Program-made: the position numbers and the translations under genes
NCBI GenBank assembly: GCA_964252035.1
Contig: OZ176200.1
DNA from: Podarcis erhardii
Taxonomy: Eukaryota
Length of the DNA stretch: 64,000 nt
Direction: 5' to 3' (one strand)
In this document: positions 1-64,000 of the stretch, in pieces
How positions within the stretch are numbered: position 1 is the stretch's first letter
Layout of the letters: every line of letters starts with the position of its first letter
Notes under the pieces: generated by a model
What the model was told of the DNA's origin: nothing
The model's database searches: none
The model's input: only the letters and a program-made list of their open reading frames with translations

Positions 1-786
1 GTAGTGGAGCCTATGTTGTAATACAGTGAGAGAGACAGTATCCCAAAATCACCAGTTCCATTAGTCAGACAAAGGCCTCTCTACCTCTTATGTTTCATGA
101 TACTGACACTATTTGTTTGACCATGGCAGTGGTAGGGAGATAATCAATGGATGCCAATGAATGGGAACTGCAACTACATTATTTGATTTCTAAAGGGCAG
201 GTTTCAAAAGGAGCTAGAAAAGCTAGATAGAGTGGAAGGTTGTGTTAGGGGCTTTATGTGATTGAATACAAAGGCTAGTTAGAAGTACTCTAAGGGAGGG
301 CATCATTCATAGTTTCCCTATCAAACTCAATCAAATGACTCCTTTTCCTCCTGGCAAGGAACAACAGCACAATCCTATGCATGCTAATTTAGAGGTGCAT
401 CCCATTAAGTTAAATGGGACTAACAGGTAAATGTGTATTGCCTTAAATGAGAGATTAAGAACAATAGAGAGGCTCGGAAGCATGTGATCCCTCTGTAGAA
501 AAGGCAAGTAGAAATTACATGGGGGGATTCAATATTACACAGAATATAAAGGGCAAATAAATTAAGTTAGAATAAATAAGAAGTAAAGAGAACAAGCAAG
601 GCTTGGATTGTTGTTGAAGGATAGATAGGGAGGAGAACACCTGCTGTCATAATACAGGAGTCTATATTTCAGTTGATAGTTTTGGTTTGCAAATTACTTG
701 GCCAGAAGTTAATCTTCCAAGCCTTGGATTCCAAGGAAATGTAGATATTGTTAAAAAGGGCTGACACAACCCTGGAGAAACATATA

Positions 787-1025
787 CAGTGGTACCTCGG
801 GTTATGTACTTAATTCGTTCCGGAGGTCCGTACTTAACCTGAAACTGTTCTTAACCTGAAGCACCACTTTAGCTAATGGGGCCTGCTGCTGCTGTGCCTC
901 CGGAGCACAATTTCTGTTCTCATCCTGAAGCAAAGTTCTTAACCTGAAGCACTATTTCTGGGTTAGCGGAGTCTGTAACCTGAAGCGTATGTAACCTGAA
1001 GCATATGTAACCTGAGGTACCACTG
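787..1025. mobile_element. Tc1/mariner (Tigger-like) MITE
   Basis: TIRs CAGTGGTACCTCGGGTTA...TAACCTGAGGTACCACTG flanked by TA at 785-786 and 1026-1027; related copies at 11972 and 17882. Confidence 0.9.
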
Positions 1026-2489
1026 TACTGACCTTATATCTATCCATTAAGAGGTTCTGCTTACAGGCAGTCTCTTCTGCTTAGCAGAAGCTGAAATATC
1101 TTGTATTCTTTATTAGTTTCACCAGAAAGAGGGTTGTGTCCAACCAAATTCTGGCCATACTGTGGAATGTTTCCTCCTTTTCTCCCCTTGTGCACCCCAC
1201 ATTTGCTCTGTGGGTTACTCCAACTACCTGGAGCAGATCTGGGATGGGACAATGGCAGGAGAGGAAGGGCAAGTTCCATTTCCTGAGTGGAAGTCACTCT
1301 GCACTTGTAATAGTTTTATTGGATTCAACCAAGAGACTGGAGCTGTAGAAATTCTTATCTGTTCAGGTTTCTGATCACCATCATTTCAGTAGTGGGACCA
1401 ATTCAAGGATTACCTGCTACCCAAAAACAGTTTCTCTGTAGTGCTTCATGTAAAAGTTTGCACTGGGGTTACACAATGAGTCACATGAGATTTCTCCGTG
1501 CCAGGGCCAGCTAAATACAATGCAGTTACTAAAAACAAGGCAGGTTAAATCACAACCAGGCAACTAAACACATCAATACTGGCATCAGATTCCACTAAAA
1601 GCCTGGGCAAATCACCAGATTTTCAGCTGACATCTCAAACTTAAAAGACTGGTTGCTAGCTGCATCACAAAGGGGAAGGAGCTCCAGAACTGCATGAATT
1701 CCTCCAACACCTGGGATGTTTGCATCTTCAATGTGACAATTCAAGCTTTAGAAGTTGCTTTGGAAGCATGGCTCACAATTCTGCCATTGCCACTTGTTTG
1801 TACATCTAAAGCAGGGCACTCTCAGTTCCCGTCTGGTCTGAGTTCTCTCCTCCTCACCACAGTCCTCCTCCTCAGACCCATCCCCTCTTCCTTTCATCTG
1901 AATAAACTGCCCTAAGAAGAACAGGAAGCTCTGTCCTTCCCACGACTGCTGGATGCATTTCTGCACTGGGCAGGGAGACTCTAAAACCATCCAGGGTATT
2001 ACATCAGAAAAATGTCAACAAACCTAATGTGGAGTTTCATTTGTTGGCACGAGACAGAAAGGATCCCATGTTAATTAACAAATGAAATTCAAAAAAGTAA
2101 CTTGGGAATAAGATAAGCAATAACTGACGGGTCGTCTTCTTTTTTCTTTTAAAGATGAGAATATTAAAGTGAAGTGTATCAAAAGCTGAGAACAAGCAAG
2201 AGAGCTTGCTCTTCCACTTCACAAGCATAATGCTTAATTATACTGAGCTAATTTAATTCTGCTCACTTAAATAATGAAAATGAACAACATAAATTTCTTG
2301 ATCTGTTGAAAGTCACTCTGATTTGTTTCTTTGAACCAGTCACCAATCAGGCTTTGGAATGAAAATAGCTGGCACAGAGACTGATTCCATGACTCATATG
2401 GAGTTATATATATAAAACTTTCACGTTTCCTGTTGCAGGAGCATCAACAAGAGGAACAAAAGAATTTCATGAATTCTGAAGATCATCTG

Positions 2490-2494
<5 letters not shown>

Positions 2495-2537
<43 letters not shown>
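2495..2537. repeat. (CA)n microsatellite
   Basis: Direct dinucleotide run. Confidence 0.95.
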
Positions 2538-2539
<2 letters not shown>

Positions 2540-2981
2540 CAATACATGCAATTGCATACATTAATTCCCGTTGGGATATGTTTGGTAAATGTATAAGCAG
2601 CCCTTCAGTATAAAACTCCCAGGCTGCTATAGAAGACACAGAACAATAAAACCAGCTACAGTTCTAACCATTCCTACCCACTGCCAGCAAGGGAAAACTG
2701 CTTCCATCAGGGGTTAAGCAAGTTACATCTGAGCTCCCTTCCCTCTAAGCAGGGCCAGCCTCACCATTAGGTAGACTGAGGTGGCAGTCTCAGATGATGG
2801 ATTTTGGGTGCTACAAGAGGTCAGCAAATCCTTATTCATTTAATTTATTCTTCTTTGTATTTTACTTCCAGGGAGACGTATTGGTACATGTGGAATTTTC
2901 TGCCTCAGGTGCTAAAATACCTTGGCTCACCTTGGGTTCTAGGCACCTTGACGTGTGACATTTGCTGCTCTGCCTCAGGTG

Positions 2982-3255
2982 CAGAAGAAGAAGAAGAAGA
3001 AGAAGAAGAAGAAGAGGAGGAGTTTGGATTTGATATCCCGCCTTTCACTCCCCTTCAGGAGTCTCAAAGCGACTAACAATCTCCTTTCCCTTCCTCCCCC
3101 ACAACAAACACTCTGAGGTGAGTGGGGCTGAGAGACTTCACAGAAGTGTGACTGGCCCAAGGTCACCCAGCAGCTGCATGTGGAGGAGCGGAGACGTGAA
3201 CCCGGTTCCCCAGATTACGTGACTACCGCTCTTAACCACTACACCACACTGGCTC
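2982..3255 (-). mobile_element. tRNA-derived SINE (Squam3-like)
   Basis: Minus strand reads GAGCCAGTGTGGTGTAGTGGTTAAGAGCGGTAG (A box) ... GGTTCACGTCTCC (B box), a CORE-like body and a (CTT)n tail; homologous to copies at 20049 and 49862. Confidence 0.85.
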
Positions 3256-4124
3256 ACTGGCTCTCACTGGCTCTCACACTGGCACATTGGCACCAGCCTG
3301 TCTAGGAAGACCTTCTGCCTGGCAACTGCCAGCAACTGGAGAATACTTCCATTACAGACTGAATGAGTTCCACCTGCTCAGCCCCACTCTTTTAGCTCAA
3401 GGGCTCTTGATGGGAGCTGCTGCCTGCAATGACACCAGGGATGAATGAAGATGAGAACCTGAATAATCCTGGTTCTTTATGGACACCATGTAATTTTTGT
3501 TCCTATACTAGACTAGAAAATCTTTTGCAAGTCACTTTGAGAGCCTATAAAGCAGGACTGAAGGAATAGAAAAAAAAGTTCCAACGAGTGCACTGACCAA
3601 AGAGCTCGAGAGGTTGCCATTTGGTTTGGAACAAACCAAATTAACCATACAAAAGATGTTCAGGTAATCTGAAGGCAAAGTCTTTGCATTAAAGCATCCA
3701 AACTGAATTTTCTGAAGTTCACATTTCTTAAGTCCATAAGGAAACTAATTGGCTGTGCCTTATTCCATAGTCATTTAATTGTCCTCTTCGACCTTCTATT
3801 ACAACCTCCGATTACTTAGAACTCTTTCTAGGTCTAAACCCTGTGGGACAATGAGAAAATTAATTTACTAATGTCCACAACACTGTTTGCCAGGAATGTA
3901 TCCCCAAGCATCCTCTTTTGCAAATAGTCTCTCCTTGAATATATATGTAGCACGGCAAAGATTTGGTATATAATTTGTTGAAAGACTGCCTCTTCATTTC
4001 TAACACAAGTGAGTGAGTTTAATGTTCAGGGTTTACAGAGAATGGTGCACAAAGAGGTTATTCCCTATCACAACACTAGAACTTAGGCTTGTCAAGCAAA
4101 ACTGATTCTCCTGAACCTACATGT

Positions 4125-5090
4125 CAGAGCTGGCCCAATATATTTTGGCACCTGAGGTGAACCACAAAGCCTCTCCTCTTCCTGGAGGGGAGGTGTTGTG
4201 AGTGGGAGCTGTTTCCCGCATTAGCAGGGGGGCATGTTTGGCCCCCTGCGTCACTTCTCGGCTGTCACGCCGCCCCCTTTTAGGCTGGCCAATAGGGTTG
4301 ACATGGGGGCAGGGTTTAACCGCTTTCGAGCGGACGCAGCAGCCCCGAGCCTCATTTGGTTCTTTGGCAGCGACAGATCACCCTCCCTCCCTCCCTTTAG
4401 GACAGTTTTGCTCTTGACCTTGCTATGGACATCAGTTGGTTGCCCTGGTTGTCCAGGAGGACTGGTAGGAATTTTTATCCATTTGGCACATTGGCACCAG
4501 CCTCTTGGTTTTTCGCCTACCTCGTAGCAAATCATCACAACTTTTCTGGTATTGGCAGTTAGGCACTGGAATATGTGCTGTGTGTTGATGGGCGGGGTGT
4601 GGCCATCACCCCCCCACACACACTTGTCGGGTATTCCATTAAAGAAATCCGGTGGTTGTGGATCCTGTCCGATGCCCCCTGGTGACATCAGGGGAAACTT
4701 CCAGTTGTATTTGCATCAACAAGCTCCTCCCACTGCTTGTTAACCAAAATACCCCCCCCCCGCAGCGCGGGGTGGGCTCCTGTATAGGTTGTGTGATCCA
4801 ATGCCTAAGCCAATACCACTCACATGCTGTAACCAATAAAGTTGTGGCCTTTTTTAGCCCATTAACTTTAAATACATGTGTCCTTGTGTCTCCTTTCTCT
4901 CCACGCGGGTGGCGGGTCCTCGACTCACAAAATGGTATTCCCCTCCCCACCAGGGAAGAAGGGGTGAGTGAAGAGCTACATCAGGTACAAGGGGGGGGGA
5001 AATATAGATAAACATCGGGATCTGCTGCCCCTGTGGATCCTGCCATCTGAGGCAGTCGCCTCACCTTGCTTCATGTGTGGGTCAGTCCTG
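4125..5090. mobile_element. hAT-like non-autonomous element interrupted by an LTR-like insertion
   Basis: Degenerate TIRs CAGAGCTGGCCC / GGGTCAGTCCTG; the flanks of the insertion match an uninterrupted related copy at ~40088-40280 (ttttggcacctgagg...cacaaaatggtg...ccaggaagaag...gctgcccctgtgga). Confidence 0.55.
4197..4929 (+). mobile_element. Solo LTR-like element (~730 bp)
   Basis: Inverted termini TGTGAGT...ACTCACA, CCAAT (~4289), CpG-rich U3-like part, AATAAA at ~4835 followed by a GT-rich tract; no clean TSD found. Confidence 0.6.
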
Positions 5091-5298
5091 CCTTAGGTAG
5101 TGGCAAACAATAGACTGGGCTTTAAGAACTTCCTGGACTGGGTGGAGAAGCCTAAGACAAGCCTAAGAGAAAAGAGCCAGTTAGATAACACAGCCTGGCC
5201 TCTTCAGATCTAGCTATCACAAGACCTCTGAGTCCTAGGAAAACTAGAGTCTAGGAAAAGGTGGGAAATTTGATTCCATTTGCATTTAAGTGTGAACC

Positions 5299-5470
5299 TG
5301 TCAAGGCTCGGCCAAGGCTTCGGAAAGCTATTCCTTCCCCGGTTGCAGCAAGAGCAGAGAAAACAAGGAGAGTCCTTTTTAATGAGTTTTATTCAATCCT
5401 AATAGTGAGAGACCAAAGAACGCAACAAGCCTTAACATGGCGTTGCTCCAAACTGGACTCCTCCCTCCCT
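5299..5470 (-). mobile_element. Truncated LTR (R/U5-like end)
   Basis: Minus strand has AATAAA ~90 nt before a terminal ...CTTGACA, similar in layout to the LTR end at 32851-32924; boundaries uncertain. Confidence 0.35.
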
Positions 5471-8400
5471 CCTTCTTTTTATACATATATTATAATTTTT
5501 CATTATTTTTTCATTAATAACAATCCAGTATAGACCACATTAATACAATACCAAACCATAATTCAATTAAAAAAGCCAGTTGTCAGGGGCCAGTAAGATG
5601 TGTGGGGTATAAATAGCAAAATTATCATTATGGAATGGGACATCCCTATTTTCATCAGAGAAAATCCCCAGTCCTATCTGGGGATGCCAGGTGTTGAACC
5701 TTCTGGACCTTCTGCACCAAAAAATGTTGTTGTTGTTGTTTTATATAAAAAATATATAACACCCTTCACCCGAGGATCACGGGTCACTTGACAGTATAGC
5801 TGTACCGCTAAACTATGGCCCTACCCTTGTGTAGTCCCTGGCACACATACAACAGGAAGAGCCAATGTGGTGTCCTCCAGGCGTCACTAGACTACAACTC
5901 CCATTGGCCATGGTGGCTGGAGCTGATGGGAGCTGCAGTCTTGCATACAGCCTGCCCCATCCTAGTTCCAGTTTGCAGTGGGGATAGATTACACTCTCCC
6001 AGCTTATTAAAATTTAGTCCATCAACCTGTGTTTATCTTACAACATTTTCTGTAGAGTACTGCAACCCCCCCCCCATTATTCTTTTAATACTTGAATATA
6101 ATTCTGTTTTACAGAGGAATGAATTAAATGCCAGGTTTCTCCAGTAAGTCAGAGGTCCTGTGTTACGATATTTTTCTCACTCAAAGTATTTGTACAGGTC
6201 TTTTGCATTTTAAGAGATTCCACCCACCCCGACTTGGAAATTATGGAATATTCTTATATGACCTTTTGAAGGTAGTTTTTTTTAACCATCCCTGGAGGGA
6301 AAGGACATTGGCCAGTGTGCTTCATTTGTAATGTTATCAGTGCTCAATGATTTGAACAGCTGTCAAATGTACCCCACAGGTGTGTGGAATACCTGCTAAA
6401 AGGAGCTGTTTTGCACTCATCTAGCAGTTACTTAAATGTGTTTCTCACTGCATTAAGTGGGTTAATTCTTAAAACATTGATTCAAACCCTTAAGGGTAGA
6501 CTCTGATGTGAATTATAGATAAGTGTGAATCTTACTAGGGGAAAACCTGCCTGTATCGGAAAAAGGAAAGCAGAGTTTGTGAAATTATGCTACTCCTGAA
6601 TTTAAAATGCTTATTCTTGCCAGCACTTGACATTGATTGATTTGCCATTCATTCAAACTTCCAGCAACCCACCAAACTGGATTTAATTTTTGGGAAGATT
6701 AGACTATTAGACAAGAGACACTACCATTAAACAAGGGAGGCTAGAGGAGCTGTACCTAACCTTGAGTCCCCAGATGCTAGACTTCTATTATCTCCAGCCA
6801 ACATAGCCAGTGGTCATGAATGATGAGATATTCAACAACCTTTGGGGACATGAGTTTAAGGAAATGTAGCCTCAGAGGTCTGGTATTTGCTACACCTTTC
6901 CCAGCCTGGATTGCCCCTCTCTTCTCCCCTCAAAGCCATGAATAACTACATGAGAAATATGGGGAGCAGGCCAGCTCAGGCAGCCGTGACATAGAATAGA
7001 AGCAAGCTGAGGCCTAATTTGTTTGGAAGTGATAGATTTGGGTGAATTAATTTTGAATCTTTTAACCCATTTCAAAGTATTAATTTTGAACAGTCAAACT
7101 GCTACTGCATACATGTTTCATTTGGTTGGATAAGTGGTCTATTGGGGGAGGGGGGTTAGGATGGAACATTTTTTTTCAGATGATGCCATCTGCCTGGTGT
7201 AACTGATGGACCTTCTTTGCTCTGGAAAGCCAAAGAGGTGATAACAAGGCTTTCAAAATTGTTTCTGGGAGATTGGCATAGAATAAGCTATGGTGGGCTC
7301 GTTCTTTTGTTCATATATGTCAGTGTTTGTAAAAAGCAAAAAAAGAAAAAAAAAGAAAAAGGAAAGGGTTCTGACCTCCCTTTGTCTCCTCAGCCTGGTC
7401 CTCGGACCCTTGTGGGCATAAAAGAGTCCACGAGAAAAGTATCCTTGCAGAGTTTTATTCTTTGTGCAAAAGTCTTTGTGCAAAAGCGACTGACACACAA
7501 CAACACTACCAGCTTTCACTAACCAACCAACCAACCAACCCAACACAGCACAGCCAACCCAACATTTCTCACTCTATATATACAACCTAGTGCAGGCCGC
7601 TGACTCATGCTGACCCAGCTTTATTCGCATTAAAGAAACAGCGGCCATTTATTCGCTCTTTCATTTGTTTGTTCCTTCTTTCCTGATGTGGTTTCTAATT
7701 CACACTAGTTGTCAAAATAGCAATACTCCTTTACAAGATTATTTACATTTCTAATTAGCAGTTAAAGGTTGCATCCCAACTGCTATAGATCTTTTGGTGT
7801 GGTTGACAAATGAAACTGACATTGTCAGTAGAAAACACCACTAAATTCACTGGTGATTACCTCCAGGTAACTCTGCGTAAAAGCTATCAACTCTCACTGA
7901 GGGTGCAGCTATAGGGCTGTCACAACGAGCACCCACACTTCAAAATCTACCACTACACCTCTGTGCATATGCAAAGCAGATTGAGAAGCTCCAGCCTCTA
8001 TCATCCCTTTTCAACTAAATTTGCCCTCAAGTCAATTTATATCCAAAATGATGGCATCTGATTTATCTAATTAATATAGCATATCCATGGCCAGATGAGA
8101 AACCATTGATGACCTTAGAGTGAAATACACTGGCAGAGCTAGGAAAACTGTCTTCAGGAGCCACCTTAATAAATCTTGCAAAAAGAAAAATCTGGAGATT
8201 GTATATGTTTAGCCCATACCAAAGAGAGAGAGGGAAAGAGGCCTATAAATGCTCCCCCTATATAGGCTGGCTTTATTATATATCTCAAAAGCAATTTCAA
8301 AAGCTTCTGAATTATGCTCCTTTTCAGCTTCTAGGAGAACTTAGAGCAATAAAAGGAGAAAAGTAGCCTCCGAAGTTCATTTTCATATAGATTTATAGGA

Positions 8401-11400
8401 AAACTGCTTTGATGTCTTCTGCATTCCCTTGCCAGTTAAAGGAGGAACTTCTATTAAATTTAACACCACCTCCCTCACTCCTTTTCTCTCTGCTTCTCCC
8501 GCTCGTTTTCGGCTCCCCCCCCCCTTTGTGCTTCAAACCTCATTTATCTTTTATGAGTACTGGGCATCGTGCCATAATAATGCTGTGAATAATACAAGAC
8601 TCCTGTAACCATTCAGAGTTTTTACTTTTCTTCCCCCAATCAACACATCGCATTATTGACTTTCTCATTCAAGGAGGTGCCATGAATGGTCCAGTGCTTA
8701 TAAGCACTGCAGTGTGCTATTCAACACAGTGAATAGACAATGTGATAGTGATAGCCAAACTTTGGGGGATGCATTATGTGCTATGAATGCACAAGGCAAA
8801 TCCTCCCACTCCCAATGATACCAACACAGGCATTTAAAGGTGCTGCAAACCCTCTGCTTCTGTCAACTGCAATGGAAGCCCACTGCAAGGTTCTGAACTC
8901 CTGAAATTAGGTCACCAAGAGACACACATTTTGTTGTTACTCTCGAGAAGTTCAATGGGATTTGCATTTCTAGGGCTCCAGGAAAGAGGAGTAAGGAGAA
9001 GTGCTAATACATTCAGTCTGTCTGGTACTGTGGTCCATATCTACTCCCTTTTAAACAAAAGGAAACATGTGGCATTGCTTTCACTGAATGTGCTGCCAAT
9101 TCTTCTCTATTATTATGAGTGTTGATGTGCCCGTGTGTTGCACAGATCTGATATTTCTGTGCATGCTTTTGTGCATTTTTATCTGCACATGGATGTTTCA
9201 GGTTAACTCTGTCTTAATGTTTCCCATCCACATTAGCAGGTGGTGCTTGATGGGGTGTATTTGCACAGTACATTGTGCCTCTCCCTCAGTTACTACTTCT
9301 CTACTCTGCAGAAAACCTGTGATCCATTGTGGGCATGTGCCCAGATGTTTGTTTACCTGCATGGAAGCATCTTTTTTTTAAAAAAAAAAAAAAATGTCAG
9401 TGGAACTGCATAATAACAAACAAATAGCAAAGCCAAAAGTTCAAGCATGTTTCACAGTGGGCAAGTTGGCCATTTTTAAAACAACCAACCAAACATACAT
9501 GCTTTTTGGTTTGTCAGAAATAGGCTGACAACAGGAAAGCTAAAACCATATGAATATATTTTTTGACACATTTGTGTTTCTCATATGCCGAACTTAACCT
9601 GTGAAAAGAGGATAACAGTGGTGATGGTGATTATGATAATAAATCGTCACAGTGATAAGTTGTTGATGATGCATTGCAAGGTTTTAGGGTAAACAAAGGT
9701 CTTGACAGTTTTTTGCATGGAAGACTAATAGTACAATCCTAAACCACCCTTACTAAGAGGTAAGCCACATTGTGCTAAGTGATACTTACTTCTGAGTAAA
9801 CATGCTTAGGTTCGTACTGTCCATCATGGACTTTGGATATTCAGAGGCTGGTCTCCTTTCCCACATGAACCTGGGAGTTAGAGCTTCCATCTAGGGAAGG
9901 AGGTGAAGATACATAATTTCTCTCTTTTTCTCTTTAGGAAGGCAAGGGCTGATTTACTGCTCAGTTTTCAACACCATGCAGAAAACTCTTGCTGAATGAT
10001 CACCTTGTTACTATTTCTACTGAGTCAGCCCATATACTAGGTTAACTCACATTAACATTAATGGGAGTAGCGAGGCTTCAGCTGAGGGCCTCCCACAGAA
10101 AATGTATGTCACAGCCCTGAAGCATTTGCTTTGATTCTTATTTACAGCTCATACCTGTTATTTGGTGCATGCTTGTAGGGGAAATAGATGTCCTATATTT
10201 TATCCCTGGGATTTTCAACATTCCTGTTTGTTTGTTTTTAAAAATGGGCACTTGGAAACAGAAATAATTAATGTCCAGTTTCCCAGAGATCAACACAATC
10301 CTATGCATCTCCACTTAAAAGCAGATCTCACTATTTCCAGTGGAGCACGTGCTCACAGATAAGACTTTTTAAATATTCTTTATTATTTCACTCACTTTCA
10401 TACTGCTTCATTGTTGCATGTTGGATATATAGAAAGCAATGCAGGGCTCAGACTGGGCCACAAGGCAGCTTGCCTAATGAGCAGGTTGCAGATACATCAT
10501 TGCTTGTGGTTTCCACATGGGCAGCTGACAGAAGGAGGTACAATAAGGCTGCTGTCTGCTACATGGAGGTTAGGGTGGGGGCTGTCACCCTGGGTGCAGT
10601 TTTTTGGGGGGGCGCAGGTTGTCATGAGCCGCTGTGTCCTTCTCAGCTGCCCTCCACCTGAGAAGGATACAGCAACCCAGGTGATCCAAGAGCCCAGCTC
10701 TGCTCACAAAAGCAATGCAGGGCTCAGCTTGCAGGGCACCTGAGCTGCTGCCTCCCCCAGCCACCTCCAGCAGCTGAGAAGAACACAACAGGTGCATGCC
10801 AGCCCTGCAAGAGGGGCTGGGCTTGCAGGGGGCATGAGCTACCACCTACCCTGCCTGAATGTCCTGTGTTATTTACCTTGGGCTGTTGCTTGGCTCAGCC
10901 TCTGGATCACGTTTTGGACCTAGCTGAATCCCCTGTGCTTGGTCTTTGCTCATTGAGGCTATGCTGTACATCAAACCACACTCTCTTGGTTCATTTTTAC
11001 CTCCCAAGACTGAGACCTCAGCCTCTGAGAACAGCCCACTGGAGCAAGGCAGCCATATAGTGAAAGAAAAAGAAGTAAAACAGGAAAGAGGAAGAGAAGA
11101 CAAAATTGCATCCCCAGTCATGGCCAGACAGCTGACCCTAGAATTGTCTCAGCTGTCTGGGTTGGGGCTGGGGGAGGCAGTAACAGTAGTTAGGTTGGGG
11201 CTGTGGCACTGCTGGAAGCACAGTCCTGCAGATTCTCTGCCTCAGTCACAGCCCTGGAAGGCTAAGTTGGCAGGGGGGGGCACCAGACGCCTGCCAGACC
11301 TACACTGTCATGCAAAGAACACACTGTGCTCCTAATGGGCAAAATGGCCATGGGCTAAATGCAAATCCCTGTCTGTATGCTCTGCAAGGCTTCGACAGTA

Positions 11401-11971
11401 AAGATCTGGACCTGCATTACTGTATACTTGTGTGCTAGTGTGTAGTGTCAGATCAGATTAGGCGTTGGTGCCATGGTGGCACATCCCATGGACTGTGAGT
11501 CTGTTCAAGCCACATGCCTTGTGTCAGCATTAACACAATAGGGAGTTGGACTAGATGACCCTCAGAGTCACTTTCAACTCTACAATTACATGATTCTATG
11601 ATTTCCCATGTCTGAATGTAGCCTTAGTTGACAAGTCATGGTAAACCATGGCTTGCCATGCATGAGCCAATCACCTTCACTTCACTCCTCCCTGCTCTCC
11701 CACAGTTCCTGGCTTAGCATTACCAGGGGTCATAGTTCATTTCACTCCATACAAACCCAAACGATACTCCAAGGTTTGTTTTTGACGTACCCATTGTGGT
11801 TTGTTTCAGTGAAACAAACCACAATCCCTGGTCCAGATTTGTTTCCTCTGCATGCTGGCTGTATTAAGCAAAACAGCCCAGGTGAAACTGTAAACTGTGT
11901 TTCAGCGTGAGACATGAACAGGGCCAGGGTGACAAAGTGATGCAAGCTCTAGTTACAAGAATGACACAGTA

Positions 11972-12197
11972 CAGTGGTACCTCGGGTTAAGAACTTAATT
12001 CATTCTGGAGGTCCATTCTTAACCTGAAACTGTTCTTAACCTGAGGTACCACTTTAGGTAATGGAGCCTTGCGCTGGCACCACACCACTACAGTGCGATT
12101 TCTGTTTTCATCCTGAAGCAAAGTTCTTAACCCGAGGTACTATTTCTGGGTTAGGGGAGTCTGTTACCTGAAGTGTCTGTAACCCGAGGTACCACTG
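11972..12197. mobile_element. Tc1/mariner (Tigger-like) MITE
   Basis: Same TIRs as 787-1025 with TA TSD at 11970-71 and 12198-99. Confidence 0.9.
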
Positions 12198-12999
12198 TAT
12201 AAACAACGCTCCATTTAGTTGTAAACTAACATGGCTTAATGGTCAGATTTGCAGCATTGTTTTGGAATTAGATGGAGATGCATCAGTGGGAAACTTTGAT
12301 TTCTTGCTGATTTCGATCAGTATTAAAATCACCAATTTAAAGCAATCCACTGGGCTCCCTGGTGAGTAGGTATAGGATTTGCATCCCGAATCCTGCTAAT
12401 TTACCACCTCATCCAATTTAGTTTGATGTTATTAACTTGATATTGTTATGTGGAATACTTCCAGCAACTTTCTATCTTATGCTCCAGCTGCTTTCTGTCT
12501 GCCTATTCCCCCCACCCATCTGCTCCCTGGCCTGTCTGGCACCAATTTTCGGTGTGAAATTGATGAAGGAAAATGGAAGGCACACAGCTTAGAAATCGCT
12601 TCCACTTTTAGTCCACACATTCTCCAATTTGTTTGGTTCTTACAGACATGGAGAATGCCTGTCAGCGAGCGGGTGTTTAAATGCAACAGGTGTTTGCCAC
12701 CTGCAATTTCTTTTTTGCTTTGCTTTTCACAGTGATCAAAAGGGGGAAATTGTCGATGATATTTTAATTTCATCTGTTCGAGAAGAGGGAATAGTTTCTT
12801 TTTCAATGACGGGAAAGGTGTCAAATTAATGAACCAGAGAAGCTAGAAGAAGCCTCAAGGCTAGCATTCTCCAGCCAACTCTGCAACCGCCTTATTTAGG
12901 TGCATGACATGATTCTGATAGGGTTTCAGCTCACTCGGATGCAAGGTCACACTATTTTAAATAGTGTGATTCTTGAGATCAAGATTCTTCTGCTGGGTA

Positions 13000-13400
13000 T
13001 ATTTACTGTTTTATTATTTATTTCCAATATTTATATACTGCTTGATTGTAATAAAACCTCAAAACAGTTTACATAAAGAATAAAACAATGAAATCATCAT
13101 TGAATAAAGGGTTTGAAACAACTATTTAATACATTTAAAAATAATTGAAATCAATGATAAAATAAATGTCAGCACTCTAAATGTCTGGATAGGCTTACCT
13201 CTACAAAAATGTTTTTAACTGAAAAAGAGTACAGCAAAGGTGTCTGCCTAATATCAATAGGCAGGGAGATCCAAGGTTTGGGTGATGCCACACTAAAATA
13301 TTGAATTCTTACACATGCAGAATGAGAATGTTACACCTGTAACAGTGTCAGCTCCACAGATCAAAGTGGTCAATTGGGCATACATGGAGTAAAGTGATCT
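13000..13400 (-). mobile_element. Old L2-like LINE 3' fragment
   Basis: AT-rich tail followed by degenerate sequence resembling the antisense of the L2 3' ends seen at 32930-33300. Confidence 0.4.
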
Positions 13401-13874
13401 TGCATGTATAACCTAGCCAGAGATACATGCTTTTAAAGACCTGCTGATTTCAGTGCTGGAGAACTAAACACATGCTTACGTCTCCTATTTAATTTCAGAA
13501 TTTTCTGGATGAAAGCAGAGACACTCCTGTGAGTGGGTAGAATCTAGCAGCGCAGAAATGTGACATTACAATGAACAATGCTGATGCTTCACAATCCAAA
13601 CTCAAGTGTGACACAGGTACACAGCGGAAACGAACATTAAAGCAGGAGGCTCCAGATGACAAAAGCAGGAGCAAGGAATGTCACACATGACATGGAGAAT
13701 CAAGTTCCTAAGCTGCACATATGCACTGGTCTGATTGCTCTTATTCCACCTACAGAGCATTGGCCCATTTTGCAGCTAAGGAATACTGCAGCACAGATTC
13801 TTTACAGAGCTTTTGAACAATAGATCAGACCAAAGATCAAGACAAATATAAATGGGCTCTGTACAATTCTACTT

Positions 13875-13997
13875 AGAATCATAGACTTGTAGAGTTGGAA
13901 GGGACAAACAAGGGTCACCTAGCCCAAACCTCTGCGATGCAGGAACCTTTTTGCCCAATATGGGGCTCAAACCCCATTCTTTACCAGCTGAGCTATC
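13875..13997 (-). mobile_element. tRNA-Lys-headed SINE with CR1-type tail (Squam2-like), internally deleted
   Basis: Minus strand GATAGCTCAGCTGGTAAAG...GAGCCCCATATTGGGCAAAAAGGTTCCTGCAT...TTCCAACTCTACAAGTCTATGATTCT. Confidence 0.7.
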
Positions 13998-16900
13998 ATG
14001 TACGTAACATCAATCTTCTGTCTTCAGAAGTTAAGAGATCCTGAACTTCAATATATAGTTCTAATAAAGTTTCCTTTGTCAGATTTAAAAGCAATAGAAG
14101 TTAATTGTGTGCAACTTTTGTGTGTTAAAATTGCATCTTTTCTCCAGTTATGTAAGGCATAGTGCATCCACAACTAAGATCACAATCCTGTACCCACCTA
14201 GCTGGAAATAAGTTCCATTGATCTCAATGGATCTTACATCTGAATGGATGTGTTTCTTAAAAGTGTTCTTGAAGTGCCTTTCAGCAACAGATAGTGGTGA
14301 TGTTGAATATATTTTGCTCTCTTGGAGTGATATCACTTTAGATCTGAAGCTAAAGAGCTTTATATCAGGATGTGCTCACTTCTGAAGTTAAGAGACTCAT
14401 TTTCTGTAAAGATGTAGAGTTTCTTCTCCTTTTGCATGGTCCATATAATTCTAGCCTAATCTTTCTGCTGGCCTAATGTCCCATTTGGGCAGGCCTTCTA
14501 ATGGATTCATCATTTGCTTGTGGTTTGGATTAATTTCTGTCCTCTGTGTCCACATGCCATATCAACACAAGGCAAATTGCACCAGATGCAGTTTAGGTAC
14601 TCCTCAAAGGAACACTAGTATAATGAACAAACAAAAGTTGGTCAACCTTACTCCTGTCACGCTATTATCAACCTCTTTCTTTGCTTTAGGGGACAAGAAG
14701 TCCTGCCAGACATGCTAGAAGAAGGTGGCAGCCTGAAGAAAAGCCAGGATGGCAATCTTTCATCATCATCATCATCATCTTGTTCTTTTCCTTTTCCTTA
14801 ATCCTGCTTGTATGGAATGCAGGCTTTAATTGCCTTGTCGTAACTTGTACGTCTTGGTGGGGAAATGTCTTTTCTCAGTTCAGTTAGTTACTGGTTTTGC
14901 AAGTAAAATTATTAGCAAAATCTTGTGCAGTGTAGCCACCTCTGGGATGCCTCTAGGAGCTGCAATAGGGGATGGAACACTTCTCTCTGTGAATAGACTG
15001 GAAGAATAGCATTCGGGCACTATCTTCTATAAGATCCTAAGAGGAGTCCATCTTTGTTTGACCCTGCCAGCCATGCAGTGTTCTCAGTCACAGAGGGAGC
15101 ACACTTCCAGCTGCAGACCTTCTCCAATGTGTGGATATCAGGGGCTGGGACCAGCAGAGGTGGACCCACCATTTCCTTAGCACAATTAAGACCACGAGGA
15201 GGACAATGCCCAAATTGGAGTAGCATCTGAGGAGATTTGGGGGAGAGTTGAAGAACCGTGAAAAGAAAGAGAGGCTAAGGAGGTTACAGAGTGAAAGGAA
15301 GTAAAAACTGTCTGAAAAGGATCAGAAACTAAGCATTAACCACCAGTTCAGAACCATATCACACCAGTCTGCAATGGCTGTCTTAGGCTGCATTCAAATG
15401 TGGGGTTTATTTTGTGTTGCTTTTGCTGGTTATCATGCTAGTCCCTTTGCCCCAATTTCTAACATTCCCACTGCAGTACCAGTTGTGTTTATATAAATGT
15501 GGCTTTTTGATCCATATTCTGCCATTCCATGCCATGCCAAATTTTAAATGGTGGGATACCACCCCAAATTTCATCATGTGAAATTACAGCACAAATCTCC
15601 TGTGATTTGCTGGGCTTGCAAATGGATTTGGTTCTGGAAACAATGATCATGGAAATGATAAACTTCTTCGAGATTCCACCACATGGTTTTTGATGTCATG
15701 TGAACGATCACATAAAAAGTGGAAATTATGAGGTAAGGAAATATCAGGAAAACAGTGTACAATGCTCTCTGCATGAAGCCCTTTCTCTCTACCCTGAGAA
15801 GCACCAGCAACCCAGGGTCTCAGGCACAGAGGGCCCTTTCCCCACCACCTGATATCTACTCCTTTTTTAATCTAGAGATGCCAGGGACAGCAAAGGCTCA
15901 CCTAGTGGAGCACTGTCAAAGACCTGCCTTCCCAATATTGGATCCACTGCTGCCTACTAGGGTGGGGCTGTTGGAAAATTCTGTTCCACCTTTAGTTGCA
16001 GACATGGAACTGTTGTGTGTCACATGTCTGTTTACATAACACCACAGCTTGCTGGGAACTTCCGTTACGTGTATAGCTTTTGGTTTTCTCTGTCTCTGAG
16101 AAGACAAAGAGAGAGACGACATATTTCTTTGTCCTGATTTATGATTGAGAAATCCGTAGTTGTAGTATGCTTCCACAAGCCTCATGCCTATTCTGTGTGC
16201 GCAGTTCGCTCTGCTGATATAGTTTCCCCTGGCTTTGTAGCCTGGGTCGCTGATTTACATTGGAGCAGAGGCCAATGGGTCTTTGCAGCGGGACGGCTGG
16301 AAGGAGATAACCCAGCTGGGGCTAGCCAACTGGCTTTGTGACCGTCTGCATGCCATCAAGGGCAGGGTAGGGCACACCAGTGGAAGTGCCAGATTGGGTT
16401 CACTGGTGGGTTCACTCAGCCTCTCCACTGCCCTGACCTACCTCCACACTATTCCACTTTACAGAAAGTGTACATACATTTTTTTAAAAGGTAAATAGAA
16501 ATAATGCAAGATGAATCATTTTCCTGTTGTATTTATTAGCTATGTTTCCCTTATGTTCTGTGCCAAACAGCTACGGGATAAAACAAAGTTAATATCTGGT
16601 ACGTAGTGTGTGTAAAAAATGATAAAGCTCTTAAGAGGCTGTTTGGCTTCTGTTTTGGGATGTTGACAGCTATTGGATTCTTCTTTAGTGGTTCCAAATT
16701 TAATAAGGCCAAATAAATCTCTAAGAAAACACTTCAAACTAGCAGCATTCTTCTGCTTTATTTTTCTGTTCAAAGTGAAAAGTCTTCCTCTTTTGCATTT
16801 TCTTCCTCTCTATGGATTTCATGGCAATACTTGGACAAATGAGAGGCATTCTGACTTAAAAGGGGCTGTGGGGAAGAGTGCCCTAGCTCTGCCCCAGTCT

Positions 16901-17389
16901 GTGTCATGATCTGCTAAGTGGGGGGCAATCCGGGGGAGGTTTCATGCACATTTTAAAATCCTGATTTTTTTATTTCAGTTCAAGACTTTGACGTATTATA
17001 TTGTGTTTCATTTCTTCTGTCTTTGGATTATTTCTTCTTTTAATTTTTAAAAATCAAACATTTATCTGCTGTTTTGTTTCATCTTTTATATTTCTTTATC
17101 GTTTATGCATTTTCTGCTTTTAATATGTCTATAAGCTTCACTGAACAATTTGTGAAGAGGGGAGATGCACTGAATAAGCAAACTCTGCTTTAACTAGTTC
17201 AGAGTTCCCAAACTGGTGCCCTCCAGATGTTTTTGGACTAAAATTCCCACCAGCCCCAGCCAACATGATTTCTAGTTCAAAACACTCGGAGGGACCAGTT
17301 TGGGGAAAGTTGAACTAGGATAGCTTCAAAATGTAGTTCTGGAATTGGGACACATGTGCAGTTTGCTGCAGCTTTTATTTATCTCAGTT

Positions 17390-17575
17390 AATTTGCCCAC
17401 CACCACTCAGCTTATTTAAATGTGTATTGACACTGATGGTGAAACATTGCAAAAAAAAAAAAAAAAAGCAATATTGATTGCATGGGTTGTATGAATGTTG
17501 TATTTTAATGTTTTGTTGGAAGCCACCCAGAGTGGCTGGGGAAACCCAGTCAGATAGGTGGGGGATAAATAATAA

Positions 17576-17608
<33 letters not shown>
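17390..17608 (+). mobile_element. LINE (L2-like) 3' tail ending in (ATT)n
   Basis: Motif aagccacccagagtggctggggaaacccagtcagataggtggggataaataataa(att)n; related tails at ~5575-5630 and ~25800-25890. Confidence 0.6.
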
Positions 17609-17686
17609 TAGCATCAATATTTCTTTTGTCTGGTTTTCATATGCCATGGGAAGCACTGCGAAAGATTCTTGATACCACTATAGTGG

Positions 17687-17881
17687 TAAGGTAAAGGGAC
17701 CCCTGACCATTAGGTCCAGTCGTGGCCGACTCTGGGGTTGCGGCGCTCATCTCACTTTACTGGCCGAGGGAGCCGGCGTTTGTCCTCAGACAGCTTCCAG
17801 GTCATGTAGGCAGCATGACTAAGCTGCTTCCGGAGAACCAGAGCAGTGCACGGAAACGCCGTTTACCTTCCCGCTGGAGCG
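17687..17881 (+). mobile_element. Sauria/Squam1-type SINE, 5' half only
   Basis: Starts GGTAAGGTAAAGGGACCCCTGACCATTAGGTCCAGTC, matching full copies at 28600, 29411, 53143 and 57309; breaks off at GGTACCT. Confidence 0.85.
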
Positions 17882-18119
17882 GGTACCTCGGGTTAAATAC
17901 TTAATTCATTCCGGAGGTCCGTTCTTAACCTGAAACTGTTCTTAACCTGAAGCACCACTTTAGCTAATGGGGCCTCCTGCTGTTGCTGCGCCGCCGGAGC
18001 ACGATTTCTGTTCTTATCCTGAAGCAAAGTTCTTAACCTGAAGGACTATTTCTGGGTTAGTGGAGTCTGTAACCTGAAGCGTATGTAACCTGAAGCGTAT
18101 GTAACCCGAGGTACCACTG
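17882..18119. mobile_element. Tigger-like MITE lacking the first bases of its left TIR
   Basis: Body matches 787-1025; right TIR ...GAGGTACCACTG plus TA intact. Confidence 0.85.
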
Positions 18120-20048
18120 TACATCAAAATTGTTTTGATTTTTTGTTTTGTTTTATCAGTGCATGTCAAGCATGTCAGCAGAACACCATACTACAATAAT
18201 GTTGATGGGGGTAATCAAGAAGCAGTTGACTTTATAAAAACTTGGTACCTCTTTGCTACCTGCTTGATGGACAATAGTGTGACACCCTCTGCACACTCAC
18301 GTAAAACTCTGGAATAACAACATCTTTCACTGGGGTATACTGTATTATGGTAACTTGTTACTGTACATTCTTATCTGTGTAAGTTTGACAACTATGAAAG
18401 ACAATTGATGCAACCACATGTCTAATCACAGCAATGGTGTTTTGGGCAGTATTTCACTGATATGCATGTCTGCTTCTGTAAAGTGTGTGTGGGAACTGAA
18501 AACTGTTGTGCATGCAGTGTGCTGTCCAATTTTTTGAGTGGGTGGGAATCGGAACAGGGATTATTCAAAATGCTTCACTTTCACTTTGAAGACAAGACCA
18601 GGCAATACAGAATTCCCAAACCCTGGCAAGTGTTGTGAGACGTATGGCATTGGTTACAGGGAGACAACCTTCTCAGTGCTTAGCACCCCAGCTGTGAAAT
18701 GCCCTCCCCAGAGAAGCCCAACCTGGCACCTTATTTCTGCTCCTTCCGGCACCAGGGGCAGATTTTGTTTTATTTCCCCAGACTTTCTTTAGAACATCTG
18801 TGAACATTTTGCCACACTAGTTTTTACGGACCACGTATGTCCAGTCATTGTATGAAACTAGTTTTATTTATTTTTCTCGCTCTACTAATTTTTATGTTGC
18901 AGTTTGTTACTTTCATGCTTTTATAATCTAACCTTGCATCTTATGCTATTGGGCAGCCTGGAAGAAAGAAGACTGCAAACATCCAGATGCAAAGAATATC
19001 AAAAGTGTCCCTTCGGCTAACTTATCTAGTTCTGATGACTTCTAAAGTATGAACACTTTTCTTTATCTCTGTGGTAGCTTGGGTGGAATTCAACTAAGTT
19101 TTACTCAGAGTAAACCCACAGAAATGAGTGATTAAGGCCCATTAATTCCAATGAGTAACCCTTAGCTGAATACCACTACATTTTCTTCCCTTTTCTGCTT
19201 TCCTTCTTAATATGGTATTTAAAGGCTTGCACTGAAGGAGAGAGAAAAAATGTTAGAGGAGGATAAAATCTTTAAATCTGGGAAGCAGTGGTGGAATCTT
19301 TACCCCTCCAGTAATAAGTTCATAGCAGTTCTCTAATTATAACAATAGTGGTGCTCACATATCCTACGGCAGTTGGGGGGGAAAATAGTTTGACTGGTAT
19401 TCCATCATCCCCCCTCCAACTGCTAAATCTTTAATAGCATTTGTAATCTCTCCTGTCATCAAATAAGCTTCCAATAATAATTTATCTTTAGTTCTCCTCA
19501 TAGGGCTCTGCCTTGAGTAGGTAGTAAGAAATGTGCAGCACACAGCTAAATACCCGAGCAGAGCTAGCTCAAGAGATGTATCCTCTCTAGGCTTAATTAT
19601 ATCAAAATTAATACACCAATGCATTAAAATTAAATGAAAATTAATTTTTTATTCTAGATACGTGTGGTATAAATTAAACAAGAAATTGATGACAGAAACT
19701 CATTCTTTGTTTGAAACAGTTTCAGCAGTATTAATATGCCTTACCTTACTTCTTGAATGCTAATTCAGAACTCCTCCTGAGCAGTGTTAGATTTTTCTGA
19801 ACTCGTGAGAAGCCAAGACTCAGTATTTAGATTGGAAGCTTACAATCTAAATGCAGAGTTTCAGCCCCTTGTGAGTGAGCATAAGAACATCCTGATGGAT
19901 CATGGTCCATCTAGTCCAACATCCTGTTCTTACAGCAGCCAACCAGATGCCTGTCAGAAGTCCAGAAGCAGGAACAGAGCACCCAAGCATTCTCTCCTCC
20001 TGCAGCTCCCAGCAACTGGTATTCAGAAGCGTTACGGCCTCCAGCAAT

Positions 20049-20293
20049 GGCCAGTGTGGTGTAGTGGTTAAGAGTGGTGGACTCATAATCTGGTGAACTG
20101 GGTTCGTGTCTCTGCTCCTCCACATGCAGCTGCTGGGTGACCTTGGGCTAATCACACTTCTCTCTGAAGTCTCTCAGCCCCACTCACCTCACAGGGTGTT
20201 TGCTGTGGGGGAGGAAGGGAAAGGAGAATGTTAGCTGCTTTGAGACTCCTTAGGGTAGTGATAAAGCAGATTATCAAATCCAAACTCTTCTTC
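20049..20293 (+). mobile_element. tRNA-derived SINE (Squam3-like)
   Basis: A/B boxes, same body and CTT tail as 2982-3255. Confidence 0.85.
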
Positions 20294-20423
20294 CAACAAT
20301 AGAGGCAGAGCATAGCCATCATGTCTAGGAGCCGTTGCTTAGCCTTCTCCCATCACTAACTGCTGGGGGAGAAAATGCCATAATTTAGCAATGGGCTATG
20401 TAAATAAGTACTTTCTTTTTCTA

Positions 20424-20549
20424 CAGGGTAGCTCAGCCAGTAGAGCACGAGCCCCTTAATCTCAGGGTCGTGAGTTTCAGCCCCACATTGGGCAAAAATA
20501 TTCCTGCATCTCAGGGGGATGCACAAGACATCTATATGATTCCATGATC
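20424..20549 (+). mobile_element. tRNA-Lys(CTT)-derived SINE (Squam2-like)
   Basis: Head TAGCTCAG..GTAGAGCA..CTTAATCTCAGGGTCGTGAG..AGCCCCACATTGGGCA resembles tRNA-Lys and is followed by a CR1-like ATTCCTGCAT...ATGATTCCATGAT tail. Confidence 0.75.
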
Positions 20550-21130
20550 TGTCCCAAATCTAATTTTTTAGCTTCATTGAATGTCAACAAGTTCTAGCAT
20601 TATGGGAGTAAAACTTTTCTCTATCCACTCTCTGGGCCATGCATATTTTTTAATAAGTTTCTATGGTGTCATCTCCTACTTGTCTTTCCTCTAAACATCT
20701 TTCACAGAGGACAGTCCTCTGTTTGAAGGAGTCGTTTATTTGATGTGCTGTCCTGTCCACATCTGTTCAACCGCACATTGAGAGAGCAAGGAAGTTGCTA
20801 GCACTTTGAGAGCAGACTGAACAGTCACATGGATCACCTGGTCATAGTTTTCCCCACTATGGTGAGATTATTGTATTTTTATTTAAATTATAGTAATCAT
20901 TTATAAATAGGCATTATAATTTAGCATATTCCTATTTTATTTTATTTTTTTTGCAAATCTGAACCTTCTTTTATCCACTTTTGCAATATAAAATACATGG
21001 ATGAGCCTTTTCCAATGATGTAACACAGGTGCATTTTATACTCAGGGACCTCTACCAGAGGAAGCCATCCTGAGCTGAATTTCTAGATTGAATCACAGAA
21101 AAAGTAATTGGATCTATACAGTATCCATTT

Positions 21131-21417
21131 GTTTTGTTTTAAACTTTATTGAAATTCAAAAATAACATAAATAATATACACACTCTTAATTCGACAAAAA
21201 AGAAAGTGTTCGTGTACAAATATTCTTCTATGAATATGCTACCTTGTTCTTTCTGTATTTTCTAATACGTTCTTACAACAGTTTGTACCTTTTACCTTAG
21301 CTGTCACTTTAAACAAGGGTCATTCGTATGCTGCCATAGATATTGCGCCACTATTATATTTCTGTAAGTAACTCTTATACATTTCCCATTTTTGGAAAAA
21401 ATGATTGTTTTGGATAA
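21131..21417 (-). mobile_element. L1-clade LINE 3' fragment
   Basis: Minus strand encodes FFQKWEMYKSYLQKI*, an ORF2 C-terminus like those at 46623 and 55992; AATAAA/T-rich tail; ~12-bp TSD CAG(T/C)ATCCATTT at 21119 and 21418. Confidence 0.65.
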
Positions 21418-24149
21418 CAGCATCCATTTTTTAATAGACCACAGTCCTGAACAGGCATTTGCTTGAACACACAAGGGCTAAAAAGCTGGATGGGAGCAGG
21501 GTGAACCTCCAAGCCCTGCCCTCAATGGTGCTGGTTGTGCAGTGCCTCATTAGACCTTCATGTATTTAGCATCTATTGATTTTCCTTAGAAATCCATTGC
21601 AGCCCACTAAACCTGTGGTCTAAAGAGGAGTCCACATGCCTAGGGACACTGGGGACAGAACTTGCATGCATGGACCCTAAAGAGTTGGCCAGTCAAATTA
21701 CTGTGAAGAGGAAACGTAGGCCTTGGGTTTTACCTGAAGTGTCTAGGACAGAGGCTTTATGGTTATGTGGAAATCTAAATGGGCATTTTTCTATGAGCAA
21801 CCTCACTAATATACAATATTTGTATAACACTTCCACATTTTGAAGCAATAGCAAAATATTCAATATGACATAGCTTCATGCTGAAGGATGAATTTCATTA
21901 GCTATTTGTCATCATGACATCTACAAGATATCTGCTAAAAGTTACATGACAAACTGATGATAGAAAAACAATTCCATTTTCTGGGCTCTGCACCTTTGCT
22001 GCGATGTCAAAAGATTACACAGCCCTCCCCTCCCTTTTTTGCCCTAGATTGGTTGCAAATGTTTGCCTCAGTTTAATCAGAGATGAATTATCCATGGGTT
22101 TTGCAGAAAGGCTTAGATGTAGGATGAAAGAGGAAAAGGAAAGCGGCCTGATAGAGAGCCAAATGTGCCAGTTTGGTTATGTGTTTCCGATGCCAGCCCA
22201 AGTCTCACTGTACACAGCAGCAAATGAGCTCAGCTGAGAATTGTACCTTCAGTGTTCTGCTTGTGTACAGTGTATAAATCTTTTGTTTGGTATCACTGAG
22301 GGTTCTTGTTTTTTTAAAAAACTGTCAGTCATAACTATCTTTCCTGTGATCCAATTCTAGCCATCTGGATAATCTTGTACAGTAAAATAAAATATTTCCC
22401 AAGGGAGCTTGTAATTAGTGATTTAATTTTTCTTGTTTTTTGTTCTTTAAAAACCCTAGATACAAAAAGAGAAGCAAGAAAATCCAGAGGCTTTTAGTGT
22501 TTGCCACAATGAATTTTGTGGTTGTCTAAAAACACACACAAGTAGTAGCTCTTTTAGATAAAGAACTGAGAGTTGGGGGTGTTAAGAGTTGTTGCAACAG
22601 AACTCCTGACTTTGGACTTTGTGCAGAGTAGGAATGAATGCTCTACATCACAAGAATGAGTTTCAAAGCTTCACTGGAAAACGTTTTAAAATAGTTACAA
22701 TTAAATTTTGCAAAATAAAAAATAGCACATTGCACTTAAACGAGCAATGTGCCCAAGTCTTCATTTTAGTCCTTAATGGAGTTTAATTAATTTCCCTATC
22801 TCTGATCCCAGAAAAAGATCCTATGCAAGTGTCTTGCTTGATCATCACTGCATAGTTTAGCCACTATTCTGACATGCTGGGGTCTCTTTCTCCCCATGTG
22901 CTGCGAGAACACAGAGGCACTGAGTTCTTGGGTTTCATTTCCTGCTGATAGGCGCTGCAACCTGCCAACAGTTTGACCTCATTTGCAAAGGCACACTCCT
23001 CCATTGTTTCCCAAAACAGATGCATGCCAGCTATATAGGGACATAGGAAAGTGGTCCACATTGCTCAGTATTGCCTAGATGAATTGTCTAGCACTACCTG
23101 GAAATGTTGGAGATTAATGTGGTGCCATCTGCAGCCAGAGCATATTACTCTACCATGAAGCTACAGCCCTTTCCCCAAAGGACAAACATCTTTATGGTAG
23201 CAGACTTCTCATAAACATGAGCTGTGCAAAGAAGTTTGGATTGCAGAAAGAAGCAGTGCATAAGCTGTTGAAATAGTCAAAGCTAACGAGTACATTTCAA
23301 AAGGTGAATATGAACTTCTGTCATGGCCTGTTGGAACAGGTAGAGCTGAGGTATACAAAAATCCATGGAGGTTTTAATAACATCAATAGAAGAAGAGCTC
23401 TTTCCCCCTACAATCAAGTGGTATATAAATTTTATTAAACAAAACAAAGATTTTTGTGTATGTTTGTGAAAACCCATGATTAGGTTTGGCTTATTCCTAG
23501 GAATGCTATATATTAATATTCATGTTGCATTTGCCTCCGAAATGCTAGTTTGGTCTGAAACTTCTCTTCAACCCCATGAGTTGGCTTTAAGAATGCAGAT
23601 AGCTTAGAGGTGTGTGTTCCTCCTCCTCATATTCATGAACCCAGCTGCTTTATTTATTGCATCCTACTTTCATATTTTCCCCCTCTTATGGTTCATCTCA
23701 CTTGGGGCCCTGATTTCTAGTTTATTTTTCCAGTTCATCTCTCAGCGGATTTCCTATCAAAGCTGCTATGAAAATGACTTGGGGAAGAAAACCCTTAGGA
23801 TATAGAATTGCTCAACTAAAACTATTCATTGCTCCTGCTAACTGTATGAATATATGAGAAATTCAGAAAAAATAAGAACAAGAAGGGTTTTTTTGGGGGG
23901 GGGGAGGGTGTTGTTTTTCCTGAGTTGCAATGGGACTTTTAAAAAGAAACTTGTTTTGGTATAGCATGTGGGTCCTTTCTCCATCAAAAATGACAATGTT
24001 AATTTTTTAAATTATTATTTAGAAAAGTATCTATGACCCACCAAGTCATACAATGTAACATGACAGTTACTGTAGCAATATATACAATAAAAAAGAAAAC
24101 AGCAAAAAAAAACCACCAAAAAAACCACCCAGCACAACAGGAACATTAA

Positions 24150-25450
24150 AATGACAGAAGGTGGCGCTAGGGGAGGCATTGTCGCCGTGGCACGCCTTGG
24201 CGTGTGGAGTGCCACGGGGTGCAATCCTCTCCCCGGTGCTCTTTAACATTTTTATGCACCCTCTTGCCCAGCTTGTTCGGAGCTTCAGGCTGGGTTGTCA
24301 TCAATATGCTGATGACACCCAACTTTATCTGTTGATGGACGGCCATCCTGATTCGGCCCCAGATACACTGGCCAGAGGTTTGGAAGCTGTGGCTGGATGG
24401 TTGCGTGGGAAGCTAAATCCTTTAAAGACAGAGGTCCTCTGGTTGGGTCAAGACGACATGGGGTTGGGGGGGTAAACTCCCATCCCTTTAGGGAGCACAA
24501 TTAGTGCCAGCACCTTCTGTCAAGAGTTTGGGTGTAACCCTTGATGCCTCCCTCTCTATGGAGGAACAGATTACAGCTAAAGCAAAGGCAGCATTTTTAA
24601 AGGCACTGTGTTAAGAAGTTGGTTCCTTATCTTCCTGATCTAGCCACTGTGGTCCATGTGATGGTCACCTCCAGGCTTGATTACTGTAATTTGCTCTATG
24701 CGAGGCTGCCCATGAAGCTGACCCAGAAACTCCAGCGGCTGCAGAATGCTGCAGCAAGACTACTCACGGGGTCTTTGCCGTGGGATCACATTCATCCAGT
24801 GCTACACTAGCTGCACTGGCTCCTGGTGGAGTACAGGGACAGGTTTAAGGTGCTGGTTCTAACCTTTAAAGCCCTATACAACCTGGGACCCTTGTACCTA
24901 CGGGACTACCTCTTCTGGTATGCCCCACGGAGGACCTTACGGTCCACAAACAATAACATCTTGGAGGTCCCGGGCCTCAAGGAGGTTAGACTGGCCTCGA
25001 CCAGAACCAGGGCCTTTTTGGCCCTGGCCCCAGCCTGGTGGAACGCTCTGTCGCAAGAGACCAGGGCCCTGCAGGGCTTGACATCTTTCCGCAGGGCCTG
25101 CAAGACAGAGCTGTTCCACCAGGCCTTTGGTCGGGGCTCAGTCTGACCCCTCTCCTTTTACAAGACCCTGCATATAAGTGGCCTCTCTTACTCTTCTCAC
25201 CGGCTCATACAAATAGCTGAGCCTGGTGAGTACTTAAGGTTCCCAACCCCTATAGTTATAGTTAAAATTTGCGGGAAGCCATGTGATCTTATTTTGATTT
25301 TAATCCGATTTTAAGCTGTATTTCAGTAGATTGCTGAATTTTATGTCTTAATGTATTATATATTTTGATGTTAGATGCCCTGAGCCCAGTTCTGGCTGGT
25401 GAGGGCGGGATATAAATCAAATTTATTCTTACTATTATTATTATTATATT
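24150..25450 (+). mobile_element. L2-clade LINE, 5'-truncated, frameshifted RT
   Basis: ORF pieces with GVPRGAILSPVLFNIFM, HQYADDTQLY, TSRLDYCN, KLQRLQNAAARLL; (ATT)n tail at ~25430. Confidence 0.9.
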
Positions 25451-28400
25451 AAAAATAAACAATAGCATTGGCCTGCCTACATAAAAAAGGTCTTTAAGAG
25501 ATACCTGCAAATCAAATTTCTGCTGGAGGAGCATTCCAGAGCTTGGGAGCAGCGATGATAAATGTCCAACTTCTACTGGAGGGACAGTGAGGAATCTGTA
25601 ACACACGGGACAACCTGGATATAAGGGCTCAGGTATTTCCAGACCCTATAATCGTCCCTATTTCCCAAAGATGTCCCTGATTTCGAGAAGCCGTCCCAGT
25701 TTCTGATTTGATTCCAGAATGTTCTGTATTTCCTTGGAGGGTATGGAGTTATCCAACCCCCGAGCCATCTGAAGGCAACCCTGTACAGGGAACTTTTAAA
25801 ATGTTTTATTATGTTTATATACATGTTGGAAGCTGCCCAGAGTGGCTGGGGCAACCCACTAAGATGTGTGGGGTATAAATAGTAAAATTGCCAGCTAACT
25901 AGTTATTGAAGAGCAAATGCTTGAAGAAACACATTGGAGAAATGGCAAAGAGGCTCAGCTACAAAGTGGCAAACCTTTGATTCAGTTATTGCCCATGTCA
26001 TTGGCTGCCCAGACAGTTAAAGTCCCCGTCAAGTTCAGATCACCATCTGCAATGCGGGTCAGGTTCCCTGACTTGTCCATGTGATGCCATTCATTGCCTG
26101 TTACCTGTTGCTTCTTTTAAGGTATATTAACTTTCACTTTGATTGTTATGAAGGTGGGAGGCAGCTGGATTCAGTCCACTTGATTGCAGGCAGGTGAATG
26201 GTGGTGTGTGGAGTTTCACACTTAATGCAGATCCTCCCATTGCTTAGATGGTGTGTGTCTGTGTCTATCTGGGGGGGGGGTAGGGGTGGACTGCAATAAT
26301 AAAAAAAGAAAATAATAATACCGATCATTTACTTATCTTAAAGTAGGACTGTGTTTATCTAACAACCTACCATTGTGTGTCTTTATTTGGAAGCAAGTCC
26401 CACTGAGTTCAATGGGTGTTACTTCCAAGTAAGTGTGTATAATCTTATAATCAATCCTGGGAATTTTATTCAGGGATGATGAAGGCATTCTACTTTATCT
26501 AGAGCCCTCTGTTTTCCCATTTTCTTGTGTCCCACTGTTTTATTAAGTCCATTCTGCTTCCCCTCATTTATTTTCTTATGTATTCTTTCACTTTCTGATC
26601 CCCTGCCTTGTATTTCATATTCTCACTTCTTATCCCAGAAGATTTAGAAAGGGGAGGGGGAAGCCCTTTCGTGTAGCTCTGAGAAAATAGCTTGGGGAGA
26701 AGGATCCCTGGGGTGACGCCTCCGGGATGAGAAGCAAGGCAGCTTAAATATAGCAGTGAATTGGACATGGAGATGGTATGAATATAGTTAAGAGAAGAGC
26801 ATTGTTTGTTTATCTGATTGTTTGCCTGAATGGTGATTCTAATTTTGCCGTGCCAAATAACATTTTGATAAGCTTATCGAAACAGGGAAATGCCAGAGAA
26901 AATGCTTCAGTCTTAAGTTAATTAAAGCTGTAATTTCACTTGAGAATCCAGATCTGTTGACTGGTCTTTCTGGCCAGATTTCAACAAACTTCGCACAAAA
27001 TAATCGAGTCCTGGGGTATTACAGCAGCTCACATTATCAGGAAGATTATGGATGACAGCTGGGCTGGTTGATGATAGCTGAAGAAAAACAAGTTTTGCTA
27101 GCTGGAGAGATTATTACTGAAGGCCTCCCAGTGGTGTAGATGGTTAAAAAAATAATAATAATCAAATATAGACTATGCCTTTAGCTATTGGAGCTGAAAT
27201 TCAGATGATCTGGAAATCTACATATGGAAATCTGCATATGGAACCTGATGGTTTCATTTCATTAGTTCTTTCTTTCTACTTCTGAATACTGATTCCAGAG
27301 GAAATCTTTTTATGCACTGGGGGTATGTAATTGATGCAGTATTTGTGGTTTATGTTTTATTTTGTGCCTTGCTGAAATAATAGAAGATGCTATCAGTGAC
27401 AATGGATGGAATGTTATGCTCCATCTCATATGTGGATTTATTACCAATGCTTAAAAAAACACTAGCAGGCTGATGGTATGTGCATACTATATGTGCTTTT
27501 AACCCGTATGTATGTACTTTAGCTGTTGTGGTGCCAGCAGCAGTTTCTGCTACAGAAACTAAAGACCAATACATTGTAATCTGCCTGGCTTCCATAACAA
27601 TCTCTTGTAGCTGTGCTGAAAATTTACTCACAATATTTTAACATGTCTGCTTCACCCTTATTTCAAGAAGTTCAGGATACATGGGCTTCTCCCCTCTGCT
27701 CTGCTCTGCTCCCTATGAGGTTAGCGTAGATTGCGGAGTAGCATCTCACTTACATTCCTACTTGTTCGAATTCTAACCATTAGGCCACACTAACTCTCAA
27801 TATATAGGGAGCACCTATCAGAAGCAGGTTGGCACCCAGACATATTCCTGATGCATTATTACATTTTCATCCCACTTTGCTCAAATGCATCCCTGTTTCT
27901 TTGTTGTAAGCCACCTTGAGAACGGTTTTTGTGCATGGAAAAATGGCATACAAATAGAATGAATGAATGAAGGTGGCATACATGGTTCTCCTGCTATTTT
28001 ACCCTCAAAAGGCGGTTGAGGCTGAGATGTAGTAACTGGCTCACCCAGGGACCTTCACAACAGTGGAGAATTGAACCTGGGTCTCTCAAGTCCTAATACA
28101 CATTCTAAAGAGTACGCCACTCTGGTCCTGTGACTATCCAGCAGAGCTAGAGCAGCAGAAAACAAGAAAGAGCACAATGGCGAAGAGAGCTTGGAAGAAT
28201 CTGTTACATCAAGGGCAGATCCAGGATGGAATCAAGGCAGGCTGGCAAATGAGGAAGAGAACCAAGTTAGAACCTAGTGGGTTATGAGAATAGCCTGGCA
28301 GAAGTTGAAGGCTAATGCAGGGAACTCTGGCACAAGCAGAAGCTGAGTGCAACAGCACTCTCCCCTTGTGCAGTTTCTAACAACTGCCTCTGACATTGGA

Positions 28401-28599
28401 GGCAGAAAGTTAGTAGCCATTGATAGACAACTTCATGAAAGATAAGGCTAACTCTTTTTAAGAGCGATCCAAATTGGTGGTCACCATCCCATGTTGTGCA
28501 AGAAATTATATAATTTAGCTATATGCTCTTACTATGTTTTTGTCAATATTGAATCTTTCAACATGCAGCTTTTTTCAGTGTCCATGAGTTCCAGTGCTA

Positions 28600-28943
28600 A
28601 AGTAAAGGTAAAGGGGCCCCTGACCATTAGGTCCAGTTACGGACGACTCTGGGGTTGCGGCGCTCAACTTGCTTTATTGGCCGAGGGAGCCGGCGTACAT
28701 GTGGCCAGCATGACTAAGCCACTTCTGGCGAACCAGAGCAGCGCACGGAAATGCCGTTTACCTTCCCGCCAGAGCGGTACCTATTTATCTACTTGCACTT
28801 TGACGTGCTTTCAAACTGCTAGGTTGGCAGGAGCAGGGACCGAGCAACGGGAGCTCACCCCATTGCAAGGATTTGAACCGCCAACCTTCTGATCGGCAAG
28901 TCCTAGGCTCTGTGGTTTAACCCACAGCGCCACCTGCGTCCCA
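28600..28943 (+). mobile_element. Sauria/Squam1-type SINE
   Basis: Full body; 11-bp TSD TTCCAGTGCTA at 28589-28599 and 28944-28954. Confidence 0.9.
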
Positions 28944-29410
28944 TTCCAGTGCTACAAGGGAGAAAAACGTTTCTGTATCTGCTTTCTCCATGCCACACAT
29001 AATTATATACAGTTCTGGATGGCCATTGCAAACACCTTGGGTGGCCATCAGTCATGGATGCTTCAGTTGAGATTCCTGCATTGCAGGGGGTTGGACCAGA
29101 TGATGCTTGAAGTATTTTCCAACTCTACAATTCTATGATTCTATCATGTTTCCTCTTACTCTTTTCTCTAAACTGAAAAGGCCAAAATGCTGTAACCATT
29201 ACACATTGGCTTTTCGGACGGTAATAATTATATCTTGATAGAACAACACTTTCTCTAGATAGATCACTAAAATATATCCAGAGGCAGAAACATGAACGGC
29301 AGCTAGCATGTCACCACTTTGGTCGGGGACAGCAGCCCTGCCAAAAGGAGCAGGTGGGTTTGTCCCCTTGCATGTGACTCAAGAACATTTTTGCTTACTT
29401 GTAAGTTGCT

Positions 29411-29761
29411 TGCGGGTGGCACTGTGGGTTAAACCACAGAGCCTAGGACTTGCCGATCAGAAGGTTGGCGGTTCGAATCCCTGCGACGGGGTGAGCTCCC
29501 ATTGCTCAGTCCCTGCTCCTGCCAACCTAGCAGTTCGAAAGCACGTCAAAGTGCAAGTAGATAAATAGGTACCGCTCTGGCGGAAAGGTAAACGGTGTTT
29601 CCGTGCACTGCTCTGGTTCACCAGAAGCGGCTTAGTCATGCTGGCCACATGACTCGGAAGCTGTACGATGGCTCCCTCGGCCAATAAAGTGAGATCAGCG
29701 CCACAACCCCAGAGTTGGTCACAACTGGACCAAACGGTCAGGGGTCCCTTTACCTTTACCT
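29411..29761 (-). mobile_element. Sauria/Squam1-type SINE
   Basis: Reverse complement of the 28600 copy; TSD TAAGTTGCTTGC at 29402 and 29762. Confidence 0.9.
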
Positions 29762-29833
29762 TAAGTTGCTTGCAGGTGCAGCGTTGGGTCAGCTGGTAAG
29801 ATAACGGGGGCAAGGGAGAATTAGAATGTAACT

Positions 29834-30051
29834 TTGTTTTTTAGTCATTTAGTTGTGTCCAACTCTTTGTGACCCCATGAACCAGAGCACGCCAGGCACT
29901 CCTGTCTTCCACTGCCTCCCGCAGTTTAGTCAAACTCATGTTGGTAGCTTCGAGAACACTATCCAACCATCTCATCCTCTGCCATCCCCTTCTCCTTGTG
30001 GCCTCCATCTTTCCCAACATCAGGGTCTTTCCCAGGGAGTCTTCTCTTCTC
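29834..30051 (-). mobile_element. BovB (RTE-clade) LINE 3' end
   Basis: Encodes REDSLGKTLMLGKME..RRRG.QRMRWLD...LREAVEDR.AWRALVHGVTKS.TQLND, the BovB C-terminus; TSD AGAATGTAACT at 29823 and 30052. Confidence 0.9.
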
Positions 30052-32164
30052 AGAATGTAACTAGGGGAAATATAATGTGAGAAGCAGGGAATGGGCTGAC
30101 CCATGTCTTATACAATTGATGTTTTACCTGTGCTGTATAATGAGTTAAATACTTCATCCAGTTATTTAAGTTCCTGACTTTGATTATGCTGCACAGAGTG
30201 TCCCTTACACAGGAATTTGATTCTTGGTATTATATATTTGGTGGCAATTAGCCAGGCTGGAAACAAGGTCCTATTCTATTTGCATGGTAATGAAGCATTC
30301 GTTGAATGAAATCTAAACACTAATGAGATTTTATTCACAACACCTGATGGTTGACATTAATCAGAAAATGTGGAGAAGATGTTCATTTGTTTACATCAAT
30401 ATTCCTGTGGGTACTAGGCCAGGGAACATGTTAGTTTGTAAAGTAAACGACCAAGGGTGACGTGTCTTTGGGGCTTCAGGTCCTTTCGTACTGCAATTAA
30501 TCAGACCCAGAAAAAGAGAAATCATAAAAGGAAAGGTATTCAGCTATTACGTACTTCATACAGATAGTGTAGAATTAAAACAAAAATATTCCCCCACTCC
30601 ATGTGCATGCAATTAACGAGTGGAATTCAACATTGTGCTATTACAAACATTCTGTCTGTGCAAGCATGTCAGCTTTCCAGATGGAATGATCTCTCTTCCC
30701 TCCCACTGCACACAGTTTTGGGGGGTTCTCCCAAAAGAAACCCCAAGAACCAATTTTCAGAGGCATGAGGGAGAAAATCCCAGTTGCAAGAGCAGAAACT
30801 CTTGATCAGGGCTTCCACTTTAGGGGTTTGTTAGGTGACTCCCTTCCAATGTTTTGAAATCTTCAACACTTGGTGAATTTCATATCTGACTCTTCAGGAA
30901 GCATCTTGTTTTGCTGAGCGTGGAAAGTATTTGAGTCAATAATGTCAGATTTCCAGAACCATCATTTCATGTCTTATCTTATGCAGAAAGGAAAAGGGCA
31001 AAGAGCTTTTCATCAGATTGGGCAAAACCTAGAAGAACCCAACTTACAATGAAAGTAAAGGTACTAGCATTTTCAGAGCACCAGCTCCAACTTTTTCTGT
31101 GCCTGTGGCACTGCTGAGAATGCCTCATGACCCAGAGGTGTGCTTACTGTTGCAGCTCCAGCTCTCTGGAATCAATTTGCATTTATTGTATTTTCTTTCA
31201 CTTTTTATCTTCTTGTGCACCTCTTCAGTGGCTTCAGGCTGTGAAGTGGTTTAAACATTTGTAACATTAACTAATTAAATTAATAACAGCATGCCGTGTT
31301 CAAATAGCACTGAAGTCCCTCACATCTGTGCTCTCCACCAAAATGCCAACTCAGTGGGGACTCACCAGTGAGTTGGCAGCATAGCCAGTACTGAAGTAAA
31401 GGACTTTACCGCTGAAGTCAAAATACGGATGTTGATAGTTCATAACGTTTATTGTCTCCTCTCGCTTGTATTGAAGCAAAAGGATTTGTTCAAAATCTAG
31501 ATTGGTTAGGCTTGAAGATGCTGGCCTGCTTCAAATGTAGAGAAACCAGAGGAGGAAATAGCAGGGCAGAAAGGGCAGAACTGATGCCTTAAGGGTGCCC
31601 CCCAATAAAGATTTTATTGTACCAACTCATTTTGAAATGTATTTCTTCTTCAGGGAGACTTTAAAACACAGCTCTGTATTTTATAGTATGCTCTGTACCC
31701 ATGTGTCTCTCTGTGTGTTTTCCTCCAAGCATTTAGGGTTCCTGATCATGTGGCGAAACCCACACATATCCAGCTGAATGCACATGGCTTCCCCGGGCAT
31801 AGACTTCCACCCAATGTGCAAAGTTCCTTGAGTAGAACCAGTGGGGATGGGGAGAGCAAGTGCAGCTCCACTCACCCTCTCCTGTGAAGTGCCAAATCAG
31901 AACAAGCTAATGAATACATTTATTTTGCTCTGAGCTGCTGTTTTCAATGCTTTTGTTGTAATTGTGTTTTTATTCTTTAGTGAAGCAGTCTGATTGCTTC
32001 AGATCTGTGGTCTTGTAATTCTTACAGATGATGATGATGATAATAATAATAATAATAAAAAATTTTATTTATATCCCGCCCTCCCCAGCCGAAGCCGGGC
32101 TCAGGGCGGCTAACAATAATCAAATAATCATACAATCAAATAATCACACATTCAAGAATATTTC

Positions 32165-32924
32165 TGTCAGGGACGCAGCGGGAGCGCAGGGAGGGGAGGA
32201 GATGGAGAGCGAGGGGGAGCAATCCGAGGGCAGCGTAGGAGAAGATGACAGTAGCCCGAGAGATTCCATGAGCCTCTCCAGCGAATCAGAAGATTCACAG
32301 AAGGGGGCGCCGATGGCCAGGGCAAGGGGGGCCCCAAGGGGAACACCCCAGAAGCAAGGGGCCAGCAGGGACTCCCAGAGCAGCAGTTGGAAATCAGGAC
32401 CAGCTTCCCCACCAGAGCGTAGTGGGGGGGAGGAGTCCCAGGTATCAGGGCCAGCGTATTCACCACCAGCGAGAGAAGATGAGTCAGGGTTGACCACGCC
32501 TCCATCGGAGAGCGAGGGAACGGTCAAGAGGAAGGTTGCCGGCTGGGCGCGCGCGCCAAGTTCAAATGTACAGGCGAGCGGCACAGCAGGTAGCCCGGAT
32601 AGGGAACCAGGTCCTAAAGCCCGCCGGAAGGAGGGGCAAGAATCAGGGGGGTCAGCGTCAGAAGAGTCCAGAAAGGATGAAACCCCAGCGGGCAGGAGGG
32701 CCCAGAGGAGGAAGGAGCTAAGGAAGAGGTGGAGCAAGGCTAGGGTCTTAAACTGGTGTGGAAGGGGAGGAGATTCAGACAGAACTTCGCCGGTCTAGGC
32801 TTTAAGACGTAGAGCGGCACGCTGCGGCTTTGAAATGGAAACTGAACTTCAATAAAGACTTTTGTACATAACTACAGCCGGGCGTTGGTCCTTTGTGAGC
32901 TGGGACCTAAGGGCGGCTCTGACA
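32165..32924 (+). mobile_element. Solo LTR (760 bp)
   Basis: Termini TGTCAG...CTGACA; perfect 5-bp TSD ATTTC at 32160-64 and 32925-29; AATAAA at 32851-56; CpG-rich. Confidence 0.9.
32202..32798 (+). CDS. Hypothetical LTR-encoded 198-aa protein (acidic/Ser-Pro-rich N-terminus, Arg/Lys-rich C-terminus)
   Basis: In-frame ATG in strong context (GAGATGG) 37 nt inside the LTR, no stop for 198 codons, TAG shortly before the polyA signal; no known domain recognised. Confidence 0.4.
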   Translation: MESEGEQSEGSVGEDDSSPRDSMSLSSESEDSQKGAPMARARGAPRGTPQKQGASRDSQSSSWKSGPASPPERSGGEESQVSGPAYSPPAREDESGLTTPPSESEGTVKRKVAGWARAPSSNVQASGTAGSPDREPGPKARRKEGQESGGSASEESRKDETPAGRRAQRRKELRKRWSKARVLNWCGRGGDSDRTSPV

Positions 32925-35707
32925 ATTTCATTATAAAAATTAATTAAAATCAAATTAATGGCAACCGATTAAGCAAGATTCTGTGCAGGTTGCCAGAGGA
33001 GGGAGTCAGGCTGAGCCCCGACCAAAGGCCTGGTGGAACAACTCTGTCTTGCAGGCCCTGCGGAAAGATGTCAGGTCCCACAGGGCCCTAGTCTCTTGTG
33101 ACAGAGCGTTCCACCAGATTGGAGCCGCAGCCGAGAAGGCCCTGGCTCTAGTTGAGGCCAGCCTAACCTCTCTGAGGCCTGGGACCTTGAGGATGTTATT
33201 ATTTCCAGACCGTAGGTTTCTCTGTGGGGCATACCAGGAGAGGGGGTCCCGTAGGTACGAGGGTCCTAGGCCGTATAGGGCTTTAAAGGTTAAAACCAGC
33301 ACCTTAAACCTGATCCTGTACTCCACCGGGAGCCAGTGCAGCTGGTATAGTACTGGATGAATGTGATCTCGCAGCAAAGACCCCATAAGGAGTCTCGCCG
33401 CAGCATTCTGCACCCGCTGGAGTTTCTGGGTCAGTCTCAAGGGCAGCCCCACGTAGAGCGAGTTACAATAATCCAGTCTGGAGGTGACCGTCGCATGGAT
33501 CACAGTGGCTAGGTCAGGGCGAGAGAGATAAGGGGCCAACTGCTTAGCTTGGCGGAGATGATGATGATGAACAATCATGATGATGATGATTGTTATTATT
33601 TTATTATTTATACCCCTGGGTTACCCAGGAGGCCTAGGTGGAGTAGCCTCGGTTAGGGCTGCCTGGTGAGTTCACAGTGAGAGCTTGAATAGGAAACTTC
33701 AACTTTCATAGCTCAGACTCTTCGCCACTGCATGACACCTGCCTGGATATGCAAGTTCAAAGATACATGCGCATTTCTGACTGGTAGAGAAAATGAGACA
33801 CCTATTCCTTCTCTGATCATTGCTGAAGTTGCTGGAGGGCGTGAGCTACATTTGTTGTCTCACTAGTGGTCTGATCTGTGCTCCCTGGCATATTTGCCGA
33901 ATACACCATTGTCCTTGAGGCATGAGCCATCAGGCTGTTGCGGGAAGCATGCTAGTGACTCTGATTACTTAATCGCCTCCATTCGTCCTGTCATAGGAAG
34001 ACTATAATAACCATTCTAATGCTGAATCATATTCAAGACGTTTCAGCAAAGTGACACAAGGTTGCTGCTGCCTTATGCCGCTTAAGTATGGCAGGGTTTC
34101 TATGTATCTGGGGTATGATCCTTTGCCTTATTGGATCAGGGAGAGCACTGCCACAGGGTGCCTGGACAGCACAGGCTGACCCAGACAGCAGATGAACAGT
34201 GTAACCTGGGGCAAGGGGGGCATTTACATGACACTGTCTATCATGTCTTTCTGGAAGTTGCTAATGACCGCAGTTGCTTCTCAGGCAGTCTGAGGATGAT
34301 GCAGTCCCAGAGATATGCTACCTTTAGCCTGATTCAGAAATGACCTTGATGAGCAATAGCCATTAGAGCCTTATAGAATGATACACTGGGGCGGGGAGGG
34401 GGGAGACTAACTAAAATTCTCTTCTCTCTATTCACAATGCTTCCTGCATGGACTCTCTGACTGCTACACTATCTTTAAAGGCATCTGAAAGCAGTAACAG
34501 CCTTACAGTACAACATGGAGTTCAAAGGGCATTAATCTCAGAAAATCTTCACTTCAGACTCAATTACAATTGGAGAATGAGTACTGATTTCTTGTCTAAC
34601 AGTAGTGTGTTCCTTATTTTATATCTCTGCCTATTCTATATTGAAATTCTTTCCCCCCTATTTTTAATAATATATTCTCTCTTTCAGCATTTATTACAAA
34701 GCTGTTTCTCAACATTTAAAATTTTATAAAGGTATCCTAAAATATGCATTTTAATGCATTTTGACATATTTTTTTAAAGCTGAGAACTGTATTGCAAAAT
34801 TCAGAGAACTGTGAAATCCAGATGATGATTATGAGGATAATAATTGGGAGGTGTCAGTTAGGTCAGTGTTAACACAAGTTAACCTGCAGTCTAAAGTGGT
34901 ATAAAAGAGAGAGAAGCTTAGAGGCCAGCAGAACTGGGCACAACATTTGTCACATACTTTACTCTGCAATATTTGAATTTTTGTCAGAAGCTACTGTGTG
35001 GGTAGGAGCTGAGTTAGATGAGGACCATGGGGTGGAGCTTGCCAGGATCCTGATCATGCCCACTATTCATGATAGGGTAGTCGGTGCCAACGGAAGCTTT
35101 CTTACCATTATGAATAATGGGGTCAGCGGTTCTAGTCAGGATCCCAGTGGGCAAATGGTTTTAGCCCCCATCTCTTCAAGACGTGGTTGTGAGGTGGGAG
35201 CTGTCATCAGTCCCTACGGTTTTGCTATTTTGACCCAACTGGACATAAGCACAGGTGGGGTGGGAGAGCGACAGTGAAGTTAACAGCACACTTTCAAACA
35301 CACTACAGGTGCATAAGAGGCAAATGATGGGAGCAGGAGAGCAATTTGACACCAAGTGTTACAGAGAAGGGCAAGAGTGAAGCTAGCACAAAACTAGGAA
35401 CAGGAATAATTAAACCAAAGGAGCAAATAAAATTCTGGGAAGGGAAATGGAGACATAAGGTAGGAAAGACAAGAGAGGTCAGGGTAAAAATGCAGTAGTA
35501 AGTCTTTGTGCTGAAATTAGAGTCATAATTCAGAGAACCCCTCCAGAAATACCCTTGGACAATAAGGATTCCCAACTTCTCAAGGTCTGAGGGACCCACT
35601 AGGCAAAGCTTGAAGTAAGGTAATTGTTTTGGGCTTTCTCATTAGAGGAAACTTGACAATGGTCTTAAGTGAACTCAGACCCTCTGGGCTAACGATTCCT
35701 TTACAAA

Positions 35708-35750
35708 TCAACCAACCAACCAACCAGCCAACCAACCAACCAACCAACCC
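35708..35750. repeat. (AACC)n microsatellite
   Basis: Direct tetranucleotide run; a shorter one lies at ~7520-7540. Confidence 0.9.
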
Positions 35751-37249
35751 CTAGTATATTAGGTGAACACCAAAACAAACATCTCATCTAGTTTGGCCTT
35801 ATAGCTCTGACAAATGTTGGTGTTTTGTTTTATTTTATTGGAATCCTTGAAATTGGGGCCTGCAGTATTTTAGTCACTGTGGGTCACTTAGTTAGCTGAC
35901 TGAAGCTGTTCTGAAACTTCTAGGCTTTTATATCACAGACTTAATGTTTTCTTTTTGCTTGTAATGATTCCTTAAGCTGTTTTGTTCTTGCCACAGCACT
36001 GTTTGATTTAGTTCTTCAGAGACATTTTTAATCCATGAGCAGCGCAACCAAGGCTGCATCAAGACATACGATTTTGTATTTCCTTCCTCAAATGCATGCA
36101 GCACCACAGGGAATCTCTCAAACGAGAACTGAAGGGTTACCATTTCACTGGATTTACCAAGCAAGTTGGTCTGTGTCTTGAAACCCTGAAGTAAACATCA
36201 ATGCTTCTCTCTTTCTTTAAGAGAGATTCTGCTGCATTTTCAGAGAAGAAAAATTACTCTCCCCCACCCCAACCTAAGCTTTCTTGATAATGCCAAAACG
36301 TTGAAACTTTATGAGCTCTGTGTTCCCGATTCTATTTTTTGATAACTAAGAAACTGCAATTGTTGCAGCGAGGTTTCTGTGTGAAAGAATGCGAAGGCTT
36401 TGATTTGGGCCTGCACTTTTATCTCCAACTTTAATCAGTATACAGTGTAAGGTTTTCTCTGACATTTGTAGCAGCATTCCTGAGATTGATGTTGCCGCCC
36501 ATTATACAGGAGAACATTTGATACTAAAGGTTCCCTGAGCTCCCATCAGCTTTCTATAGTATGTCTGCTCTCTTGACATTTAATGTCCCTAAAGCCTGAT
36601 ATGGTCTGATAACTTCAGCGTTGCCGTGTGCTTTTTCGGAAGGGGCAGTGGGAAAAGAAAGAGCTGAGGTATCTCTGCTATTCCATTCAGATTGTCACTA
36701 TCTACATTCACAGTGCTTAATTCTGTCACTACTGTATTCAATTAAAACACACACCACACAAATCAAATACAAATGAAATACCGTATGCTGCTGAAAGAAA
36801 TGTGTCTGTGAGAACAGAGATTAGAGGAACACTATTTGAAGCGAAATAAATTTGGCCCCTGAAAACTCTTCTCAAAATATAGATTAGTATTTTGTTGTTT
36901 TTAATGAAATCCTGTAAGCTGGCCTGGAAATACAGTTTATTGAAGGGAAGGGCATACGTGCGTTAAACAAATAGATGAATGCATAGAAATACACGGATCT
37001 GCCTTAGTCAAAGCATTGGTCAAGCTAGCTCAGAATCATCTACAGCAGGGGTGGGGGGGGAGCTTTTCAGCTCCATGGCTCAGATCCTTATCAATAATCC
37101 TGATTTTAAAGCTCCTCCTGCTTGCCTTTTAAGCTTGGAAACTTAATCTTGGAAACTTAAAAGTGAAGTGGGCTTGCAACAGACTTTGTGAGTCTTTCCT
37201 CCCTTCCCTTTTCTTATCCAGGATCTGGTTCCAGCCTTAAAGGGGGAGG

Positions 37250-37441
37250 GTGTAGGGCTGTCATACGTATGGATTTTCCTGGACATTACTGGGATTTCAA
37301 AGGTGGAATTTACTCCTGGGGGGAATTTCCGAGAGGCGGCACTTGGTCCTAGATCTTAGGCAAGTTTTTGGCATTTTTGAATAAAAACGCTCAGCAACCT
37401 TTGGGGCGTCCTGGTTTTTATTTTTTTTAATGTGGCAACCC
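37250..37441. mobile_element. hAT-like MITE (TAGGGTTGCC-type ends)
   Basis: TAGGGCTGTCA ... TGGCAACCCTA degenerate TIRs. Confidence 0.5.
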
Positions 37442-37646
37442 TAGGAGGGAGAGACTCATTAAGGGTTTTGCAAACCACTTTCCTTTAAAGTTCACACTTG
37501 ATAGTGACTGGCCAACAGCTATTTAGAGTCTCTGGCAGGCATAGGAGCCAACTCCTAGGGGCTGGGCTTCACTTCGCCTCCCCCCCATAAAATATTTGAA
37601 GGGTTTGGGACCCTACCCCAAAGGTGATGGCTGTTGCCATTCAAAT

Positions 37647-37685
<39 letters not shown>
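37647..37685. repeat. (TG)n microsatellite inside a probable hAT MITE (~37540-37760)
   Basis: Direct dinucleotide run. Confidence 0.9.
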
Positions 37686-37686
<1 letters not shown>

Positions 37687-40600
37687 ATATCTTGTGATTG
37701 ATTATGCAGGGCAGGGCTTACCTGCCCTCCACAATATTTTATTCAAGTTGGCATTCCTGCTGGCAGGGGTGGTTTGCAGTCCTACCTAGGTTCACCAAGA
37801 ATTAAACCTGAAATACAGCCCATCCCTAATAATTTTGCAAGTATGATTCAGTCTACATACTTCAGATGTCCATTTCCTCTTCCTGTTAGTGCCCAAATCC
37901 TTTCTGTAATTTAGCCTAGTACCCCCTTGCAGTGCCCCCCCCCCCACAGGTGGATGTGTAAAACCATCTCCCTGTTTTGGTTAAACTGAACACACTGATG
38001 CATATGAGTGTCTTGTGTGCTTGTTGTGTCTTCTGTGTCTAGAATATTATTACTTACATTTGGAAACCTTTCTTCTCTCCAAAGAGCTAAAGCAGGACTA
38101 CAACAGACCTGCAAAGTAAGATAAGGCCAAAAATTAGCAAAAAACAAACAAACGTTAAGCATGCAGAATGTTTCATAACAAGTTCTCCACCGAAAGACTC
38201 AAGAGTCTTACTGCTAATTTTCTTACTGCCATTTACATTTATACACATGCACACACAAATTTAGAGAACTTGATATAAGCTTATATAACACAGTGCCCAA
38301 GTTTTCAATTCCTTGCAAATTTCCTGTGCTTCCCCCACCTGCTCCCCCTTAACTTGCCTTTACAGAAGGTGGGCTGTAATAATCATTTTGGCTGTGTCTT
38401 GAGGGTTCAGCATGAGCTCATGGGTCACCAATTTCATTTATCTAACTCATCACAAAGTGCAGTGACAGCAAAGTCACCCACTGTGCCTCCTTCTACCAGA
38501 GCAAATAACATGGAAAAGCTACATTGGTGTTTTGTTTGGGGAAAGTAGTGCCAAAGTTATGAGCCGAGAGAGACTAGTTTGGCTTATTTGGCTGCTCACT
38601 GCCTTCTTGTAGTCAGGTTTTGTTTTGTTTTTTGGTTGTAGTTTTTTAAGGACAATTGCAAAGTTTAGTTGATCAAAATTATCCTTTGGGATTGTTTAGT
38701 CCCAGGTTATGGAACAAATTATTTTCCTGACAGAGTGATGCTGATAGTTGGGATATAGTACAGAGTAGCATCATGTTATCAGGGTGATCATATTGTATAC
38801 TTCATTCAAGTGAGAGAATTGTCCTGTACTGTGAAGACAAACTAAATTGACCAAAGTAATCTATAATGCAAGGGATCTCTGGGAAAACATTTTTTAAAAA
38901 AAAAACGTTTGTCAAAATGTCTCTTTTAGTTAGGCTGTATATATACATACCTGCACATTTAAAGCACATTCTACAACAATACTGGGCACTGGAGTTTGTT
39001 AGGGTTTGCTGCTGGGAACTCTAACTCTGTGAGTTACTATAGTGCCCAGAATTCTTTGGGGAAAAGAATGTCCTTTAAAGGTATACACAGCCAGAGACTG
39101 CTGGTGCCTAAATAATATTTCCATGTGGTCTTTAAAGAGAAAAGTGAAACTTTTTGAGACTTTGGAAATGGATTGCCTCTAGATGAGTGTGTAACCGAAA
39201 ATACAAACCTTATCTACTAATTCATTTGGATACAACTGAAAATGAGGGTGGGTCATGCTTATAGGCCCCACCTCCAACCTCTATGTTGCTTATGTCAATT
39301 GTGTATACTATTTGCATAGATCCTAAGAGTGTACACGTCTGTCTAAAAGATTTGATACCCTGACAAATAGAGGGTATACGATGGCTCATACAGGATAGGA
39401 GTACACATATGTTCTGATGTTATGTTCATAGGATCCATGTGAATGCTAGATGTAGAGAATTTCTTGTCCGCTTTTCAATTAAAGCTAATTCCTAAAGGCC
39501 AGTGGCAGAGCCGTCTCAATGCATTTCTTTTGTAACCAAGTGAAAATAGAGCAACTAACATATACCCCTCATGCAGAGATTGGCCTTGTAAACATCATTA
39601 GTAAGACTTCTACCTGCTTCTGAATCATTGTTAAGGAGAGAGTTCAGAGTGAAGACACCTTCATTGACATGCTGGATAAATTAAAAAGCTTTTAGCAGAA
39701 GGCGCAGGCAAATTAATTGTATAATTGCCATGCAATGGGGTGGAGAGTTGGGATCACCACATAGCAGAAAGAAATTAACTACTGCAAATTAATTAGAATG
39801 TGGAATAATGAAAAAATGCATAACAATGCTCTAAGTGGCAAAACAAAACAAAGAACTGTTATGGAAAACGTATATTGCGTAATTGTAAACAACAAAATAA
39901 TAATAATTGTCATGGTCCCTTCACAATTCCACAATGTTCCTGGATCAATGCTTTCCAAAATATGTCAACCTCTCTTTCAACAGTAAGGCACTTCTCCCAC
40001 ACGATGGCATTCATGCTGAATCTAGCTTCAGCCCTTACATCAGTTTTTAAATAGTCCAGTGGAAGCACTAGCAATAGTGAAAAACTAGGCAGGGCCAGTT
40101 CAAGACATTTTGGCACCTGAGGCAGCCCACAAAATGGTGCCTCCTTCCCAGGAAGAAGTGGCAAATGAAGATTGACAGCAAGAACAAAGGGAAATAAAGA
40201 TCTGCATTGGGATTCGCTGCCCCTGTGGACTGGGGATCGTTCGAAAAAGAGACTAATTTAATCTTCCCTATTGTTTTGTAAGCAATTGGTATGAAAACAG
40301 CATACACAAATAAGATGCCCCTGGGAAAGAAACTTGCCAAATTTCAGAAAGACAGATGTGGAACTTTGGGTGCTTGGCACCTTTCCTGTAGTCTATAGAA
40401 CCGCATGTTGTGTACCTTCTCAAGGAAAAGATAAAGCGCAGCTGCAATTCTCTCCTCTGCTTTTAGAAGCAAAACTTCAGTTACTTTGTCCAGGCAACCT
40501 TGAGCAACTCCAGTCACTCAGGAAGTCAATAATTGACTACAACTAATGCACTTGTGTAATGAATGGTTAAAGAGACACATTTGGCTTTAATGGACCTTTT

Positions 40601-41679
40601 ACTTCTGCAGCGAAAGATTTCAAGACTGGAGATTTACCTCTGGCATCTGGTACAGCACCTGTCTCTAATGGAAAGCTACAACTCTCTCTTAAAAAGTGTT
40701 TCTTCCTCTCATGGATGCCCTTGTAGAGCTATTGGATTCACCTGTGCCTATTAAGAAGTTTGTTCCCTCAAATCTCATTAAGTATCCACTTGTGTGTCAA
40801 ACTTCCTTATGCACACCTGCCTTTCATGAAGGATAACCTTATGCTGAAAAGGAAGGTGATTTTTGTGTGTGTATGAAGTAACCTTCTGGCTGTTGAAGGT
40901 AGGTTTGTGTTCTTTAGAGGACATCAGAAAAACATACAGCCTGGCTGTAATATTTTCCCCTCACATATACTGGGTTTGTAAATTAATTATTACCAGGGCT
41001 CTCAACTATTTAAAGATTTTTTTTAGTTGATTAATCACCTGCCTTTTAACCAATTAATGATCTGATTGCATTTAAACATATTTGCATATTGCCAACACCT
41101 CAGTATAGGTGCCCTTTTGAGCTATGGAAAGAAGGGTATGGTTTGCTAAATAAACATTTCCACTCACTGGAAGCAAACTCCATCTTATAGAATCAAAGAA
41201 TTGATTGGTAAAAACCTGCAATGAAGGGTCCACTGTTAAACAGATCTTACCATCAGAAAGTTTTTCCTGGTGTTTAGTTGGAATCTTCTGTCTTCAGTAT
41301 GTTGCTTTCTTATTATCTAGTTTCAATTATTCAATAAATAACAAGAGTGTTTTTAATTAAGCACAATCAGAAGGCTGGATGTCTAGATATAATCCTTGGC
41401 TTCTCAGCTGTGTGGAAATCAATTTGAATTTTTCTTAAGTAGATCAGACAAGTGGCAAGAATAACTCGGAGAGCTAAAATAGGTATTGCACTTGCCTCAT
41501 GCCACCCAAAAAAGCCTCTCTGTGGCATGTGAACCATATCCCATATGTAAGATGGGTTCAGCTTTAAATGGGAGTTGAATCTAATTTCTCCCCCATTCTT
41601 AAGCAGATCTGGATCTTTTTGCATCTTGGACTGCACAATGGGGCTAAAAATCCTAATTTCACATATGCTCTAACAGGGG

Positions 41680-41895
41680 TCTGAGCTGGTCCTGACTGAC
41701 CAGGAAAGAGATCTTGAAGTTGTGGTGGGTATCTCAGTTAAAATGTTGACCTAGTGTGCAGCAGCTGTGAAAAAAAGGCAAATAAAATTCCAAGCTAAAG
41801 ATCCTGAAGAAAATAATACTGCCAATGTCATCATGTCATTATGCAAAACCATGGTTACCTCACTTCAAAAAGGATATTGTAGAGCTGAGAGAGGT
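41680..41895 (+). mobile_element. CR1 LINE fragment (upstream part of the element split by the Copia insertion)
   Basis: gtgtgcagcagctgtgaaaaaaaggcaaat...cctcacttcaaaaaggatattgtagagctg matches CR1 RT sequence that resumes at ~44243. Confidence 0.7.
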
Positions 41896-43508
41896 GAAGT
41901 AACTGTGTAACTTATCCCTCTTTTGTGAAAGAACTGCTGCAAAGCAGAACCAGTGTACCTAGCATTTCTGTCACTGACGATTGCTTTCACCTTGGTGGAG
42001 AACCTTAGTTCCACCCCCTCAATCCAGCTCCTGATCAGCTGTGCTGCATCCTCCCTGGATTTGAGACCGTGGGTCCAGGTGTTCTGCGAAAAATCATCCT
42101 GAAACCTTAGCAGATACCTGGCCCCCCCTAGACTCTGTTCCCTGACAGGATTGAACAGATCTATGTGTACCAGCTGAAAAGGTTTAGTGGTTACCCGTTC
42201 CACCTTTGGGTAACTGCACCCTTGCACCTTTGCTTGTCTGCAAGTGGCGCAACTAATGGCACGTCCACAATCTCTAATTTTACACCCTCTGGTAACCTCA
42301 GGAAGCACTTGCAGTTCTTCTAGAGAACCATGAAAAGTCCTCTGATGCCATGCACAAGCACATTGAACATGAGTGGGAACTGTAGCACGCTGCGCCTGCG
42401 CTCTCTCAACCTTCCCCTCACCCCCAAGAGACATTTTAAGAATGAAAAGATCATTCTGCCCCTTCTTAACCTTGGCAAGTACTCTCTCCCCTTTGGAGAT
42501 TGTGCAGACATCATCCTGGAAACAAACCTGAAACCCTTTTTTCAACAAATAAGGCACAGATAACAAACAGTGATGCACCTCTGGGACAATACAAAAATCC
42601 ATCTGTTCCTGCAAAACAGAAAGATAAACATTAGCAAACTTAACAGTCTGTCCCTGTCCTTTTGGAACTGCCGTGCAATTCCACATCTCGACTGCAGGGG
42701 TCTCTGGAACCATGTTGCGGTTAGCTGCAGAGTCAATAACAAGATTCAGCTCCACACGGCTGTCTTCAAACAAAGCCATGCTAGCAGTTACTTGATAAGA
42801 CTCTTCCTGTTGTTTACCACGACGTCCACCTGCACGTCCGCCGGACACAATCCCACGCCTGCCTGCCTTTGCAGGCTTGTTGCCATGGAAACCCGCCTGA
42901 TTCCCATGAGAAGTGTCCTTCACAACATCCTGCCTCGGCTCTGTGCTCCGGTGGGGGCAACTGCCACGCAGACGTTGAACTCCAGTGGAAAAACACTGCC
43001 CAGGGCTCCTCCCAGCTGGCCTGGCCTTCCTTCTCCTGGAACGGCGCCTCCCACCAGCCTCGCCCCTTCTGAAGCTGCTCTCCGCTTCAGTACTTCCTGT
43101 GGAAAGTTTCTTAAACTTGCCTTTGGAACTCTTCGCCCCCCCGATCTGCTCACCAGCGCTCCTAGAGGCCGATACATCGGGAAATGGGCCTGCCAGTCCA
43201 GCGTCTCCAGGGCTCTGGCCTTCTGCTGAAGCTTCACACAAGCCCTTCAGCAACTCCCAGGCAGCCCTTGCTGACTGTACACCCTCCAAATGAGGCTTCA
43301 GCGATGCATGAATGCATGCTCTGAGCATATTCAGCTCTTGTTGCAATTTCTGCTGACTATCGTCCCAGCTAAGGGGTGGTGCTTTTGGTTCCCTCTGGCT
43401 TGCTTCCCAAAGCCCATGGACCAGGAACCAGCCCCTTATTCTTCTGCTCCAGGTTGCCCAACTTTTTAAAGTGAGCTTTTCCACCGGAATATCCTGGCTC
43501 TCTGCCAT
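41865..43508 (-). CDS. Ty1/Copia-derived 547-aa protein: partial Gag, degenerate protease, HHCC, truncated integrase core
   Basis: ATG at 43508 in AAAATGG context (the ORF track starts at an upstream TTG). Motifs: KL..W..WSRR...L..GLW and AWELLK (Copia Gag N-terminus); VIDSAANRNM and VPE...LLSV..L...G..V.F (Copia PR); WHQRTFH...CATC (HHCC); LVHIDL, GGARY, DDFS, SDR (rve core). Domain order PR-IN is diagnostic of Copia. Confidence 0.75.
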   Translation of the reverse strand: MAESQDIPVEKLTLKSWATWSRRIRGWFLVHGLWEASQREPKAPPLSWDDSQQKLQQELNMLRACIHASLKPHLEGVQSARAAWELLKGLCEASAEGQSPGDAGLAGPFPDVSASRSAGEQIGGAKSSKGKFKKLSTGSTEAESSFRRGEAGGRRRSRRRKARPAGRSPGQCFSTGVQRLRGSCPHRSTEPRQDVVKDTSHGNQAGFHGNKPAKAGRRGIVSGGRAGGRRGKQQEESYQVTASMALFEDSRVELNLVIDSAANRNMVPETPAVEMWNCTAVPKGQGQTVKFANVYLSVLQEQMDFCIVPEVHHCLLSVPYLLKKGFQVCFQDDVCTISKGERVLAKVKKGQNDLFILKMSLGGEGKVERAQAQRATVPTHVQCACAWHQRTFHGSLEELQVLPEVTRGCKIRDCGRAISCATCRQAKVQGCSYPKVERVTTKPFQLVHIDLFNPVREQSLGGARYLLRFQDDFSQNTWTHGLKSREDAAQLIRSWIEGVELRFSTKVKAIVSDRNARYTGSALQQFFHKRGISYTVTSPLSALQYPF

Positions 43509-43812
43509 TTTCTCCCGTTCTCCCAAGGTGCCCCACAAGCTGTACTTACTCAGTACCAGCTGATTCCGGCTCCTGTACGTGGAGAAACGGCCCAGCTGCT
43601 CCGGCTCACCCTTCCGTGGAGGAACGATTTCAGCTGCTCCCAGCGTTTAGCTCTGTCTCTCAGCAGCTCTCTTGCCTCTCAGAAGCAGGCAAAAATGCCC
43701 TCTGCTTCCCGGCATCAGGCTAGACTCACGGAATGCAGCTTCCAACCTCCGGCTAGCTTCAAAGCATTCCAGTAGCTCAAAGCCGACTGCTTTTACGAGC
43801 GTTGACTGACCT

Positions 43813-43820
43813 CCATAACC
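43813..43820 (-). promoter_or_regulatory. Decayed copia-type primer-binding site
   Basis: Minus strand ...TCTCAACA|GGTTATGGAGGTCAG; first 8 nt equal the copia PBS GGTTATGGGCCCAG and directly abut the LTR end. Confidence 0.75.
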
Positions 43821-44242
43821 TGTTGAGATAACGATCTTTGGAGCTTGATCGTTGAGCCGTGGCCACTGATTAGTTTACGATCTCAATCAGCCTTTGCAGC
43901 GTCCAGCACACTTCCTTCCGTGCTGCGCAATAAATTCTGCTGTCTCTTTAGTCACGGCTTCGCAGAGTAGCATACAGCGGTGTAAAGCAGTCTTTTTCTC
44001 CTTTTCCCCAAGCAAGCATACACAGACAGGTTTGTCTATTTACAGCTCTTTATTGGAACATTTCAGCCCATCTAAGACCGGGGCTTCTTTCAGCCATGGT
44101 AAAACATGTCCGTCTCTCTCAAGACACACAGAGAGAACAAAAAGTACAGTCTCCTCCCAGACTCCTCCCAGCTTCTACAGCTGACGTCAGAAAGTGACGC
44201 ACACCTCAGAACACTTAACCAGTTAAGTTCTGAACTCTCACA
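43821..44242 (-). mobile_element. 5' LTR of the Copia-derived element (422 bp)
   Basis: Minus-strand termini TGTGAGA...TCTCAACA, PBS directly downstream, AATAAA at 44054-44049, CRE palindrome at 44182-44189; CR1 sequence resumes immediately outside. Confidence 0.75.
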
Positions 44243-44800
44243 GAAGAGGGCAATCAAAATGATCCAAGTGGATGGAACAATGCCCAATGATGAAAGGCTG
44301 CAGCATTTGGGGCGAGTTAGTTTAGAAAGAGAGATTGGTAGGGCTACTGTACATGGCAGAAGTGTATAAAATTATGTAGGGTGTGAAGAAAAGGGTTAGA
44401 AAGACCTTTCCCTCTCTCGCTCCTAATACTAGAATCTAGGGTTATCCAACAATGCTGAGAAATTAAAGATTCAGGATGCTCTTCAAGCAACACACAGTTA
44501 AACCATGGAATTTGTTCTCACATGATGTAGGGATGGCCCCAAACTTGGATGGCTTTAAAGAAGGTTAGACAAATTTGTGGTGGACAAGGCTTTCAATGGT
44601 TACTAGCCATGATGGCTTTGTACTATAGTATGGGAAGCAGTATGCCTCCCGATAGCAGTTGGTGGGAATCCCAAGTGGGGAGAGGGCTGTTGCAATTGGG
44701 TCCCACTTATGGGCATCCCAGAGGCATCCAGCTGGCTAGTGTGGGAACAGGGTGCTGGACTAGATTATCTTTGACCTGATCCAGCAGAGCTGCTCTTACA
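44243..44800 (+). mobile_element. CR1 LINE 3' end
   Basis: gaagagggcaatcaaaatgat...ttggatggctttaaagaaggttagacaaattt...tactagccatgatggc...ctggactagat...ctgatccagcag, a diverged CR1 3' region. Confidence 0.8.
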
Positions 44801-46094
44801 TTTATATTCCAATAACTTGGTGTGTTTGTTGCTGGAGTAGTGGGGCTTGATATGTATGTCTGCCTGAAGTTGCTTTGGTTTCTTATGGCTTTATTTCTCT
44901 ATCTTCCTAAAGCAACTTGTGTTCCATGGCATCATCATGTTATTTTGAAACAACACGGGAAGAAGCAAGGTAAGTCTCTTTGTTAGATGCTTTGACATTC
45001 AGCAGCATGTTATGAAAAGTATTAATCAGTTCTTGAGATAAATCCAATGAAAACAATGAAATATTTAGTGCATATGACACTCAACAAATTAATGCTGAGG
45101 GAAATCAGCTTGACTCTCATTGACTCCTCCTTTGCTGCAGATGAATTTATGAAGCCTCATTCACAATGTTAATATCCAAGAGGCCCCAAGGCTAGGTTGC
45201 AACCAAAAACACATAGCTTGTTTCTAGACCTAGTGTAGCATTTCTTATCTTCTGGACTTCATAAAAAAGTAACACACACACACAGGTATGGTAAGCTGAT
45301 AAATTTGTAAATAAAAGCAAAGAATCTCACAAGTGCTACAATTGGGTCTCTAGTGCAGGGATGAGGGAGGGGTGGAACAGAGAGCATTTTGAAGAATAAA
45401 AAGCCCTGCATTGAGCCCATGGGATTGAGAGAGATATAAATAAAGTTCTAATAATAAATACACCTCACCCTGGGACTGAAAATATTCAAGGAAGAGTGGG
45501 CTATAAATACTGTGAATAAATAATAGTTGTGGTTGGCACCACTCATGAGAGGCATATTATACAATGACCACAATTCATTATTGCATTATTAAGTATTTTT
45601 AAGTCCACTGAAATCAATGGGCTTCAGTGAGTTTAATTTATGTTGGAATAAGGCCAAAGTGCATTCATTTGGAAGGGCACCACTTAGCTGTTCCCTGGCC
45701 CTGTGCTGCTTATCTCATGTGGTTATTTCTCAAGAGCGTCTTATCTCTGGCTTCATGTGGTTTAAAAATTACTTCAGCTAGCTGATCAATTCTTTGCATG
45801 TTTATTTATGTGTATAGGACTGCAGCTTAATACGCCAATAATAAGCAGGATTTTGTTTTTGTTTTGCCTTGTCTGCTTTGCAGTTTAAACTTGACTATAT
45901 ATACAAGAACAGGCCTTTGGACTTTGCTGTGAATCTTGGCTCCTATCCCCCTGAAATTTCTTGCTGTCGTCGTTGAAACCTGAAGTAGCACTCCTCAGTA
46001 TGTGTTGCTAAATCCAAAATATTTTTTTCATACCTTTAGTTTTTAATCGTTTTTCCAACCAGCAGTTCAAGACCATTTAAATACAGTGACCATA

Positions 46095-46402
46095 TCTTTT
46101 TAAATATTTTTTTTATTAGTTTTCACACATATTTTCCAGCATAACATCCTTTTAAACATTGTTTCAAAATTTTTGGCTATCACAGCCTGAGACTTCCTTC
46201 AACCTCGACTGGTGGTTTTCTAAAGTATTTCTAATTATGCATTCTGTTACTATAGTTATTGCTATAAACTCAAATTTCCAATACATCTATTCTTAATTCT
46301 CTTCACAATAATTTATAATTTACTCCTTACAAAACTTCTTTTAACCCTACAAGTGATGTCAATTGATTACAATTGCTTTCCAGATATGTCAAAAACTTTT
46401 TC
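46095..46402 (-). mobile_element. Older L1-clade LINE (copy A), 3' part
   Basis: ORF2 end KFLTYLESNCNQLTSLVGLKEVL* plus T-rich tail; continues at 48972-49085 (QEKLMNYAEMARQTGKIRNQQDQTFIKGWK). Confidence 0.65.
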
Positions 46403-48977
46403 TTTTTTTTTTTTATAATAATTTTTATTGATTTTACAACATAAAGAAAAAACAAAACAAACATAATGCGACTTCCCCAAACCTCCCCTTCACTGCATCC
46501 AAATTTCAAAATTTTTAGCAATTCTTCATCCCATTTTTATATTTAATTCTCTTTAAGAAGAGTTTCTGCTTTATAAATTTCGATTTATAGCTGTAATTCT
46601 TAGTGTCCAATCCCCTGACATCTTAACATTCCGAAATTTTACAACAATTTTTAAGATAGATTTTAAATTTTTTCCAGTCCTCCTCCACTGTCTCTTTCTT
46701 CTGGTCACGGATTCTGCCGGTCATCTCTGCCAGTCCCATAAATTCAGTCACCTTGGTCTGCCATTCTTCCAGAGTAGGTAATTCTTTAGTCTTCCAATAC
46801 TTCGCCAAAAGGATTCTTGCTGCTGTTGTTGCGTACATAAAAAAGGTCCTATCTTTCTTTGGTACCAATTGGCCGACCATGCCCAAGAGAAAAGCCTCCG
46901 GTTTCTTTACAAATGTCCACTTAAGGATTTTCTTAATTTCATTATAGATCATTTCCCAGTAGGCCTTAATCTTTGGGCAGGTCCACCAAAGGTGATAAAA
47001 AGTTCCTTCACATTCATTACACTTCCAGCAATTGTTATTGGGCAAATGATATATCTTTGCAAGCTTGACTGGGGTCATGTACCACCTATAGATCATTTTC
47101 ATTATGTTCTCTTTCAGGGCACTACATGCCGTAAATTTAATACCTGTGGTCCATAGCTGCTCCCAGTCAGCAAACATAATATCATGACCAATATCTTGTG
47201 CCCACTTAATCATGGCTGATTTAACCGTTTCATCTTGTGTGTTCCATTTTAGCAGCAGATTATACATTCTAGACAAATTCTTAGTATTGGGTTCTAGCAA
47301 TTCTGTTTCTAACTTTGACCTCTCCTTCTGAAATCCTAGTTTTCTGTCCTGCTTAAAAGTTTCATTAATCTGGTAATAATGTAACCAATCTCGGACTTTA
47401 GGTTTCAATTTCTCAAAACTCTGTAGTTTCAACTTTTCACCATCATATTCTATAATTTCACAGTATTTTGGCCAGTCTGTATCCATGTTCAATCTTTTTA
47501 CCGCCTTAGCTTCCATTGGTGACAGCCACCTGGGGGTTTTACTTTCAAACAAATCTTTATATCGATTCCATACATTATACAATGCTTTCCTAATAATATG
47601 ATTTTTAAAATTTCTGTGTACCTTTACCTTGTCATACCATAAATATGCATGCCAACCAAAACTATTATCATAACCTTCCAAGTCCAGAATATCTGTATTC
47701 TCAAGAAGTAGCCATGGTTTCAGCCAGCAAAAAGCTGCTGCTTCATAGTAAAGTTTTAAGTCCGGCAGGGCAAAGCCCCCTCTATCCTTTGCATCAGTCA
47801 AAATCTTAAATTTAATTCTGGGTTTTTTGCCCTGCCAGACAAATTTAGATATATCTTTCTGCCACTTCTTGAAACAGTCCATCTTATCTAAAATTTGCAA
47901 TGTCTGGAACAAAAACAACAATCTCGGCAATACATTCATCTTAATTACAGCAATTCGGCCTAACAAGGAAAGTCTCAATCTTGACCATATATCGAAATCT
48001 TTCTTCACTTCAGCCCAGCATTTCTCATAATTATCTTTAAATAGATTCACATTCTTAGATGTTAAGTTCACCCCCAGATATTTTACCTTTTTAGTAATTT
48101 CCAAACCCGTTTCTCTTTGAAAACTATCTTTTTCCCCCACCGTGAGATTTTTTTCCAACACCTTTGTCTTGTGTTTATTCAATTTAAAACCTGCTACCTG
48201 ACCAAATATTTCAATAAGTTCCAAAACTCTTTTTGTGCTAGTTTCTGGCTGTTGTAGTGTCAAAACTAGGTCATCTGCAAATGCTCTTAGCTTATAATGT
48301 TTAGTTCCGACCTGTATACCTTTAACCAGCTGGTCTCTTCTAATCATGTTAAGGAAAACCTCCAGTACCGATATAAACAATAGAGGGGAAATTGGGCATC
48401 CCTGTCGTGTCCCTTTCTCTATTGGAATTTCATCCATAACCATACCATTTACAATAAGTTTGGCCTTTTGCTCAGAATAAATTGCACTTATACCATTTTC
48501 AAAGTTCTTGCCTACCCCCATTCCTTGGAGATTCCTCTTCATAAAACTCCAACAAATATTGTCAAAGGCTTTCTCTGCATCCACAAAAATCAAAACAGCT
48601 TTTCTATTTATGTCAGTTTCCAAAAGTTCTAGAATATCTATAATATTCCTCACATTGTCTGACAAATGCCTGCCTGGTAGAAAGCCTGTTTGGTCCCTGT
48701 GAATCTCCTCTAACAGCACTTTTTTGAATCTTTTTGCTAGAATGTCTGCAAAAATTTTATAATCCACGTTCAAAAGTGATATAGGGCGGTAATTCTTGAC
48801 TTGATGTTTCTCAGTTTCTGTCTTTGGTATAAGTGAGATGAATGCTTCCTTCCACGATTCGGGAGCCTTTTTCCCCTCCAAAACTTGGTTGCAGACTTCT
48901 TTCAATGGTTGTATTAACCAATCCTTCAATACTTTATAATATCTCGCAGTTAATCCATCTGGCCCTGGTGATTTTCC
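46403..48977 (-). mobile_element. Young L1-clade LINE (copy B), 5'-truncated, nested in copy A
   Basis: Poly(T) at 46403-46414, 3' UTR, then an uninterrupted ORF2 fragment. Confidence 0.9.
46623..48977 (-). pseudogene. L1 ORF2 fragment (reverse transcriptase plus C-terminal Cys/His domain), endonuclease missing
   Basis: GKSPGPDG, NYRPISLLNVDYKIF, DAEKAFD, GTRQGCPISPLLF, AFADD, KYLGV, CWKC...GTFYHLWWTC; open for 785 codons. Confidence 0.9.
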
Positions 48978-49236
48978 ATCCCTTTATGAAAGTCTGGTCC
49001 TGCTGGTTCCGAATTTTCCCTGTTTGTCTTGCCATCTCGGCATAGTTCATCAATTTCTCTTGCCGCTTACAGTGGCCATATCTTAGCTGCCTTTTGGTTA
49101 ACACAACTAAGGTGTTATTCATCATAGGCTAGTAGAACAAGTGAAATCTACAGCAAATGTTACATTGTGCTCCTGTTCAGTGTTCCAGCCATCAACTACA
49201 TCCTCTTCCAGGATATCCCATTCAATCTCCCGCTGC

Positions 49237-49425
49237 CAGTGGCGTAGCGTGGGGGGTGCGGGGGGGCCGGCCGCACCGGGCGCAACATCTGGGGGTTAGG
49301 GTTAGGGGGCGCAAATCCACGGGTTAGGGGGCGCAAATCCATGGGTTAGGGGGCGCAAATCCACGGGTTGGGGGCGCAAATTACTTGCCTTGCCCCGGGT
49401 GCTGACAACCCACGCTACGCCACTG
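49237..49425. mobile_element. hAT MITE (189 bp) with internal 22-bp tandem repeat
   Basis: Perfect 17-bp TIRs CAGTGGCGTAGCGTGGG / CCCACGCTACGCCACTG; perfect 8-bp TSD CCCGCTGC at 49229 and 49426. Confidence 0.95.
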
Positions 49426-49861
49426 CCCGCTGCCCTCTTTTATGGACAGGATTCAGTTAATGAGTCCCATCAACAGAAGCCATTGTGCAAGAATGTGCGT
49501 GTACAGCAAGGCTTTTCCATCCTCTCTTCCTCCTGTGCTCCCCACAGCCCCCCAATTGCCTATGGGGTGGAAGATGTGCTGGGACAGCACATGGGTGGGG
49601 GGAGGAGAGGGGAATCATTTTACTTGGCAAATCAAAATGCTCGCCCTGGTGGAACAGTGTTATTCCTTTGTGTGTTCCCCTCACTTTCAAACAGTCCGAA
49701 AATATTTTGTGGCCATTGTAAATGCTGAGTCTTCAATTGGTTCTGTGTAGATTTTTTTTATGCCCTCAAATATTTTTTGTACTTCTGCAAACCTTAAGAT
49801 TTTCTCTTCCCCAAAGCCTACTGATGCCACCACCCTTGTAGGTAGATTTTTGCTATTTTGA

Positions 49862-50086
49862 CAGTGTGGTGTAGTGGTTAAGAGCAGTGGACTCGTAATC
49901 TGGTGAACTGGGTTCACTTCCCCGCTCCTCCACATGCAGCTGCTTGAGCTAGTCACACTTCTCTGAAGTCTCTCAGCCTCTCTCACCTCAAAGAGTGTTT
50001 GTTGTGGGGAAGGAAGGGAAAAGGAGATGATTAGCCACTTTGAGACTCCTTAGGGTAGTGATATCAAATCCAAACTTTTCTTCTTC
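49862..50086 (+). mobile_element. tRNA-derived SINE (Squam3-like)
   Basis: Homologous to the 20049 copy with small deletions. Confidence 0.85.
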
Positions 50087-53000
50087 ATAAGGATAAGGAC
50101 ACACACTTGGAGAATTAGTCATCTACTAATATATAGGGTGTTTTCTGAGAATAGCTATTACTATGGTGCTCCTGCCATGAGAGGAGATGAATTTGCTCCA
50201 GCATCACCTGTCTTACCTGGAGGAGACTTGGAGTGGAATCTCCAAGGGTGAGCAGGGGAGGAAGTCATCTGGGACTAGGTGACCAATCATAGGGGAACGG
50301 CACCAATTTTAGGGCTGATTTTCCTCCTTCTCCACATCTGACAGCTATTGCTACTGTTTGTCAAAGTTTGGGGTGGAGGGAATCTGGTGATTGCCTACTT
50401 ATTCTGTGCTCTCTTATTTCTGCAGTGGAAAGCTTATGGTATGTGTCATACACTCAGTTCATTTCAAGCTTGTGCCTTTAGTTTCTTTAAAGGATCAAAT
50501 TACCAGCATTACCATACTTGAATAATCTTGACACCTCTATCCCAACTGATAAACACATTTCTATGAGAAGCATAGTGTCCGTCATGGATGAGCGCAACTA
50601 CATCAAGATACAATTTAGTTTGCTGAAATGGCATCGGCAGAAGCAGGAAAGATCTCACAGAAGCGATTGGAGTCTCCTGGCAGCTTTACAAACTACAACA
50701 CATCTGAGAAAATGTTCATAACAAAAATCGCCAGGGGGATGTCAGATTCCTCTCTAATGCCATGATAAATGTGCAGTTCACCCGAATAAGTATTAACTGT
50801 ATTATATTCATAGGAAAAAGAAAATTTGCCAAGTTGGATATAACAAGTTGACAGGATTCAGTACAATTCTTGCAAAATGATAAAGTACAAGAGGCTCAGA
50901 CTATAAACATGTTTTGCACATTTACATCTTCAGTCTCAAAATGTTACTTTTATATTTATCCATGTGGAATCCATTTCAATCAATGCTACAAGCAGGTTAG
51001 AACTAAGACTGACTGAAAATGGACTCCTAAAATTCTCCATGCTACTTGCTGGTGGTGAAATGGGATGGGGTTTTGCTGAATATTATCCAGGGGAGGGCTG
51101 AAATTTTGGGACAGTTGGGGAAGAGCTAAACAGGAAGGGATTCCCCCCAATATTTTTATCAGATTTTTTTTCTGAGGATTTTCAGCTTTCTTAATACTGA
51201 TTGAAATGCTGTTGTTAATTCATATTGGTGGTTTAAGAGAAGGGCTGGAAGATGTGCTCCTGTGGGGAAAAAAAAAACCCAGGCCTTCTTAAAATGTATT
51301 GCACTCTCTGGCTGATTTAACTCACAGATGACAACTAAAGATAAGTGTGTATAGAATAACAGCTGAAAAATACAAATAATGAGCTTAACCTTGATTATTT
51401 GAAATGTTTGAAAAACATTAGAATAATATTTATCTTAAGAGTGTTCTCTTTACTTAGTTTATCCAGAACTGGATGGACCAAATGTCAAATGAAAGCCTTG
51501 TGTGAAAGGAATTTGGATTTGATGGTGCAGTTTAGGACTGATTCTCACTTTGCATCTTGGAATCCAAATCTTTGTTCTGCTACAAATATACACATCGTGA
51601 AGTCAAGTATACACTGACTTCCTGATGTGACAGAATAACTACATGACTATTCCTTGAGGTTCTGCAGTCAACCATGAGGAAAAATAGCAGCTGGTGGAAG
51701 CACTAGTAAGTGAGCCTTGAGGTAAATCAAACCTAGCCCAAGATCTTTAAATGAAACCTAACAAGAAAAGGAAAAGCAGAGCATGATGGGAAACGTAGCT
51801 TGTGGTGAGCACTGACTAAACTAAAAAATAAAAAATAAAGCAATACTTAAGATGACACAAAGTCAGTTAAATTGAATCTTGGAAATGACAGGAAGAAATA
51901 TGAACAAATCTATGATTTTTCCTCCCTTCAGAGGCTCCTATTTTCCTCATGAAATTCAGAATTTAGTCTTTATTTGTGTTGCAGATACATTTTCACATAG
52001 CCTTCTATGAAACTACATTGCCGTATCAGTGAATATTGTTTTAATAGTGTCAGATAACTGAGGAACTAGATTTCCTACTGGGGATAAACTAGGGATAAAT
52101 TAAAAGTGTTGTATTTAGGTTTTCACTCACTCAGAATGAGTTCTCCCTATCTCACTCCCTATCTCCCAACCTGAAACCAGTCTAACATCTCAAATCAAAT
52201 CCTATCCCTCTTCTCAAATCCAGCCCTATCTAACTCCCTCAGAAAGCTGGTCATTTTATCCCACTCCCCAAAGTGCTGTCCTGTGGTTAGCTGACCCCGT
52301 AGCCAATCAGAGAGAGGCTCCAGCATTCTGGTGGAATTTCAAAGAAACTGCATCACAAGACTCTGGTCTGGCTCTACTATCCATCACAGAAGGCTATAGA
52401 GTACTGCAAATTCTGGATCTAGCAGATGTGTCTGACCCATTTTGCTTCAGCTTTCCCACATTCAAAATCTAAGTGACTAGGCAGCATTTAATATCTGAGA
52501 TTGTGTAATGCTTTCACTTTGTTTTTCCAGCATCTGAGAAATATTTGTCAGTTTTCGTTCTTTTTCCTCTCTCTCCAAGTCATACTCCAATAAAATAAGA
52601 AAATACAGATTGCATCATACCCTATTACTCACTGAAGTGCTGGTTTTTCAGTAAATATTATGGTGGAAAAACACATTCCAGAATTAGCACAGAAATGAAT
52701 TCGGTTGAAATTTCAGCCTCATTCTTGGTGGCAAAACAGTAACACAATATTCACTGATGTATGCCTTACACACTCAGATCTGTTGGCAAACTCATCCTCT
52801 GTAATAAATACAATGAAAGATACAGAAAAGTTCACACATTCACACACATCTAAAATGTTCTTCAACTGCCCAGGGATTAGTATTCCTTTGGAACACATTA
52901 AATTGTATCCAGCTCACTGTGAAAATGAATAAAATACAAAGAAATGTTCATTAAGCTTCTAATTGATTTTTTTATGTACTCTATGCTACTTTAGAAACAA

Positions 53001-53142
53001 AATGTAGTAAGGACAGGAAGTGTCAGGTTATGGACCCTCTGTGGTTTCTCCAGTGAGCTACCAAGCTGAGCTGGAACTAGTGGAAAGATAGCATAACTAA
53101 ACTGGAAACCTTTCATTGAGCAATAGGTAAGAGGCAAAAGTG

Positions 53143-53488
53143 ATGCGGGTGGCGCTGTGGGTGAAACCACAGAGCCTAGGACTTGCCGATCAGAAGGTCG
53201 GTGGTTCGAATCCCCGTGACAGGGTGAGCTCCCATTGCTCGGTCCCTGCTCCTGCCAACCTAGCAGTTTGAAAGCATGTCAAAGTGCAAGTAGATAAATA
53301 GGTACTGCTCTGGCGGGAAGGTAAACGGCATTTATGTGCGCTGCTCTGGTTCACCAGAAGCAGCTTAGTCATGCTGGCCACATGACCTGTACGCCGGCTC
53401 CCTCAGCCAATAAAGCAAGATGAGCACCACAACCCCAGAGTCGGACACGACTGGACCTAATGGTCAGGGGCCCCTTTACCTTTACCTT
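53143..53488 (-). mobile_element. Sauria/Squam1-type SINE
   Basis: Full body; 15-bp TSD TAAGAGGCAAAAGTG at 53128 and 53489. Confidence 0.9.
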
Positions 53489-55610
53489 TAAGAGGCAAAA
53501 GTGTTGGCTAGTGAGGATTTCTGAACAGGAGAGAGAGGAGAAACTGCAGATACCTAACTGGAGACAGGAAGCCTGAGTCATACTTGGGGAGCAACATTCC
53601 AGCTTCCACTTAATGACCAGAGCTGCCCTCCTGGAAGGAATATCTTTAGGTGACTACCATTTTGCACCATTGATGTAGCCCTCCCAGTAGCAATATTTTC
53701 TGATAAGCTCACAAAATAATAAAATATAGTATTAAAATACAATGAACATAAAAACAGACAAACTTGTAGTATAAGATTGTTAGCAAGCCAGTTTCATAGC
53801 AAAGCTAAAAATACAGAAAAGGCAAGCAGTGGGTTAAAATTAAGACCAGAGATTTGAGAAGGCATGGATGATTTTTAATTTTTTTTTAAGTCTTCACCTG
53901 GCACAGAAATGGCCTTAAATAATGTGTCAGGTCTCTGGGGAAGCTTTCCACGACTGGGGTGCCACTTTGAAAAGGCCCTTGCCTTAGTACTGGTTCTGTG
54001 ATTGTCTTTGTACTTGCTGTTATTGCCCTGGATATTTTATTGCTCATTTTTTACAAATGGGGGAAATACACAGTTTTAAAGGTCTGCAAATATAATTATA
54101 ACACAATATTATAGCAAAACTACAAAAGAATAGCTTGACATATCATTCACAAAACCACAAATTCATCTCTAACATTTCTGAATTAGACATTCTCAGCCAG
54201 ATACCTGACTCAACTTCCAACTTTTTTACGGCAGCTTCATGCTTTTGCAAACTCTCCATTAAATCAATTAATTCTACGAATTCCAACTGTCCCCAGGTTT
54301 AGTTTTAACAAATCCGTCTTACCTGACCTTTAATTGCTTTCTCATGTCTTAGCAAACAAAATCTGGTTAAATGTGTACAGGTTCTGTTCTTGTTTCTCCT
54401 TTGGGACATGCATCTGGGACATTTTAAACTGAAGAGCAATATAGTGTTTTAAATATTTATTAATAAATATCTGAACATATTGGTGGCAGTGACTGACTGT
54501 GGTTTTCTGGAAGCATTATTATAACGGAAATCATTCTTCAGATATCACTTGCAATATATGCAAAAATTAGCTGATTGTTGAATGCTTTCAATAATAAGAA
54601 ACAAGTGTTTAAAAATATGAGCTGGGAAAGCAAACTGAATTGCTCTCAGCAGTTTTTCAGGGCATCTCTGGTCCTTTCTTCCCTGTTTTATATTTCTGGC
54701 ATGGCATCTGCATTATCTTTCTTTCTTAGTAGTCCCAAGCAGACACAGATTGTTGTGCCAAAGTCCCAGAAGTATCAGATGTGATTGCTATCCAGTCTGA
54801 ACACCTTTTCATTGTATCAAGGTGTGATGCAAAGGGCATAATTCATGTATTAAGGATGGGTGCTAGCACAATACCACAAGGTAAATTGATATTGATTCAT
54901 CTTCTCTGAGCAAACATTTTTCTGACAGTGCAGAGCAAAGCTAGGGAGAGATGTGATTCTAAATACAAAGGCTAAAGTTGAACAGATTTGCATTTAAATT
55001 AAAAAGTGTTGGTGGTTGAAATCAATAATAATAATCAAGGAATTTAGTTTTCAAAACAGTATGACATTATGAAATTATTCAAATTCAAAACTGCTGCCCT
55101 TAAAGTACATGAAACGACCATAGAGAAGATGCATATTATCACGATTTTAAAAATACCACCAGCACCATCTCTCTCTATATATGCACACACAGTGCTTTCT
55201 TTGTGATGGTACTCACTAGCATGAAATACCATCATCTCTTTCCACTCATGGCAGCTAATTTGTGCCGGCACCCATAGCATTTTTTACTGGGTACCAGCAT
55301 CTCATTTTTACAAAAACAAGCAAACAAACAAACCTCAAAAAAAAAAAAACCCCAAACAAACCCAAAAACATATGCCTGCTTTAACTTGCCCAGGTTAAAG
55401 TTTTAGCCACCTATTCTAAGTTTGATTTTAGTTTGATAACTTCCGCTATGGCATCCCTAATTTGTGATAATGTCAAGGCCTGAGTGAAGTGGTTCGTCTT
55501 TAACACCAAATAAAAATGGACAAAAGATTATGAATGATGGACCTCCAGGAGCAGGGAGTTCCACAGAGATGGTGTCAATGCAGGACCCACCCAGCATCCT
55601 AAGATTTCCT

Positions 55611-56578
55611 CCTTCTTCTTCTTTTTTTATAAATTTTTTATTACATTTTCAATTTACAGAAAAAGAAAAAAAGAACAAACAAAAAAGAAGAAAAAGAAAA
55701 ACAATCCATCTTTCAAAATGCATTTTTACGTTACTAACTGGACTTCCCCACATCTCCCTCACCCTGCGTTCTTTACAATAAACATATCAGCAAATTATTA
55801 CCTTGTTTCGTATCTTTTTTATATCTTTCAAAATATTTTACTTCTAGATTTAAAGTACCTTTTGTCAATTATTTATACCTTAAAATAATACATAAAATAA
55901 CTTTAAATTTCAACTTTTTCTTACTTATAACTTAATCTTCTGTTTTCCCAATCTAATTTCAGGAGCTCAAATTTCCAAATCATGCAGATTCTTAACATTC
56001 ATACAACTTATAATGTTTTTGTAAATAGTCCTTAAATTTCTTCCAGTCCTCTTCCATTGTCTCTTCTCCCAAATCTCGGATTCTGCCAGTCATTTCAGCC
56101 AGTTCCATATAGTCCATCAACTGCGTCTGCCACTCTTCCAGCGTGGGAAGATCTTGTATCTTCCAAAATTTTGCAAGAAGTATTCTTGCTGCTGTAGTTG
56201 CATACATAAAAAATGTTCTATCCTTCTTTAACACCTTTTGGTCTACAATGCCCAGGAGGAAGGCCTCTGGTTTCTTAGGAAAGGTGTACCTAAACACCTT
56301 TTTTAACTCATTGTAGATCATTTCCCAGAAGGCCTTCACTTTTGGGCAAGTCCACCAAAGGTGAAAGAATGTCCCTTCAGCCTCCTTACATTTCCAACAT
56401 TTATTATCGGACCGATGATATATTTTTGCAAGTTTGACTGGGGTCATGTACCACCTATATATCATTTTCATAATATTTTCCTTCAGGGCATTACATGCCG
56501 TGAATTTCATTCCAGTGGTCCATAACCTTTCCCAGTCTTCAAACATAATGTTGTACCCAATATCCTGAGCCCATTTTA
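55611..56578 (-). mobile_element. L1-clade LINE 3' fragment
   Basis: 184-aa ORF 55992-56546 closely paralogous to the C-terminus of the 46623 ORF; TSD TAAGATTTCCT at 55600 and 56579. Confidence 0.9.
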
Positions 56579-57308
56579 TAAGATTTCCTTCTGATGATCT
56601 AAGTGGCTGGGCTGCACTGGCCCCCTTTTAAAATGCTAGGAGTAGACTGGAGTAAAGCCTCATGAAACAGTCCGCTCCTATTGCCCCACCCCCCAGCCAC
56701 CGTGGATTGGCTGAATTTGAATCTGGGTTTGGTAGGAAAGCTGAACCCACTCTGACGGCTGTGGGAGCATAGCAACAGCTCAAAGAAAATGGTGTGGCCC
56801 CAGGAAGAGGGGGAAGCTCCGTGTTGGGTCCACCATGGGAATAGGTGAGTGGCCATTTTGTGCTTTAAAAGTGAACGACACCTTAGATGGAGTTTGGAAT
56901 TGCATAGGCAGAAGTGGAGATGGAAGAAAATAATATAGTGGTTGGTATATAATTAGGCAGCACCAGCTGCAGCTTCCAAAACATCTTTCAAAAGACTTTA
57001 AAAGGCTATAAAGTAGAAATGAACCATATACATTGCCATGCCCTGTCTCCTGCAAGAATACTGTGATTAAATATCCTTGAATATATGATAGCTTGTATCT
57101 GTAGAGATAGTTGTTCTATTTAAACTTGATTGAAGCAAATGCTTGTGCAACAAAGTCTTGACTGTGCACACCATGCACTTTAAGTTTAGTGGGGGGAGTG
57201 TATCATCAGCTATGGATGGTCATTCATTAAGCAAGCACTTAAAAAACCCCCATGTATTTTCTCCAGGTTGTATGCACATACAAGACAGCAAAACAGTAGT
57301 GTGTATGC

Positions 57309-57656
57309 AGCGAGTGGCGCTGTGGGTTAAACCACAGAGCCTAGGACTTGCCGATCAGAAGGTCGGCGGTTCGAATCCCCGCGACGGGGTGAGCTCCTGT
57401 TGCTCAGTCCCTGCTCCTGCCCACCTAGCAGTTCAAAAGCACGTCAAAGTGCAAGTAGATAAATAGGAACTGCTCCAGCGGGAAGTAAATGGCATTTCTG
57501 TGCGCTGCTCTGGTTCGCCAGAAGCAGCTTAGCCATGCTGGCCACATGACCCGGAAGCTGTACGCCGGCTCCCTCGGCCAATAAAGCGAGATGAGCACCA
57601 CAACCCCAGAGTCGGACACGACTGGACCTAACAGTCAGGGGTCCCTTTACCTTTAT
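57309..57656 (-). mobile_element. Sauria/Squam1-type SINE
   Basis: Matches the 29411 and 53143 copies. Confidence 0.9.
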
Positions 57657-58234
57657 CTTACCCCCCCCCACACACACATAGACACATAGACACATAAATG
57701 TATATTGGACTTCCATCTCCTTCCTTGAATATATAGTTTCATTCATAGAGTAATCTGGGAAGTTATCAATGTACTGGAGGAGGAATGAAACAGTCTTAAA
57801 AAGAATGTCAGATCTTCTCAAACAAAGCCGGTCTGACACATTTAAGAAACACTCTCCGTAGTTCAGATGCCCCATTTCTACTCTTTACCACAGTAGATTG
57901 TTGAGACACAGCCCCACAGTGGGCCTTGAACCTGAGGTGACCAAGCAGAGATTTCTCTAATGCCAAGTACAATAGATTTTCCTTCTGCATCATATTCATA
58001 CTGTCCTGCTCATACAGCTATAACAGCCACAGTGGGTGGCAGCTAAGAGGACATTCCCCACATAATGCTTATAATTTTGGGTTTGTTTGTTTTTTTAACT
58101 CAAATTCTGGATCTGGACATTACCATTTTCATTTAATTCTCATCCTTTCCAGCTTTCCCCCTCTATGCTTTCAATTTGATGAGTTAATTTTGGAATAGGA
58201 TATGGTGCTAAAAACAAACAAGCCCTGCCAGTCT

Positions 58235-58386
58235 TCAGTTTAATATGGTATAATCATGTGTGGGGAACTTTTGGCCATCCTGATGTTGCTTCCTTCACCC
58301 CTGGCCATTGATCATGCTTGCTGGGACCAGTGGAATTTGTCATCCAGCAACTTCTGGAGGGCCAAAAAGGTCCCCCCCCCACCTGA
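58235..58386. mobile_element. Short palindromic MITE (hAT-like)
   Basis: tggggaactttggcc...ggccaaaaggtccc ends; related degenerate copies at ~5865-5960, ~6770-6855 and ~17205-17310. Confidence 0.5.
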
Positions 58387-60479
58387 TATAAAACTATAGA
58401 CATGTACTTTCTAATCCTCTATTTCTATTCTGGTTTAATATATTACAGGCTAAGTAGAGAGCTCGAACCCCCATCTGTTACATCATCCAACTTGCTGTGG
58501 GAACTGTGGATTGCCAGGAAGTAATCAACTTGCATTGTGTCCATTACTTGCTTCCAGTATTATAAGCCCAGGTGTGTTTCAATTAACTTATCATTGTACA
58601 GCAGGGCCATTTGGATCCCAACTTAGTGATGAAATCAATGGTTCTTAAAGTAGTTGTTAGGTACTTAAACTCTATGATTTCAGTGGAATCATACATGACT
58701 AAGGCTGCAATCCATATTCTACCTACCTGGGACTAAGCCCCACTGAATCCAAAAAGATTTCTGAATAGACATAGGGAGGATTGCTCTGTAAATCTGGATC
58801 CTGCTTATATTATTTTCTGAGTTAACTGCACACCAGAACTCAAACTGCAAATTTAGGCAGAACTGGCCAGTTTCACTCCTCCCCCTTTTAATTTTTCATA
58901 CACTATTGAGTTGACTTTACTGATTTTTTAAAAAGCCATTATATTTTATCGGTGATAAAGCAACAAAGGTTTTACAAAATGTGTTCCACATAATCATCTG
59001 GTTTAGCAACAGTAGCTACAAAAATTTAGACAAACCTGTGATGTAAAATGGAAAATGAAACTTGTGAAACATGCTCTCAAGTATTATATCAAATGCTTGA
59101 ACATGCTCTTAATTGGCAGAGCTTTAATGCCATTAGGAGTTATGCATATGCTTCAGCTACTTTTTATGCAGAGGAGAACAAATATCAATATCCATCTGTC
59201 AAGTAAGTGGAGCCCATATGGTACCACAAGAGCTTCATATAAGTCAGGTATGGCTTATATGAATCAACTTGCTGTTGCCAGCTATTGCATGATAAGCAGG
59301 TTGAGGGATTTGTTCACTCTGAAGTAGTTCCTTTATAGAATACCCAATACGACAAAACTTTACTTGAGTTTTGATCCAGATAATAAGCTTGACAAGTAAG
59401 ACCTTTTCTATATCTCAGAAGTAAGCAGACCCCTTGAATAGAAACAAGTGAATTCACTGAGGAATACTTTAATTGGATCAAATGACTGGATCAAGCCTAC
59501 TGAAATTTGCATGGAAATAACTCAGTGCTACAGTGCACTTATACATATCTACTCAGAAGTAAACCACATTGAGTTCAGTTGGGCAGAAACTTAAAAGTTT
59601 GCTTCTTACTCAGTTGGTCCAATATATGGTGGCATGCTACCTAGTTTGGATTGTTAATGACTTTCTGAGAGATCCTCAAACACAGGTTTTATGGGTCAGG
59701 ATAAATATGGATAAAGAAATTCAGAAACTTATTTCTGACTTATAGACTACCTCTCTAAAGAAGAAATTGGATAACTTGTTAAAGGGTCACAAACATTGAC
59801 AGGTGTGTGTGGATGTTCATACCAAGTTCCACAAATTTGAATTTGGGGGCATTTGAAATATAAGATTAATCTTCAAAAAGCAGTGTCCGAATGCATTAGT
59901 CTTATATACTTTAATCTATGACACTGGAATGAAATGGAATGAGTGTACCTCTGACTATTTAAACAATAATGTTCAAGGATGGAAGATGAAGAGCTCTTGC
60001 TGGATGAAAGTTATTAGAGGTAGCCTCATTCGACATAGCAAACAGTGGGTCAGATAGCAAATATCTGAAGATATTTGGGGTAGCTTTTGGCAGTACAGCC
60101 ATTTGTATACAACTTTTTAGATGCCACTTATACATGGCATTGGCCCTCTTTTACATTACACATATATGGAAGTTAAGCTTGGTCTTTAGTACCATGGATG
60201 CTCTCCCATAAATTTCAGAAGCCTGATTTTCCAGGATCCCAATATGTGAAGGGAACTACTACGAATGGAAAAGGTTCCAACTTCAGACAGTTGCCTTCTG
60301 TGTGTTGGAAAGCAACCAAAACAGGGACAGAGGGCACAGATGTATACTTGTTTCCACTTTCCACCATCACATGCTCACTTTCTCATGTGTATACTGCCTG
60401 ACTTTTCTAAGAACGTATAAAATATTCTACATTCAAAAATACCTGAGCAGTGTACACATATAGAATATAGCAAGGGAAA

Positions 60480-60650
60480 GATGGTTAAGTCCAGTCAAAG
60501 GTGACTATGGGGTACAGGACTCACCACACTTTTCAGGTCAAGGGAGCCAGCATTTGTCCACAGACAGCTTTCCATGTCATGTGGCCAGAATGACTAAACA
60601 GCTACTGGCGCATGGAGGACCAGAGTGCACAGAAACACTGTTTAGTTTAG
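60480..60650 (+). mobile_element. Old, diverged Sauria-type SINE fragment
   Basis: aagggagccagcatttgtccacagacagctttcc..gtcatgtggccagaatgactaa resembles the SINE body at 17770-17830. Confidence 0.55.
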
Positions 60651-62008
60651 TTTCGTGCCACTTGCACTGATATATAGAATATATATAGAATTATATTTAG
60701 AATATGAAACACAGTGCAAATAATAAAAACAGTGTTTAGAACACTGAGATTACAAAGCCACATGCAATAATTAAATGCTGCAGGGAGAGGGATGAGCTAG
60801 TTCAAGAAGGCTTGGGTGGGAGGGGAGAAAAGCTTTCAATAATGGATTGAAAACACAACAGTATGGGGGCTTGCTTCATTTCTAGAAGAGAATTCCGAAG
60901 AACTGGTGCAAGCAATGGTAAATTAATGTGCTCTATTGCAGGTCAGCAATATGGTTCAGAGGGGTTCAAGGCTCTTCAGGAAGACTGGCTCCAACCATGT
61001 GCTTTATATAAGCATCGTGTAGTAAATGTTTCCACATATTTTATTGTGTGTTCAGTGCAAGAGCCATCCAATGATCAAGGCTTTCAGGTCCATCATGGAA
61101 TCAAAATAATGCTCAACATGGTGGCACTCGGGGCCAGTTCTTTATTCTTTTCAACATGTGTTGAGGGGGGAGGATATGCATGGAAGTAAATGGAGAAATA
61201 CACTTAGTAAATGGTGACCTAGTGAAGACTCCTTCACTTCATGATTCTCTGTATGCGTATCCATCGGACTGCTGGGCTGGCAAACACACAGCATCATGTA
61301 ACTGGTCCTTAATTCTAACATTTGTTCCTTCTATTTAAAAAAAGGCTTTTTCTAAGCCATCATTATTTTCTTCTGCAGAGAGCAGATTTAGTCTTTCAGA
61401 ACCACATCTGCAGTCTTGGGGGCCAAAATGGCAAGGGCTATTAATTGTGCTGGAGGACATAAATTAATCATCTGCTGGAGTCTAGAAGAATTTTCCCTGT
61501 GTAGTATTTTCGTGTGTGGTTTGCAAGCTTCTTTAGGATTTTCCTCTTTGCTTTTCTCTGAAGCATATGGTGCAAGTCTCTGCCAAATGCAGGATTTTGC
61601 GTAACATGGAATCCACTTTAGGAAGGCAATTGCTATGTTGAAATAGGATGATGGGCATCGGGCAGCCCTTAATCCATTTCCATTGCAGAAACACAGAGGT
61701 AGCAGCAGATGCTGGCCATGGCTAAAATGAGATTCCATGACTTGCAAGTAGACAGGGTCACCCAACTCTGCCCCACTTATCAGGCAACTGTCCCAGGTAA
61801 TTAAAAAAGGTTTTGTGTTTTGTTTTTGTTTGTTTTTTTAAAATGCTTTCACAGTTATAATGCTGCAAGGAAAATCCAGCCCTCTCTTGACATTATATAT
61901 ATATGTGGAAGTTAACCTTGGCCTTTGGTATCATGGATGCTCTCCCAGTCATGTTTTTGCCAGCTGCCTGCATCTCTGTTAAATTGAACCTTTTAAGAGA
62001 CAGAAGTG

Positions 62009-62098
62009 CATAGCTGTCAACGTTTTCCCTTTTTTAAGGGGAATTCCCTTATTCCGAATAGGATTCCTTGCAAGAAAAGGGGAAAGTTGACAGCTATG
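62009..62098. mobile_element. 90-bp hAT MITE
   Basis: TIR CATAGCTGTCAAC / GTTGACAGCTATG; 8-bp TSD CAGAAGTG. Confidence 0.9.
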
Positions 62099-62385
62099 CA
62101 GAAGTGTAATCTAGACACATATAAAAAACACTGTGAAAATGCTTTTAAAAAACGTTTTTAAAAATGTATTGAATTTGCCATAAGCTCACAATAGCCATCT
62201 AGTGTCACAGTTGTATAATGCACTTAAATGTTATATTTGCAGCTGTATAGCTGAGTCCAGAGACTCCAAGTTACCAAGAGTCACCAAGGCAGGAATCAAG
62301 AGGTAAAGCTTTTCCCAGCATGATATTTCCATGCTGCACCTGCTGAACTTCTGCCTGTGATATCGCTGCCAGGCTCCCTCCCTCC

Positions 62386-62419
<34 letters not shown>

Positions 62420-63453
62420 GTCACTCACCACCCCTCTCCAAGCCTGCCTAAACTAATTGTCAAAAGCTGATCAGATTTGCTTGCTATGTCGTTAATAGTG
62501 CGAGTGCCATTTAGGGACAGCAATCCTCCCTCCTCTCACGTCTCAAGCCACAAGCGATTATTCCATCCAGCCAGTGCTACACACTGAGAGACCATTATTA
62601 AAAGCAATTAAATGGAGCCATGTGCGAGGTGTGCATGTCAAAGGGATAAACCCCTGTGCTTGAAACATGTTGCTATAGCTATAATAGGCATAACAAAGTA
62701 GAGGCTCACAAAATGCACTTAATAGGCACCTTTTTTCTATTTTAACTTTAAATGTAATCTCGACCCTCGCTGAAATCCGAAATGGCATCATTGCTGCATT
62801 GATATTTTTTTTAAAAAAAACACAAAACCAGATATACACACATGTATGAAATGTACATGTGTGATGCATGAACTAACAAAGAAAGAAATTCAGCAGGCTG
62901 GTTTAAGACACTTTTCATTGCTGACATGACCTCCAGCTCTTTTTCTCTCTCTCTAACCAGAGGGAAAGTTTCTGTTTTATTATAATGATCTATAGACTTT
63001 TCCCTCTGCCATTGCACTCAGGGGTTGTTTCATGTTCCCAATACTTCATTAATAAAGAGTTCTTCTGAGAGGGCTGCAAGCTTTAGTAAACATGTCCCTT
63101 TTGGGTAGTCTTCCCTGCCTGACTTTGCTGCAGTGGACTAGAATTGCAGAAGAATGAACTGTCAGCAGCCGCTGATTTATAAGAGTGATTTACCTTCTGG
63201 AGAGTGTAATTATGTTCATAGTTAAGAATTAATCAGGTGAGAGAATTATGGAATAATCACACTCCTGACTTTGGAAGGACAAAGTAAAGAGAGACCGTTT
63301 CAGCATCAGAGGGCCCACTCCCTAGACAGGTTGTGCCTTGTTCTTGAATGCATACAGGAGAACAGTTTTCTATAGGCTGATGACTCTCATCTTCATTTTA
63401 AAAGACAGAAAATGGTTGTGAAGGAGCAGGTGAAAAGGGACAGTTTGTAGAAG

Positions 63454-63543
63454 CATAGCTGTCAACATTTCCCTTTTGTTAAGGGAAAGTCCCTTATTCT
63501 GAATAGGATTCCTCGCAAGAAAAGGGAAAAGTTGAGAGCTCTG
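63454..63543. mobile_element. 90-bp hAT MITE (second copy)
   Basis: Same family as 62009; TSD TG(T/C)AGAAG. Confidence 0.85.
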
Positions 63544-64000
63544 TGCAGAAGTAATGCTGTATCTCAGGGCAAATTAGTTAAAAGTAAATTGAACTTCTTA
63601 AAAAATAAATAAAGCCATGTCTTGCTAGCCAATTTTGGCATCTTGAACAGAGGAAAAACTGGATGTTTCTAATAAGTAATTGGGGAAGTGTTCAGTTCTT
63701 ATTTAATATAAGACAGGGTTAACACACTTTGTAAGCCAGAACAAGTGGTTATTCATTGATGAATGAGTTCACATGCAACTAGATAGGAAAGTGAAAGTAA
63801 CCACAAAAAACCAAAATGTCTGGGGCGAATGCTTAATGTTATACCACGGGAAGGACTGTCATTCAGTGGTAAAACACATGTTGGGTAAGCAAAGGGTACC
63901 TTTACCTTTACCTTTAATGTAGAGCAGGTCTAGGTATCTTGCGGCTCTCCAACTCCCTGAAAGTCCAGGCAGCAGGGCTGATGGTCAGAGATGATAAGAG

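Follow-up and report, generated by a model that had tools for sequence, protein, structure and literature searches.

A reading frame filling the U3 of a lizard LTR is probably the C-terminal end of a Gypsy chromovirus-type Pol

A long terminal repeat (LTR) that stands alone in a lizard genome and consists mostly of open reading frame raises the question of whether every copy distributes a small gene or whether the frame belongs to something larger. The first-pass annotation of this locus favoured the small gene, an accessory protein encoded in U3. We compared the LTR with its copies, with its parent elements and with two sister families, and the results point to the far end of Pol.

The solo LTR and its reading frame

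The window, by which we mean the whole 64-kb stretch of DNA analyzed, carries on its plus strand a 760-bp element (32165..32924) with TGTCA...TGACA ends. Because a 5-bp duplication (ATTTC) lies on both flanks (32160..32164 and 32925..32929, plus strand) and the adjoining internal region is absent, the element is a solo LTR. Comparison with its parents assigns it to a lizard Ty3/Gypsy chromovirus-type (Tf1/sushi-like) LTR family that we call F1. LTR ends of the TG...CA form with a short target duplication are thus found here, and a 5-bp duplication also accompanies 62 of the 128 LTR copies collected, which were classed as solo. The insertion splits the 3' end of a LINE, both halves of which match another copy within the window (I1, I16). 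The genome contains at least 150 close copies of the LTR, as judged from the best candidates scored.

Inside the LTR, a frame of 210 codons plus a stop (32166..32798, plus strand) is open from the second LTR base (32166) to a TAG at 32796..32798, and both frame continuity and selection point to the LTR-encoded C-terminal end of Pol/integrase. The first-pass annotation had described a long sense ORF filling the LTR, 597 nt and 198 aa when counted from an ATG at 32202..32204 (plus strand), with an acidic, Ser-rich N-terminus and an Arg-rich end, and this description holds. The tail is rich in S, G, R, E, A and P, beginning acidic and ending basic. The proposed start is another matter: the ATG is present in 116 of the 128 F1 copies, yet Podarcis and Logan relatives have Thr, Ile or Leu at that position, which makes a genuine start there improbable; the codon is probably an ordinary Met. 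Searches of Pfam and the ESM Atlas with the 198-aa protein gave no match, and such a blank is no proof of novelty. AlphaFold, run with a 10-row alignment, returned a mean pLDDT of 37.6 and left even the SH3 and chromodomain unfolded; its sole informative part was a weakly predicted helix at the terminal Arg-rich motif.

The family stop is reached in 89 of the 128 LTR copies collected, a set selected by similarity and partly through a protein search, which favours open copies. The same holds for 73 of 105 independent units (the 128 copies less 23 that were 5'/3' partners or duplicates) and for 47 of 60 solos. All 105 units retain the terminal stop, and internal stops are private to single copies, except one found twice. 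In dinucleotide shuffles the same frame stayed fully open in 18 of 2000 and any sense frame in 41 of 2000; an open frame from composition alone is unlikely yet possible, and the family data decide. An antisense frame of 216 aa overlaps the ORF (32144..32794, minus strand). Its constraint was not significant in the shared-versus-private test described below, and it is probably a shadow of the sense frame.

Continuity with Pol and the sister families

We fetched 38 loci with internal sequence in addition to two found earlier, and 35 F1 copies were parsed from these 40 loci. The parents carry gag (Retrotrans_gag, Ty3 capsid, CCHC) and an overlapping pol with PR-RT-RH-IN and a Tf2-type SH3, and no env-like frame was found in the full-length F1 parents examined; the domain order is that of a Gypsy element, gag followed by PR-RT-RH-IN without env. 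After the SH3 come a degenerate chromodomain, an acidic spacer of ~150 aa, the polypurine tract and the LTR frame. Five copies (L034, L072, L074, L076 and L086) have no stop between the integrase/chromodomain and the LTR stop, each being broken at another place in pol, and none of the F1 copies fetched is open all the way from protease to the LTR stop. A Logan protein, P0009, is 57% identical and stays in one frame between the chromodomain and the LTR stop, and in the UniRef entry P0022 from Podarcis muralis a single 1498-aa frame begins at the protease and ends with the same terminal motif. Frameshifts are also present in some public Podarcis entries (P0010, P0013, P0023). The frame therefore starts upstream of the polypurine tract, as the C-terminus of Pol, a point that the first-pass annotation had singled out for checking in full-length elements. 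We regard the identification of the ORF as a Pol tail as very probable.

The purine-rich stretch 5' of the 3' LTR has the in-frame length in only 11 of the 35 parsed F1 copies; 16 are one base short, with Pol ending about 24 codons inside the LTR, and 8 differ otherwise. These shifts are distributed over three G runs and were reached by different routes, a pattern that suggests separate events of slippage or errors of assembly more than one inherited shift, but they occur at a higher rate than those of the G run inside the LTR (10 of 128).

One locus with a 975-aa frame, L133, was considered as an intact parent and rejected. At L133:4574-7501 (G000:C17, near 9.31 Mb) an F1 solo interrupts the RNase H part of a different Gypsy element, and its chance in-frame insertion gives a gag-RT-tail fusion frame.

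The F1 chromodomain has no Pfam match; it aligns with the corresponding domain of F2, its core W is replaced, and on that alignment it is best described as degenerate. F2, which we found through a Pfam SH3_Tf2-1 search, has a canonical chromodomain (Pfam Chromo, E 3.7e-9) that also matches HP1/CBX chains. It is a very young, high-copy chromodomain Gypsy family with LTR pairs 99-100% identical (e.g. L174:1785-7274), and its copies are spread evenly along chromosomes, among the matches listed. The F2 Pol frame of 1376 aa ends 97 codons into a 396-nt LTR, and a frame of 1375-1376 aa is present in 79 of the 150 SH3 matches listed. A third family, F3, has a Pol that ends 110 codons into its LTR. 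F1 and F2 are 55% identical in Pol, and their LTR DNA is not alignable. In all three families the stop falls a few codons past the predicted RNA start, near the LTR end, regardless of the length of U3.

The terminal Arg-rich motif (RRAQRRKELRKRWSKARVLNW; 32694..32756, plus strand), where the helix is weakly predicted, has an in-register match in F2 and F3, and the form common to the three families is R-x3-R-x-E-x-R-[RK]-R-x-[SG]-x3-[LV]-L-x-W, encoded by differing codons. Taken alone, the F1-F2 match is not significant (328 of 3000 shuffles); the F1-F3 match was reached in 0 of 3000 shuffles globally and in 11 of 3000 locally. The fixed position of the motif near the stop, which these shuffle tests leave uncounted, adds weight. 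Other short motifs of the tail are conserved as well, despite 57-72% overall identity. Arg-rich motifs mediate RNA binding and nuclear or nucleolar import in Rev, Rex and Tat, and the terminal motif of F1 may resemble arginine-anchor motifs of the CENP-C type.

The nearest named proteins come from Podarcis lizards. Over the integrase end they share 84-91% identity with the Podarcis query, and over RT-RH about 90% with a copy from the present genome. In an RT-RH tree with 29 rows, sushi-ichi not among them, F1 and F2 formed one clade (100/100) that sits within fish, amphibian, tuatara and squamate elements (97/94). A chromodomain match was found in 112 of 122 related Pol proteins, with a median tail after the chromodomain of 12.5 aa, and among those 122 proteins the F1-type tail is confined to Podarcis entries.

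Six amphibian chromodomain Pols (P0079, P0086, P0089, P0092, P0130 and P0132) have unrelated tails of 61-246 aa, Gly-rich at the start, which may also run into the LTR.

Selection, RNA start and alternative readings

Selection on the tail was assessed by comparing shared variants, defined as common to one lineage or to at least four copies, with private ones. Across the 105 units the ratio of nonsynonymous to synonymous changes (N:S) was 122:99 for shared and 125:41 for private variants (OR 0.40, p=5e-5); without CpG sites the OR was 0.47 (p=0.002), and the other five frames gave p values of at least 0.17. A cruder version of the test, on 29 full-length copies, gave a tail ratio of 0.82 (p=0.5) and 1.76 for the last 50 codons. 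Between subfamilies (26 of 29 aligned full-length F1 copies), dN/dS was 0.32-0.59 for the LTR tail, all 95% intervals lying below 0.9, while the two control sense frames of the tail gave 1.03 and 0.99; values for the spacer were 0.30-0.54, for the chromodomain 0.14-0.24 and from the integrase core to the SH3 0.09-0.12. Five subfamily-level indels inside the ORF (+3, -3, -3, +63, -12) are all multiples of three and the two outside it are both -1, homopolymer variants being the exception to this in-frame pattern. The search for open copies with codon-level constraint that the first-pass annotation had proposed thus gave a positive answer. Private changes in inserted copies are neutral, at about 3:1 N:S, private stops included. 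The constraint on the tail is real but weak, as in a disordered region with short motifs, and within F1 it has no visible focus on the terminal motif.

A weak constraint of this kind, together with the in-frame indels, the fixed stop and a stop near the LTR end in all three families whatever the length of U3, could also arise if the frame were open mainly to shorten the 3' untranslated RNA and escape nonsense-mediated decay, the tail being tolerated and largely passive. We find this unlikely, given that dN/dS is below 1 with intervals that exclude 1, that the short motifs are kept at such low identity and the terminal motif with different codons in F2 and F3, and that other chromodomain Pols mostly have tails of about 12 residues.

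The position of the RNA start follows from the manner of priming. Two bases 3' of the 5' LTR lies an 11-mer that is the complement of a segment in the same element's LTR, and the complement is exact in 21 of 25 5' LTRs across five co-varying variants; none of 5000 permutations of the pairing reached 21 (mean 5.2, maximum 14). Such complementarity was also present in all six F2/F3 elements. Judged from the pairing, the F1 primer site bears the mark of self-priming known from the Tf1/sushi group, where the 5' end of an element's mRNA anneals to the primer site (PMC4600332, PMC6317226). At our locus the 11-nt segment is at 32777..32787 (plus strand), with one mismatch versus the commonest primer site. 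From the position of this segment we place the putative RNA 5' end, and with it the start of R, near 32777, which makes 32165..32776 (plus strand) the predicted U3, almost entirely coding. When the R-U5-primer region is folded, the 11-bp self-primer helix forms, with a z of only -1.58.

The polyadenylation signal AATAAA is at 32851..32856 (plus strand). It had been noted earlier that the frame ends before a TTTAA and the AATAAA; the TTTAA (32801), 3' of the stop, falls downstream of the predicted RNA start. The TATA-like site is probably TTAAA at 32748..32752 (plus strand), which lies within the coding frame and 25-29 nt 5' of that start. The element is covered by contigs from three runs guessed to be RNA and one of unrecorded kind, in which start, strand and level are not readable. 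Among the 15 contigs listed, 28 others being outside that listing, none joined the end of the 5' LTR with the purine tract.

In L033 (1955-2010) the leader directly 3' of the primer site repeats the opening bases of the LTR in diverged form. This leader repeat is in the gag frame, upstream of the gag ATG.

A separate U3 protein could also, or mainly, be made from full-length elements through a spliced or subgenomic RNA and an in-frame ATG located where the polypurine tract ends. A good-context in-frame ATG does lie just 5' of the LTR in 31 of 35 F1 copies and in Podarcis relatives, but F2 and F3 carry GTG at that position, and the spacer 5' of the ATG is as constrained as the tail. A donor-like GTAAG follows all F1 5' LTRs but one, among those listed; it belongs to the self-priming site, however, and F2 and F3 lack a GT donor 3' of the LTR. 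In many F1 copies the upstream part is out of frame and the U3 frame is still open, but these copies are mostly young, so their open U3 frame requires no selection. We consider a separate U3 protein quite improbable.

Coding frames that overlap U3 are known from MMTV sag and lentiviral nef, which are separate genes of enveloped retroviruses with mRNAs of their own. The first-pass annotation had likened the LTR frame to these genes and proposed a regulator that every solo LTR could express from the ATG at 32202. The likeness fails, as the F1 frame is continuous with and fused to Pol in a Gypsy element without env, which is no retrovirus. The idea of a small gene spread with each solo LTR fares no better: 611 of the 633 coding bases lie upstream of the predicted RNA start, i.e. 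in U3, so a solo LTR would not transcribe the ORF, and it would be read only through host read-through, with no expression from the LTR's own promoter. The open frame in most solos, the Arg-rich end and the wide presence of the ATG within F1 might suggest such a regulator, as might the in-frame fusion of the L133 solo with another element's gag-RT, an example of how host read-through can capture the frame by chance; with neutral private changes that include stops and with an ATG not conserved among relatives, we hold it to be very improbable. That a T-poor, purine-rich composition alone gave rise to the ORF (T content of the frame 10.6%, with the occasional open shuffle and the open antisense frame in its favour) has a negligible chance of being correct, refuted as it is by frame-specific selection, in-frame indels, continuity with Pol and the layout of the sister families.

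Possible function, chromosome ends and known systems

Our preferred reading is that the ORF encodes the last 210 residues of a Gypsy chromovirus-type Pol, likely as a mostly disordered import or tethering tail, and that a solo LTR would not express this tail from its own promoter; as a whole we consider this probable. RNA would start at the self-primer (~32777), and the genomic RNA would bear U3 at its 3' end. Pol would be reached from gag through an overlap that suggests frameshifting and would be translated through U3, terminating 53 nt before the AATAAA. The tail would then either remain on integrase or be removed by protease. The basic clusters of the tail (VKRKV, PGPKARRK and the terminal Arg-rich helix) may act as a nuclear localization signal or as a tether, as analogy with the C-terminal end of Ty1 integrase and with the CR motif of plants suggests. 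Whether nuclear import or chromatin tethering is the tail's main job is, by the same analogy, about an even call.

The genomic distribution of F1 differs from that of its sisters. Among the best-scoring LTR matches listed, with contig C19 and one unplaced contig left out and neighbours merged, F1 has 18 of its 128 loci within 0.5 Mb of the end of a chromosome-scale contig, 9 per end, where 1.7 were expected. This is an enrichment of about tenfold, which the shorter-tailed sister families do not share (F3, 1 of 139; an F2 subfamily, 2 of 98). Counting copies with internal sequence within 1.5 Mb of an end gave 17 of 29 for F1 versus 1 of 23 for paired F2-subfamily LTRs (p=3e-5), and verified F1 solos are less end-enriched (7 of 56, p=0.006). 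F1 LTR pairs are 94-100% identical in 16 of the 17 pairs measured, and one F2-subfamily pair is 97.8% identical. The bias, seen in one family versus two among the matches listed, could be explained by retention or age. Since F2 and F3 have the terminal motif without the bias, any targeting would reside in the F1-specific tail or the altered chromodomain. It is conceivable, though doubtful, that the LTR tail is a new integration-targeting module and a vertebrate counterpart of the plant CR motif, in which the F1 chromodomain has decayed and a 360-aa tail across U3 steers insertion to chromosome ends. For comparison, Ty3 binds its tether by a chromodomain without an aromatic cage (bioRxiv 10.1101/2021.07.27.453949).

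Two other sources of the bias were considered. Subtelomeric duplication accounts for few copies only, the flanks of 48 end loci being mostly unique with two duplicated segments. Centromere targeting of the CRM-A type is not favoured, as enrichment is found at both ends (9 + 9) and is absent in the motif-sharing F2 and F3.

Several insertion patterns were observed in passing. The 30-Mb contig G000:C19 makes up 2% of the genome; of the 39 F1 loci with internal sequence 10 fall on it, as do 20 of 118 F2-subfamily loci, a density that might resemble that of a non-recombining sex chromosome. Three F1 insertions (L071, L139 and L204) occupy an identical 5-bp site in different copies of a LINE, presumably CR1-like, in both orientations, and three further copies (L026, L043 and L161) are located in one short repeat. 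F1 target duplications favour purine-N-W-purine-pyrimidine.

Among known systems, F1 is closest in plan to the Tf1/sushi group (Tf1, Tj1, sushi-ichi; V-clade), which is described with the same Gypsy order, a chromodomain at the integrase end and self-priming in place of a tRNA (PMC6317226, PMC4600332). The LTR ends are similar as well (PMC3601003). In contrast to that group, Pol in F1 and F2 continues past the chromodomain with a tail of about 185 aa (F2) to 360-400 aa (F1), and the F1 chromodomain is degenerate. The F1 U3 is coding and rich in purines, unlike that of the sushi LTR model, which is T-rich (PMC3601003). In Ty1 and Ty5, nuclear import and site choice are guided by short motifs, basic or targeting, at the C-terminal end of integrase, as we propose for the tail; Ty1 has a bipartite nuclear localization signal and a targeting domain there, and Ty5 a short targeting peptide (PMC7459421). 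These are Copia elements with motifs outside the LTR, and their likeness to F1 is one of description.

Plant CRM group A, a group of centromeric retrotransposons, is the described case of Pol running into the 3' LTR, a trait that F1, F2 and P0022 have in common with it. In that group, however, a CR motif stands in place of the chromodomain and the primer is tRNA-Met, whereas F1 keeps its chromodomain 5' of the purine tract and has a self-complementary primer site; F1 also differs in that nearly all of its U3 is coding and in its enrichment at both chromosome ends. F1 is a parallel to plant CRM group A, not a member. In the open literature we found no account of Pol running into the 3' LTR in a vertebrate chromovirus, subscription papers and repeat databases being beyond our scope.

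F1 and its sisters would thus represent a lizard clade of the Tf1/sushi type in which Pol fills U3, with a plant precedent already described. What appeared to be a mobile mini-gene would be the far end of an integrase, so that U3 serves as both promoter and coding sequence. Three related families in one genome that differ in tail length, chromodomain state and distribution offer a natural comparison for site choice by vertebrate Gypsy elements. Hundreds of solo copies that are stop-free from the second base can give rise to spurious gene models, among them several 'hypothetical' Podarcis proteins, and can fuse in frame with the target of their insertion.

Other mobile elements are also present in the window. 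A 593-aa frame at 41865..43646 (minus strand) looks to us like a Copia-type gag-protease-integrase fragment. Long ORF fragments at 46623..48983 (minus strand, open for 786 aa) and 55992..56627 (minus strand) are, we assume, L1/Tx1-like ORF2.

Follow-up and report, generated by a model that had tools for sequence, protein, structure and literature searches.

Features of the locus

The window, that is, the whole 64-kb stretch of DNA that was analysed, contains on its minus strand an inserted Copia-type fragment, flanked on either side by parts of one older interspersed host repeat (Table 1). Besides its sequence, the probable 5′ LTR is supported by read depth: in X1, the probable source run, summed depth climbs from ~43,000 to 120,000–183,000 at ~43829, as expected if copies of the LTR are more numerous than those of the internal parts. 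The LTR-terminal CA at 43821 is followed by GGTTATGG..., within a motif that presumably resembles the internal initiator-tRNA-Met binding site of Drosophila copia; an Rfam scan of 41300–44700 returned one chance-level match and no tRNA-like match. A leader of ~310 nt separates the LTR from the coding frame. An LTR upstream of the frame had been proposed in an earlier note on this DNA and is indeed present on the 5′ side, but it probably spans just ~420 bp, the remainder of the interval being leader.

A self-BLAST and a repeat search found neither a second LTR nor any other copy of the family in the 64-kb window, and there was no direct repeat within 38000–48000. The inserted copy also lacks RVT_2 and RNase H, in agreement with the earlier description of an element devoid of RT/RNase H and 3′ LTR; being cut at 41897, it represents a fragment of a Copia member and not a complete element.

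Table 1. Features of the inserted fragment and its flanks, in the order in which the minus strand is read.
Feature	Position	Strand	Residues	Remarks
Older interspersed host repeat, part upstream of the insertion	44241..44783	.		X1 summed depth ~10,000–12,000
Inserted Copia-type fragment	41897..44240	-		2,344 bp; 5′ LTR, leader, gag, protease, N-terminal two thirds of integrase
Probable 5′ LTR	43821..44240	-		~420 bp, TG..CA; single LTR, boundary placed by sequence reading and depth rise
TGACGTCA palindrome in LTR	44182-44189			
AATAAA in LTR	44049-44054			
Primer-binding-site-like motif GGTTATGGAGGTCAG	43806..43820	-		Directly after the LTR-terminal CA
Open frame	41865..43508	-	1-547	547 codons + stop; first ATG at 43508
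Element-derived part of the frame			1-537	Codon 538 spans the junction; ~539-547 and stop are host repeat
Gag N-terminal helical piece	43215..43508	-	1-98	Aligned with Copia Gag N-termini
Basic, low-complexity linker	42768..43214	-	99-247	In place of the C-terminal part of Gag
Knuckle remnant CFSTGVQRLRGSC	42957-42995	-		Within the linker
Retropepsin-like protease barrel	42429..42761	-	250-360	DSA for DSG; 9-residue flap deletion
Integrase N-terminal HHCC zinc-binding domain	42219..42371	-	380-430	Motif intact
Integrase catalytic core	41898..42191	-	440-537	Cut before the catalytic Glu
3′ junction, 3-4 nt microhomology (CACC)	41893..41896	-		Fits both the element continuation and the host repeat
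Same host repeat, part downstream of the insertion	41537..41896	.		Supplies the last codons and stop of the frame

The open frame and its coding domains

The frame runs through its 547 codons with neither stop nor frameshift, as the earlier note had read it, and extends to 557 aa when started from a TTG (41865..43538, minus strand). A Pfam search of the ORF identified rve alone (residues 451–549, E 6e-10), and Retrotran_gag_2 was not detected; the nearest Copia polyproteins additionally match Retrotran_gag_2, zf-CCHC, Pol_BBD, gag_pre-integrs, SH3_retrovirus and RVT_2. Protease, HHCC finger and rve core succeed one another in a single frame, which is the Copia gene order.

Individual motifs were compared column by column with 43 relatives in alignments A1 and A2. 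In the N-terminal piece of Gag, residues W20, W34, H73, A80, W84 and L87 are invariant in A1, and the AlphaFold model is confident over residues 10–98, with a pLDDT of ~95. The central portion of Gag is absent with respect to the relatives, as seen from gaps in A1, and the linker is predicted to be disordered over residues 99–166 and 190–247 (pLDDT below 50); both results confirm the previous description of a Gag reduced to its N-terminal ~100 aa and followed by a basic, low-complexity stretch. The zinc knuckle (CCHC) is degraded, as had been noted, with a T in place of the second Cys, which is conserved in 31 of the 43 relatives, and an R in place of the His, conserved in 32 of them.

The protease barrel was modelled with a pLDDT of 84–97, except for residues 270–290 (~60). 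Its three reported alterations are all confirmed by the alignment: the Gly of DSG (G in 35/38 relatives) is A in the window, the His of DSGAxxH (H in 30/43) is N, and the flap is shortened by a 9-residue gap. DSA is also found in two otherwise complete Copia polyproteins of 1,291 and 1,294 aa (P0057 and P0084), and does not by itself prove that the protease is dead. The HHCC finger is intact, as previously read, its residues H388, H393, C420 and C423 being nearly invariant in A2, and AlphaFold is confident for integrase residues 380–540. The retention of two catalytic Asp (D450 and D513 in A1/A2) and the loss of the Glu were both correctly noted, but the lesion is the cut at 41897 and is specific to one copy.

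Junctions and the empty orthologous site

The frame terminates ~10 codons inside the older host repeat, so that its last 9–10 codons and its stop are host repeat sequence and, contrary to the earlier account, the ORF is not wholly element-encoded. In single-copy contigs from two relatives, organisms B and D, position 41896 is joined directly to 44241. X4 record 18 (2,057 nt, depth 19.6, equal to that of the single-copy flanks) aligns through its letters 260–1905 to 44241–45900 and through 1906–2057 to 41754–41896, whereas X10 record 13 (1,423 nt, depth 23.3) aligns through 1–157 to 41754–41896 and through 158–1423 to 44241–45520. In both records the pieces abut with more than 31 letters on either side, and joints were accepted with at least 31 letters per side. 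Since these contigs join 41896 to 44241 with nothing between, the segment 41897–44240 is a lineage-specific insertion. Over the flanks, the contigs of organisms B, C and D are ~1–2% diverged from the window, and the presence of the ORF at the orthologous locus of close relatives, which had been sought as a test of domestication, is contradicted by the empty site in organisms B and D.

In place of the two LTRs and 5-bp target-site duplication of a canonical insertion, we found one LTR and no duplication at either junction. The X1 contig covering the 5′ junction has 24 letters in the element, which is below the 31-letter rule. Around the microhomology at the 3′ junction, the match between the window and a contig of organism B (X4 record 19) extends down to 41893, beyond which the contig continues in the integrase frame; in the contigs with the empty site, the host repeat starts again at 41896. 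The continuing contig carries a GVAE motif, indicating that the missing catalytic Glu is specific to the window copy. Additionally, paralogous host-repeat copies have loose ends that run straight across the insertion point (in X10, at 41887). One X1 contig of depth 56 links 41895 to 44247 via 7 letters, which occur at single-copy depth in organism C, and the X1 junction contig has a depth of 69.5, versus ~90–112 on the flanks. These contigs would agree with the sequenced animal having one empty allele, but a paralogous host-repeat copy could also account for them.

The apparently exact 5′ end of the LTR, the lack of a target-site duplication and the 3–4 nt of microhomology at the 3′ junction suggest that a non-canonical process brought the copy in or reshaped it, most likely the end-joining capture of an incomplete cDNA or a one-ended integration repaired by microhomology. 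The same sequence, microhomology included, would also result if a complete element had inserted with a 5-bp target duplication and had later lost, in a microhomology-mediated deletion, all that lies between mid-integrase and the far end of the 3′ LTR, together with one of the two duplicated target copies. LTR elements commonly suffer internal deletions; however, this sequence of events appears improbable, because the right breakpoint must have hit the end of the duplicated target exactly and the host repeat is neither shortened nor duplicated, its continuity being confirmed by the paralogous copies, so that a one-step event is more parsimonious. A processed, LINE-mediated retrocopy was also considered and rejected: on one side the fragment begins with the U3 end of the LTR, and on its 3′ side it is truncated and carries no poly(A).

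Abundance of the family

Logan contigs at least 85% alike were collected and their k-mer depth summed, giving a measure of depth and not a copy number. In X1, summed depth over 41919–44210 was 43,000–183,000 versus 90–112 on the flanks, roughly 400–1,800 times the single-copy value, and a single site was covered by up to 19 distinct contigs. In X4 and X6, the coding part reached roughly 50–600 times their own flank depth. The depth pile-up occupies exactly the span 41897–44240, indicating that the insertion belongs to a high-copy family. A single or low copy number without transposon termini, as would suit a host gene, is thus incompatible with a depth hundreds of times that of the flanks and with the LTR that is still present.

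Relatives, lineage traits and selection

A phmmer search returned 15,645 matches, of which the best long ones are Copia polyproteins, including members from Podarcis lilfordi, with E-values of 1e-54 to 1e-40 against proteins that carry Retrotran_gag_2, rve, SH3_retrovirus and RVT_2. Together with the gag-PR-IN order, this similarity supports the assignment of the element to Ty1/Copia. Among 1.84 billion representatives, the identity of relatives did not exceed 53%, or 35% for those bearing an RT, and a homologue search with the whole ORF, using a length band that leaves out full polyproteins, gave one distant match of 28% identity. The collections searched held neither an exact entry for the 547-aa protein nor a close annotated protein, and our literature searches found no paper on lacertid Copia elements.

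A decayed relative, L002, shows 62–64% nucleotide identity to the window in codons aligned under tblastn guidance, and 69–74% by blastn. Its knuckle remnant, CFSTGV, is that of the window and its protease reads D-T-A, and this sharing indicates that the lost knuckle and the D-[ST]-A protease are old lineage traits and not products of local decay; in other copies of the family, these traits are presumed from L002 and from the lack of high-depth differences at those codons in 40 of 223 rows. Two further candidates, L001 from P. lilfordi and L003 from a Logan contig, were rejected as family copies: each is from another, canonical Copia family with 33–51% amino-acid identity, the former with DSG and the latter with a complete integrase. 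The fallback offered by the earlier note, that the altered motifs characterize a Copia subfamily, which may be a non-autonomous one, agrees with the data.

The simulated probability of the frame still being open was 0.66, 0.38, 0.28 and 0.07 at 0.2, 0.5, 0.65 and 1.3% divergence, respectively, and we attribute the open frame to the youth of a copy that has had too little time to decay. The earlier argument, that an open frame combined with altered motifs implies selection at the locus, does not hold, as the motifs were inherited already altered, being present in L002, and the frame would survive with a probability of ~0.3–0.7 at 0.2–0.65% divergence. Between the window and L002, dN/dS was 0.28 for the protease-integrase part and 0.49 for the linker, from a protein-guided alignment with dS near saturation. 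When the nucleotides were aligned in a frame-blind manner, the fraction of identical letters was 0.84, 0.83 and 0.745 at codon positions 1, 2 and 3, respectively (p = 0.076). This signal of constraint lies between transposon subfamilies, not between orthologs.

That distinction bears on the headline claim of the earlier note, a co-opted, Copia-derived lizard gene expressed from its own LTR. The 547-codon frame, its native-looking Gag start, the upstream LTR and some signal of purifying selection in protease and integrase would suit such a gene, but the empty site in two relatives that are ~1–2% diverged and a depth hundreds of times that of the flanks refute it; moreover, the flanking repeat supplies the C-terminus and stop, the signal of constraint is one between transposon subfamilies, and the protein has no exact or close annotated counterpart in the collections searched. 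We regard domestication as extremely unlikely.

The same data bear on the nature of the source family, which might be a non-autonomous (satellite) Copia lineage whose remodelled Gag-protease-integrase ORF still serves its propagation, with RT and other functions borrowed from autonomous Copia elements of the same genome. This proposal, which we consider somewhat less likely than not, refines at the family level, and does not replace, the interpretation of the window copy given below. The lost knuckle and the D-[ST]-A protease are common to sequences with ~30–36% nucleotide divergence, suggesting that the lineage persisted and amplified with both; the dN/dS values, the identities by codon position and the lack of relatives above 53% identity, or above 35% with an RT, point the same way. 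However, the frame-blind test is weak and the linker nearly neutral, besides the saturation of dS and the protein-guided alignment already mentioned, and L002 is itself decayed. DSA also occurs in complete polyproteins, the contig from organism B retains the GVAE of integrase, as an autonomous element would, and close full-length proteins may be missing because short-read contigs fragment high-copy repeats. The fuller version, a satellite lineage of lacertids that lost the knuckle and much of Gag, altered its protease, maintained its ORF by purifying selection while diverging by more than 30% at the nucleotide level, and underwent a sharp expansion in one species versus its ~1–2% diverged sisters, is somewhat more doubtful still.

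Interpretation

The locus very probably harbours a recent, lineage-specific, 3′-truncated copy of a high-copy family of Ty1/Copia-type LTR retrotransposons in a lacertid lizard, inserted in an older interspersed repeat. Its 547-codon frame would be open through youth, with a stop that happens to lie ~10 codons inside the host repeat. The shortened Gag, the lost zinc knuckle and the D-[ST]-A protease would be inherited traits of its Copia lineage, as opposed to local decay or host-gene remodelling, whereas the absence of the integrase Glu, RT, RNase H and 3′ LTR would reflect the truncation of the window copy alone. This copy is unable to transpose alone, and a host function is not expected of it.

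The outcome is negative as regards a Copia-derived host gene at this locus, and illustrates how, where elements are active in a genome, an extended open frame bearing unusual motifs may be no more than what a divergent transposon lineage has recently copied there. Copia is usually a minor component in this vertebrate group; this lineage seems to be present in great abundance, to have been active recently and to be unevenly spread among closely related lizards, and the junctions of the window copy suggest a non-canonical route of insertion. If the source family were indeed a satellite lineage, the remodelled protein would serve the parasitic element and not the host.

Comparison with known systems

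The autonomous Ty1/Copia elements of lacertids in the P0002/P0158 cluster, which includes members from P. lilfordi and encodes polyproteins of 1,385–1,386 aa, have the same order of gag, protease and integrase, and share with the window the Gag N-terminus, the LLSV protease motif, the HHCC finger and the two integrase Asp. The identity is nevertheless 29–32%, and the window lacks the central Gag, the CCHC knuckle, the Gly of DSG and part of the flap; unlike these elements, the window copy has nothing downstream of mid-integrase. More generally, Copia persists in reptiles and is absent from birds and mammals (PMC4350176).

The domesticated genes PEG10, RTL1, PNMA, ARC and GIN1 likewise have a long open frame of gag, protease or integrase ancestry. 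They are, however, single-copy, syntenic across species and devoid of transposon ends, whereas the window copy is absent from the orthologous site of relatives, retains an LTR and belongs to a high-copy family.

BARE2 is a non-autonomous Copia derivative of plants. Both BARE2 and Tos17 belong to the Copia lineage and, although their coding capacity is incomplete or altered, still amplify, presumably helped in trans; Tos17 is reported to have no gag and to be mobile nonetheless (PMC3977881). These plant elements lack other parts than the lizard family, which is represented here by one truncated copy and one decayed relative.

In yeast, the cDNA of the retrotransposon Ty1 has been described as being captured at chromosome breaks through end joining. 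The window copy resembles such events in being a truncated fragment without target-site duplication, with a short microhomology at one junction and an end that apparently coincides with the LTR terminus; it differs in that, for the lizard, the mechanism is a proposal drawn from the anatomy of the junctions.

Insertion Absent from Close Relatives

The 547-codon Gag-protease-integrase frame belongs to a Copia-type block that the earlier note had read as a domesticated lizard gene or the product of a non-autonomous Copia subfamily. Logan contigs of four sequencing runs (X1, X4, X6 and X10, from organisms A, B, C and D) were mapped onto 40200-45900. Flank contigs of X1 show 0-1 differing positions per kb from the window, so that X1 probably comes from the source animal or its species, and those of B, C and D differ by about 1-2 %. 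In a single-copy contig of organism B (2,057 nt, depth 19.6), 41754-41896 and 44241-45900 abut (record positions 1905/1906), and a contig of organism D (1,423 nt, depth 23.3) has the same 41896-44241 join (record positions 157/158), both extending far above 31 letters on each side. The block was therefore inserted after the split from the lineages of B, C and D.

Features in and around the inserted block
Feature	Coordinates	Strand	Remarks
Open reading frame	43538 (TTG) to 41865	minus	first ATG 43508
Inserted block	41897-44240		2,344 bp
Probable 5′ LTR	44240-43821	minus	about 420 bp; TG...CA
tRNA-Met-like stretch	43897-43925	minus	within LTR; starts GCGCAGC, on through GGAAG and GTGCTGG
LINE ORF2 fragment	46623-48929	minus	768-aa open frame; RVT_1 reverse transcriptase domain, E 2e-37
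Abundant short repeat	41155-41345		loose contig ends at 41229 and 41286
tmRNA call	20030-20479		permuted; ARAGORN

Summed depth over the element far exceeds that of its flanks, which rules out a single-copy gene; the element is a member of a high-copy family. This multiplicity, together with the empty orthologous site, refutes the domesticated-gene reading.

Depth of contigs at least 85 % alike, summed over the element; an order of magnitude only, not a copy number
Run (organism)	Flank depth	Element depth	Remarks
X1 (A)	90-112	43,000-183,000	measured over 41919-44210; a single site has up to 19 distinct contigs
X4 (B)	about 18-20	about 1,000-11,700	coding part about 50-600x flank
X6 (C)	about 68-78	0 to about 43,000	no such contig on 43638-44019 (LTR 3′ part and leader start)
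X10 (D)	about 23-24	0 to about 630	at most about 25x flank; no such contig on 43638-44210

The LTR of the element's subfamily, compared over 43638-44210, reaches about 1,200-1,800 times the flank depth in A and some 120-190 times in B; C and D have no contig at least 85 % alike over much of it. Such uneven depth, despite a single-copy flank difference of only about 1-2 % among the four organisms, may point to a burst specific to one species or to rapid turnover of the LTR.

Open Frame Explained by Youth

From the ATG, the 547 codons are indeed free of stops and frameshifts, although the stop is not native: the junction falls within codon 538, and the host repeat supplies the stop about 10 codons further on. 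In a neutral simulation on this frame, with substitutions and with indels one tenth as frequent, the probability of remaining open was 0.66, 0.38, 0.28 and 0.07 at divergences of 0.2, 0.5, 0.65 and 1.3 %, and about 0 at 3 % or more. Since the insertion is younger than a species split of 1-2 %, the intact frame is unremarkable, and youth suffices where selection had been thought necessary. The element is a young, truncated copy from a Copia lineage that is both divergent and abundant; it is an ordinary kind of element, whose modest residual interest is at the family level.

Copia Affiliation and Altered Motifs

Pfam recognized a single domain in the frame, rve (the integrase core; residues 451-549, E 6e-10). 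A phmmer search run exhaustively against 1.84 billion representatives gave 15,645 matches, the top long ones being Ty1/Copia polyproteins of 32-35 % identity with Retrotran_gag_2, zf-CCHC, Pol_BBD, gag_pre-integrs, rve, SH3_retrovirus and RVT_2 domains. One matched cluster holds proteins annotated in Podarcis lilfordi and full polyproteins of 1,385 aa; as close relatives, public protein sets offer short fragments only. A stretch of P. lilfordi OX395126.1 (L001) carries, at its positions 6428-8309 and adjoining a serpin gene, a copy of a different, canonical Copia family with a DSG protease. An internal stop and a change of frame interrupt this copy, and the assembly annotates it as two separate hypothetical genes (405 and 102 aa).

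Motif states, read from two alignments with 43 relatives, bear out the earlier description. The Gag N-terminus is alignable and the central Gag region absent; the zinc knuckle is degraded to C..T..R..C (second Cys in 31 relatives, His in 32); the protease reads DSA (DSG in 35 of 38 relatives), has Asn for the His of DSGAxxH and lacks nine flap residues; and the HHCC finger and both integrase Asp are intact. DSA would not by itself prove a dead protease, because two otherwise complete Copia polyproteins (1,291 and 1,294 aa) also have it. An AlphaFold model built on the second alignment predicts with confidence Gag 10-98, a protease barrel at 250-360 and integrase at 380-540, and predicts disorder in the basic linker (residues 99-166 and 190-247).

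The odd knuckle and protease motifs appear to be lineage traits that predate a deep split within the lineage, because a decayed, diverged relative, a 1.66-kb Logan contig with its own deletions and frame changes (L002), shares the CFSTGV knuckle remnant and has a D-T-A protease. Its identity to the element is 69-74 % by blastn and 62-64 % over tblastn-guided codons. Some constraint on the protein is suggested by Nei-Gojobori dN/dS between the two (protease-integrase 0.28, linker 0.49), in an alignment guided by protein similarity and with dS near saturation; by this measure the linker appears close to neutral. A frame-blind nucleotide alignment points the same way, with identities of 0.84, 0.83 and 0.745 at codon positions 1, 2 and 3, but is a weak test (p = 0.076).

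The integrase does end before its catalytic Glu in the window's copy, but this is not a lineage trait: an organism B contig that is 86 % alike (record 19, depth about 1,170) follows the window as far as 41893 and from there stays in frame through ...GVAE..., the region of that Glu. The absence of the Glu, RT, RNase H and 3′ LTR thus appears to be a truncation private to this copy.

Insertion Route and Allele State

Both flanks belong to one older interspersed repeat (summed depth about 10,000 in X1), and loose ends from paralogous copies read directly across the insertion point, showing that the host gained no duplicated base and lost one at most. Neither junction has a target-site duplication; the 5′ end apparently coincides with the LTR terminus (TG), and 3-4 nt at the 3′ junction (CACC, 41893-41896) are compatible with the host as well as with the continuation of the element. 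Most simply, this would be a one-step non-canonical event, in which an incomplete cDNA may have been captured by end joining, or one end integrated and the other repaired by microhomology. The same sequence would result if a normal insertion were later shortened by a deletion that stopped exactly at the duplicated target, but this needs a coincidence.

A further X1 contig (depth 56) joins 41895 to 44247 via seven letters, and the X1 contig reaching 24 letters into the LTR has a depth of 69.5, against about 90-112 on the neighboring flanks. Both would fit a heterozygous insertion in X1. Organism C has the same seven letters in sequence of single-copy depth, and they agree with the consensus of the host repeat; the depth-56 contig is possibly a paralogous copy of that repeat.

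Neighboring Features

About 2.4 kb from the Copia fragment lies a still-open LINE ORF2 fragment. The very abundant short repeat at 41155-41345, possibly a SINE, is common to all four organisms (summed depth about 130,000 in X1, about 22,000-115,000 in X4, X6 and X10), with many loose contig ends. The tmRNA call is almost certainly a false positive in a lizard genome.

Probable LTR and Candidate Primer-Binding Site

An LTR of about 420 bp fits the rise of X1 depth near 43829, from 43,000 to 120,000-183,000. Within it, about 80 nt upstream of the primer-binding-site-like motif, is a stretch that by eye may be similar, in the sense direction, to the 5′ half of vertebrate initiator tRNA-Met; an Rfam scan gave no tRNA match. 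That motif, GGTTATGG..., directly follows the LTR, and we take it to be like the internal initiator-tRNA-Met primer site of Drosophila copia.
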